A DNA stretch of 49,680 nucleotides, taken from NCBI GenBank assembly GCA_913009835.1, contig CAJVXH010000003.1:1-49680 (forward strand). Direction: 5' to 3'. The stretch is from an uncultured bacterium. Lineage in GTDB: Bacteria; Electryoneota; Electryoneia; Electryoneales; Electryoneaceae. Both the position numbers and the translations under genes were made by a program. Positions 1 through 49,680 of the stretch are shown here, piece by piece; positions within the stretch are counted from its first letter, which is position 1; each line of letters begins with the position of its first letter. The notes under the pieces were generated by a model. It was not told the DNA's origin and searched no databases. It worked only from the letters and a program-made list of their open reading frames with translations.

Positions 1-45
1 GGGGCTACCCATCCATACATAAGTATCTGAGGAGTGGCACAGCTG

Positions 46-292
46 GTCAGCCTGACGTTGCAGACGGAAGGATCTCGGTGTTATCACTGGGATGATCCCA
101 GACATAAATGTCTGGGGCATGACACAACATGTCATCCTGACGTCGCAGACGGAAGGATCTCGGTGTTGACCCTGGGATGATCCCAGACATAAATGTCTGG
201 GGCATGACACAGCATGTCATCCTGACGTCGCAGACGGAAGGATCTCGGTGTTAACACTGGGATGATCCCAGACATAAATGTCTGGGGCATGA
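46..292. repeat. Tandem array of three 85-bp REP-like palindromic units
   Basis: CCTGACG recurs at 51, 136 and 221 (period 85). Each unit has GTCA(T/G)CCTGAC..GAAGGATCTCGGTGTT plus the hairpin CCCAGACAT-AA-ATGTCTGGG. Units are near-identical. Confidence 0.95.
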
Positions 293-307
293 GTTAAGGA
301 TGGGAAG

Positions 308-535
308 TCAGGATTCAGCCGATTCAGAGTCAGGGTTGGATCGCGGGGTTTTCTTGAACGGGATGAAACCAGCGACGACGAAACCCAGCAATCCGCCGAA
401 ACCGATCGCCCTCCACGGATTCGCCCAGATCGCGCAATGACCAGTGACGCAACCTACTTTATAATAGTACAACCAGCCTAGAAAACCACCAAGAATCACG
501 CCTGCCAAATGCACTGCCATTGACACTCGATTCAT
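308..535 (-). CDS. Small membrane protein, DUF6132-like
   Basis: Two hydrophobic helices flanking GWLYYYKVGCVTGHCAIWANP, matching the YYxxxGCxxGxCxIxxNP pattern. Overlaps the upstream ORF by 4 nt. Confidence 0.7.
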   Translation of the reverse strand: MNRVSMAVHLAGVILGGFLGWLYYYKVGCVTGHCAIWANPWRAIGFGGLLGFVVAGFIPFKKTPRSNPDSESAES

Positions 536-819
536 CGTGAATCCTTCTCTTTTAAGTCTAAATCGTTATTATAATCGTCCAGATCCAGCACTTGCATTAG
601 ACGATAACAGACATCCTCCGGCGGTCGTTCACAGGGAGCCTTTTGAAAAACTCGAACTGTGGTGCCCAGGGTGTCCATCTGCGCACGCCAGTCAGGGTCA
701 TCTTTCATCTTTTCAATCAGACGACGACACTCTTCACGACCACGTTCCCGCCCGAGATATACCTCGAGGATGTCACAAAGCTGCTGGGGGGTCAGTAGAT
801 TTTTATCGGGCAGATCCAT
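532..819 (-). CDS. Putative anti-sigma factor (zf-HC2-like, degenerate)
   Basis: 95 aa, overlapping the end of the ECF sigma gene. The helical pattern LCDILEVYL...ECRRLIEKMKDDPDWRAQMDTL resembles zf-HC2 anti-sigmas. Confidence 0.6.
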   Translation of the reverse strand: MDLPDKNLLTPQQLCDILEVYLGRERGREECRRLIEKMKDDPDWRAQMDTLGTTVRVFQKAPCERPPEDVCYRLMQVLDLDDYNNDLDLKEKDSR

Positions 820-1471
820 CCTTGCACCTTTCCGAGAACTCGCAGAGGATCGCTCTCAATTTTACCCGGGCTCTGTGCAGATCAGCTTTGACCGCTGACA
901 CTGTTTTGCCCACATCATCGGCGATCTCCGCCATCGACAGACCTTCCAGATCCTTGAGCACGAATACCGTGCGCAAATTCAACGGCAAAGACGCAATCGC
1001 CTCATTCAACTTGTTCTTCAATTCATCGTTCAAGATGAGTTGCTCAGGATTCATCTCGAGAGATGGTAAAATCTTCCCGAAAATACCCGCCTCATCTTCG
1101 GATTCGGAAACGTCATCCGCAATCTGGACAAAATGCTTGCCTTTACGTGAGCGCATACGCATCAACGCAGCATTTGTCGCTATACGATGAATCCAGGTTC
1201 CCAGTTTACTGTTTCCACGGAACCGACCCAGCTTCTCGAAAACAGTCAGAAAGGTTTCCTGCAGAATACTCTCAGCTTCCTGTTTATTACCAGTCAGCTT
1301 AAGGCTCAGATTGTAGACATTGTCACGATGGTTCAGAACAATGGTCGTTCGAGCCTCACGATCTCCAGAGAGTGCAGCTTTAATCAGCTCAGCCTCAGCG
1401 AGACGTTCAGCCTCCTGAACCTGATCTGCATTCAAATCCTCTGCAACTGTATCAGTGATTTTGTTGTCCAT
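803..1471 (-). CDS. ECF-family RNA polymerase sigma-70 factor
   Basis: Region 2 (AESILQETFL..FRGNSKLGTWIHRIATN) and region 4 (LRTVFVLKDLEGLSMAEIADDVGKTVSAVKADLHRAR). Start placed at ATG 1471 rather than 1564. Confidence 0.92.
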   Translation of the reverse strand: MDNKITDTVAEDLNADQVQEAERLAEAELIKAALSGDREARTTIVLNHRDNVYNLSLKLTGNKQEAESILQETFLTVFEKLGRFRGNSKLGTWIHRIATNAALMRMRSRKGKHFVQIADDVSESEDEAGIFGKILPSLEMNPEQLILNDELKNKLNEAIASLPLNLRTVFVLKDLEGLSMAEIADDVGKTVSAVKADLHRARVKLRAILCEFSERCKDGSAR

Positions 1472-1610
1472 AACTTTCAAGGTAGAATCTGCGCCCGGCC
1501 TGCGTCGAGCTCTATCCAATGGATGGCTCTCTGCATACGGACTTGTCAGGCAAACGGTTCCCACCTTGATAGTGGGATGCGTGAATCAGGAGAAAGTTGC
1601 CGTACATGAT

Positions 1611-2087
1611 TCAACTGCGCTTCAATCGTTTGACCAGATCGGACAAACTGTCAGGGCTCAGATCGAGCGAATCGGCTTCGGGAGGATCAGAGGTTTCGTC
1701 AAGAAGCGGAGAGATGTGTTCGGCTGGCACGGGTTCGGATCCAAAGTCGGCTGTCTGTTCATAGGGCAATGCCTGAGCTTCTGCCGCCTGTGCATTCTCT
1801 ACGCCGCTAATCTTGCCGTACCAGCTGGTGAGAAGGCCCAACGGTCCCGATCTCAGCGAAATCATATGGTTGCGGCCCCGCTTGAGACGCACAATCATTC
1901 CCGCCTTCTCAAGCACCGCCAGATGCCGTGAGATAGAGGGCATACTCACCCCCGCCCCCTCGGAGAGTTCGCCGACATTGATGTCGCGCTCCGCCAACCG
2001 TTCGATTAACTCACGGCGCAATGGATTCGCCAAAGCGTGCAGCAGCAGGTCGAGTGGATTGTCGTTATGTGAGATATCTTCACTCAT
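1611..2087 (-). CDS. ArsR/SmtB-family transcriptional regulator
   Basis: ALANPLRRELIERL...VGELSEGAGVSMPSISRHLAVLEKAGMIVRLKRGR winged-HTH signature, followed by an acidic low-complexity tail. Confidence 0.88.
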   Translation of the reverse strand: MSEDISHNDNPLDLLLHALANPLRRELIERLAERDINVGELSEGAGVSMPSISRHLAVLEKAGMIVRLKRGRNHMISLRSGPLGLLTSWYGKISGVENAQAAEAQALPYEQTADFGSEPVPAEHISPLLDETSDPPEADSLDLSPDSLSDLVKRLKRS

Positions 2088-2120
2088 TATTGTGTTCCAG
2101 TTAACTCCGTCATAGAATAT

Positions 2121-2657
2121 CAGGCCCGTGGAGTGCTTGTCAAGCGCGGATTATCCAGAGGTTAACAACGAGATCCTTCTCGGAAGACTTGCAACTGACC
2201 AAGTCATCCGTCAGGATGACATGTATGAAGACCAGTGAGAGAAGACTTGTCAAGCGCGGATTATCCAGAGGTTAACAACGAGATCCTTCTCGGAAGACTT
2301 GCAACTGACCAAGTCATCCGTCAGGATGACATGTATGAAGACCAGTGAGAGAAGACTTGTCAAGCGCGGATCATCCAGAGGTTAACAACGAGATCCTTCT
2401 CGGAAGACTTGCAACTGACCAAGTCATCCGTCAGGATGACATGTATGAAGACCAGTGAGAGAAGACTTGTCAAGCGCGGATTATCCAGAGGTTAACACCG
2501 AGATCCTTCTCGGATGACTTGCAACTGACCAAGTCATCCGTCAGGATGACATGTTGAAGACCAGTGAGAGAAGACTTGTCAAGCGCGGATTATCCAGAGG
2601 TTAACACCGAGATCCTTCTCGTGCATCGTAAACAACCACGATGCAAGTCAGGATGAC
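2121..2657. repeat. Tandem array of 110-bp REP-like units (4 full plus 1 variant)
   Basis: CAAGCGCGGA at 2141, 2251, 2361, 2471 and 2580. Each unit contains GAGATCCTTC-[hairpin]-GTCAGGATGAC, the reverse complement of the core of the 46-292 array. Confidence 0.95.
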
Positions 2658-3952
2658 GATCTTCTTGCCCGTGCCAACAACTCACTGAGAAACGCAACTG
2701 TCCCCTCCCCACGTCGATCCCAGTGCAGAGTCTTCGCTTGACGATATGCGGCGTCCGCGAGTTGATCGTATCGTTCGCGATCCTCGAGTAATCTCGACAT
2801 CGCAGCTGTCAAATCTGCACGATCACCAGGCTTTACATACAAAGCCGCATCGCCGGCCAACTCCCGTACAGCAGGTAAATCCGAGGCGATTACGGGAACC
2901 GCCTGCGATAAATAATCGAACAGTTTCGAGGGAGCGGTTAAATAGCGATTGTAGAAAGTATCGGTCAGGGGAAGCAATGCCACCGACACAGTCCGCAAGT
3001 GTTTCAACAATTCTGGCACCGGCAGCCAACCTGTCACTTCCGCAACATCGGTCATCCCCAGCGACTCAATCCGAGCTCGCATGGCATCGGTTTCTTGAGT
3101 TCCCCGTCCCCCGATAAGCAACAGGCGGACATCGTTCATCTGCAAATCCCGGAATGCTTCCAGAACATCCATGGAGCCCTTGATTCCGGTGAGCGTGCCG
3201 ACGTAGCCGATAGTCCTACGACCGAAACGTTCGGGATTCGGTGGGGTGGTCGCGTTCAAGCCAGGGTGAATCGCACGGATCGCCACACCTGGATTATCCG
3301 CGCTTGCAAGCAAGCACGGGCCTGCCACACCTGGATTATCCGCGCTTGCAAGCAAGCACGGGCCTGTGCCTGTGCCTGTGCCTGTGAGATACTTCTGGTA
3401 CCATTGAGCCTGAACGTCCAGAAGCGGTATCAGCCCATCGAGCTTAGGCAGACATTTGTTCTCAAAACGCGAATACTCTTTCCAGCGTGTCTCACGGCCG
3501 GTATCGTCACGCGCGCTGAGATCCATATAGAAATTGTGCGTGTCATGAACAGCGACCAGCCCCGCTTTCCGCCAACGGACGAGATGCGGTAACGCTCGCG
3601 TGTCACGTGACATCACCGCATTGACACCCTGCTCTCGTTGGAGTTTCTTCAGAAGATTACCTGCTCGGACGAAGAAAAGGTATGGATCTGAAGCTGGCCG
3701 CCAACCAGCGGTGGGGATTACGTGAATGCGTAGTCCGGGTGGTGGAGTGTGACCGTATTCCTTTTGAAGCACGTCCAGAGGGTCGGAATATTGTTTCGCA
3801 CGTGGATGCAAAGATGAGCGAACGATTAAATGTACTTCCGCGCCAGCTCGAGCCATCGAGGTCACGTAATTCGCGTTGAACGGACCGGCCGGGATTTCGG
3901 ACGGCCAGCGAATCTGGCTTACATAGGCGATACGGAGTGGGATTTCGGGCAT
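2648..3952 (-). CDS. Glycosyltransferase family 4 (GT-B)
   Basis: IGYVGTLTGIKG, PSKLFDYLSQAVPVIASDLP and ALYVKPGD motifs. Start placed at MPEIP (3952). The stop codon lies within the last repeat unit. Confidence 0.9.
   Translation of the reverse strand: MPEIPLRIAYVSQIRWPSEIPAGPFNANYVTSMARAGAEVHLIVRSSLHPRAKQYSDPLDVLQKEYGHTPPPGLRIHVIPTAGWRPASDPYLFFVRAGNLLKKLQREQGVNAVMSRDTRALPHLVRWRKAGLVAVHDTHNFYMDLSARDDTGRETRWKEYSRFENKCLPKLDGLIPLLDVQAQWYQKYLTGTGTGTGPCLLASADNPGVAGPCLLASADNPGVAIRAIHPGLNATTPPNPERFGRRTIGYVGTLTGIKGSMDVLEAFRDLQMNDVRLLLIGGRGTQETDAMRARIESLGMTDVAEVTGWLPVPELLKHLRTVSVALLPLTDTFYNRYLTAPSKLFDYLSQAVPVIASDLPAVRELAGDAALYVKPGDRADLTAAMSRLLEDRERYDQLADAAYRQAKTLHWDRRGEGTVAFLSELLARARRSSS
3282..3386. 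repeat. In-frame 42-bp tandem duplication plus GTGCCT microsatellite inside the GT4 gene
   Basis: GCCACACCTGGATTATCCGCGCTTGCAAGCAAGCACGGGCCT twice (3282-3365), then GTGCCT repeats. Encodes TGTGTGT-(GPCLLASADNPGVA)x2. Confidence 0.93.
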
Positions 3953-3985
3953 CCGGTTACCCTGTAAACACAATCACGCGATTGC

Positions 3986-4088
3986 CCCGACTTGCTCGTC
4001 AAGTCGGGATGGTGCTGGTTCCGGGGACATTTTGAGGACAAAGTGTCCCCGGATAGCTTATCCCTGCTGGCAGAGCCCGCAGGGGCAC
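3986..4088. repeat. Cluster of three GC-rich hairpins (REP-like)
   Basis: CCCGACTTG-ctcgt-CAAGTCGGG; TCCGGGGACA..TGTCCCCGGA; CCCTGC..GCAGGGG. Confidence 0.65.
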
Positions 4089-4190
4089 CTGTTCTTGAGC
4101 TGAAGGTAATAAATATCTGACGACAGAAATAACTATACGAAAAAGCGCCCCAATATGGGGCGCAGATATACTCATATCAAAACATCCGAA

Positions 4191-4778
4191 CTATTCGGAA
4201 CTAGTCTCTTCCTCATCTTCACCCTTTTTTCCAATGAAGATCTCGTTGAGCATCTCTTCATTGAAATAGATCACCCGGTCAGCATGAGTCGCGAGCTGTT
4301 CGGAGAGGCCGCGTGGGAAGAAGGCACTGACTACTTCCAGGCCCATCTCCTTGCCATACTCGACCACTTCAGCGAGATCCTTGTCACCGGACACGATCAC
4401 CGCAACTTCACAGGCACGGTTTACAGCCAGACGCACGAGGTCAATCGCCAGCTTGACATCCAGCCCCTTTTCAACCGCGTAATGTTTGCGAGTAGAATCC
4501 TCACCACGTACTTGATAATAAACCAACTTGCCAAGACGCAATGTCAGGTACTGGGTATGTGCCAAGTGAGTGATGAACCGTTGCTGCTTCTCATAGTTGT
4601 CAGGATCAAATTCAGCATCCACCTTGGCATTATAGTAGTAGATCCTGAGTAATTCACCCCCGGTTTTTTGAGCAAGTACTTTCCCGAACTGCTGAAAGTC
4701 CACGTCCATTCGACCAACATTGTCACGCAGACCGTTGTAGAAATTACTACCGTCGATAAACACCGCAACACGCTTCAT
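4191..4778 (-). CDS. NYN-domain (LabA/DUF88, PIN-like) protein
   Basis: VFIDGSNFY, EKGLDVKLAID and IVSGDKDL motifs. Start placed at MKRVAV. Confidence 0.92.
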   Translation of the reverse strand: MKRVAVFIDGSNFYNGLRDNVGRMDVDFQQFGKVLAQKTGGELLRIYYYNAKVDAEFDPDNYEKQQRFITHLAHTQYLTLRLGKLVYYQVRGEDSTRKHYAVEKGLDVKLAIDLVRLAVNRACEVAVIVSGDKDLAEVVEYGKEMGLEVVSAFFPRGLSEQLATHADRVIYFNEEMLNEIFIGKKGEDEEETSSE

Positions 4779-5148
4779 CCTGATACTCCATGGTTTTGCA
4801 ACGACACAGTTTTTGTGCCAGGAAGCCGCAAGGCTCAAAGGAGGGAAAAGAAAGCGTATGCAATCTTAATTTTCGAGACCGACTCACCCGCGCGGAACAG
4901 CCAGATCCCGTAATACATTCCCGGCACAACTCTTATTAAATACAGACTTTAATGTCGTATCTAGTGAGAACAAAGTCAAGAGATCCGTCGGACACCTCCA
5001 TGTCTTCAATCATTTATCGTGATCGAGACTTTGGAGAATTGCATCCCTGGTCACGAGCCCTCGAAATTAACTTGTGAAGTTGTTCACCTCACAACTTCAG
5101 CGTACCTTGCCTATGTTAAAGCTGATGTCAAATTAGGACAGAAACCGC

Positions 5149-5616
5149 ATGCGATTCAGCGACCTCATCTCTCATGAGACGATAGATCTCAATCTCCGTA
5201 GCAAGATCAAAGAGACGGTGATCAAGAACCTCGTGAAGAAAGCCTCCGATGCTCACAACCTCCAAGCCAGCAGCATTATCAAAGCTGTGCTTGACAGGGA
5301 GCGTGCACTACCAACTGGTGTCGGGCAAGGCGTAGCGGTTCCGCATGCAACTCTGGAATCCCTGGACAAACCCATCATTGGATTCGGAAGAACAAAGGCC
5401 GGCATCAATTTTGATTCCATTGATGGAGCACCGGTGCATCTCATCTTCTTGCTCATAACACCTGGAGGAGATGTTCCGTTACATCTCAAAGTGCTAAGCC
5501 GAATCAGCCGTCTCTGCCAACAACCGGCTCTGCGTGACGATCTTCTCTCAGCAACATCATCCCAGCAAATATTGGATGCCCTCAAAGCGGCCGAACACAG
5601 TTTCCGGGATCTATGA
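5149..5616 (+). CDS. PTS EIIA component (PtsN/EIIA-Fru-like)
   Basis: RERALPTGVGQGVAVPHA with the phospho-His; GINFDSIDGAPVHLIFLL; HLKVLSRISR. Confidence 0.9.
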   Translation: MRFSDLISHETIDLNLRSKIKETVIKNLVKKASDAHNLQASSIIKAVLDRERALPTGVGQGVAVPHATLESLDKPIIGFGRTKAGINFDSIDGAPVHLIFLLITPGGDVPLHLKVLSRISRLCQQPALRDDLLSATSSQQILDALKAAEHSFRDL

Positions 5617-7349
5617 CCACTGCTGACATCGTTGTCGTCGTCGCCTACCTGCTGCTCGTGTTCTACATCGGGGCACGCTTCACCAAGCGCGCTAACATCG
5701 ACACCAACAGCTATTTCCTCTCAAGCCGGAATCTACCCTGGTGGATCGCCGGGACAAGCATGGTCGCGACCAGCTTCTCATGTGACACTCCATTGTATGT
5801 GACCCAGCTGGTGCGTTCAGGTGGAATCTCACTCAACTGGCAATGGTGGTCGTTCGCGGTCGGGGGGTTGTTCAGCGCCTTCCTGCTAGCGAGGTTGTGG
5901 CGACGTGCGGAAGTCGTCACCGACTTGGAACTCGCCGAAATCCGATACGGCGGCAAAGCTGGCGCAATCCTGCGCATCGTGAAAGCCGGATGGATGGCGC
6001 TGGCGATTAACACCATTGCGATGAGCTGGGTTCTGTTGGCGATGGCCAAAATTATAGGTGCCGTCTGGGGCGGGCCGAAATGGGTCGGTGTTATTAGCGC
6101 AGCCGGATTGGCCGTGGGGTACTCGTTCATGGCCGGATTCTGGGGCGTGGTGGTCACCGATCTGGCCCAGTTTATCATCGCCCTGGCCGGAGCGGTTGTG
6201 CTGGCGGTGGTCGCTGTCAACGCTGCCGGCGGCATGGACGCCATCATCGCCGCTGTACCCCCCGACATGCTGCAAATGCTCCCCTCCGCCCCGCCTGATT
6301 CCATATTCAGCGGGGAATTCTGGACTGGAGCGTTCGGCGGATTCATCGTATACGCATCCATCCAATGGTGGGCTAACATCAACGCCGACGGCGGCGGAAA
6401 AGTCATCCAACGCATGTCCGCCACCAAGAACGAAGCGCACGCATTCGGGGCAACGTTATGGTTTAACGTCGCCCACTACGCGCTACGCACCTGGCCATGG
6501 ATTATCGCCGCGCTGGCGAGTCTCGTCCTGTATCCCAATCTCACCGACCATGAGATGGCATATCCAATGATGATCGTGGACTTACTCCCATCACCATGGA
6601 CTGGATTCCTGGTGGCAGGATTGGTGGCAGCCTTCATGTCAACCATCGACACCCAGCTCAATTGGGGCTCGAGTTACCTCACGCACGACATCTATCGACG
6701 TTGGATCGCCCCCGGAAAATCGGAGAAACACTATATCGGCGCGGCGAAGATCTCGATGATTGTCCTGATCGCTATCACCGCGTTGATCGCCCAGAGAATA
6801 GATTCCGTCACTGAAGCCTTCAAGTTCATCATCGCTTTTGGTGCAGGAACCGGCCCGATACTCATACTGCGTTGGTTCTGGTGGAGAGTTAATGCCTGGT
6901 CTGAAATCGCGGCGATGGTGGCGTCAACGGTGATCAGCACCTGGGTATACCTGAGCGGCGTGGAGATGTCCTTCCCGCTGCGGATCGTGACAATAGCCAT
7001 AGGATCGGCGCTGGTATGGCTGCCGGTGCTGTTCCTCACACCCGCCTCAGATGGCGCCACTCTACGCGCATTCTACCTGAAAATTCATCCGCCGGGGGCC
7101 TGGAAGAAGATTCGCTGGCAGTTCGAACCGGAAACGCTTTATGAAAATAACGGTCACACTCCGGTCTACATGAAACACGATCTGCTCGGATGGCTGGGCG
7201 GATTAATGCTGGTGTTCGGACTCATGTTCGGGATCGGCTACACCATCTTCAGCGATTGGCTGGCGATGGGGATTTCATTTGCCGCTGCGCTGGCTGGACT
7301 GGGGTTGGTTGCTTGGTGGTGGGGAGTTGTGTCGCGTGAGAGCAAGTGA
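5613..7349 (+). CDS. Sodium:solute symporter (SSS family)
   Basis: YFLSSRNLPWWIAGTSMVATSF, QRMSATKNE and AAFMSTIDTQLNWGSSY motifs; many TM helices; ATGA overlap with the EIIA gene. Confidence 0.92.
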   Translation: MTTADIVVVVAYLLLVFYIGARFTKRANIDTNSYFLSSRNLPWWIAGTSMVATSFSCDTPLYVTQLVRSGGISLNWQWWSFAVGGLFSAFLLARLWRRAEVVTDLELAEIRYGGKAGAILRIVKAGWMALAINTIAMSWVLLAMAKIIGAVWGGPKWVGVISAAGLAVGYSFMAGFWGVVVTDLAQFIIALAGAVVLAVVAVNAAGGMDAIIAAVPPDMLQMLPSAPPDSIFSGEFWTGAFGGFIVYASIQWWANINADGGGKVIQRMSATKNEAHAFGATLWFNVAHYALRTWPWIIAALASLVLYPNLTDHEMAYPMMIVDLLPSPWTGFLVAGLVAAFMSTIDTQLNWGSSYLTHDIYRRWIAPGKSEKHYIGAAKISMIVLIAITALIAQRIDSVTEAFKFIIAFGAGTGPILILRWFWWRVNAWSEIAAMVASTVISTWVYLSGVEMSFPLRIVTIAIGSALVWLPVLFLTPASDGATLRAFYLKIHPPGAWKKIRWQFEPETLYENNGHTPVYMKHDLLGWLGGLMLVFGLMFGIGYTIFSDWLAMGISFAAALAGLGLVAWWWGVVSRESK

Positions 7350-7476
7350 TTAACGCAACGAGCATCGGAGAGAAACCCGGGATCTCATCCTAGGCCTCCT
7401 GTCGGTTTGGTGAGTTGATAGCCAGTACAGCATGGTTGTATCAAATATGCGTTAACACACAATTACCTCATACTCG

Positions 7477-8878
7477 GGTTGCGTCCTTAAGTTTGTGCAA
7501 AAAGTATGAGAGGCACCTGAAACTGTCGCAGGCGTAGCCGAAGACAGTTTCAGGTGAGTCTGCTTTTCATAGAGCAGGCCATGGCTTTCCTGATTAGTTT
7601 TTGTTTTTCGCAGAACAAAACATCAGGAGGCTTAAGCCATGACCCGAGTAAAAAGTGATGCAGAAGTTTTGTTAATGCAAGAGGCGTTGCTGGATGATCC
7701 GGATTTTTTACGTTCGGTGATGCAGGCAACTCTTCAACAGTTCCTTGACAAGGAGCAGACATTTCAGCTGGGCGCAGAGCCGCACGAGCGTACGGAAGAG
7801 CGTCTTGGCTATCGCTGCGGCAGCTACGAGAGAACATTGCTGACCCGTGTTGGCAGGAGGATCACACTACGTGTGCCTCGCGACCGTGAGGGACGCTTCA
7901 GTACCCAGCTTTTTAACCGTTACCAGCGTAGCGAGAAAGCATTCGTGCTGACCCTTATCGAGATGTACGTGCAGGGTGTTTCGACACGCAAGGTGGCGAA
8001 GATCACTGAGGAGTTGTGCGGTGTGGAGGTCTCGAAGTCCCAGGTCTCAGCGCTGGCGGCGGGGCTGGACGCCGAACTTGCGATCTGGCGGAACCGCCCA
8101 CTACAAGCGCATTATCCTTATGTGTACGTGGACGCGACAATGCTGAAGACACGGACTGAAACACGCAGCAACAGCAACGAAGCGGCTTTGCTGGCTGTCG
8201 GGGTACGTGAAAGCGGACACCGTGAGATACTCGGAGTACTACTTGCGGACAGCGAGAGTGAGGCATCCTGGAGTACGATGTTCAGTGACCTTCGCGAGCG
8301 TGGTGTGGAGAGTGTCGGACTTGTGATCAGCGATGATCACCGTGGGCTGGTGAATGCGGTAGAACGTCATTTTCATGGTGCTTCATGGCAACGTTGCCAG
8401 GTGCATGTGATGCGAAACCTGATCGCGAAGTGCCCAAAGAAACGGTTGAAAGAAGTGGTTCCGATGATGAAGGATGTGTTCAGCGCGCCGGATCGGACAG
8501 AGGCTGACAGACGTCTGAAGATGATGATGGAAACGGTCAGTACGTGGAATGAGGATCTGGCGGACTGGCTTGAAACAGCTATTCCCGATGCGCTGTCGAT
8601 CCATGATTGGCCGACAGAACACCACCGGCAGATCAGGACAACGAACATGCTGGAACGTTATCATGGCGAGCTGAAACGGCGGACGCGTGTTGTTCGTATC
8701 TTCCCGAACCGCGCATCGTGCTTGCGCCTGGTAACCGCAATGGTGATGGAAATGGATGAACTGTGGACCACCGGGCGACGATATGTCAACCCCGATATGT
8801 GGGAAGAAGAGAACAAGGAAAACAAAAAACACGTCAGAGAGGCATCATAGCATTTTGCACACAATCAAGGACTTGATC
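7477..8878 (+). mobile_element. IS256-family insertion sequence
   Basis: Imperfect terminal IRs: GGTTGCGTCCTTAAGTTTGTGCAAAA (left) versus right-end reverse complement GATCAAGTCCTTGATTGTGTGCAAAA. Internal 14-bp hairpin at 7514-7556. No flanking direct repeat seen. Confidence 0.88.
7639..8850 (+). CDS. IS256-family (Mutator-like) DDE transposase
   Basis: LRVPRDREGRF, MYVQGVSTRKV, YVYVDAT, VISDDHRGL, WQRCQVHVMRN and IRTTNMLER motifs. Confidence 0.96.
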   Translation: MTRVKSDAEVLLMQEALLDDPDFLRSVMQATLQQFLDKEQTFQLGAEPHERTEERLGYRCGSYERTLLTRVGRRITLRVPRDREGRFSTQLFNRYQRSEKAFVLTLIEMYVQGVSTRKVAKITEELCGVEVSKSQVSALAAGLDAELAIWRNRPLQAHYPYVYVDATMLKTRTETRSNSNEAALLAVGVRESGHREILGVLLADSESEASWSTMFSDLRERGVESVGLVISDDHRGLVNAVERHFHGASWQRCQVHVMRNLIAKCPKKRLKEVVPMMKDVFSAPDRTEADRRLKMMMETVSTWNEDLADWLETAIPDALSIHDWPTEHHRQIRTTNMLERYHGELKRRTRVVRIFPNRASCLRLVTAMVMEMDELWTTGRRYVNPDMWEEENKENKKHVREAS

Positions 8879-8883
8879 AGCTT

Positions 8884-11025
8884 ATGAAAATTAGACTTTC
8901 AATGAATAAGGAAATTCAACTACAAACAAAATCTGACGGGAACACGGTAACAAGATTTACACTTGAAGAAATTGATCTTGAAGACAAGCCCACCCTGAAA
9001 GAAGTATTCCGCAACTATGTCCATGCAACCAATGTCTGGGCCAAAGATCAGAAATGTGGTAAAGATAGCTACCAGGGTATGGTGGGGTTGGCATTCGACG
9101 CGGATGATGGATTGATTACCATGCCTGCTGCTGGAGCCCTGTTCAAAGAATACAAATACATCTTGTATACATCAACTGGGCACTTGGAAGACAAGCCCAA
9201 CCACTACGGTGAACAACATAGATTTCGGATTATCCTACCTTTCGAACCTTCCGACAGCCTTTACTTCACAAATCCAGACGAAGCTGACAAGGTATACGCA
9301 TGGGCAAAATGGCGATTCCCACAGTTTGATCCATATGTCTTTGCTCGTCATATGAAGCTATTTCCAAACCGGAACCCGAACCCCGACCATTACATTGTAA
9401 AGGTCAACACCGAAGGGGATTGGTTTCGTGTGCCAATTGAAGAAGTTTACCAGCTAGTGAAGGACCAGGCTACAAAGACATCAACAGAAAGTGCGGGATC
9501 TTCTGACAAATACCGCTATATCAAACATGGCATGGATATCGTCTTACCTAATAAAAGGATCAGCTACAAACTGGAAACGCTTCGCCCATACCTAGCTACC
9601 TGCAAAGATCAAAAACAGCCATGCTATTGCCCGTTTTGTGATGACCTGAATTCGGAAAGCGCATCAGCATTCGTGCAGATGTCTACCGAAGGTTTCGTGC
9701 ATTTGTTTTGTTCGCATTGCAAATCTGTCGCAGACCAAAAGGGTGAAGGGCAATACTATTATTTCGAAGATCCTGTGGAACCGGGAATGTTCATGCTAGA
9801 AGACAAATTGCTACGCGTTCACATGACTGCTAGTAATGCACACGTTGTTAAGGTCCGCGAAGATTACATCAGTAAAGGAAATCGCGATTATGTGAAAACA
9901 TACCTATCACGTATGCGCAATATCCCAAGTGCAAAATTCACTGTAGATCGTTTTGCCAGTGCTGCTTATGATCAAGTTCAATACGAACTAGATTTCGATA
10001 AGAGTTGCCTGCAAATACAGATTCCAACTGGTATCAATGTTCAGAAGAAGGACAACGCGTTCATCGATTCCTGGTTAGATAGCGTTTTTGGTAAATATAC
10101 AGATTTTATCAAGAACTGGCTTGCCCTGTACTGCTATACCAACTACCAGAAACTACCTGTAATCGTCTTAACCGGTCCACGAGCGACTGGTAAGACGACA
10201 TTTTCAGAAATTGTCGCCAGCATATTCCCCGACTTGGCAACAGACTGGGATGGCAACAAGCAGGACTTCACCCCGTTCTATACGAACAAGCTGCTGATGG
10301 TAGAAGAGAATTATGTGAATCGGAAAGAACAGTATGTGCAAATCAAGAAGGTAACCGGTAGTGAATTCTTAACTGTGAATGAAAAATACATGCCGCAGTA
10401 TCGCGTCCGTAACAACACCAATATCATCCTGACGACCAACGAACCACGGCCTGTATTCCTGGCCGCTAATGAAAAACCAACCAGTCCGGATGACAACAAC
10501 TTCTTCATCTACAAGGTGCCAGCGATCAAGAAGCTGAATCCGATAATCAAGGAAGAAATCCGTGAACGATTCGGACACTACCTACAAACGGAATTGCTTA
10601 GCAGGTATAAGAAATGGGAAGCCCAGCAGCAGTCATCGACGGCACGCTATGGTATTCCATGTCCGATTACGGATCTGGAAAAGGATCTTTACGATTCAGC
10701 ACAAACAAACATCGAAGCGGAAACGGAACTGGTAGCAGAAGCCTTGGTGCTGGGGTATCCAGATAACGATTGTAAGACCCTTGGTGGTGGTAGCCATATC
10801 ATGAAGATGGAATTCAGGGAGATGTTGAAGGCAATGCGTTTACGCCCTGAACGTCACCAAGATTACTTCCGTCGTCTGCAAGACAGTGGTGTGGTAGCCT
10901 ATCAAGAAACACGCAATGCAAGTAAACGGTTAGGATTTGAAATCCTGCGAAAGAAACACTTCTACGGTGAAGCAAAAACAAAGAAACCGATGACAGGAAT
11001 GACAGAAGATGACAGCGTTATTTGA
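8884..11025 (+). CDS. Phage/plasmid-type primase-helicase (AEP-like N-terminus, Zn finger, SF3/DUF5906-like helicase)
   Basis: AFDADDG, YILYTSTGH and HRFRIILPF (primase motifs); CPFC...CSHC; Walker A GPRATGKTT; LLMVEE; VNEKY..IILTTN. Confidence 0.8.
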   Translation: MKIRLSMNKEIQLQTKSDGNTVTRFTLEEIDLEDKPTLKEVFRNYVHATNVWAKDQKCGKDSYQGMVGLAFDADDGLITMPAAGALFKEYKYILYTSTGHLEDKPNHYGEQHRFRIILPFEPSDSLYFTNPDEADKVYAWAKWRFPQFDPYVFARHMKLFPNRNPNPDHYIVKVNTEGDWFRVPIEEVYQLVKDQATKTSTESAGSSDKYRYIKHGMDIVLPNKRISYKLETLRPYLATCKDQKQPCYCPFCDDLNSESASAFVQMSTEGFVHLFCSHCKSVADQKGEGQYYYFEDPVEPGMFMLEDKLLRVHMTASNAHVVKVREDYISKGNRDYVKTYLSRMRNIPSAKFTVDRFASAAYDQVQYELDFDKSCLQIQIPTGINVQKKDNAFIDSWLDSVFGKYTDFIKNWLALYCYTNYQKLPVIVLTGPRATGKTTFSEIVASIFPDLATDWDGNKQDFTPFYTNKLLMVEENYVNRKEQYVQIKKVTGSEFLTVNEKYMPQYRVRNNTNIILTTNEPRPVFLAANEKPTSPDDNNFFIYKVPAIKKLNPIIKEEIRERFGHYLQTELLSRYKKWEAQQQSSTARYGIPCPITDLEKDLYDSAQTNIEAETELVAEALVLGYPDNDCKTLGGGSHIMKMEFREMLKAMRLRPERHQDYFRRLQDSGVVAYQETRNASKRLGFEILRKKHFYGEAKTKKPMTGMTEDDSVI

Positions 11026-11273
11026 TGTGTTTTGTCACCCTTAATTCCTGACTATTATAGCAAATACAAGCGTAGTGACAGAAATGACAAGAAATTTTAG
11101 AAAGTGGTATCTGGTAAAATATATACCAATCCCGTTATAGCATACACACCTATAAAGAGTTCTGAAAAATCCCTGTCATTCTTGTCACCCGTCATGTATT
11201 TGTTGTCTATAACGCAAGTTAAGGGTGACAGAAGCGTTTGCAAATAGTTGTCACCAGCTGTCATCAATTGTCA
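10991..11273. repeat. Putative replication origin: symmetric TGACA/TGTCA iterons
   Basis: 12 exact TGACA/TGTCA pentamers mirrored about ~11131.5, including the 12-bp IR TGTCACCCTTAA/TTAAGGGTGACA. Lies at the 3' end of the primase gene. Confidence 0.7.
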
Positions 11274-11710
11274 CCGTTTTTGTTTTTGTGTGTTGTGATG
11301 TCGTATTGCTGCGCTTCGACCTGGTGAAATACGGGGTCGCATGGGCTGGATGTTTCGAATCGGTATCACACATCAAAACACAAAAAAATCAATGAATAGG
11401 ATAACGGCTTTATGAAGGGGGTTGCACACAACAAGACACAAAAACAAACACAAACACCTTCACCACGCCCAGGCTTAAGCTAGTAGCTGCCAGTCAGCCC
11501 CAACCCACCTGCAAAATCTGAAAAAGTCAACCTATTGGGTATCTGAAAAAAATATCCAGAAAATATTTCGGAAAGCGAATTACGCTTGACCGCCGGGGGA
11601 CCCGCAGGTACCGAATTACCAGTATTTTCCAGCATAGCCGTATCTCCACCGGCCCCTGATCCTAGAGAAGTATCGATCAAATATGTGTAAAATGATGCTG
11701 TCACTAGATT

Positions 11711-14700
11711 TTATCCAAGTTCATCCTCACGTCGTTCTGCCTCTTGATCGTTGGACGTTGCTTCATAACGATACCAATCTGCGACTTTCTTCATGATTCC
11801 CGCCACCCTTGGCCATTTTCCTACTAATTCTGAGGCATAATCAGCGTAGTGCACCGCTAAATCCCTTTCTTGTTGTCCACCGTCAAATGGACCTCGTGAT
11901 GTGGTGCCACGACTATTGTAAATACTGGATTCAAAATCACGATCTACTTTATCGTCAGCTATTTCTTCAATAATTTCACAAACTACCGGATCTGGCCATA
12001 TCCCATCTCGCTCGGCAGGTCCCCATTTCAACATTTTTCCAATATAGGCCAAACCAAGCTCCCGATACTTTGTCCTTTCGAGTAGCCCAAGCACTTCTTG
12101 GATCCAATCCTTCAAATACTGTCCATCTAAATTCACCGCCAGTTTCATACCAGGCACACTATGCCAAGATTCTAAGAGATACCAGGACAATTGCTCCATA
12201 TGTTTACTGTCTTCTTCCGACTTATCATTGTCACCCCCACCATGGCGATATCCAACAGCTTCAACAAAGAAAGCAGGATTATTTTCAAGTTCTTCGTGCA
12301 AAAGCAAGCGACCTGCGTTGATGCTAAGCATACGTAGGTAATGAAATTCTATCATTAGTATATCTTTTCTGTCAATTTGAGCAGCTTCAACAAGATAATC
12401 GAGTAGTTGTTTTGCATCATACGGAGATGTTCTAAAATTATCATCATCAAAGGACACAATGAGGCTTTCATTAAGTGCTTTATACACTATATTACTATTC
12501 AACATTTCTTTCTTATCATATGTATGCATTGCTAATATATCTAATGCAAACCTTGGTCTCTTATGAATTATTAATTCTTGCATAATACGGTTAAATAGAT
12601 TAGCATCATCTGACCATACGCAATTTATGCCTCTCCAGAAGCTATATTGCGTATCATCATCGAAGAAAGATACTAGATCTAGAGTATTATTTGAGAGTGG
12701 GAAGCAGATTAAGGCTGCAACTCTTGTGTCCTGATCAAACTTTTCAAGTATCGAAGTCGTTAGATAACTAATAATCCATTCTTCTCCAAGATTCCATATA
12801 GCGCCTTTGACATAAGATTGAGCCATTATCCTACTAGAATTATCCTTACCAAGGCAATCAATCATAGCATGTGAAATGTCATCGCTATGATCAACATCAA
12901 ATAAACAACGTCCTATCTCGTAGGGAGTATCAACAATTTCGGAGAAATCTATTAATGAATCAGTGCCATCATTTTCCAATATATCACGGATAGCTTCAAG
13001 TCGCAGTTCATTCAGTACATTTCTGTTTGACTCCCAATCTGAACGTAGATATTCAAGTTGTGGGTGATTTGAGAAAAGCCAACTATATTTATCAATAAGA
13101 GACGTTGGCGTTAGGTCTCCAACTATACTGGCGAGCTGATCAACAATATCTTGTGGCAAGGACCAATTTGCGTCTGCGAAAGATCTATGTCTATTCACAA
13201 AATCTCGAAGGGCGTTCCACAATTTGACTTTAATGCCACCTTCAGGTGATGAATCTGCGTAGTCCTTCAGGGCTTGCAGCATGAAGGGAAATACTTCTTG
13301 GTGTACATTTTGTAAGTGCTCAACGAGGTCAACCCAACCTGATGGTGTTTTTTGGGCTTCATCAAGGATTAATCCAGATAAGACTTTTAATGAATCCGAA
13401 TATTCATCCCGCGTCGGTCGATTAGGTTCGGAAGGCCAATCTCTCCATAATACAGATCTTGCACCCGGTCCACTCCTGATCGAAAAACTACTTTCGCCCG
13501 GGAGTAATGCTGTTAGGAGCCGCGTAGCTACACTTGGATTGTTGTGACGAATCCTATCAAGAGCAGAGTCTCTTTGCTTGGTATCAGCTCCACACTGCGG
13601 GAATGCAAGCCTGAAGAACGAGAGTAAACTTCTGAATGGACTGTTGACTAAGTTGGTATCTGGCACTATTTCCGTAAGCTTGCTGAGTATCAATGCTACA
13701 CGTGTGAAATACTCCGGGGACCAAGCGAGATGTTCGAGAGCCCAAAGCAGATGTGGGTACTCATAGTTTGACAATACAAGACCCGGCTGTTCATTCCAAA
13801 GAATTAGGATTGATTGTGTTGATGATTTCAGATCTTCTTCTAGGATTCTAAGGAATTCATTTGGCGATGCTTCTGCTAGATTTGTCAACTGGTCAGCGAA
13901 ATCGATCCAAAGCTCACTGGACTTCAAAGCTTCGCCAGTTAGCTCGCGTACAGTTCTATCAACTTGCCACGAAACGTCCTGTCTATCTGAAATCGTTATT
14001 GGTGGATTAGCCGCTGCGAGTGCACCCAGCATAGCAAGAGTATCGGAAATCCCCTTTCTCAGGACCGTTGAATATTTTCGGGTTTTATGTCGGATGCTTG
14101 CAAACGGTTGTTCCTCTGGCGGTAGATCCTGCTTAGGATCACGTTCAAGTAGTACGTATTTTGCATTTTCAATGAAGTGATCAATGTCCTCCCTGCTAAC
14201 AAACTCCGAAATCATTCGCCATGAATCTTCTTTGGCGTTAACGCGCCATTCTGTACCAATTTGCCTGAATGGGGCATCTTGCACTTTCCGCCACTTCGTA
14301 AGTATCAATTTAACATCAAGATAAGCCCTATTTGAAAGACTCTCAATTACTTTCTTATCTCCATCCTTTTGTTCATCCCACTGACCTGCAAGTATTAACG
14401 GTATTAAATCTTGAATACTTTCACCTGTTACCCAATCAGGAGTTTCAAGAGGGATAGTTGCTGTTACTCTCCTATATGCCATAAAACTGCGGCGAGCTAA
14501 GGCTGCAAGCGATCTGGCATTAGCACTAGGTAATTGTTTCTTTAGTATCTCTACTGCCATAGAGGCACGTAGCCTTGGAACTGGAATGTCTATTTTCTGT
14601 ACGTAATCAGATCCAACAGCTAGAAGTACATGGTGACCAGTAGTTATGGCCGAGTTAATAGCATATGCAGATGAGGGGTTAGGAATTACTAGAATTAATG

Positions 14701-15490
14701 GATCTGGTGATGAAGAAAAGTGTCTAAAACTTGATGAATCCTCAATAATTATGCTTTTACTAAACAATTTAGCACCTTCATTATCAGACAAAGATGCAAA
14801 TGATGCTGCAATAAAAGCTAGTGATTCGTCTGTAGTATCAGATCTAATTACTCTTGCTGAAGCTTCCGCATTCTGGATATTAAGCAACTGTTGTACTGCT
14901 TCATGCCTTCCAGATAGATAGAAGTCTGAATAGATCTGAGGTGTTGTGGATGTAGACCATTCAAGCCACCAAGGCTCCAGTGCTTGTACATGTTCTAATG
15001 GTTTGCCGAGCTTGGCAGAAAGCCATACATGAACACCGGTCGCTGTGGATAGCCATGTGATTAAATTGTCAGCATCGTAAACACGAATATCTTTCCATTT
15101 GGCTTCTTTTTTCTTGGTCTGCACCCATGTTTCTTTACCTGCCCAAAGTCTAGGAGTGCAGAAAATGAAAGTGGAATTTGCTAATTCCCCTTCTGCCACT
15201 TGTTTTGTTCGCTTTTCGTAATCACTCTTGATTTTGGAATCAGGATCCTTCCCGACACCCATCTCCCAGTATACTTTACCTGTTGGAACAAACGTACTCT
15301 GGGTCGAATTGTCTGTTTCTCCATCCCAGCCAGCAAATCCAGCACCTTCTTGGGCGCGGAATTCAATCCTATCAGGTTTTGAAGTAGCAAGGACGAGTCT
15401 GCGTATTAGATCAGGAAAATCGTACCGACCTTCAATACGATCAGCCCAATGGGTCAGATCTGTGGCGTTAGCCGAGATTGGATTAGCCAT
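11711..15490 (-). CDS. Large uncharacterised protein, candidate defence protein (REase-like N-terminus, degenerate NTPase-like region, helical C-terminus)
   Basis: 1259-aa intact ORF, visibly AT-richer than the core genes. N-terminal GWDG..VYWEMG..KIKSDYEKRT..FIFCTPRLW..WKDIRVYDADNL. Same strand as, and downstream of, the R-M operon. Confidence 0.6.
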   Translation of the reverse strand: MANPISANATDLTHWADRIEGRYDFPDLIRRLVLATSKPDRIEFRAQEGAGFAGWDGETDNSTQSTFVPTGKVYWEMGVGKDPDSKIKSDYEKRTKQVAEGELANSTFIFCTPRLWAGKETWVQTKKKEAKWKDIRVYDADNLITWLSTATGVHVWLSAKLGKPLEHVQALEPWWLEWSTSTTPQIYSDFYLSGRHEAVQQLLNIQNAEASARVIRSDTTDESLAFIAASFASLSDNEGAKLFSKSIIIEDSSSFRHFSSSPDPLILVIPNPSSAYAINSAITTGHHVLLAVGSDYVQKIDIPVPRLRASMAVEILKKQLPSANARSLAALARRSFMAYRRVTATIPLETPDWVTGESIQDLIPLILAGQWDEQKDGDKKVIESLSNRAYLDVKLILTKWRKVQDAPFRQIGTEWRVNAKEDSWRMISEFVSREDIDHFIENAKYVLLERDPKQDLPPEEQPFASIRHKTRKYSTVLRKGISDTLAMLGALAAANPPITISDRQDVSWQVDRTVRELTGEALKSSELWIDFADQLTNLAEASPNEFLRILEEDLKSSTQSILILWNEQPGLVLSNYEYPHLLWALEHLAWSPEYFTRVALILSKLTEIVPDTNLVNSPFRSLLSFFRLAFPQCGADTKQRDSALDRIRHNNPSVATRLLTALLPGESSFSIRSGPGARSVLWRDWPSEPNRPTRDEYSDSLKVLSGLILDEAQKTPSGWVDLVEHLQNVHQEVFPFMLQALKDYADSSPEGGIKVKLWNALRDFVNRHRSFADANWSLPQDIVDQLASIVGDLTPTSLIDKYSWLFSNHPQLEYLRSDWESNRNVLNELRLEAIRDILENDGTDSLIDFSEIVDTPYEIGRCLFDVDHSDDISHAMIDCLGKDNSSRIMAQSYVKGAIWNLGEEWIISYLTTSILEKFDQDTRVAALICFPLSNNTLDLVSFFDDDTQYSFWRGINCVWSDDANLFNRIMQELIIHKRPRFALDILAMHTYDKKEMLNSNIVYKALNESLIVSFDDDNFRTSPYDAKQLLDYLVEAAQIDRKDILMIEFHYLRMLSINAGRLLLHEELENNPAFFVEAVGYRHGGGDNDKSEEDSKHMEQLSWYLLESWHSVPGMKLAVNLDGQYLKDWIQEVLGLLERTKYRELGLAYIGKMLKWGPAERDGIWPDPVVCEIIEEIADDKVDRDFESSIYNSRGTTSRGPFDGGQQERDLAVHYADYASELVGKWPRVAGIMKKVADWYRYEATSNDQEAERREDELG

Positions 15491-15559
15491 TCTAAACCCC
15501 CACGTGGGTGTGCGAACACCATACCCTCAGGTAGAACAATTAAGCTATGATCTTTAGTT

Positions 15560-15705
15560 TGTCCCGCATGATTTCATACGGTGTTATTCATGAAATAATC
15601 AATGAACTCAATGGCACATTTCTGGTTGTGTTTCGGATAGATTTTTAGCGCACGAATCCGGGTTGTGTCATCGGTCGTCGTGTACTGGAAACGGCGTTTT
15701 ATAGA
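15560..15705 (-). pseudogene. IS481-like transposase remnant
   Basis: Short frame RFQYTTTDDTTRIRALKIYPKHNQKCAIEFIDY resembles the IS481 integrase core (YTAIDDxTR). No full ORF. Confidence 0.55.
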
Positions 15706-15795
15706 AAATGTAGTAGCCTGTCCCCATCCAAATACCGGAAGTCGACTGATTAAGCCCAAATCAAAGCAAGGTCAAAACCGTATCGAACCATATGA

Positions 15796-18700
15796 CTAGG
15801 AAGACCTACCGACAATCTCCATCAATTTCCCGTAGTCTGTAACTACATCGTATTTCACGTGTTCCGGGTCAATTCTACGATTGATTTCGTCGAAGAACTT
15901 TCGTGCGCATTCAATTTTCGTATGCTCGATGGCTCGTAGCTCCATACTAGACATTGAGCCTTTTGTCTCTGCCACGAAGTAAATGTGCTTGATAGATCCT
16001 TCCTTGAAGGAAATGGCCCAGTCGGGATTGTAGTCACCAACGGGTGTTGGGATCAGGAAACCACGAGGCAGTTTAGCGTAAACCACTACCTCGGCGCTGG
16101 TATCCAATTCTTTAACAAACTCTCGTTCGACTTTGGAGTCGGTGATCGCATAATCATAGATATGATTTTTGAGCTTCTCACCGGCCTTGGTAAAGTCCTG
16201 GCTGCTCTGGTTAGCCGTGAAAATATAGGTATCGTGGGTCTCGGAAATTCCATCGTAACTCAGACGTTCTATGATGATCGTCGCCTTTTGTTCGTTGATC
16301 AAACGAGTCGACTCAGCTAAAAAGTTTTCAGGGTTCTGTTTGAACTGATTAAATACTGTCGGTTCTATTCCGCCCAGCATTTCGGCGATGGTTTTTCGTG
16401 TAAGTTGTGTATTTTCAGCCAATTTACCTAGAAGGTCGTATTTAACCATCGATTGAATTGAAGCCTTAAATTCTTCTGTTATCGTCTTTTGAACTTCAAA
16501 AGCCTGCCCAGCCTTTAGTTGATCGTAGGTTGCCTGATCAACCTGCTCGCCACCTTGTATGGTGTACTGTAAAGGCGTCACCCTTAACTCGTTGTCCAAT
16601 GTGCGGATGCTGTTGCGGATTAGTTCTTTGGAATCAAACTCAACGCGATAAACAGCTTTCCCGTTTATTCGGTTCCAGAGTTCCTTGAATTCCTTCTTTT
16701 CAAAGTTGCTGTTCAATGGGTTGGTTTTGGGCTTGCGGTCATCCCCCACCTCGGGCAACTGGGATTCGCTAAAGATGCCGTTAATTAGAAGCACCACCTG
16801 ATCGGTATAGGGTTTCAGCTCATCTGGCATATCAGCAATTGATCCATTTTTTAGATCTGCGTGATATAACTCTGTCAAATTCCGTTTTCTGTCCACATAG
16901 CTATTTTGTATCAAGAAGAACTCGATATCTGTTGCCATATCATCGCTGACGGTAACATTCCCCTGATCTGTCTGAATGATTTTTCCAAGGAAATATGCTT
17001 TGTCCGCAACACGTGGACGTGATGAAAGGGCGTCACTGATCTCACGCTGCAAGTTGGTCACAAATTCCTTATAGCTTTCGCTAGCGACCACTGTCAGCAC
17101 GTTAATGTCATGCACTGTCGCTGCATGATCCATACGATCGCCGCGCTGATTGACGGACAGTCTTAGACCACGCCCTACTTCCTGACGACGTGAAATTGTG
17201 TTGTCACTGTGCTTTAGCATGCACATCACAAAGACGTTTGGGTTATCCCAACCTTCACGTAGCGCCGAATGCGAGAAGATGAAGCGAACAGGCTCATCAA
17301 ATGACAACAGCCGTTCTTTATCTTTCAGAATCAGATCGTATGCGTCGACATCATCAGACAATCCAGCCTCTTCACCGCGTTTCTTGAAACTTGGATCTTT
17401 CAATTTTTTAGTTTTCTTGTCTATGGCGAAGTATCCATTGTGAGTCCCCCCAACATCTATTTCGGTCAGATGCTTACGGTACGCCTCATTGTCCAATGCC
17501 AACTCGCTTAGATATTCGGCTTTAAGCTGTTCGTATTCCTCTTCGAAAACACGAGCATAATCGCCTTTGTCTTCTGGCTGACTGTAGTCGCGATACTTGG
17601 CTACTTCATCAATAAAGAAAAGCGAGAGAACCTTTATCCCTTGTGCGAAGAGACGTTGTTCCTTCTCTAGGTGCGCCCTTATGGCTTCACGGATCTGAAT
17701 TCTACGAATGGTCGGTTCGGTAACATCTCCAGTTGCCTCACCCGCCGTAAGTTCAACCCCATTGGTGAATTCTACAGTATCTTTATTTGCGTCGATCTGG
17801 GCGATGGTGAAGCCTTGATACTGATCAAGTTGGTTCGACTCAACAAACAGGTCAGTGCCTTTGTTGAGACGCTTCACGACACGTTTAATGCCGTTTCCCT
17901 GACGAACCTCTATCTCTATACGGGCTACCGGGGCATTTTTAGAAATCTCGATGGATTCCAAATATAGATATGCATTTGTCCCAGCCAAGCCTCTCACGGC
18001 AATACCACGAACAGCAATCTTCTTAACCAACTTCTGGTTATAAGCGTCCAAGGCGTCAAGGCGATGGATCTTGTTGTGGGTGGTGCGGTGTGTTGCTGAG
18101 TAACGCAGAATCATCAACGGCTTGAACTTGGCTAAAGCGTTCAGCGTTTTCGCGCCTTCCATCTTCTGCGGTTCATCAAGAACTAGAATGGGTCGGTTGC
18201 TGCTAATGACGTCAATGGGGTGGCGGGACTGGAAGTCATCCAGCTCCTCGTAAATACGACGATTGTCTTTACCTGCGGCATTAAACGCTTGGATGTTGAT
18301 AATCATGACGTTAATGCCAGCATCCGACGAGAAACTCTCCAGGCGGTGTAGTTGTTTGGAATTGTAGATAAAGAAACGCGCTTTTTTTCCGTAGCTCTCG
18401 GTGAAGTGGTCAGCCGTTATTTCCAGCGATTTATACACGCCCTCACGGATGGCAATGCTAGGTACAACAACAATGAACTTGGACCAGCCGTAACGTTTGT
18501 TCATCTCGAAGAAGGTCTTGATGTAGCAGTAGGTCTTGCCAGTACCGGTTTCCATCTCGACATCGAGGTTAATCTTGCATCCGGCGCTTGTACTCAACTC
18601 GTCCGAGAGGGGAAGGTTTTGCCTTCGTTGAACAACATGAATATTTTTGATTAACTCTGTTTCAGTGAGTTGAAGATCACTGTTTCTAAACCCTTCAAGC

Positions 18701-18834
18701 TCGTAGGTAATTTGATCACGACCTGGATCGATACGATATGCAAAACCAGAAGTATTCGCTTGCCCAGCGAAGCAGTCAACCACAGAGTCAACGGCGTTGG
18801 TTTGGAAAGGCTGGATCTTGAATTTCAGTTTCAT
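15796..18834 (-). CDS. res: Type III restriction endonuclease Res subunit
   Basis: [31 protein letters not shown] and QEVGRGLR motifs; C-terminal YNPDWA..FVAETK nuclease motif. Start at 18834 or 18849. Confidence 0.93.
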
Positions 18835-18845
18835 AGCGTAGCCAC

Positions 18846-20789
18846 TCATATGGACTTCACCTCAGTGCTTGGCGACATCTGCTTGAATATCTGCTCCACG
18901 TTAATTTTGACCGCATCGGATACAAAACCGTTATCACGGAAAACCACTCTCAAAGGCTTATAGTTCGCCAACGCTTTAACGAGTTCCTCATCCATACCAG
19001 TATCAAAGCAGGCCACCAAGGCATTTTCATCCACAAAGAAAACGGTCTTTTTCTGGATGGTTTCCTTGCGGATGGGTAGCGACAAGTCCACACCCCAGTC
19101 AAGCAGTACTTGGAACAGTAGGTCTTCAGGGGTGCGGTCAGGCTTGATGTTGTCGGCATATAGATCGAGTTTGTCCTGTTCAAGGGCATCCGGAGTGTAA
19201 TAGATATCTGCCATATTGGATGAGTCGATTTTCAATACACGGAAACCAATATCGAGCTTTTCCGACTCGAGTGATTGGTGGGTTGTTTCTCCCTTGAAGA
19301 GGTCACTCTTCTCTTTCTCCGCCAGCTCATCTTCCATAGCAATCAAATCCGTCTTAATCATTTTCCCAGCACGACGGATTCGTTCTTTGCCGATTTCGGC
19401 AATAGTCTTATAGTTAGCCTTGAATGCCTCGGACTTTTCATCGCAAGATTCTGGTAGCTGGACCATGATATAACTACGATTGCCACCATCATCTGCGTTA
19501 AGCTGCATAGCAGCATGGGCTGTGGTTGCTGAGCCAGCAAAGAAATCCAGAATCAAAGATTCTTTATCGCACGCATGCTCAATGACTCTCTTGATTAACC
19601 TTATCGGTTTAGGATTTTCGAATAGTTTTGCATTAAACAGCATTGATAGATCGCTTGTACCTTCGTCTGTATTTCCCGCATACTCATGCTCCCAAAAATT
19701 TATTGGGGTAAGTCCTCTTGCCCCTGACAAGAACATTTTTATAGATGGCACGGGCTGCATTCCATCAACACCCCAATAGAGTATTCCCTCTTCTTGCAAT
19801 CGAGCAAATTCTTCTTTTGATCGACGCCAAGCATTCGTTGTTGGCTCTGTCGAGAGCCCTGTATTTGGATTAAGTATTGGATAACACAGGTTAGGTCTCT
19901 TTTCCGGCGTAGCCGGATTAAGGAAAGAGGCTCCTTTCCACACGCCTCTAGGATCATTGTCAGGATTAGTGTAGCGAGCGTCCGCTTCTTCAGTTCTCGG
20001 CAGCAAATTTACAATAAAATCACCTGATTTAGCGTACACGAATATGTGTTCAATTACTGTTGTGAAATCTACTGTGTTATTGCTTCTTGTGTATCTTTTC
20101 TGCCATGAAATATCCGATTTGAAGTTTTCTCCGCCGAAAATCTCGTCGCATGCTTTTCTTACATTGTGCGCTTCACCGTCATTGATGCTTATAAAAATTA
20201 CCCCATCATCCTTTAGCAGATTTCTTGCAAGTTTTAGTCTCGGATATACCATTGAAAGCCAGTCCGAGTGAAATCTTCCATTTGATTCAGTGTTCGCCAC
20301 GAGACGATTGCCTTCTTCATCTTTCTGATTAGACCGCTTCAAGAACTCTTCGCTGTTTTCAGCAAAATCGTCCTCATAGATAAAGTCATTCCCAGTGTTG
20401 TACGGAGGGTCGATATAGATCATCTTGACCTTTCCGAGGTAGGTTTCCTGTAGCAGTTTCAAGGCATCCAGATTGTCGCCCTCGATGAAAAGATTCTTCG
20501 TGGTATCAAAGTCCACACTCTCTTCACGGCATGGACGAAATGTCTTAGCGATGGGTGCGTTGGCTGTGAGCAAAGCTTCGCGCTTACCGGGCCAGTTTAG
20601 GTGGTAACGTTCCTGTGGACCTTCCACGATGGATTCCGACAATTCTTGCCGCAGTTGGTCAAAGTCCACCGAAAGCTTGAGTTTGCCGTTCTCATCATGG
20701 GCTTCGGTCACGCAGCCAGGAAACAAGTCACGGATACGAGCGATGTTATCCTGGGTCATGTTCGGCGAGTGCATTCTCATCTTTTCCAT
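18846..20789 (-). CDS. mod: Type III R-M adenine methyltransferase Mod subunit
   Basis: [34 protein letters not shown] and [13 protein letters not shown] motifs. Confidence 0.95.
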
Positions 20790-20801
20790 CGTGTTCGTCC
20801 T

Positions 20802-21488
20802 TTACAGTACAACTGTTGCCAAACGGCGGGTCAGATATCTTATGTCTGCTTTAAGTTTTCGGAGATCGGTATTGATGGCAACCTTGCGATTAAACTGTTT
20901 TTCTTTGTGAAGCCGAGTCTCGTATTTTGCCAACTCTCGCTGTTTGGAACGAATCTGTTCCATTCTTCCTACTTGGGCTTGCAGCTCTTCTCCCTCACGG
21001 GCAGGGAACGGCATTAAAGCTGTCAATATCTGTGCATACAGTGTTTCAAGATCCAACACCACCGGTAATGAGGGACGAGGCGTCTCGCTTGACAGCCAGA
21101 CGCTTTCAAAGTAGTCACTTACCAGCCATTTAGAACTGTCAGCCTCACTAGGTCGTTTATATGAAGCGACAACTTGAATCTTCCCTTCATACCATAACTC
21201 GTATAGGATGGGGAATGGGATTGCCTGGTCGATGCAATGCAAAACTACATGCTTAAGCTCACCCGTTTTAAGAGCAATCCTGAATACCTGAATTTCAGGG
21301 ACTGTCCGTGTTGGCTTCATATTGACCGTTTCGGGAGCTAGTTTGTACTGCCAGACTATTTTTTCAACCTGGCGAACAAACAGCTGTTTGACGGCAGTGC
21401 TTGGCCGTGCATGCTCATAGATCTTACTCTTGGGCAGCACACGTCCAAAGGAAGCGCTCTTTGGATAGTCGAAGAGGACGGTTTTCAT
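20802..21488 (-). CDS. DUF4391-family protein
   Basis: FGRVLPKSKIY, IVWQYKLAPET, IDQAIPFP and C-terminal coiled coil with EKQFNRKVAIN. Lies between the helicase and mod. Confidence 0.82.
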   Translation of the reverse strand: MKTVLFDYPKSASFGRVLPKSKIYEHARPSTAVKQLFVRQVEKIVWQYKLAPETVNMKPTRTVPEIQVFRIALKTGELKHVVLHCIDQAIPFPILYELWYEGKIQVVASYKRPSEADSSKWLVSDYFESVWLSSETPRPSLPVVLDLETLYAQILTALMPFPAREGEELQAQVGRMEQIRSKQRELAKYETRLHKEKQFNRKVAINTDLRKLKADIRYLTRRLATVVL

Positions 21489-24400
21489 TCTTCTTCCTGC
21501 ACTACGAAAAAGGCTACGAGTTCGAAATCATCGAGCCCCGCAATTGCATTCACCAGCGCAGTTGTCTTACCGCCAGTGAACAGGCTATCAATATCCCCTT
21601 CTTCTTTAACGTCAATCATTGAACGGATGGCTGAGCTAAGCAGGTCGGAATAAGCTTTCATGTCCCTGCCTTCATCTGTCCGATTATTGAACAGGCGACA
21701 TACATTTTGAATAGGTTCCTCCTGACCTTTGCAGCTAGTACGCACCAGGTCAAGAAGTGGTTTTACTTCGGTATGGTTGGCAATGACTTGACCATCGTTT
21801 GCGATATACGTCAGGTAGTAGGGATGCAACCTGTTCTGCTGGTTTATGTTAACGGCTTGATTGATATTACGAAGTGCGAAAATCACACCAGGGTGTAACC
21901 CTAGTTCGGGCATGGACGGTACAACTGCATGCATTCCGTTTGGTACGTTGGCAAGGTCGCCATTGGTTTTCACATAGTTCAGCAAGTCCATCCGAAAATC
22001 GTTCAAGCCAAGATCGGTGATAGAAACGCCGGTTTTTAAATCTTCAAGTTCGATCACTTCATCCTGGAGACGCCGAAGCTGCTCTTTTCGGTAGGAGACT
22101 TCGCTGCTCTTTGCCGTCAGAACATTGTCATCGCCGGATGCCGTTACGTCGGCGATTATCATCCGGTTCTCGACTCGTTCCTTAAGGTTAATGTATTCAT
22201 CTAAAGAAATATCCGGCCAATAGTTGACCAACTGAATGGTTTCATTAATGGACCCAATTCGGTCAATACGGCCAAAGCGTTGGATAATGCGGACGGGATT
22301 CCAGTGAATGTCGTAATTTATGACGTAGTCACAATCTTGAAGGTTTTGACCTTCTGAAATGCAGTCTGTGCCGATGAGAATATCTAACTCGTGTGGTTCA
22401 TCTGGCAGCACCAGTGCCTTTTCCTTGGCGCGGGGTGAAAAAAGTGTCAGCAGTGACTGAAAATCGTAGCTCTTTTTGAGTGTTGATTTTGGTGCGTCCT
22501 TGCCCGTCACTTTTCCCGTATGCAAGTCCTTAGTTGCTAAAATATCATCAGCCAGGTTGTCGTAAAGGTAATTGGCGGTGTCGGCAAAGGCTGTGAAGAT
22601 CAGAACCTTTTTATTGCCGTCATTGATGGGGTTTTCAATCTTGTTCTGGATAAGAGTTGTTAGGTGTTGAAGCTTGGCGTCGTCTTCAGGGGTGACTTTT
22701 GCCATTGAAACGAGCAAAGTGTTAATGACATCCAGATCGCAGTTCAGGTCATGTTCCCAGGATGGTACGTCCATATCTGCAAGGTTGATCTTGACCTTAC
22801 CGCCAATTTCATCATCCCCCAAGCTAGAAATATCATCTTCCTCAGCTTCAAGATTTTCCAGATAATCGGTACTGTCAGAAACGCTACCTGCGCTTCCAGT
22901 GGTCTTGAATAATTCGATTTTCTTCAGCGTACGATTGTGGTTGTCATACAAGCTTATTAGTGTAAGACGGAAGGCTTCAACAGAACTTTCAAGCCTCTTC
23001 AGAAGATTGGTCGTCATCAACGCCTGAAGACTTTTTTCCCGGTCAGCTTGACGTAGCTTGCCTTTACCACCTTCAACCTGTGTGTCATACAAGTCTTCAT
23101 ATTTCTTTAGTCGACTAGGCAGGATATAGCTAATCGGGGCATAAACGGCCAAATTGAGCATCGATAGCTGTTCAAAGATCTCGTTGAAATCCATGACACC
23201 CGGGCGCTCAGTAAGAGGAGAGCGGAACGACAAGGGTTTGCGACGCTCAGGAAACGGTCCAATATCGCTGACGTCATAATAAGTCTGGATATGCTTGCGC
23301 GAACGGGCAATGGTGACGCAATCCAGCAATTCAAAGAAATCAAAATCAAGGGATTCCAGAATAGCCCGTGGTGTGCGTTTTTCTAGGGGCAACGTCGTCC
23401 ACAGGTTGAAAACCATTTGGGCATTGCGGAATATTTCTTCCACCGTTTTGCCGGTTCGCAACTTCTTGCTAAGAACATCGGAGTCGCCTTCATAAGCCAG
23501 TGCGAGTTGGTTTCGCAGATCATTGAATCTGTTGTTGACAGGAGTAGCAGACAGCATCAAAACCTTTGTATTGACTCCCTGTCGGATGACCTGATTCATC
23601 AACTTCTGATATCGTGTTTCCCTGTCTTTAACTGCATCGTTATTACGGAAATTGTGTGATTCGTCGATGACAACCAGATCATAGTTTCCCCAGTTGACAC
23701 GGTTTAGGGGAATGCCAAACGAATCGCCCGACGTGCGGGACAGGTCTGTATGGCACAGGACATCATAATTGAAGCGATCTTTGGAGAAGATGTTGGTGGT
23801 AAGATTGCTGTTATAGTTTAACCAGTTGTCCGCAAGTTTCTTCGGACACAGGACAAGCACTGACCGGTTTCTAAGCTCATAGTATTTGATTACGGCTAGC
23901 GCCGAAAAAGTTTTCCCAAGCCCTACACTATCAGCCAAGATACAGCCGTTATAGGTTTCGAGTTTGTTGATAATACCAATCGCTGCATCACGCTGGAAGT
24001 TAAAAAGTTTGTTCCAGACTAATGTATCCTGATAGCCCGTCCGGTCGTTTGGCAAAACGTCTTCGTCGATATCATCAAGGAAATCACTGAAAATATTGTA
24101 GAGCATCAAGAAGTAGATGCGTTCAGGCGAATTTTCCTGATAGACTGAGTCGATATGATCACAGATTGCAGCCGTCACATCTTCTAGTTTGCCAGGATCA
24201 TTCCAGATTTGGTTAAAAAGCTGAAGGTAGGTCGAAGTAAATGCTGATTCATCAATGCGGTTTACGATGTTTGAAATGGCGTCTCCTCGCTGATATCCCA
24301 AGTCTACAGCAGTAAAGCCATGTAGCGGCATATAAGCTACTTCCGGCTCTGACCCTTGGATACATGCAAACTGCTGCATTGGGGACTTAGACTTATTGGA

Positions 24401-24757
24401 ACGGAATTTTGCTTTACGCCGCATCCAATCTGCGCATTCGCGGGCGATAGCCCGTTGGGTAAGTTTGTTTCGAAGCTGGATTTCAAACTCAGATCCATAA
24501 AGACTGCGTTCGCGGTCCGCCTTAGGAATGAAGAATTCTCGACTTTCCTTATTGATACTGTCTGTGACTTCATTCGGTACAAAAGTCGGTGCGGTGAAAA
24601 TGAATTCTAAGGACTCAATCTTTGAAAGTTCTGATTTCAGGGATTCATAGGCATAGATAGAAAAGCATGACGCAGCGATCTTAAGTTTGGTTTTGGGTTG
24701 GATGGAATACTTTAGATCGTCCCCCAGCAATGAATTGATATTGTCGATGATCTTCAT
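21485..24757 (-). CDS. SNF2-like SF2 helicase/ATPase with degenerate PLD-like N-terminus
   Basis: ILADSVGLGKT, DESHNFR, MLSATPVNN, TDCISEGQNLQ and QRFGRIDRIG motifs. Confidence 0.9.
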   Translation of the reverse strand: MKIIDNINSLLGDDLKYSIQPKTKLKIAASCFSIYAYESLKSELSKIESLEFIFTAPTFVPNEVTDSINKESREFFIPKADRERSLYGSEFEIQLRNKLTQRAIARECADWMRRKAKFRSNKSKSPMQQFACIQGSEPEVAYMPLHGFTAVDLGYQRGDAISNIVNRIDESAFTSTYLQLFNQIWNDPGKLEDVTAAICDHIDSVYQENSPERIYFLMLYNIFSDFLDDIDEDVLPNDRTGYQDTLVWNKLFNFQRDAAIGIINKLETYNGCILADSVGLGKTFSALAVIKYYELRNRSVLVLCPKKLADNWLNYNSNLTTNIFSKDRFNYDVLCHTDLSRTSGDSFGIPLNRVNWGNYDLVVIDESHNFRNNDAVKDRETRYQKLMNQVIRQGVNTKVLMLSATPVNNRFNDLRNQLALAYEGDSDVLSKKLRTGKTVEEIFRNAQMVFNLWTTLPLEKRTPRAILESLDFDFFELLDCVTIARSRKHIQTYYDVSDIGPFPERRKPLSFRSPLTERPGVMDFNEIFEQLSMLNLAVYAPISYILPSRLKKYEDLYDTQVEGGKGKLRQADREKSLQALMTTNLLKRLESSVEAFRLTLISLYDNHNRTLKKIELFKTTGSAGSVSDSTDYLENLEAEEDDISSLGDDEIGGKVKINLADMDVPSWEHDLNCDLDVINTLLVSMAKVTPEDDAKLQHLTTLIQNKIENPINDGNKKVLIFTAFADTANYLYDNLADDILATKDLHTGKVTGKDAPKSTLKKSYDFQSLLTLFSPRAKEKALVLPDEPHELDILIGTDCISEGQNLQDCDYVINYDIHWNPVRIIQRFGRIDRIGSINETIQLVNYWPDISLDEYINLKERVENRMIIADVTASGDDNVLTAKSSEVSYRKEQLRRLQDEVIELEDLKTGVSITDLGLNDFRMDLLNYVKTNGDLANVPNGMHAVVPSMPELGLHPGVIFALRNINQAVNINQQNRLHPYYLTYIANDGQVIANHTEVKPLLDLVRTSCKGQEEPIQNVCRLFNNRTDEGRDMKAYSDLLSSAIRSMIDVKEEGDIDSLFTGGKTTALVNAIAGLDDFELVAFFVVQEEE

Positions 24758-24966
24758 TTGTTTGATTCCTTCATGCTGCGATCTGCAGCACTACCAGCCT
24801 TCACCCATTCATCCACTTCGTCCTTCATGAATTTCCATAACCGACCTGCACGATGAGCAGGCATATTTTTAGTCGAGATCCACTTATAGACCGTATCCCG
24901 CTTGATACCAAGGTGTTCAGCGATCTCATCAACAGAAAGCCAACGTTCGGTGAGAGGCGTTTTCAT
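24754..24966 (-). CDS. Excisionase-like HTH DNA-binding protein (HTH_17)
   Basis: WLSVDEIAEHLGIKRDTVYKWI..MPAHRAGRLWKF..EVDEWV. First gene of the operon, overlapping the helicase start by 4 nt. Confidence 0.88.
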   Translation of the reverse strand: MKTPLTERWLSVDEIAEHLGIKRDTVYKWISTKNMPAHRAGRLWKFMKDEVDEWVKAGSAADRSMKESNK

Positions 24967-25502
24967 GATTTACTCCGAAGCAATAAGCCTTCGCCCACGT
25001 TACTCAAGACATTCAAAAACAGATGCCGCACGTAGCAATCAGCGATGGTCTAAGATTACGGAAAATCAAGCCGGGTTACAAGCTTCAACAAGGTTTAATG
25101 CGGTTGAAATCGGTTTAAGTGGTAAGCGAGAGTCAAATATCTTGGGGGCAGTTTTGTACGGATGGGCTTCGACATTATGTAAATGGAAAAAGTTGATACG
25201 GGATTGGGAATATCCCCATATCGCCCTATGCGCCCCACGAAAAAATTTGGAAAAATATATAGCCAGCCAGGGTTCGCTAGCTTCCTTGATCGCGTTTTGG
25301 GACCCACGCAGACTCGGGGTCTCTAACCGACCCGGTATTGTCCACATGGGGTACCGACCTGACAGAAGCTTTGTCGTGAATCGACTCCAGGAGGGGCGTT
25401 TGCATTTCAGAAATCACAGATAGTTCTTGATTTTTCCAACTTAACGCCCTATCTTGTAAAACTATACTAACTTCACCACACATACTGATTTCGGGAGATA
25501 CC

Positions 25503-27308
25503 ATGCGTTACCTGCCATTGTTAATCGCGCTTCTGCTGCCTGCACTCGCATATCCGCAACTCGCTTGGGAATCCCATGTTATTGACGGTGCATTCGAGGG
25601 TGCTTTCGAAGTGTGTGTTGCCGATGTAAATAGTGACGGTACCAAAGACGTGATTGGTACTGCCTATTTTGGGGACGACATCGTATGGTATGACAACATT
25701 GATGGGACAGGATTAAACTGGCTTGCGCACAGCTTAGATTCAGAGTTTTTGGGTGCCACTAGCCCTGATGCTGCAGATATCGATGGTGATGGTGATTGCG
25801 ATATCCTTGCCGCAGCAGACGGTTTGGATGAAATCGCTTGGTGGGAAAACGTGGATGGCGAAGGTTTGAACTGGACAAAACACTCCATAGATGCTGCATT
25901 TGACAACGCCGAATCTGTGCGTGCAGCTGACATTGATGGTGATGGTGATCAAGACGTTATTGGGGCGGCGTGGGTTGGTGATGATATCGTCTGGTATGAA
26001 AACACGCAGGGTGATGGATTGTCTTGGACACCTCATTCGTTAACCAGCGAATTTGATGGTGCTAATTGCGCCATCGCTGCGGATGTGGATTCAGATGGCG
26101 ACTTGGACATTATCGGTTCAGCTTCAATTGCCGGTGACGTTACATGGTGGGAAAATCTGGATGGCAACGGGTTGAACTGGTCCGAACATGTAATTGACGG
26201 CGAGTTTAGTGGCGCATATTTCGTGCACGCTACAGACGTTGATCTTGATGGTGACCTTGATGTGCTTGGTGCTGCTTACTTGGCTGATGAAATCGCGTTG
26301 TGGGTAAATATGAACGGTGACGGTACGGTATGGGAAAAACGTACTGTTGGTGGTAACTACAACGGGGCTTGGAGCGTTTCCACGGATGACATTGATGACG
26401 ACGGTGATATTGATATTCTAGGAGCAGCCGCATTTGCTGATGATATTTCGTGGTGGGAAGACGCGGACGGCAATAGTCAAAACTGGATCAAACACACCAT
26501 CGACGGCAATTTCGATGGTGCCCGTTGTGTAGTTACGGCCGACCTTGACCAAGATGGCGATTCGGATATCATTGGTGCAGCTCAGCTGGATTATTCGATA
26601 GCCTGGTGGGAACAAGTTCCCTTCCCGGTCCAACTCACGCTCACGCCAACATCACCTTTGACAATCCCGGCTGAAGGTGGCACCTTGGTCTACGATGCAC
26701 AACTGGTCAGCACGTTGCCCAACGCATATCCAGGTATTTACTACTGGACAAGCCTACTGTTGCCGAATGGCAATGAGTACGGTCCGTTGCTTACACAGCT
26801 ATTCAACCTACAGTCGTACATGGACTACACTGGCGTTGGTTTCACCCAGAACATTCCCGGATATGCACAAGCTGGTGACTACGAGTTCATCGCGCATGTT
26901 GGATACCAGCAGGGTTTAAACATCAGCGATTCCTTCGCGTTCAGTAAGGAAGGTGTATCCATCACTTCGAGGTCCTTTGTCAGCTGGGAATCAACTGGTT
27001 CGTTCACAGCTGTAACATCAGATGAATCAATAGAAATCCCCATTGAATTCCAGGTCAGCGATTCGTACCCAAATCCGTTTAACCCGGCGACGACGGTTTC
27101 CGTGGTGTTACCAAAGGCGTCTAAACTCAACGTCACCGTGGTTAACATCCTCGGCCAGCAGGTCGCAGAGCTGGCGAACGGTCAGTTCAGTGCGGGTAAT
27201 CATAATCTGACATTCGATGCATCAAACATGGCGAGCGGATTGTACTTCATTCACGCGTCCGTTCCCGGTCAGATGAATCAGGTGCAGAAGGTTATGCTGG
27301 TGAGGTAA
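25503..27308 (+). CDS. Secreted FG-GAP/VCBS repeat beta-propeller protein with C-terminal sorting (T9SS/FlgD-Ig-like) domain
   Basis: Signal peptide; seven ~51-aa repeats of ADIDGDGDxD..IxWWEN; C-terminal YPNPFNPATT..NILGQQV..ASGLYF..KVMLVR. Confidence 0.85.
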   Translation: MRYLPLLIALLLPALAYPQLAWESHVIDGAFEGAFEVCVADVNSDGTKDVIGTAYFGDDIVWYDNIDGTGLNWLAHSLDSEFLGATSPDAADIDGDGDCDILAAADGLDEIAWWENVDGEGLNWTKHSIDAAFDNAESVRAADIDGDGDQDVIGAAWVGDDIVWYENTQGDGLSWTPHSLTSEFDGANCAIAADVDSDGDLDIIGSASIAGDVTWWENLDGNGLNWSEHVIDGEFSGAYFVHATDVDLDGDLDVLGAAYLADEIALWVNMNGDGTVWEKRTVGGNYNGAWSVSTDDIDDDGDIDILGAAAFADDISWWEDADGNSQNWIKHTIDGNFDGARCVVTADLDQDGDSDIIGAAQLDYSIAWWEQVPFPVQLTLTPTSPLTIPAEGGTLVYDAQLVSTLPNAYPGIYYWTSLLLPNGNEYGPLLTQLFNLQSYMDYTGVGFTQNIPGYAQAGDYEFIAHVGYQQGLNISDSFAFSKEGVSITSRSFVSWESTGSFTAVTSDESIEIPIEFQVSDSYPNPFNPATTVSVVLPKASKLNVTVVNILGQQVAELANGQFSAGNHNLTFDASNMASGLYFIHASVPGQMNQVQKVMLVR

Positions 27309-27339
27309 TAAATCACGTTTGCAATTCCTGATAGACTAA

Positions 27340-27366
27340 AAGGGGGCGATGTACAATCGTCCCCTT
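27340..27366. terminator. Probable bidirectional intrinsic terminator
   Basis: AAGGGGGCGAT-gtaca-ATCGTCCCCTT hairpin between convergent genes. Confidence 0.55.
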
Positions 27367-27473
27367 GTTCGTTTATCATTTCGACTTCAGCCAATGCCAC
27401 AGCACACTGGCACCTTCGAGTGCAGATTCTGCGATCTTGCCGATCCTTTTCCAGGGGATTCTTGCCAAAAACA

Positions 27474-28214
27474 TCAGTCATCCTCCCCAGATACACGATC
27501 ACCCGGATCATCAAAGTCAGATTCAACGATGACACCAAAGGTCTGGCGACATTCATCACGCAAGGACATTGCGATATCCAGCTCATCCTGTGTGACGACC
27601 CGCTCTACCGAACACTTAATCTCGGCCCAGCGATAGCTGTTGCGTTGAATGTCATCCAGACTGAACCGTGTAACGACCGCAATTGCCGGTGCTTTTGACC
27701 TTGCAAGCCGCTGAACGTGATTACGCCAGTGCTTGATGCTGGTCGGTGACAGGTTGAATACGACAAGCTGTGGTTTGCTATCCAGAAACGTTAAGACAAA
27801 CAGACGGGCTTTATCCTTTGCTTGGGATGCGTGGATTTCACTTCCCGGCCTAGAAGTCACCTTGCCATCAATTGCGCTATATCGGGGGATCTGTTCACCT
27901 TCGACCCACAATGCACTAACGGTTTGACTGTAGACTACGATCCCGGTGAAAACGTTGTTTGGGACATCAACTTGGTCTTCTTGGTCAACACCATAGGAAT
28001 CACCATTGTCGATAAACATCCGGTGTCTGCCTGATGGACTGTGGTCGATGCGGACCCGAACAAGTGACGGTGGGATATTTTCCACCATCGTCGCGACTTC
28101 AGTTTCTACATCGATGTTGCTGAGTTGACTGATCTCGTCCAGAATAACAATGCCCGATTCATCAGAACCGGGCTTGCGAGCGACAGTACTGCCGTTGCTT
28201 TTTTGTGTTGTCAT
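27474..28214 (-). CDS. Phage-type hypothetical protein, possibly ssDNA-binding
   Basis: FTGIVV..ALW..SAIDG..RLFVL..NLSPTSIK..VVTRFSL pattern and an acidic C-terminal tail (ESDFDDPGDRVSGEDD). Coupled to the nuclease gene by a 4-nt overlap. Confidence 0.5.
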   Translation of the reverse strand: MTTQKSNGSTVARKPGSDESGIVILDEISQLSNIDVETEVATMVENIPPSLVRVRIDHSPSGRHRMFIDNGDSYGVDQEDQVDVPNNVFTGIVVYSQTVSALWVEGEQIPRYSAIDGKVTSRPGSEIHASQAKDKARLFVLTFLDSKPQLVVFNLSPTSIKHWRNHVQRLARSKAPAIAVVTRFSLDDIQRNSYRWAEIKCSVERVVTQDELDIAMSLRDECRQTFGVIVESDFDDPGDRVSGEDD

Positions 28215-29122
28215 GCAGCTTCCTCCATTTGAATGGTGAGTGTTTCAATCGATTTGACCTGGGACGCTGAAAGACCGTCAATTCGGCTATCGCCAGTGCA
28301 AATACCAGAATAGGTGCATGCAGGACAGTTGATCGTGCCCGGATTTCGTGGGAAAACACCACGGTTGATGTTTGATGCTATTGCAGCTACATCACGCTTT
28401 AGCACTTTCAGTTGGTCGCGTGAACGCGAAGTGAAACGTCGTGGATCGCCACGTTCATCACCTGCTTGGAATCCCTTTCCATTCCGCTTGTATGGTATAT
28501 GATCCCGTAACTGGTAGTACGCGATGACAAGTTTTTCCGGCGGAATTTCAAGCATCCGCATCGTGCCGTCTGGCAGTTTGAAGACTCCTTTCCAACAGGC
28601 TAGCGCGTACAATCCAAGCTGATAGTCCACGTCCAAGAACGTCTGGTTCGGTGGAAACTTCGATGACTTAAAGTCCAATAGCGTGAAGCTGTTGTCATCA
28701 TTCTGGCGAACCTGGTCAACCGTTCCGCTGAATGTGTTCCTGCCAACCTTCAGCACAAACTTGGCTTCAGACAGGATCACGTTTGCATCGTAGTTGTAGT
28801 CCTTCTCACGGTAGTTCTTCAGCATTTCGACCGCTTCATCCACCAGCTTTGCGATCGTTGCTTCACGGTCTTCCTTCCAGAAAATCGGAACATCGGATTC
28901 ATCCCCATGGAATTCCATCTGATCCAGTATTTCCAAATACCGTTCACGAATGTCCAACGACCAATCTATCGTGTGCAGTTCATCAATAATCTGATGAAGG
29001 ACGCTTCCGTGGACCGCTGCGATAGAACGGAATACAGAAGGGATTTGGTTTACGTACCGGTATTTGAAGCTGGCGGGACACCATAGGTAGGACTTGATGA
29101 GGGATTGCCTTAGAACGTTGAT
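28211..29122 (-). CDS. PD-(D/E)XK nuclease (RecB/AddB/Cas4-like, Fe-S cysteines)
   Basis: GTVDQV..LLDFKSS, YQLGLYA and C-terminal CPACTYSGIC. The frame stays open upstream of 28957 through SLIKSYLWCPASFKYRY and HGSVLHQ to an ATC at 29122 behind a strong SD. Confidence 0.82.
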   Translation of the reverse strand: MNVLRQSLIKSYLWCPASFKYRYVNQIPSVFRSIAAVHGSVLHQIIDELHTIDWSLDIRERYLEILDQMEFHGDESDVPIFWKEDREATIAKLVDEAVEMLKNYREKDYNYDANVILSEAKFVLKVGRNTFSGTVDQVRQNDDNSFTLLDFKSSKFPPNQTFLDVDYQLGLYALACWKGVFKLPDGTMRMLEIPPEKLVIAYYQLRDHIPYKRNGKGFQAGDERGDPRRFTSRSRDQLKVLKRDVAAIASNINRGVFPRNPGTINCPACTYSGICTGDSRIDGLSASQVKSIETLTIQMEEAA

Positions 29123-29142
29123 AGATAACCACCCCCTTTCGA

Positions 29143-29901
29143 TCAGTTTGGCGACAGAAAATACTGTGATACGCGCCTGTTCAGGTTTTCGGAGCTGAAC
29201 TTTTCCTGCTTGGTCAGTACATCGGTAGCCGCGTTATAGACACCCCATCTTGTATCATCTTCAATCGCATTGAACACCTTAGCCTGGGTTGTGATGGGTA
29301 GGTTGATTTCGGCGAAAAACCGTTGGATATCAGCACGTTTCATCCGTTTGCGTGTCAATTCAGTCAGCGTTGGCAGGACAATGTGCAGCCGGTCACCTAC
29401 CCTCGTCAACTGACGTGCAGCAACACGCATTTCACGATCAAAGTTCTGGCTTCCCCAATGCTTGAATCGGAAGCCACCCAGCATGAACGACAGCATCATG
29501 CCATTTGCACACACAAGACGAACAGCATTGAATTCCAAACCGAAGGTTGTGGAACCGTCGTATGAACTCACAGCATCCAACGTACACGCCACGACATCAC
29601 CGACCTTCACTTCACCTGAAGTCTGCGATAGCAAATACCGTTGCCGGAATTTCTTCCCGTTCCACAGGGTTTGGTGATCATTGAACGCCATACCAGTGTT
29701 TGCTAAAAGATCTTCAGCCACTTGCACAACGTCACTGTTTTTCACGAGCTTGTATTCGTTCGAAACAACACCTACTTCCTTAGCATCATCGTTGGGATTA
29801 AGCACTACAGCCATTCGGCTGCTGGGATCGCCATTTGTCCTGCGAAGTGGCTGTAGTTCGACTGGCACAAATGGGGATGGCGGTGGTTTGGATTTAATCA
29901 T
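29143..29901 (-). CDS. DUF932-family phage/plasmid protein
   Basis: VGVVSNEYKLVKN, SSYDGST..RLVCANGM..FKH and TRWGVYNAAT motifs. AGGAGG precedes ATG 29901. Confidence 0.82.
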   Translation of the reverse strand: MIKSKPPPSPFVPVELQPLRRTNGDPSSRMAVVLNPNDDAKEVGVVSNEYKLVKNSDVVQVAEDLLANTGMAFNDHQTLWNGKKFRQRYLLSQTSGEVKVGDVVACTLDAVSSYDGSTTFGLEFNAVRLVCANGMMLSFMLGGFRFKHWGSQNFDREMRVAARQLTRVGDRLHIVLPTLTELTRKRMKRADIQRFFAEINLPITTQAKVFNAIEDDTRWGVYNAATDVLTKQEKFSSENLNRRVSQYFLSPN

Positions 29902-30134
29902 ACGTCCTCCTGATGTTTGGTTTCCGTTCATCTTCTTATACCGGATTTTGCGGATGTCGGACATAAACTGGTGCTGGCTGGTTGTGGCAACATGCTTGCG
30001 TTAGCAGGAAGCAAAAGGAAAGGCTGGCACATATTGCTATGATGGTGAACACTGGATGACCTTGCGGAAGCCTTGCGAGAGGATTTACCTTGTGACCTTC
30101 CAAAGTACGTTACTTCAGCTGTGGCAGTTGCTGC

Positions 30135-30167
30135 CACGAGGTAACACGAGGTAACATATAGGTAACA
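30135..30167. repeat. Three AGGTAACA direct repeats (putative integrase arm-type sites)
   Basis: CACGAGGTAA CACGAGGTAA CATATAGGTAACA at 10-11 bp spacing, ~115 bp inside the tRNA fragment. Confidence 0.55.
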
Positions 30168-30282
30168 AATTAACTAGCAATTATCTCCACTTAAGAAATA
30201 TTAAGGTCTCAGAATCAGTCAGAATACCCTTATTTCATAGGCCAAAGCCCCGATTTCTGGGGTTTAGCAAAATATGCTAGAT

Positions 30283-30337
30283 AGGTCTTAGGAACCTGTG
30301 CCGTAAGGTGTGGGGGTTCGAATCCCCCCTCGCGCAC
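30283..30337 (+). tRNA. 3' half of tRNA-Leu(UAG): att-site duplicate, not a complete tRNA
   Basis: Anticodon arm AGGT-CTTAGGA-ACCT, long variable arm, T-arm GGGGG-TTCGAAT-CCCCC and acceptor 3' strand CTCGCGCA. The 5' acceptor strand (GCGCGAG) and D-arm are absent. Confidence 0.8.
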
Positions 30338-30768
30338 AAGCTGTATTAGATCGAGATAACAGTGATTCCTCAGGATTGCGGTTGAAAACAATCCTGCTTC
30401 ATTATTGTGGATGAGATCGCCGGATTGAAACATTGATCCGGCGATTCATTGTTTCTTGGAAACTTCTCAAATCCTGACCGGGTGAGCGCTAGACTTCAGC
30501 CCTTGAGCTCTGGAGTGAATGTCCTTATCTTCCGTTTTCGTGGAAACAATGAGCACATTGGCAGTGTAACATCAGTTGTGACTGCCAGTGAAAATGCCTT
30601 GAACCAATTGATGATTTATGACCGTAATTCAAAGTTAGTATTGCAGATACAATGTTGACGGCAGAGAGTACAGTCCTGCAAATTACTCTGTCGCAACTCT
30701 ATTACTTGTAACGCAAGGTGTTGGGGCGCGAATCCGTCTTGAAGTGTTTACCAAGCGAGGAGTACAGC

Positions 30769-31179
30769 GTGGCAGAACAGGATTTTCAGAGCATCACCAG
30801 TTTAATAATTGTTGCAAACGAGTTTCCCGATCCGGAATTTCGTCAGCGACGGGCAGAAGCGCATTCAGGCGAGTATTTCCGTGAGATCTACATGCGCTGG
30901 CGTGATCTTTTCGACATCCTTCCTCCCGCAAAGAATGTGAAATGGAACGACAAAATAGACTTTGCGGATGAGGATTTGTTTTACCGCACCATGCGTCTGG
31001 TAGTGGAATCGAACGAAACACCGCCGGGTTTGTTCGCTGATATAGTTGTGGCTACAGATGGATTAACGATCCGTTGGAAGGAATTCATCAACCTGGTGCC
31101 GGATGCAGCTTCAATCGACTGGATGTGTGAGGCGGAGCGTTTCAAACACCCGGATGATCTTGGTCTGCCGAAGTGCTAA
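30769..31179 (+). CDS. Hypothetical protein
   Basis: Open frame with a GAGGAG SD before GTG 30769. No recognised family. Confidence 0.55.
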   Translation: MAEQDFQSITSLIIVANEFPDPEFRQRRAEAHSGEYFREIYMRWRDLFDILPPAKNVKWNDKIDFADEDLFYRTMRLVVESNETPPGLFADIVVATDGLTIRWKEFINLVPDAASIDWMCEAERFKHPDDLGLPKC

Positions 31180-31461
31180 ATTCTTAATAGTTATACTTTT
31201 CCGCCTCTGTTGAGATTCGCTGCACCGTACTCGATTCGGAGACAGGGCATCGCTAATCTCTTGCTTTAGCGAACTGATAGTCTAACTTTAACTGCGGGCG
31301 TTGTGGGGAACCACGGCGCCCGCAGTTATTGTTGGAGATACGTTTCCTGCCATTGTCCAGACGACGTAAGTTTGAATATGGGCGGGATATTAAATGCGAG
31401 TGTGGTGACGGTTGCTGGGGATCACCACGAGAGAACATTGTGAAGAAGCCTCGGGAGAGCT

Positions 31462-32793
31462 GTGAACGTCAAGGAACCAGTTCAGGACGGTTGTATCGTA
31501 CGCGTTGGGATCGAACTCAGTTCGGACGAAATTCAACCGAAGATTGATGAGACATTTGAAAGCACTCGCAAGAGTGCCTCTTTGCCGGGATTCCGTCCGG
31601 GCAAGGTGCCGACTTCGGTTTTGAAGCAGCGTATTGGCAAGCAGGTGCGTGAGGAAGCCGCCGATGAGATTATTAAGGAGAAGCTGCCGGACGCTCTAAA
31701 AGAAAGTAAGATCAACCCGATAGCATTAGCGCCTGTGGAAGATCTCAATTTCGCTGATGATGGTAGTCTGAGCTTCACCGCGGTGCTGGAGATTGCACCC
31801 GAAGTTGATCCTTCCAAGTGGAAGGATGCCCCTGTTGAGCGACTGATTGTGGATGTAAGTGACGAGGATGTTGAATGTCACATCGACACTTTACGTCGTG
31901 ACAACGCAGTCGTCACCGAAGCTGGTGCGGAAGATGAAACTTCTCTCCATGACCGTTTGACTGTTGACATGCAGGAAGTGGACGAAAGTGGCGTCGCTAT
32001 TATAGGAAACAAGAGCGAGGCGACGGTTTTCGAGCTTGGCTCAGGCTATCTTGGTGTGGACTCGGACGAGATTTTGCTGGGGATGAAGGTTGACGAAACC
32101 CGTCGGGTTCAGATTGATGAAGAGAAGTCGGAGATCATCGATTTGCCTGGTAATGGCGTTTCCAACTGGGATGTCCACCTGAAATCGTTCGAGAAAGTTG
32201 ACCTGCCTGAAGTCGACGATGATTTTGCCGCACAGATCAATGAAGAGTTCAAGAGTGTTGATGATTTCAAGAAGAACGTGCGTGACCAACTGACGGCCTT
32301 CTCGCAGTTTCAGGCGAACCAGCGTTCGGCCGCGGGCTTGCGTGAAGCCGTAATCGGTGCCTATGACTTCGATCTGCCGCCATCTTTGCTCGGTAAAACT
32401 CTGGGCGACATGGCTGAGCGTCAGATGCAGGAGATGGGTAACAGCGCCGATCCTGAACAGCTCCGGCAGTATCTGACCCCTATCGCTCACCAGGAATTGT
32501 CATGGTTCTTCATCCGTCGATCCATCATGGACGAGGAGAACATAGAGGCGACGGATCAGGATATTGAAGAGCACGTCGAGAATTACCACAAGACCCACCC
32601 TGAGATGAATTTGGACGAGCTCAAGGTGATGTTCAAGGAGGGTGAGAAGCGTGAACAGCTCGCTGACGAGATCATCATGGGCAAGATCATGGAAGTACTT
32701 CGGAACGGCGTGAAGTGGGAAGACAAGACAGTCAGCTTCATGGATGTGCTTCAGAGTGCTCAGGCTCAACATGCCCATTCCAGTGGCGTTTAA
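31462..32793 (+). CDS. tig: Trigger factor
   Basis: LPGFRPGKVP ribosome-binding motif; synteny with clpP-clpX-lon. Confidence 0.93.
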   Translation: MNVKEPVQDGCIVRVGIELSSDEIQPKIDETFESTRKSASLPGFRPGKVPTSVLKQRIGKQVREEAADEIIKEKLPDALKESKINPIALAPVEDLNFADDGSLSFTAVLEIAPEVDPSKWKDAPVERLIVDVSDEDVECHIDTLRRDNAVVTEAGAEDETSLHDRLTVDMQEVDESGVAIIGNKSEATVFELGSGYLGVDSDEILLGMKVDETRRVQIDEEKSEIIDLPGNGVSNWDVHLKSFEKVDLPEVDDDFAAQINEEFKSVDDFKKNVRDQLTAFSQFQANQRSAAGLREAVIGAYDFDLPPSLLGKTLGDMAERQMQEMGNSADPEQLRQYLTPIAHQELSWFFIRRSIMDEENIEATDQDIEEHVENYHKTHPEMNLDELKVMFKEGEKREQLADEIIMGKIMEVLRNGVKWEDKTVSFMDVLQSAQAQHAHSSGV

Positions 32794-32875
32794 CCTAACT
32801 ACGATGTGATCAATGGCACTAAATTTACTGTATACAGGAAATCAATTTCCTGATGCATCACCTCACGGAGAGGAC

Positions 32876-33517
32876 ATGGATAACACAGTTGGACAGCTCA
32901 TTCCCATGGTGATTGAGCAGACCGGTCGTGGCGAACGCGCCTTCGACATTTACAGCCGTCTGCTCAAGGAACGTATCATCTTCCTTGGCACCCCTATCGA
33001 CTACCATATGGCGAACCTGATCATCGCCCAGCTTTTGTTCCTCGAAGCGGATGATCCGGAACGTGATATCAGCATTTACATCAACAGCCCTGGCGGCTCA
33101 GTGAGTGATGGCCTGGCCATTTACGATACGATCCAGTATATCCGTCCTGATGTACAGACCATCTGCATCGGTCTGGCGGCTTCGATGGGCGCACTGTTGC
33201 TGGCGGCAGGAACAAACGGCAAACGTTCTTCGTTGCCAAACAGCAAGATCATGATTCACCAGCCATCCGGCGGGTTCCGGGGTACGGCTGCGGATATTGA
33301 AATTCATGCCCGTGATATCCTGAAAGAGCGTGAACGTCTGAACCGGATTCTCTCAGAACACACCGGCCAGACTGAGGAGAAGATTTCGCAGGATGTTGAC
33401 CGTGATAAATTCCTCGACCCCCAAGATGCGCTCGAATACGGGATCATTGACAAAATCCAGACATCCGATCGCAAAGAGTCGAAGTCTGATGAAAAGAAGT
33501 CAGATGCCAAGAAGTAG
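32876..33517 (+). CDS. clpP: ATP-dependent Clp protease proteolytic subunit
   Basis: [33 protein letters not shown] and IMIHQP motifs. Alternative start at 32813. Confidence 0.97.
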
Positions 33518-33536
33518 GAAGTGTTGGAGCTAAATT

Positions 33537-34796
33537 ATGACTGATAAACCAGACGGTAGTGACAACATTGTGCAGCGCTGTAGTTTCTGTGGGCGCGGCT
33601 CAGACCAGACCCAGGTGATGATCAGCGGCCCGAAAGGGGTGATGATCTGTGACCACTGCATTCGAGCTTCGAACCAGATTATTCAGCAGAATCAATCAGT
33701 CAAGCAGGTGAAGCCGCTTGATTCCTTCCCCATACCGGAAGAGATCAAGCGCCGGTTGGATGAGTATGTAATCGGACAGGATGAGGCCAAGCGCAAGATC
33801 GCGGTTGCGGTCTATAACCACTACAAGCGTGTGAACAGCCGAATTTTGGATGACGATGTCGAGCTGGAGAAGAGCAACATCGTGCTGCTCGGGCCCACAG
33901 GCACCGGCAAGACGCTTATCGCCCAGACGTTGGCGAAAATGCTGCAGGTACCTTTCTCTATTGCGGATGCAACCACCCTCACCGAAGCTGGTTACGTTGG
34001 CGAGGATGTTGAGAATGTGCTTGTGCGTCTGTTACAGGCAGCTGATTACGACACCGCCGCTGCGGAAATCGGTATCGTCTACATTGACGAGATTGACAAG
34101 ATCTCGCGGAAGTCGGAGAACACTTCAATCACCCGAGATGTGAGTGGTGAAGGTGTGCAGCAGGCCTTGCTCAAAATGCTGGAAGGCACTGAAGCTTCTG
34201 TTCCGCCCGAGGGTGGCCGTAAGCATCCTGAACAGAAGCTGGTCAGCATTGACACCAAGAACATATTGTTCATCTGCGGCGGAGCGTTTGAGGGTCTGGA
34301 CGACATCATCAAGCGTCGTGTCAACAAGAAAGCTATGGGCTTTGGTGCTGATGTAAGCAAGCAGCAGGATACCTCCGCTTACGAGTTTCTCCGCCAGTGT
34401 CAGCCGAAGGATATGATTCAGTTCGGCCTGATTCCAGAGCTTGTGGGACGTATTCCCATTATCGCGGCGATGGATGAATTGAGCGAGGAAGCGCTGCTGC
34501 GCATTCTCACCGAACCGCGCAACGCGATGACCAAACAGTACAAGCGTCTCTTTGAGATGGAAGATGTAGAACTGGAGTTTGAGCAGGACGCCTTAGACGA
34601 GATAGCGCATTTGGCTAGTCAGCGCAAGATCGGTGCCCGTGCCCTCCGTACCATCATGGAGGAGGCGATGCTCGAGCCGATGTTCAAGGTACCATCGGAG
34701 AAGGATGTGCAGCGTGTCCTGATCACCAAGGATGTAATCAATGGGATTGCGGATGCGATTATTGAAGGTGTGAACGAAAACCGGAAAAGTGCCTGA
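33537..34796 (+). CDS. clpX: Clp protease ATP-binding subunit ClpX
   Basis: CSFCG zinc domain, [14 protein letters not shown] and [14 protein letters not shown] motifs. Confidence 0.98.
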
Positions 34797-37150
34797 TGGC
34801 CGACCCCGAAGTTGTCACTGGGGATGATCTACAACAGACCATCCCCGAAATGCTCCCCGTTTTTCCTGTACGTGACCAGATAATATTTCCACGCATGGTA
34901 TTCCCTCTGCTGGTTGGACGAGAGGGGACGTTGCGTGCTGTTGAAGCGGGAATGATGCAAGACCGTCTTCTCCTCCTCCTGGCTCAGAAGGATTCGGGCA
35001 AGGAAGAGGTGAACTACGAGGATCTGTACAAGGTCGGCGTGGTAGTTAAGGTCGTGCAGGTCATGAAGTTACCTAACGGCCTCGTAAAGGTGCTTGTAGA
35101 AGGGCTGGCCCGTGCGCAGGTGGTGGAACCCGTTGAGCAGGAAGGCTATATCGCCGCCAACCTGACCCCCATCTTCCCCAGCGACAAACAGGACATTCGT
35201 CTCGAAGGGGCGATGCGTCACGCGATCACCCTGTTCAAGGAATATGTTCCGCTGAACCGTGCGTTGCCCGATGAACTCCTTTATGCCATCGAAGCGTTAA
35301 AGGATGCGGAAAGGATCAGCGATTTCCTCGCCGCACAGCTCACCATCCCCTATCAGCGCAAGCAGAAGATTCTCGAAGCGATTTCCACTTACGATCAGCT
35401 CCTCGAAATTGCAAATCAGATCGCGCACGAGATCGAAGTACTTCAGGTTGAGCGATCCATCGAGAGCCAGGTTCGTGAACGGATCAGCGTCTCTCAGCGC
35501 ACTTACTTCCTCCAGGAACAGATTCGCGCCATCAAGCGCGAGCTGGGTGATGAGGCCGAGGATGATTTCGGGGACGTTGTCGCCTACCAGAAGAAGATGG
35601 AGGAAGCGCAACTCTCCGATGAAGCCCGGGAAAAGGTTGAGGAGGAGCTGAACAAGCTCAAGTCGATGCCGATGATGTCGCCGGAAGCGACTGTCATCCG
35701 CAACTACGTTGACTGGGTGCTGGCGATTCCGTGGAAGAAACACACCCGCGACCGTCATAACATCAGCGAAGCCGCGAAGATCCTCGACGCCGACCATTAT
35801 GGTCTGAAGAAACCGAAGGATCGTATTCTCGAACATCTGGCAGTGTTGTCACTGGTGAAACGCATCCGTGGACCGCTGCTCTGTCTGGTTGGCCCGCCGG
35901 GAGTTGGAAAGACCAGCCTCGGCGCGTCTATTGCGCGAGCGCTACATCGTAAATTTGTCCGCATCAGCCTGGGTGGCGTGCGTGATGAGGCGGAGATTCG
36001 TGGCCATCGCCGGACTTACATCGGCAGCCTTCCCGGACGCATTGTCCAGTCGATGAAAAAAGCTGGCGTGGTTAACCCGGTGTTCCTGCTGGACGAAGTT
36101 GATAAAATGAGTGTGGATTTCCGTGGCGACCCGGCCTCGGCGTTGCTGGAAGTGCTGGACCCGGAACAGAACCGCACCTTCTCAGACCACTATCTCGAGG
36201 TCGAATACGATCTCAGCCAGGTGATGTTTGTCTGCACCGCGAACACGCGCGAAGGCATTCCGCTGGCGTTGCAGGACAGGATGGAAATAATCGACCTGCC
36301 CGGCTACCTCAGCGAAGAGAAATTGCGCATCGCGGAAGGTTTCCTCATCCCCAAGCAGCTCAAGGAACACGGTCTTAATGCCAAGAAGCTGCGTTTCACG
36401 TCTGACGCTATCCGACGCATCATCGAGGAGTATACACGTGAGGCTGGGGTACGTGAGCTTGAGCGGATTATCGCCCGTGGGATACGTCGAATCGCGCGTA
36501 AGTATGCCGAGAAACGCAAGATTGACAAACAGGAAGTAATCGGCGCGGGACGTTTGAAATCACTGCTCGGACGCTCTACTCATCACAAGCAGGAGCTGGA
36601 TCTCAAGCCGATGGTCGGTTGTGCGGTTGGGTTGGCGTGGACGTCGGTTGGCGGCGAGGTGCTTCGCATCCAGGTGCGCACCATGCCCGGAAAGTTCAAG
36701 CTGACCCTGACCGGACGCCTCGGCGACGTGATGAAGGAATCCGCCCAGGCCTCGCTCAGCTACATCCGCAGCCTGGCGCATGAACTCGACATCCCTCAGG
36801 AGATGATCGACAAGCGCGAGATCCACATCCACATCCCGGAAGGCGCTGTCCCGAAGGATGGCCCATCCGCCGGTGTGACATTGGCGACTGCACTGCTCAG
36901 CGCGTTAACCGGCAGGCAGGTGCGCGGTGACCTCGCGATGACAGGTGAGATCGGCCTTCAGGGTGAAGTGATGCCGGTCGGTGGGATCAACGAGAAGGTT
37001 ATGGCCGCGCAACGGTCTGGCGTGAAAGTGATTCTGCTGCCTGAGCGTAACCGTCCTGACTGGGAAGATCTTCCGAAAGGCGTCGGCAAAGGGCTTGAGG
37101 TGCACTTTGTCAGCAGTATTGATGATGTGTGGGAACGGGCTTTTGTTTAA
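34796..37150 (+). CDS. lon: Lon protease
   Basis: GPPGVGKTS, HRRTYIG, PKDGPSAG and catalytic Lys in GGINEK. Confidence 0.98.
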   Translation: MADPEVVTGDDLQQTIPEMLPVFPVRDQIIFPRMVFPLLVGREGTLRAVEAGMMQDRLLLLLAQKDSGKEEVNYEDLYKVGVVVKVVQVMKLPNGLVKVLVEGLARAQVVEPVEQEGYIAANLTPIFPSDKQDIRLEGAMRHAITLFKEYVPLNRALPDELLYAIEALKDAERISDFLAAQLTIPYQRKQKILEAISTYDQLLEIANQIAHEIEVLQVERSIESQVRERISVSQRTYFLQEQIRAIKRELGDEAEDDFGDVVAYQKKMEEAQLSDEAREKVEEELNKLKSMPMMSPEATVIRNYVDWVLAIPWKKHTRDRHNISEAAKILDADHYGLKKPKDRILEHLAVLSLVKRIRGPLLCLVGPPGVGKTSLGASIARALHRKFVRISLGGVRDEAEIRGHRRTYIGSLPGRIVQSMKKAGVVNPVFLLDEVDKMSVDFRGDPASALLEVLDPEQNRTFSDHYLEVEYDLSQVMFVCTANTREGIPLALQDRMEIIDLPGYLSEEKLRIAEGFLIPKQLKEHGLNAKKLRFTSDAIRRIIEEYTREAGVRELERIIARGIRRIARKYAEKRKIDKQEVIGAGRLKSLLGRSTHHKQELDLKPMVGCAVGLAWTSVGGEVLRIQVRTMPGKFKLTLTGRLGDVMKESAQASLSYIRSLAHELDIPQEMIDKREIHIHIPEGAVPKDGPSAGVTLATALLSALTGRQVRGDLAMTGEIGLQGEVMPVGGINEKVMAAQRSGVKVILLPERNRPDWEDLPKGVGKGLEVHFVSSIDDVWERAFV

Positions 37151-37163
37151 GATGGTTGGATTC

Positions 37164-37370
37164 ATCCGGTTATCCAGCTAACTCAGCCAGGAGATATGCC
37201 CCTGTGACCCGCCGTCTTTTTGGCGGTTCGCAGGGATTATCCAACTGTAATCCTGAGTCCTGAGAAAACAAACACGTACCTAATAACTTGTGGATCAACC
37301 CTGTTATCACCTGCGGCGGTAACAGGGGCATGTTCATCGCACCTCAGCTGAGTTAACTGGATAACCGGAT
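37164..37370. repeat. ~207-bp non-coding element with long imperfect terminal inverted repeats (MITE/REPIN-like)
   Basis: ATCCGGTTATCCAGCTAACTCAGC at the left matches the reverse complement ATCCGGTTATCCAGTTAACTCAGC at the right. Each arm also carries a GCCCCTG..CAGGG hairpin. Confidence 0.75.
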
Positions 37371-37376
37371 AGATTC

Positions 37377-37586
37377 ATGAACTACACCGTAATTATTGAG
37401 CGCGGCGACACATCATGGGGAGCCTGGGTGCCGGATCTTCCCGGATGTACAGCGGTTGCCAAGTCGCGCGAGGAAGTCGTCAAGCTTATCCACGAAGCCA
37501 TTGAGTTTCATCTCGAAGGGCTACGTGAGGACGGCGACTCTATCCCCGAACCTCGCTCCGACAGTTTACAGATCCATGTAGCGTGA
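37377..37586 (+). CDS. hicB: HicB-family antitoxin (short, orphan)
   Basis: YTVIIE..WGAWVPDLPGCTAVAKSREEV..EAIEFHLEGL..IPEP. Confidence 0.85.
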   Translation: MNYTVIIERGDTSWGAWVPDLPGCTAVAKSREEVVKLIHEAIEFHLEGLREDGDSIPEPRSDSLQIHVA

Positions 37587-37590
37587 CTAT

Positions 37591-37692
37591 CCCAACTGGG
37601 ATTGTCTAAAAATCGGCGGCAAAGGGTTGGAAGTACACTTCATCGAGAAGATTGATGATGTGTGGGATAGAGCGTTTGTTGTATTAGTGTGA
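37591..37692 (+). pseudogene. Diverged duplicate of the lon 3' end
   Basis: Translates as PNWDCLKIGGKGLEVHFIEKIDDVWDRAFVVLV*, versus the Lon C-terminus PDWEDLPKGVGKGLEVHFVSSIDDVWERAFV*. Confidence 0.85.
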
Positions 37693-37700
37693 GGTGTACG

Positions 37701-38609
37701 TTGAATACAATTAGTATTCAGAATCCCAGAGAGCTCCTAGAACTCCTTCCAAGTTCAGATATTTCAACCATGCGTTTATGGAGAGGGCAGGGGGACGCAA
37801 CATGGAATCTTGTTCCATCCATCTTCAGAGACTCTGCTCGAATTTGGCTAAACCAGCATTTAAACTTTTCTGATGAGTTACTCAAGCAAGAAGGATACCA
37901 GAATGCTTTGCCTAAAGCGGAAAGGTCAGTAATAGGTTTTTTTATCTTAAACGCAGATAGAACTGGAATCGCATTACCAAATTTCAATAAAAATCTTATG
38001 CTTCACCTTTATCAATCGGACATACATTACGATGATCCATTCCCACAGTGGCCAACGGAAGATGACTATGAAATAATCGCCACTGCACAGCACTATGAAC
38101 ATCCTACTAGGATGATTGACTGGTCAACTTCTCCATTGATAGGTCTCTATTTTGCTGTCAATGGCTTCTTGAAAGAGTATGCGAAACGAACCGAGGATCC
38201 ACCAACTGAATACGCACTATGGAGTTTGAATACTGCTGTAAATACGAATTTGAGTGGCGAAGATAATCGGAATGATTTTATCAGAAGTAGAATAGTGCGA
38301 CCTGTTGAAATTCCATATAGAGAAAACAAATATTTGCGTGCACAATCAGGGAAGTTCACACTTTGCACTGATACGTTGGCTAAGTCATGGGATGGCACAA
38401 AAGATGGGATAGAAAAGTATTTTCCGGAAGATACCCCAGATTGTAGACTCACGAAGTATTTGTTACCAGCAGATTCAATCGGGTCAGCTAACAGAATACT
38501 TGAGAACCTCAATGTAAGCGCACTACAAGTGTTTCCTGGTTACCGGGGCGTTCTGCAATCATTGACTGAGGCCAAACTCTACAACCGCTTCATCGATGAA
38601 ACCAGATAG
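37701..38609 (+). CDS. FRG-domain protein
   Basis: LWRGQGD..WNLVPSIFR, AQHYEHPTRMIDWSTSPLIGLYFA and AQSGKFT motifs. AT-rich. GAGGTG SD before TTG. Confidence 0.85.
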   Translation: MNTISIQNPRELLELLPSSDISTMRLWRGQGDATWNLVPSIFRDSARIWLNQHLNFSDELLKQEGYQNALPKAERSVIGFFILNADRTGIALPNFNKNLMLHLYQSDIHYDDPFPQWPTEDDYEIIATAQHYEHPTRMIDWSTSPLIGLYFAVNGFLKEYAKRTEDPPTEYALWSLNTAVNTNLSGEDNRNDFIRSRIVRPVEIPYRENKYLRAQSGKFTLCTDTLAKSWDGTKDGIEKYFPEDTPDCRLTKYLLPADSIGSANRILENLNVSALQVFPGYRGVLQSLTEAKLYNRFIDETR

Positions 38610-38623
38610 ATGCGTGCAACATT

Positions 38624-39097
38624 CTACCCAAACATCGGCGGGTCACGGCGTTGATCTTTGGTGAGGGCGCGGGAGAGTATGATTGTGAAGGTACCGTCCT
38701 CATTGATCTCACCTTCGACATCGTCCATGTTCTCATTCGCGACATTCAAGCTCTCCATCTCCAGCGAACGCGCGGTTTGATCCTGTAGCAGAAAAGTGCC
38801 GATGGCGCAGCCATCGGGTAGTTCGTGCGGTGTGCAGCGGATTGTGAACATCAACCGTTCCGCCAACACCGTCATATCCACCCGGAACAAACTCTCACCG
38901 TCCTCGTCAAGCAACACAACTATCATCTCCTCGCACACTCCCAGTACGCTGACCATGATCTCCTCCATGTCGAAGGGGTTGGTGTTCAGACGGCGGAGGG
39001 TAGCATCCACCTTCTCCTCGATCATCCCGAGGAAGGCGGGGTCGGCGGGGTATTCGACACCCCAACGGATGGAAAAGAAGCTGCGGCCTTTGGACAT
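38624..39097 (-). CDS. Hypothetical protein, possibly RsbW/HATPase-like fold
   Basis: Pattern YPADPAFL..EIMVSVLGVCEE..NENMDDVE..TFTIILSR loosely resembles anti-sigma kinase topology; ATP-binding motifs are not evident. Confidence 0.5.
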   Translation of the reverse strand: MSKGRSFFSIRWGVEYPADPAFLGMIEEKVDATLRRLNTNPFDMEEIMVSVLGVCEEMIVVLLDEDGESLFRVDMTVLAERLMFTIRCTPHELPDGCAIGTFLLQDQTARSLEMESLNVANENMDDVEGEINEDGTFTIILSRALTKDQRRDPPMFG

Positions 39098-39174
39098 TGG
39101 AAAACCAGTTATGAGTTGTGAGCAGTGAGCTATGAGCAGAAGAAAAGGCAAATCAAACATTTTCTACCAAGGGA

Positions 39175-39310
39175 AATGCCGGGCTTCAACACCGAGATCC
39201 TTCTCGTACGTCGGAAAACACTCGACGCACGTCAGGATGACTTCATTCCCCGGCATACGGAGATGCCGGGCTAGTCACTGTCTTCCCCGGGTTCAGCGAA
39301 CCCGGGCTAC
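39175..39310. repeat. REP cluster: one GAGATCCTTC..GTCAGGATGAC element plus GTAG-type palindromes
   Basis: AACACCGAGATCCTTC-[hairpin]-GTCAGGATGAC at 39188-39241; CCCGGGTTC-agc-GAACCCGGG-CTAC (GTAG tag on the minus strand). Lies between two genes on the minus strand. Confidence 0.75.
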
Positions 39311-39313
39311 ATA

Positions 39314-39964
39314 CTAAATCAACCCCATTGAGCGGAGAAAGCCCATATCCAGATAGGGATTGGTGCGCGCTTCGACATGCAGGGTGGTTGAGGGACCGTG
39401 ACCGGGATGTACCTTCGTCTCGCCGGGCAATGTCAGCAGCTTCTCACGCATGCCCTGTATCAATACGCGCCCGTCACTACCTGGAAAATCGAAGCGTCCG
39501 ATTCCACCCGCGAAGAGCGTATCCCCAGCAAAGACATGCCCACTCTCGTGATAGAAGACCACATGTCCAACGGTGTGTCCGGGGATGTGGATCGTCTTCA
39601 AAGTGAGTTGACCGAACTCGAGCATCTCGCCGTCGGCGATGCTTCTGTCCGCTTCGCCAACGTTCAGCTGTGAATTGAAACTGATGGCGTGGCTGAGTTT
39701 TGGATCGGTGAGCATGGGGGCATCCAGCGGATGGCAGAGGACTTCAGCGTTTGGATACCGTTCGCGCAGATCCCCGACCGCGCCGATGTGATCGTAGTGT
39801 CCGTGGGTGATGAGAATCGCGGCGGGCTCTATCCCCCACTCGCTGAATTGATGCTCGAACAGCTCCGGTTCCGCACCCGGATCTATGATGACCGCATCGT
39901 CACCTTCACGAACAATGAAACCATTGGTCTCGACCGGTCCAACTGTCAGTCTGACAAACTCCAT
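39314..39964 (-). CDS. MBL-fold metallo-hydrolase (glyoxalase II-like)
   Basis: THGHYDHIG, PGHT, GDTLF and PGHG motifs. Confidence 0.93.
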   Translation of the reverse strand: MEFVRLTVGPVETNGFIVREGDDAVIIDPGAEPELFEHQFSEWGIEPAAILITHGHYDHIGAVGDLRERYPNAEVLCHPLDAPMLTDPKLSHAISFNSQLNVGEADRSIADGEMLEFGQLTLKTIHIPGHTVGHVVFYHESGHVFAGDTLFAGGIGRFDFPGSDGRVLIQGMREKLLTLPGETKVHPGHGPSTTLHVEARTNPYLDMGFLRSMGLI

Positions 39965-40063
39965 GACATTTTATCCTTTCAGCGCCTCGGGCAGAGAAAA
40001 CCACCGGCTATTGTTAAGATAGCCGATGGTAGGGTAATCTATGGTAGAAATATCTCAAACAGT

Positions 40064-41686
40064 TCAGCTTGTGGTGAGGAATTGGCTGACGAAATCATCC
40101 GGACGCGATGAACCACCGGTCGCGGTTGAAATGAGCTCGTTGTATTCCCACATGGCGCCATGCTTGAATATTCTTTCCTTGAACCATTCGCCGATGCGCG
40201 CATCGTCCATCCACAGCACCGGTTCCTCGAGTCCAAGCTGCTTTTTCATCGCGGTGGCGAACTGTGAAGCATGCCACTCGGCGATGATGTAGTTATGTGA
40301 CTGCACTGGGTTGAGCAACAATGTTGGATGCATCACCCAATCCGCCATGTCCGCACGATCAGGAGGACGACGGAGCAATTGGAAACGTTCGATAAGATCC
40401 CACCAGCGATTTTGCTGATTCTGGTCCGGATCACGATACAGTCCTCGTTCGAAATGGACCAGTACCATCCGCCAACGTCCCTCGATGATGCGTTGATAGC
40501 GAAGTTCAATCGGCATGGCCTTGTCGAGCCCGCGAACTTGGCTACCTCGCATCTCAAACATATTGAGCATCCACTCGAAATCGGTGGCACGACGTGCGAA
40601 GAACCGTCCCACGGCCTCCAACATGCTGGGGTGAGCGGGGCGACGTAAGGTCATCGGCAAATGCTTGTCGATTCTGGCCACGTATGACGCCTTACCCAGG
40701 ACACGCAGCATTTCTTCCGCGCCATCCTTGTTGGGAGCTGGCGAAACCAGCAGGCGAAGATCGCCCGCGCCGTCCATATCGGTAAATTCCCACTTCGGGT
40801 GAGCACTGGTTCGGGTTATCGTATCCTCTTTCAGGATTCTCTCGAGGGGCAGGCCCAAACCATCAAAATATTTCGGTGCCCATTCCATCGGGTCACGTTC
40901 AGCGTACAATGAATCAACATTTGTCTCGAACACCTTCGGCACTTTTGCGAAATAGGGATCAGAGCAGTACCAAGGTTTGAGGTTTATGGCATCAACGTGG
41001 AATTTGTCAGATAGCATGCGGTCCAGCTGTGCCTTCATCCGCCGGAACGGTTCTTCGGTAGCGGCAGTAAATGCACTTAGGGCGCTGAACATGCGTGTTT
41101 CATTGATTTCCTGCAACTCCATGTGCATACGATAGAAGTCGGGGAATCCTATGGAACGTGCGGCGACATTGCGTGCTTTGGTGAGCTCGACGATACTGGG
41201 GACTATTTCTGAACCAAAAGTCTTTCCGGCTTCCCAGGCTTGCTTTCGCGCTTCGATATCATCGCTTTTATTCATGATGCGATGGATATCGGCCATTGTT
41301 GATCGGGTGCCCTCAATCTCAGGACGGAACTGTCGCAACTTGGCTTCGAGGACTTTTTCCTTCGCAACGATGGACTCATGTACCTCAACGGTGTACATGT
41401 TTGGAGCCATCTCATATCGGAGCAACTTCGCCCAGCGACGAAGCATTACATCCTGCACGCCAGCGTCGGCAAGTCGTTCGCCTATCTCGTCAAATAGTGG
41501 GCGATCACCGACTTCCTTGCGATAGGTGAGCTCAGCCTCTTTACTGGTGGCAATAGCATCATCGGACGGCATCATCATCGCATCCCAATTTGCCTTGGTG
41601 CGATTCAGACGGACGGTCAGGAAACGGTTTTCCGTGGATTCGAGAATATTGCGTAACTCTCGTTCAACTTCCGGGTTTCCGGTCAC
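40064..41686 (-). CDS. M3/M2-type oligopeptidase homologue, catalytically degenerate
   Basis: ARNVAARSIGFPDF, LKPWY.SDPYF, FERGLYRDP and HNYIIAE patterns. The HExxH position reads RVLGK. Confidence 0.75.
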   Translation of the reverse strand: MTGNPEVERELRNILESTENRFLTVRLNRTKANWDAMMMPSDDAIATSKEAELTYRKEVGDRPLFDEIGERLADAGVQDVMLRRWAKLLRYEMAPNMYTVEVHESIVAKEKVLEAKLRQFRPEIEGTRSTMADIHRIMNKSDDIEARKQAWEAGKTFGSEIVPSIVELTKARNVAARSIGFPDFYRMHMELQEINETRMFSALSAFTAATEEPFRRMKAQLDRMLSDKFHVDAINLKPWYCSDPYFAKVPKVFETNVDSLYAERDPMEWAPKYFDGLGLPLERILKEDTITRTSAHPKWEFTDMDGAGDLRLLVSPAPNKDGAEEMLRVLGKASYVARIDKHLPMTLRRPAHPSMLEAVGRFFARRATDFEWMLNMFEMRGSQVRGLDKAMPIELRYQRIIEGRWRMVLVHFERGLYRDPDQNQQNRWWDLIERFQLLRRPPDRADMADWVMHPTLLLNPVQSHNYIIAEWHASQFATAMKKQLGLEEPVLWMDDARIGEWFKERIFKHGAMWEYNELISTATGGSSRPDDFVSQFLTTS

Positions 41687-41876
41687 TAAGGTTCTCCTGC
41701 TGAGGAAGTTTTGTCGACCAGTTATTGTCAGGCATGGGGAAAGCCTCGATCCTTGTCGTACAGCCGGGAAAGGTACGGTTTCTCAGTGTAGCATCGCAAA
41801 CTTCATTTGATGCATATCGTCCTCCGTTCTGTTAGCAGAAGTGAGCGAGTTTATTCTTGATGTGTTACCTTTGCGC

Positions 41877-42605
41877 ATGTCTCAGATCGAAGTATATCGA
41901 GTATTCCCGAAGTTTGTTGATGAGCCAGCTGGTGTTGCCGAGCTCGAGGGTGATGAAGCCCGTCATCTTTTGCAAGTTCGACGTGCGGTAGCGGGCGAAC
42001 GTGTTATGCTCATTGATGGCGCTGGTTCAGCCTGGCCAGCTGAGCTGATTGAAACCAACGGTAAAAGTGCCCGTTTCTCCATTGGAGAGAGGCTTGATCG
42101 GTGGCGAGAACCTGGTGTAGCAATTCATCTGGGCCTGGCAGTGCTCAAGGGAGATCACTGGCTGGATGCACTGGATGGATGTGTACAGGCTGGCGTACAG
42201 CAAGTGACACCGTTGAAAACTGACCGCAGCATCGCAGGTTGGAAAGAGAATAAGGCACGTCGTGCTGAGCGACGTTCGCTGGAAGCTGCGAAGCAATGTG
42301 GACGTGGACTTGTACCTCCGATCGATAGCTTACACCGTCTCGCCGAATGGTGCATCAAACTTCCAGACGATGTGGAACGGTTCGTCTGTGAGGCGGGTGG
42401 AAATGCTGTACCGATTCTGCCGAATGGTGCTGAGACGGCCGTTGCGGTCGGGCCAGAAGGTGGATTCACAGCTGATGAAATAGTGCTTCTCGAGGATCAT
42501 GGATTCAAGCGGATTGATTTGGGGGCACGGCGTTTCCGTGCAGAAATGGCAGCAATTGTAGCTGTTTCCCGGTTGATTGGCCCTACGGAATCCCCGTTAC
42601 CCTAA
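41877..42605 (+). CDS. rsmE: 16S rRNA m3U1498 methyltransferase RsmE
   Basis: EARHLLQVRR, EAAKQCGR, VGPEGGFT and LGARRFRAEMA motifs. Alternative start at 41841. Confidence 0.93.
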   Translation: MSQIEVYRVFPKFVDEPAGVAELEGDEARHLLQVRRAVAGERVMLIDGAGSAWPAELIETNGKSARFSIGERLDRWREPGVAIHLGLAVLKGDHWLDALDGCVQAGVQQVTPLKTDRSIAGWKENKARRAERRSLEAAKQCGRGLVPPIDSLHRLAEWCIKLPDDVERFVCEAGGNAVPILPNGAETAVAVGPEGGFTADEIVLLEDHGFKRIDLGARRFRAEMAAIVAVSRLIGPTESPLP

Positions 42606-42650
42606 AACGACATCCCACAAACCAACGATAATATGAAGGGCAAGAGAACG

Positions 42651-43598
42651 ATGGCAGACACACATTACCAGGTGATTATTCTGGGCAGCGGCCCGGCGGG
42701 CTATACTTCGGCGATTTACGCTGCACGCGCACATTTGAAAGTGTTATTGCTGGAAGGCTTGAATTCCGGCGGGCAGTTGATGATCACCACCGATGTGGAG
42801 AACTATCCCGGTTTCCCGAAGGGTGTGACTGGTCCTGATTTGATGGCGGACTTACGTGCCCAGGCCGAACGTTTCGGCCCAGAAATGATACCTATGGACG
42901 CGGTTAAAGTGGATCTGACATCTGGTCGTCCCTTCAAGGTATGGACTGATGAGGCGGAATACACCGCAGATACTGTCATTATTTCCACCGGCGCTACAGC
43001 CCAGTACCTGGGTATGGAGAGTGAGCAGAAGTTGAAGGGGTTTGGGGTGTCGGCTTGCGCAACCTGTGACGGATTCTTCTTCACCGGCAAGGAGGTCGCG
43101 GTTATCGGTGGTGGTGACACCGCCCTGGAAGAGGCTATTTATCTGACACGTCACTGTTCTAAAGTACACTTGATCCATCGCCGCGATGAGCTTCGCGGAT
43201 CGAAGATTATGCGCGAACGTGCCTTTAAAAATGAGAAGATTGAAATCCACTGGAACAAGGTTGTTGACGAAGTCCTCGGCGATACAAATGCAGGCGTCAC
43301 CGGGCTCAGTCTGAAGGACACGGTCAGCGGTGAGCTGAGTGAATTACCGGTGGAAGGGATGTTCGTCGCCATCGGCCACAAGCCGAACACCGAACTGTTT
43401 GAAGGCGTGCTCGATCTGGATGAAACCGGATATATTCTGGCCAATCCGGGCAGCACTTATACCAATATTCCTGGCGTGTTTGCTGCTGGTGATGTGCGTG
43501 ATAGCGTATATCGTCAGGCGGTGACGGCGGCGGGTAGCGGATGCATGGCTGCGATTGACGCCGAACGTTGGCTGGAAGCACAGGGTGAAGAGGAGTAG
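42651..43598 (+). CDS. trxB: Thioredoxin reductase
   Basis: GSGPAGYT, GVSACATCDG, GGGDTALEE and GDV..YRQAVTAAG motifs. Confidence 0.97.
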   Translation: MADTHYQVIILGSGPAGYTSAIYAARAHLKVLLLEGLNSGGQLMITTDVENYPGFPKGVTGPDLMADLRAQAERFGPEMIPMDAVKVDLTSGRPFKVWTDEAEYTADTVIISTGATAQYLGMESEQKLKGFGVSACATCDGFFFTGKEVAVIGGGDTALEEAIYLTRHCSKVHLIHRRDELRGSKIMRERAFKNEKIEIHWNKVVDEVLGDTNAGVTGLSLKDTVSGELSELPVEGMFVAIGHKPNTELFEGVLDLDETGYILANPGSTYTNIPGVFAAGDVRDSVYRQAVTAAGSGCMAAIDAERWLEAQGEEE

Positions 43599-43605
43599 TT
43601 ACGCT

Positions 43606-43692
43606 TGCCACGGAGTGTTAGTCCGTGCCTGTGAGCTGTGAGACATAAGATAATACAAACTTCAACTGCCACGGACTGGAGTCCGTGGCAGG
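43606..43692. repeat. Two related palindromes downstream of trxB
   Basis: TGCCACGGA-gtgttag-TCCGTG and CTGCCACGGACT-gg-AGTCCGTGGCAG. REP-like or IS200/IS605-end-like hairpins; may act as a terminator. Confidence 0.55.
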
Positions 43693-44413
43693 ATCTGTTG
43701 ATAATCCCTACTTACCACCATGTAGGGATAAACTCGTTCTACCTGACATGACCCAGCTGATTTTGTTCATCAGACCATCGAAGTGATCACACTCCCCTCT
43801 CAACAGATGGCCGCTATTATCAAGTCAATCCGGTCGATTATTCAACGGTCAACTCAGATAGCCTTGGATTCGCCGTTTCTCAGAAAGTGTAACTCAATGT
43901 TTATTCTTCAGTATTGGGTATGTACTCCGAGAGTCAAAATATATGCGAAACAAGTTAACAAGCACGTGCGGAATATTCCAATATTGACTATCAGAATACG
44001 ACAGTCTTCGTTCATATTATCTGGAGTTCTGATAATACTACTGAAAGCGTTTTATGGAGCACAAAACTGGAATCGAGTCAATCATCAGTATTTTGTGTTA
44101 TCATGCTACAGTATTGAGTATTTGATTGTAGAATTGTAATCTCAAATCTCACCTGACCAAATGTTGTGTGTCCATTATGGGTAAGCATGTCTAGCCAGGA
44201 GGTCTACTGGTTTCTCGGTATGAGACGCATTGATCGGGAAAAATGAGTTGAATCCGTAAGAGGGATTCGGGCAAGATGGTGTCCAGCTTTGCATGTGAAG
44301 AAATACACACTGATTTGCAGAGAAGATATTCACGAAACGTCGAGTGGTGGATATCCTTTTCGAGTTTGTTTATACCATTGATGATCATTCGTAGTTGACA
44401 AGGGAGTTTTGGG

Positions 44414-46579
44414 ATGAGAGTTACACTCAAGAGCAAACTGCTCACGATGACCGTTGGGACAGCGATTCTCTCGCTGCTGTTGCTGATTGTGGTGTTGGTG
44501 ATTCAAATGCCGGGTTTGCAGAAAACAATCATCGGTGATTTGAACACTATTGCCAGCAGTAGTTCGGTTGAGATTAGTAATGGCGTATTGAATGCTACAG
44601 CGGACACGATCCAGACCTCCATCATGAGGAATGTATGGATCGCGTTTGGATTCGGGCTGTTGATAATTCTGGTCGGTTCCCTGATAGCCTACCGATTTAG
44701 TACTCGGATTGTGGAAAATCTGCGTGAAATGTCGCACATGGCCAGTCGTCTGGCAGAGGGTGAAGCGACAGATGAGATCACCTTCGGAAGTGCGGATGAG
44801 CTGGGTGAACTGGGTAGTACATTCAGCCAGATGAGCAAGAGTTTGATGGCTAAAAACGATTTCATCCAGGATCTGGCCAGGGGAAAGGTAGACACCTCGC
44901 TAGACATCACGAATACCCATGATGCCATGGGCAATTCGCTTCTACAGATTCGTGACACGATTGTCAATGTGACTACTGATATAAGTGCTTTGGCAGCATT
45001 TGCGAATGCCGGTCGAGTAAACGAGCGTGTAGATCACAACAAGTACACTGGTGAATACAAGTTGCTTCTTCAGAAGCTCAACACCCTCATGGATTCCCTC
45101 GTAAGCCACCTGGATGCCATTCCCACCCCGATTTCGATCATTGATAAGAATCGAGACTTCATGTATATCAATGAGGCGGGAGCTGGGTTGAACCATAGGG
45201 ATCCAAAGGATCTTGTCGGGACCAAGTGCTTTAAGCACTTCAAGACCACAGATTGTAACACTAACCGATGTGCTGTAGTTCGGGCCATGAACTCAGGACA
45301 GGTTGAATCCAGTGAAGCTATTGCCTGTCCGGCAGGTCAGGATGTTGATATCGCTTACACGGGAAGGCCATTCTTTGATGATAAGGGTACCGTGTTGGGT
45401 GTGGATGAAGTTGTGCTCAACCAGACGGATGTCATGAACGCTCAACGATTGGCAGGCTTGATCAACGAGTTCCAAAAAACGGAGATCAACAAGCTTAGTG
45501 AGGTTCTGTACACTATGGCCAGCGGTGATCTGACCGCAAAATATGACGTGAAAGATGATGGTAACAAGGATATTGACAAGGTTCGAGAATCGTATGCTGA
45601 AATCGCCTCTGTTCTTGGTCAGACACTCAGTTCCTTAAATGAGATTCTAGGCCAGGTTCAGGTATCAACGGATGAGGTACGTAGCGGCGCTGATCAGGTC
45701 AGCAGTGCAAGCCAGTCGTTGTCGGAGGGTGCTACCGAACAAGCTGCTTCGCTTGAAGAAATTTCCGCTACGATGACCCAGATCGCCAGTCAGACCAAGA
45801 TCAATTCCGAGAACGCAGAACAGGCAAATAGTCTGGCGAAGAACGCCAGCCACAGCGCGGGTGAAGGCAACCAGCGCATGGATAAGATGCTGGCTTCCAT
45901 GGAAGAAATCGAAACGCAGTCACTGGAGGTACAGAAGATCATCAAGGTTATTGATGAGATCGCTTTCCAAACCAACCTCCTGGCGTTGAATGCCGCAGTT
46001 GAAGCCGCGCGTGCAGGTGTGCATGGCAAGGGTTTCGCAGTTGTTGCGGAGGAAGTCCGAAACCTCGCGCAGCGTAGCGCACGTGCAGCCAGCGAAACGA
46101 CTGAGCTGATCGAAAACAGCGTGAATTCGGTTAAAGAAGGTTCGAAGATTGCGAATGATACTGCGGAGTCTTTCAAGGAAATCGTAGATCAGATCAGCAA
46201 GATCACTGACCTCGTCTCGGAGATCAGTGTTGCTTCGAACGAGCAGACAACCGGAATAGCTGAAATTTCAGACGCTCTGGGTCAGGTGGACATCGTTACG
46301 CAGGGAAACACTGCGAATGCTGAAGAGAGCGCAGCTGCTGCCGAGGAGCTCTCTGGTCAGGCTGAACAGCTTCGCCAGATGATGAGCCGCTTCATTTTAG
46401 CTCACTCCTCGAGTGGCGGAAACATGAACCAGATAATCAGCGATCATATGCCGAAAAAGAGCTCTCCGGTTGGAAATGGTCGCAGCAATCAACAGGAGAC
46501 CATCGTTGCAAGTTCAAATGGTAATGACAAACCATCAGGGATGATCCATCTCGATGATGAGGAATTCGACAGGTTCTGA
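44414..46579 (+). CDS. Methyl-accepting chemotaxis protein with HAMP and Cys-rich PAS domains
   Basis: Two TMs, HAMP (DELGELG..F..M), PAS ([16 protein letters not shown]) and signalling domain [20 protein letters not shown]. Confidence 0.95.
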
Positions 46580-46600
46580 TCGGTACTGGACATCATATTC

Positions 46601-46650
46601 AGCCGCCATCTCTGCCATTGACGTGAGTCGCTGGTAGAGGTGGCTTTTCA
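46601..46650. terminator. Probable terminator hairpin
   Basis: GCCATCTCTGCCA..TGGTAGAGGTGGC followed by TTTT, between convergent genes. Confidence 0.5.
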
Positions 46651-46681
46651 ATTTTTATGCCTATGGTGAGAGTTGCCTGCG

Positions 46682-47590
46682 TTATCTCAGCTTTTTCACA
46701 CGTACATTTCCGTTCATCGTACTGATTTGGTAGGTACGCGACCCTCCATTTATCCTACCGCTACCATTTATGTGTTTCACCGGATTATCTCTATTGACTG
46801 AGTAATCCCACTCCGGCGTTTCACTCTGAGTGATATCGAAATCCGAGTTGATTTTATATGATCGCGTTGCTCTCTGTGTATATGCCAGATCTATACTAAG
46901 ATTCATAGGGTAATTCTCTGGAACTGTGAGGGTGACATCTCCCAATCCACTACGAATGAGAGTGTTCCTGGAAGGAATCATTTCGATCTGCTCGATCTCG
47001 ACCGTCACATCTCCGGCGCCAGTCTCGACATCCATCCAACCGGATTCCAGGTTGACAAAGATATTGCCACCGCCAGCGGTTGCCGAACCTGTCAAACGTG
47101 ATTCAGTAATCTTGATATTGCCGCCTCCAGTGCTCACCTGAGCACTGCCGGACACGTTGTTGAGGTGGGCCAGTCCTCCTGCGGTATGAGCGATGATTGT
47201 TCCGTCTGCACCCTCAATTGTGACATTGCCCCCGCCTGAGTTGATGTTCAGGTTGAATTCACGTGGCACTTTTATCATGAAATGTAATCCACCTGAATCC
47301 AATTGAGGATCATCCAGTGTTGCGATGATACTTAGATTACCGCCGCTGGCATCGAAACTCATGTTCCACACATCCAGCCCGATGCGAGTATCCTCGTAGG
47401 TGACGCCGATAATCTCCTGATCCCAACTGATAACTCGCGCGGATCCACCATTCTCCATTTTCAAGGTGAGCTTGCCCCCAGGATTGCCGGGAAAGACCTT
47501 GTAGATGGATTCTTCACCGGCTGCAAGCACACTGATCAGAATCAGTGTAGCGAGAATAAGGATGGATCGTGTCAGACTATTGAGCCTCAT
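46682..47590 (-). CDS. DUF4097-family secreted beta-strand repeat protein
   Basis: Signal peptide; repeated (T/S)GGGNI.I motifs; IKVPREFNL; GRINGG..ISTMNGNVRV. Confidence 0.8.
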   Translation of the reverse strand: MRLNSLTRSILILATLILISVLAAGEESIYKVFPGNPGGKLTLKMENGGSARVISWDQEIIGVTYEDTRIGLDVWNMSFDASGGNLSIIATLDDPQLDSGGLHFMIKVPREFNLNINSGGGNVTIEGADGTIIAHTAGGLAHLNNVSGSAQVSTGGGNIKITESRLTGSATAGGGNIFVNLESGWMDVETGAGDVTVEIEQIEMIPSRNTLIRSGLGDVTLTVPENYPMNLSIDLAYTQRATRSYKINSDFDITQSETPEWDYSVNRDNPVKHINGSGRINGGSRTYQISTMNGNVRVKKLR

Positions 47591-47819
47591 CTTACACCCC
47601 AGCAAATCCACATCTCCCGATACTACTACCAGTTTTCTTCCTTGGGCAACTACTAATCATAGCTATCGATATGCCGCTATTGCAAAAGCCCGGCATGTAT
47701 GGTGCAACCGGGCATTAATACCAAAATTCATTCAAATCCTTGAGATTTCTCAGGTGCTATCACTGGTCAATCACTTACAGCCCAGACTTCATCAAATCGA
47801 TCTAAGATGTCTGGTTAGA

Positions 47820-48416
47820 TCAAGACGATGAGGGTTCGTCGTCGCCGTTCTGATCTTCCAGGGCTGATCCCCCGGTTACCGAGTCCAGCACCTTGATCTC
47901 GTCACGTATGCGGGCAGCTTCCTCATATTCTTCCTTTTCCACCGCTTCCTTCAACCTGCGGTTGAGCTCCATCAGCTTGTCTTCGCGGGTGGGTCCGGTC
48001 GTCTCAGCCTGGGCGATTTCACCCCGCATTCCTGCTTCTGTGAAGACGTGCGGCGCGACGAGGATCTCGGCATCTGTTTTGAGAGCGAGGGCGATGGCAT
48101 CGCTGGGACGAGCATCCACCTCTTTGCGCCCTTTCTCCGTCTCGACGAACACCGTCGCGTAGAAGGTATTCTCCTTAAGATCCGTTATCTCGACACGAGT
48201 GATCTTGGAATCGGCAGCGTCCAGGAGATCTTGGAACAAGTCATATGTGAGAGGGCGAACGTATTTCATTCCTTGCAGCAGCAGTGAAATGGTGTGCGCT
48301 TCAGTGGCGCCAATGAAGATAGGTAACCATTGTTCTCCGTCCTTCTCTTTCAGAATCACTACATAGCCCTGATAGGGTGGGCTTATGGAAATGCCTGTGA
48401 CCTCGACCGAAATCAT
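47820..48416 (-). CDS. Bifunctional nuclease family (DUF151) protein with UVR domain
   Basis: LPIFIG..EA, RPLTYDL and DARPSDAIALA motifs; C-terminal EAVEKEEYEEAARIRDEI. Confidence 0.92.
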   Translation of the reverse strand: MISVEVTGISISPPYQGYVVILKEKDGEQWLPIFIGATEAHTISLLLQGMKYVRPLTYDLFQDLLDAADSKITRVEITDLKENTFYATVFVETEKGRKEVDARPSDAIALALKTDAEILVAPHVFTEAGMRGEIAQAETTGPTREDKLMELNRRLKEAVEKEEYEEAARIRDEIKVLDSVTGGSALEDQNGDDEPSSS

Positions 48417-48694
48417 TCAAGCCTCGCGTGCTGACTGCTGTTTTGGAAATGTGGATTGTGTCCGCTCGGACCAATGTGTCCTCTGTAATTCGTCTTGAAC
48501 AGTCGTTGAAAATAGGGGTCAGGGTAAATGGTGTCAACAGGCAGGTTACTCACAGCCCGGCAGCGAGCAGTCCACTGGTCAGGCCTGAAGATGCGTTTTC
48601 AGCCACGTTGGCAGATCCAACACGCGCAAGACCACGTCATCCCTCAAGCTGCGTTGACAGAGTCAACACGGGCAAGAACTTGGCTATTCTAGTG

Positions 48695-48740
48695 GAGCTA
48701 ATCCCTGTGAACCGCCAAAAGACGCGGATTCACAGGGGCC
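48695..48740. repeat. REP-like hairpin related to the 37.2-kb element
   Basis: Reverse complement GCCCCTGTGAATCCGCGTCTTTTGGCGGTTCACAGGGATTA versus GCCCCTGTGACCCGCCGTCTTTTTGGCGGTTCGCAGGGATTA at 37198. Confidence 0.75.
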
Positions 48741-48774
48741 AACCCCTTAGCCGCGCTACAAGCACGCGCCTGTA

Positions 48775-49473
48775 TCAGTAGCGCCGGAAAAGACTTACTA
48801 CGATCCCGAGGATCAGAAAATCTTCCCGTGTCGGGTCAACGATAATCGGTTGCATATAGGCGTTCGCCGGTCGAAGTTCGATCTCGTTCTTGCCAGGGTG
48901 ATAGTATTTGACCGTGGCCTCATCACCGATCAGGGCGACGATGATCTCGCCTTGATTCGCATCGTCCTGTTTGCGGCAGAAGACGACATCTCCGTCATGG
49001 ATGCCGGCGTCGATCATCGACTCACCTTTAACGCGTAGCGCGAACACCTCACCCTTGGGAGCATAGTCGGCGTCCAGGGCGATATGCCCTTGCACGTTGT
49101 TCTCAGCGAGCAGAGGTGCTCCGGCCGCGACGGCTTCACCATAGATCGGGATCTCTACAACGGATGTTGTGGGGTAGATCATGTCGCTGAGTTCGACGAC
49201 CCGGGCGCCACTTGTCCTGGGCGAACCATCTCGGCCACTGAACGCGACTTCCTGGCCGGCTTCGGTCAGTTCGATTGCCCGACTGCGGTATCGTTCCCTG
49301 ATTATATACCCCTTCTTCTGAAGGGCTTCGAGGATGCTTCGGACACCGTTTGTGGAACGAATGCCCTCCGCCTCGCCGATATCTCGGAAGGTTGGCGGAT
49401 AGCCGTTATTGCGCAGACCATCTCCAATACGTCGTAGTACCGAGGTCTGACGTGCGGTCAGTTGATCAGCCAT
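48775..49473 (-). CDS. lexA: SOS repressor LexA
   Basis: GYPPTFRDI winged HTH, AAG cleavage site, VKGESM (catalytic Ser) and ATVK (catalytic Lys). Confidence 0.95.
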   Translation of the reverse strand: MADQLTARQTSVLRRIGDGLRNNGYPPTFRDIGEAEGIRSTNGVRSILEALQKKGYIIRERYRSRAIELTEAGQEVAFSGRDGSPRTSGARVVELSDMIYPTTSVVEIPIYGEAVAAGAPLLAENNVQGHIALDADYAPKGEVFALRVKGESMIDAGIHDGDVVFCRKQDDANQGEIIVALIGDEATVKYYHPGKNEIELRPANAYMQPIIVDPTREDFLILGIVVSLFRRY

Positions 49474-49515
49474 GGCTGGCTCCTGTTCAAGAGGTTCTCA
49501 CTGAACAAAAGGTAA

Positions 49516-49680
49516 AGATCGGAAGAGCGTCGTGTAGGGAAAGAGTGTAGATCTCGGTGGTCGCCGTATCATTAAAAAAAAAAAACCAAACCCCCCCCCC
49601 CCCCCCACACCACCCCCCCCGCCCCCCCCCTCTTCCCTCCCCTCTCCTCCTCTTTCCCCTCTTCTATCCCTACACCCTTC
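49516..49680. other. Sequencing artefact: Illumina TruSeq adapter read-through plus poly-A/poly-C tail
   Basis: AGATCGGAAGAGCGTCGTGTAGGGAAAGAGTGTAGATCTCGGTGGTCGCCGTATCATT (49516-49573), then low-complexity sequence. Confidence 0.98.

Follow-up and report, generated by a model that had tools for sequence, protein, structure and literature searches.

The window analyzed here is a 49,680-nucleotide stretch of DNA from an uncultured bacterium of the phylum Electryoneota (contig CAJVXH010000003.1). Its minus strand carries five intact, co-oriented open reading frames. These encode an excisionase-type HTH_17 protein of 70 aa (24754..24966; Pfam HTH_17, E value of 3e-15), a SNF2-family ATPase of 1090 aa (21485..24757; SNF2-rel_dom and Helicase_C), a DUF4391 protein of 228 aa with a pI of 9.7 (20802..21488; E value of 8e-62), a beta-class amino-methyltransferase of the Type III Mod family (647 aa; 18846..20789; N6_N4_Mtase; PADLOC MTase_III, 787 bits), and a Type III Res of 1017 aa (15796..18849; ResIII and RE_endonuc; PADLOC REase_III, 1127 bits). 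The HTH and SNF2 genes overlap by 4 nt, as do SNF2 and DUF4391, and 12 bp separate DUF4391 from mod. Counted from the first ATG, Mod and Res also overlap by 4 nt; homologues begin at residue 6, from which this junction would become an 11-bp gap. The open reading frame coordinates thus bear out the initial sequence-only reading of five tightly coupled, intact genes.

The same reading placed all five genes in one system under HTH autoregulation, and this part did not survive comparison. The HTH gene lies upstream of only 21 of the 99 cassette SNF2 genes that have upstream room, WYL or XRE-type HTH regulators take the place of HTH_17 in other cassettes, and no conserved operator is visible across 12 aligned upstream regions. 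The HTH gene is an optional regulator of the cassette.

The cassette is carried by an element integrated at tRNA-Leu. The right attachment site is a 59-bp copy of the 3' part of tRNA-Leu(TAG) on the plus strand (30283..30341), which is 100% identical to a full tRNA-Leu(TAG) on another contig of the assembly (C45). In a genome of the same genus, an intact tRNA-Leu immediately precedes the gene upstream of tig. An Rfam search gave no match within the window.

Mod and Res have the features of a Type III R-M (restriction-modification) system: a beta-class Mod, a Res with intact ATPase and nuclease motifs, and adjoining, co-oriented genes. All Type III catalytic motifs are retained. In Mod, DPPY (residues 127-130) and motif I (415-420) flank a variable recognition domain (about 225-390); in Res, an SF2 ATPase (Walker A, 99-106; DEPQ, 225-228) is followed by a C-terminal PD-(D/E)XK nuclease that is intact at P942-D943 and E961-x-K963. 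Res matches the EcoP15I Res structure (4ZCF) with an E value of 8e-73 and belongs to a distinct clade, with about 28% identity to EcoP15I-like plasmid proteins and 378 bits against NF012027 (cutoff, 564). Type III Mod proteins place m6A on a single strand of their short, asymmetric target, and in Res, ATP acts as the switch to one-dimensional diffusion, with cleavage upon collision with a second enzyme; these enzymes are the textbook example of a helicase serving as a diffusion switch. To our knowledge, they have been studied almost exclusively as two-gene systems. One cassette Mod, distant from that in the window, is active in vivo: M1.Lla021I (pUL021B), to which GGAGA m6A has been assigned (PMC12418389, supplement). 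The same study describes Lcr007I, a cloned Type III system that restricts phage (PMC12418389).

A nuclease-dead motor and a small basic protein

PADLOC model C3a139 (HKD plus Snf2) matches the SNF2 protein over its full length at 432 bits. The helicase core is intact (Walker A, 276-283; DESH, 365-368; SAT, 403-405; motif VI, 826-833) and is followed by a family-specific C-terminal domain, while the N-terminal PLD/HKD domain (about residues 1-235) is catalytically degenerate. On contig C231 of this genome, a 41% identical full-length paralogue has an intact HxKx4D...GSxN motif, and every one of these residues is absent from the cassette SNF2 at the aligned positions. This alignment, together with Pfam PLDc_2 matches in live relatives, upholds the earlier description of a PLD-like N terminus lacking HKD. 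The loss is general, having occurred in 44 of 45 Type III-linked SNF2 proteins (41/42, plus 3/3 further ones); the exception is a single Type III cassette (L151) that retains a live HKD. Sister SNF2 proteins with an intact HKD instead adjoin one large Eco57I/Type IIG-like methyltransferase, and all 10 of 10 are live. The SNF2 tree fixes neither the direction nor the number of partner swaps, and it does not reject a single Type III clade (p-AU of 0.25). A PLD+SNF gene has been listed beside a Cj0031-like Type II R-M gene (PMC9881135, Table 3), and these loci may belong to the same family as the sister pair.

DUF4391 is basic, with conserved lysines, and consists of an alpha/beta domain (residues 1-160) followed by a C-terminal helical hairpin with a conserved EKQFN tip. 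Profile comparisons suggest that it probably originated as the N-terminal domain of an Eco57I/Type IIG-like methyltransferase and became detached. The hhalign probability between DUF4391 and the IIG N terminus was 78% (E value of 1.8e-5 over 96 columns; five controls, ≤4.8%) and, with 124 sequences, 57% (E value of 1.1e-4). The best DUF4391 domain was N-terminal in 120 of 120 IIG-like methyltransferases, reaching an E value of <1e-3 in 57 and appearing nowhere else in these proteins, and precomputed PF14335 annotations are present on 45 of the 120 by hand count. A broader DUF4391 profile found only 6 of the 120 at an E value of <1e-3, and the reciprocal search from the IIG N terminus recovered 7 of 192 DUF4391 proteins, with that of the window not among them (E value of 15). 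The homology, as judged from these profiles, is remote.

Foldseek gave no match at an E value of ≤0.001 for whole DUF4391 or residues 1-160, a wider fold search yielded nothing but generic helical hairpins for the whole model and no Z above 5 for the domain alone, a profile search of PDB sequences gave no match, and a protein atlas search returned only DUF4391's own cluster. In the DUF4391 fold list (best Z, 5.0), 8 of the 50 entries are restriction endonuclease-like by our own reading, at Z values of 2.9 to 3.8, within the background range. One entry is the N-terminal domain of the Type IIG enzyme BpuSI (Z, 3.8, again within background; rmsd, 3.8; 106 residues aligned). Comparisons by hhalign with the HSDR_N and HSDR_N_2 alignments were not significant (0.3% and 0.1%), and we do not trust a match to the start of the Res nuclease (25 columns, 5.7%, E value of 0.007 among 11 comparisons). 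At PD-(D/E)XK positions in 134 DUF4391 sequences, residue 42 is acidic in 90 and residue 74 is K or R in 127, while residue 72, the site of the catalytic E, is E in only 14. A few long fusions (SNF2-DUF4391, PglZ-DUF4391, and DUF4391 with an unknown partner) have the look of deletion products, and we did not count them as evidence.

Linkage of SNF2 and DUF4391 to Mod-Res

The sequence-only reading proposed that the helicase and DUF4391 form either an accessory module or a distinct defense complex, and it suggested examining their co-occurrence with mod-res. We fetched 80 DUF4391 loci, one of which is cut at a contig end. SNF2 lies immediately upstream of DUF4391 in 78 of the 79 informative loci, an arrangement too consistent to be due to chance, and Mod lies downstream in 71 of the 80, with 7 of the other 9 stopping at a contig edge. 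In an unbiased family search of 301 genomes, 22 of 24 DUF4391-positive genomes also encode the Res family of the cassette; the two exceptions are a fragment and a contig end. The four core genes occur widely and diverge in concert (rho of 0.89 to 0.95 in 75 cassettes, comprising 74 complete ones and the query), with values of 0.94 for SNF2-Res, 0.95 for SNF2-DUF4391, and 0.91 for SNF2 and the Mod core. In contrast, any member compared with the Mod recognition domain gave a rho of -0.04 to -0.01; by this measure, the recognition domain is exchanged freely and independently of the cassette core. Insertions of >250 bp in the 74 cassettes number 0 between SNF2 and DUF4391, 28 between DUF4391 and Mod, and 25 between Mod and Res, and a gap between SNF2 and DUF4391 is present in four incomplete loci (L030, L033, L042, and L072).

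The dependence, as read from gene neighborhoods, is one-way: DUF4391 is almost always beside SNF2 and Mod-Res, and Res often occurs with neither extra gene. Of 58 informative Res loci, 22 have neither (in the nearest clade, 6 of 31), and Res is full length at several of these; the pattern suggests that Mod-Res may suffice alone. Conserved Res columns deviate more in module-less copies in 9 of 11 sister pairs (86 versus 45 deviations in the C-terminal 400 residues). This may reflect general decay, with two of the 11 truncated, and Mod of these pairs showed no clear deviation pattern. Linkage and co-divergence thus favor an accessory module of Type III R-M, the first half of the earlier proposal. 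The second half, a complex independent of Mod and Res, is unlikely because the module lacks an intact nuclease motif and hardly ever occurs without Mod-Res.

Could the two genes be hitchhiking remnants of the HKD-SNF2/Type IIG system, or aids to the mobility of the element, functionally unlinked to Mod-Res? The dead nuclease, the truncated partner, and repeated joint loss of SNF2 and DUF4391 (at least about ten independent events on the Res tree) would fit such an origin. However, the dead-PLD SNF2 is the most conserved cassette member, with a median pair identity of 68% versus 62% for Res, and its helicase motifs are invariant in 60 sequences at 40 to 87% identity. It also co-diverges with Res across phyla, and the module almost never occurs without Mod-Res, leaving a relic very improbable.

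The cassette keeps company with other defense genes (SIR2-HerA, AlbA_2, GmrSD, TIR, and Abi), an accumulation that would suit a separate second layer, in which SNF2-DUF4391 uses the methyl mark of Mod or guards Mod-Res, either through a noncutting replication block resembling BREX or DISARM or through arrest when Res is inhibited. The basic charge and conserved lysines of DUF4391 are also consistent with this reading, as is the place of SNF2 ATPases among the core components of BREX type 3, BR systems, and DISARM (PMC12839542). Yet the module does not follow the Mod recognition domain, lacks an effector domain, and does not occur with Mod alone, Res being retained throughout, and we regard a second layer as unlikely.

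The cassette is also highly mobile. It occurs in 117 plasmid records, its SNF2 in the window genome is 88% identical to that of a gammaproteobacterial plasmid, and it is present in 2 of 79 genomes of its own phylum. When one E. coli plasmid copy was used to search for near-identical matches, 10 of 5426 genomes had it, with E. coli CFT073 not listed among them. Culturable carriers include Lactococcus lactis UL021, E. coli IncFIB plasmids, and Methylotuvimicrobium 20Z. Such mobility raises the idea that SNF2-DUF4391 protects the host by restriction alleviation, in which Res would be stripped off or stalled on the cell's own unmethylated DNA, allowing entry into new hosts and swaps of the recognition domain without cell death. 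The two-gene StyLTI system, which kills naive recipients, illustrates the danger that would be averted. Constant replacement of the recognition domain, the lack of an intact nuclease motif in the module, and the finding that the module-less Mod-Res copies examined lie mostly among housekeeping genes all point the same way. On the other side, two-gene Type III systems are likewise plasmid-mobile (EcoP15I-like matches at 27 to 28%), and the live nuclease accompanying the motor in the sister system implies that its ancestral role was offensive. We consider alleviation a rather improbable alternative.

Proposed role and relationship to known systems

The explanation that we favor, at about even confidence, is that an intact Type III Mod-Res system operates with a nuclease-dead SNF2 and DUF4391 as a docking adaptor, the motor probably assisting the cutting of unmethylated incoming DNA. 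Because DUF4391 is related to the IIG N terminus and live HKD-SNF2 sisters pair with a IIG-like methyltransferase, the cassette is likely a chimera of two defense systems, with a dead motor and a presumed docking domain rewired to Mod-Res. In the ancestral two-gene HKD-SNF2/Type IIG-like system, the methyltransferase body would have been replaced by Mod-Res, the old N-terminal domain would have stayed as a free adaptor, gaining or keeping its helical hairpin, and the SNF2 nuclease would have decayed because Res now cuts. Mod would methylate one strand (m6A) and Res would cut on collision, as in established Type III biochemistry. SNF2, docked onto Mod-Res by DUF4391, would translocate on double-stranded DNA and push Mod2Res, load it, or clear its path, with the effect that protein roadblocks are removed or the two-site rule is relaxed. 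The module would improve restriction yet be inessential, because Mod-Res alone persists in many lineages.

A bolder version, which we put forward only tentatively and think doubtful, is a four-subunit, two-motor restriction machine in which DUF4391 is the tether and SNF2 actively propels the Type III holoenzyme on DNA. Powered movement would replace passive diffusion, permitting cleavage of invader DNA that has a single site, wrongly oriented sites, or a protein coat and defining a distinct Type III subtype. If true, roughly 60% of the Res family would belong to a two-motor subtype that hits DNA evading classical Type III enzymes. What is new here is the Type IIG link, both of SNF2, whose HKD state tracks its partner type, and of DUF4391, which gains a first plausible origin and role. 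Many natural Type III relatives have, besides Res, a further motor that is more highly conserved and goes unnoticed by annotation tools, and restriction systems appear to exchange the modules that cut and mark DNA while sharing a common motor.

Our searches of the open literature returned no description of the unit, in agreement with the sequence-only reading, which knew of no characterization. That reading's comparison with DISARM DrmD picked the wrong relative. Class I DISARM and Type-2 BREX-related systems share with the cassette a SNF2 ATPase next to an adenine methyltransferase in a defense operon, and the latter comprise HKD-SNF2, DUF499, DUF3780, and a methylase (PMC12839542). However, no DrmA, DrmB (DUF1998), DrmC, or DrmMI gene lies in or beside the operon, and SNF2 scores 150 bits against a DrmD cutoff of 610. 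Against the PLD-antiphage model it scores 120 bits (cutoff, 1100). Neither PglZ, BrxC, DUF499, nor DUF3780 was found among the 19 window proteins scanned, and we rejected assignment to BREX or BREX-related systems and also to BR systems. The mad1-8 set of MADS is not present, the sole likeness being the Mad1-like HTH protein (NCBIfam MAD1, 76.7 bits; cutoff, 80). The window contains no cas operon that would suggest a CRISPR-accessory role, as described for C3a139 (PMC6546367).

EcoP15I (Mod2Res, PDB 4ZCF) shares the beta-class Mod with its internal recognition domain, the mod-res order, and a Res with an SF2 ATPase and a C-terminal PD-(D/E)XK nuclease, but lacks the two extra co-diverging genes. 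By sequence, the nearest kin of the cassette is the pair of HKD-SNF2 and a Type IIG-like methyltransferase. The two have in common the helicase family (41 to 45% identity; C3a139 at 423 to 432 bits, with the sisters at 423 to 427) and a partner N-terminal domain related to DUF4391. They differ in that the HKD of the pair is intact, whereas the cassette SNF2 lacks HxK...GSxN, and in that the partner is a single NPPY methyltransferase of 1200 to 1520 aa, whereas in the cassette the N-terminal domain stands as a protein of its own and marking and cutting would fall to Mod-Res.

Gene content and linkage of the cassette

The five intact, co-oriented ORFs described in the sequence-only reading were borne out, with their overlaps, on the minus strand of the window, and family scans assigned them to HTH_17, SNF2/Helicase_C, DUF4391, Type III Mod, and Type III Res. 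Mod carries DPPY at residues 127-130 and motif I at 415-420. In Res, Walker A/B is present, the PD...ExK site is intact, and the structure of EcoP15I Res is matched at E = 8e-73. An HTH resembling that of the window lies before 21 of 99 SNF2 genes; WYL-type genes lie upstream of SNF2 in some loci.

In a DUF4391-based sample, consisting of the best 80 of 378 matches and biased to close relatives, SNF2 lies upstream of DUF4391 at 78 of the 79 informative loci. Mod lies downstream at 71 of 80, and contig ends account for 7 of the remaining 9. In a family search, 24 of 301 genomes encoded DUF4391, and this Res family was also present in 22 of the 24. A Res-based sample (401 + 301 sampled genomes) listed 90 places, most of which fall in the 80 regions that we retrieved; a near-full Res was present in 75 of the regions, and 17 of these were dropped as too near a contig end, leaving 58 informative loci. 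Both SNF2 and DUF4391 (together, the module) are found at 34 of the 58 (one of these DUF4391s was seen by Pfam alone), and neither gene at 22. Of the other two loci, one has an SNF2 remnant and one has DUF4391 but loses SNF2 to the contig end. The nearest Res clade comprises 24 copies with the module, 1 with a remnant, and 6 without. These counts indicate that the module needs Mod-Res, that Mod-Res is independent of the module, and that SNF2 and DUF4391 are lost jointly. The co-occurrence with mod-res that had been proposed as a check thus holds in one direction only, the module being tied to Mod-Res and not the reverse. That the module constitutes a separate layer seems to us improbable.

Across 74 complete cassettes and the query, pairwise distances for SNF2, DUF4391, the Mod core, and Res are correlated at 0.89 to 0.95, and those for the Mod recognition domain correlate with none of the others. 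Since shared descent yields such correlation, it points to travel as a unit and not to physical contact. The 74 complete cassettes contain 28 foreign-gene insertions between DUF4391 and Mod, 25 between Mod and Res, and none between SNF2 and DUF4391; four incomplete loci have a gap between the latter two genes. The inserted genes are mostly of defense type (50 of 62 scanned).

Several loci depart from the standard layout. Two or three full mod genes stand in tandem before a single res at L041, L048, L107, L110, and L132, an array that would give one nuclease several specificities. At L092:9685-16137, the SNF2 of a complete cassette reads as a 2,150-aa frame that begins with a RecD2/TraA-like helicase, which may be a fusion or a read-through. 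One DUF4391 protein (P0265) is fused to PglZ, each half being truncated, and probably arose by deletion between a BREX locus and a cassette.

Loss of the SNF2 nuclease motif and origin of the module

The PLD-like N-terminus of SNF2 indeed lacks the HKD nuclease motif (HxK...GSxN): a paralogue that is 41% identical to the window SNF2 and is encoded on contig C231 of this genome has the whole motif intact where the window protein has lost it, and relatives with a live motif match PLDc_2. Among 42 aligned cassette SNF2s, the motif is kept in one (L151). Because the outgroups are live, its loss is the derived state. The helicase motifs of the window SNF2 (Walker A, DESH, SAT, and motif VI) are intact, and we regard the idea that the module is a mere relic as very improbable. 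The L151 locus (L151:7569-10826) is a complete cassette with live HKD and is possibly a transitional form with two nucleases. The window's genome has two further HKD-SNF2 genes, on contigs C231 and C100; the partner of the former is cut off by the contig end.

An SNF2-based search (79 + 251 genomes) led to 19 fetched loci. Three have a dead HKD and DUF4391-Mod-Res neighbors (one DUF4391 is frameshifted). The other 16 are live, and 10 of them are followed by a gene for a large methyltransferase (split in one case and truncated by its contig in another); of the remainder, two are cut by contig ends and four are distant, with other neighbors. The large partners are Eco57I-type, classed as Type IIG by PADLOC. 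Their N-terminal region aligned with DUF4391 in hhalign (78%, E = 1.8e-5, 96 columns); the controls, namely four other stretches of these proteins plus a reversed alignment, did not exceed 4.8%. A deeper comparison gave 57% (E = 1.1e-4). Pfam DUF4391 was found on the N-terminus of 5 of 7 scanned partners, below the curated cutoff (E = 1e-4 to 0.02), and PF14335 is precomputed on 45 of 120 further methyltransferase homologues. A cassette-derived DUF4391 profile placed its best domain within the first 250 residues in all 120, reaching E < 1e-3 there in 57 and nowhere else in any, and a broader profile matched 6 of the 120. The reciprocal search matched 7 of 192 real sequences and 0 of 384 shuffled or reversed ones; the window's own DUF4391 was not among the 7. 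By these comparisons, DUF4391 and the IIG-like N-terminal domain are homologous, in a relationship that is remote but consistent.

The AlphaFold model of DUF4391, which is confident (pLDDT 96.5), comprises an alpha/beta domain and a helical hairpin. Fold searches with it found no convincing counterpart. Among the weak hits to aa 1-160, all within background, are two HsdR nuclease domains and the N-terminal domain of the Type IIG enzyme BpuSI (Z 3.8, rmsd 3.8, 106 aligned), matches that would be compatible with a degenerate nuclease-like fold. Trees built on the helicase part interleave the IIG-linked groups with the Type III-linked ones as sisters, without resolving their order, and a single Type III clade is neither rejected (p-AU 0.25) nor demonstrated. 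We infer that the partner swap ran from IIG to Type III, and the cassette is probably chimeric.

An integrated element carrying the operon

The operon sits within an integrated element. The GC content of the operon is 0.44-0.47, versus about 0.50-0.58 in the tig-clpP-clpX-lon region. Positions 30283-30341 duplicate, base for base, 59 bp from the 3' part of tRNA-Leu(TAG), the complete tRNA lying on contig C45 of the same genome. One same-genus genome (G026) has this tRNA intact at the corresponding place; another (G027) has a related element, with the cassette absent from the stretch fetched. The Res family was detected in 2 of the phylum's 79 genomes, one of them the window's own, and in 0 of 3 same-genus genomes searched. 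The same five genes are present on a plasmid of Methylotuvimicrobium alcaliphilum 20Z (identity of 88% for SNF2 and 77% for Res), and the window SNF2 matches 117 plasmid and 5 phage records. In E. coli (L003:1-16509), the cassette directly follows repA of IncFIB plasmids, with phage-like recombination genes.

Element cargo (window 7639-11025 and 25503-29964; contig C45 8265-14176) includes an IS256-family transposase, a P4-type primase-like protein, a secreted FG-GAP repeat protein, a PD-(D/E)XK nuclease, and DUF932. On C45, the full tRNA-Leu is immediately followed by an integrase-like gene and a close paralogue of the primase, which suggests that elements stand in tandem at a single site. 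A 1,259-aa gene (11711-15490, minus strand; GC about 0.40) lies 305 bp downstream of res. Pfam and NCBIfam scans assigned it no family, PADLOC gave a weak PD-Lambda-4_A match (E = 2e-6), and atlas look-alikes fall in unnamed clusters, some fused to a HigA-type HTH. Its absence from all 83 other loci inspected marks it as a separate candidate defense gene.

Proposed working and comparison with known systems

The two-gene StyLTI system is lethal on transfer. A module that protects self DNA during establishment is one conceivable answer, which we consider unlikely, though the strongest of the alternatives. For EcoP15I, it is established that Mod2Res methylates one strand and that ATP sets off one-dimensional diffusion, with cutting upon collision (PMC4490356). 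One cassette Mod, M1.Lla021I, encoded right after DUF4391 on pUL021B, is active in the strain it comes from and has been assigned GGAGA m6A (PMC12418389). In the sister system, the methyltransferase includes a DUF4391-like domain in its own chain and SNF2 bears the nuclease, which makes a tether between motor and site recognizer the simplest role. We infer for the module's action that DUF4391 would tether the dead SNF2 motor to Mod-Res, and we give an even chance to the motor assisting restriction. In 9 of 11 sister pairs, the Res copy lacking the module departs more often from conserved columns, mostly in the C-terminal 400 residues, a faint hint that Res may be the contact, although two of these copies are truncated.

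In print, the helicase family appears as cluster 139, "HKD+Snf2," near Type III CRISPR loci (PMC6546367), and a PLD+SNF gene adjoining a Type II RM gene is tabulated (PMC9881135). DUF4391 is named in a preprint (bioRxiv 10.64898/2026.04.21.720040), in an apparent slip for DUF7941, and otherwise, in the literature within reach, in one enrichment table (PMC7784981). Our search found no description of an SNF2-DUF4391-Mod-Res unit, most subscription papers lying outside its reach. At L115:7436-10285 and L153:8064-10979, a DrmD-like SNF2 (688-712 bits, cutoff 950) stands directly before Mod-Res; it differs from the cassette SNF2 and goes with another Res subclade, without DUF4391. At these loci an SNF2 motor has paired with Type III R-M a second time, independently. 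The cassette fails the sequence tests for DISARM, BREX/BR, and MADS (PMC12839542, PMC10853773). It passes every sequence test for Type III R-M, and it is a real, widespread variant of that system for which we found no published description.
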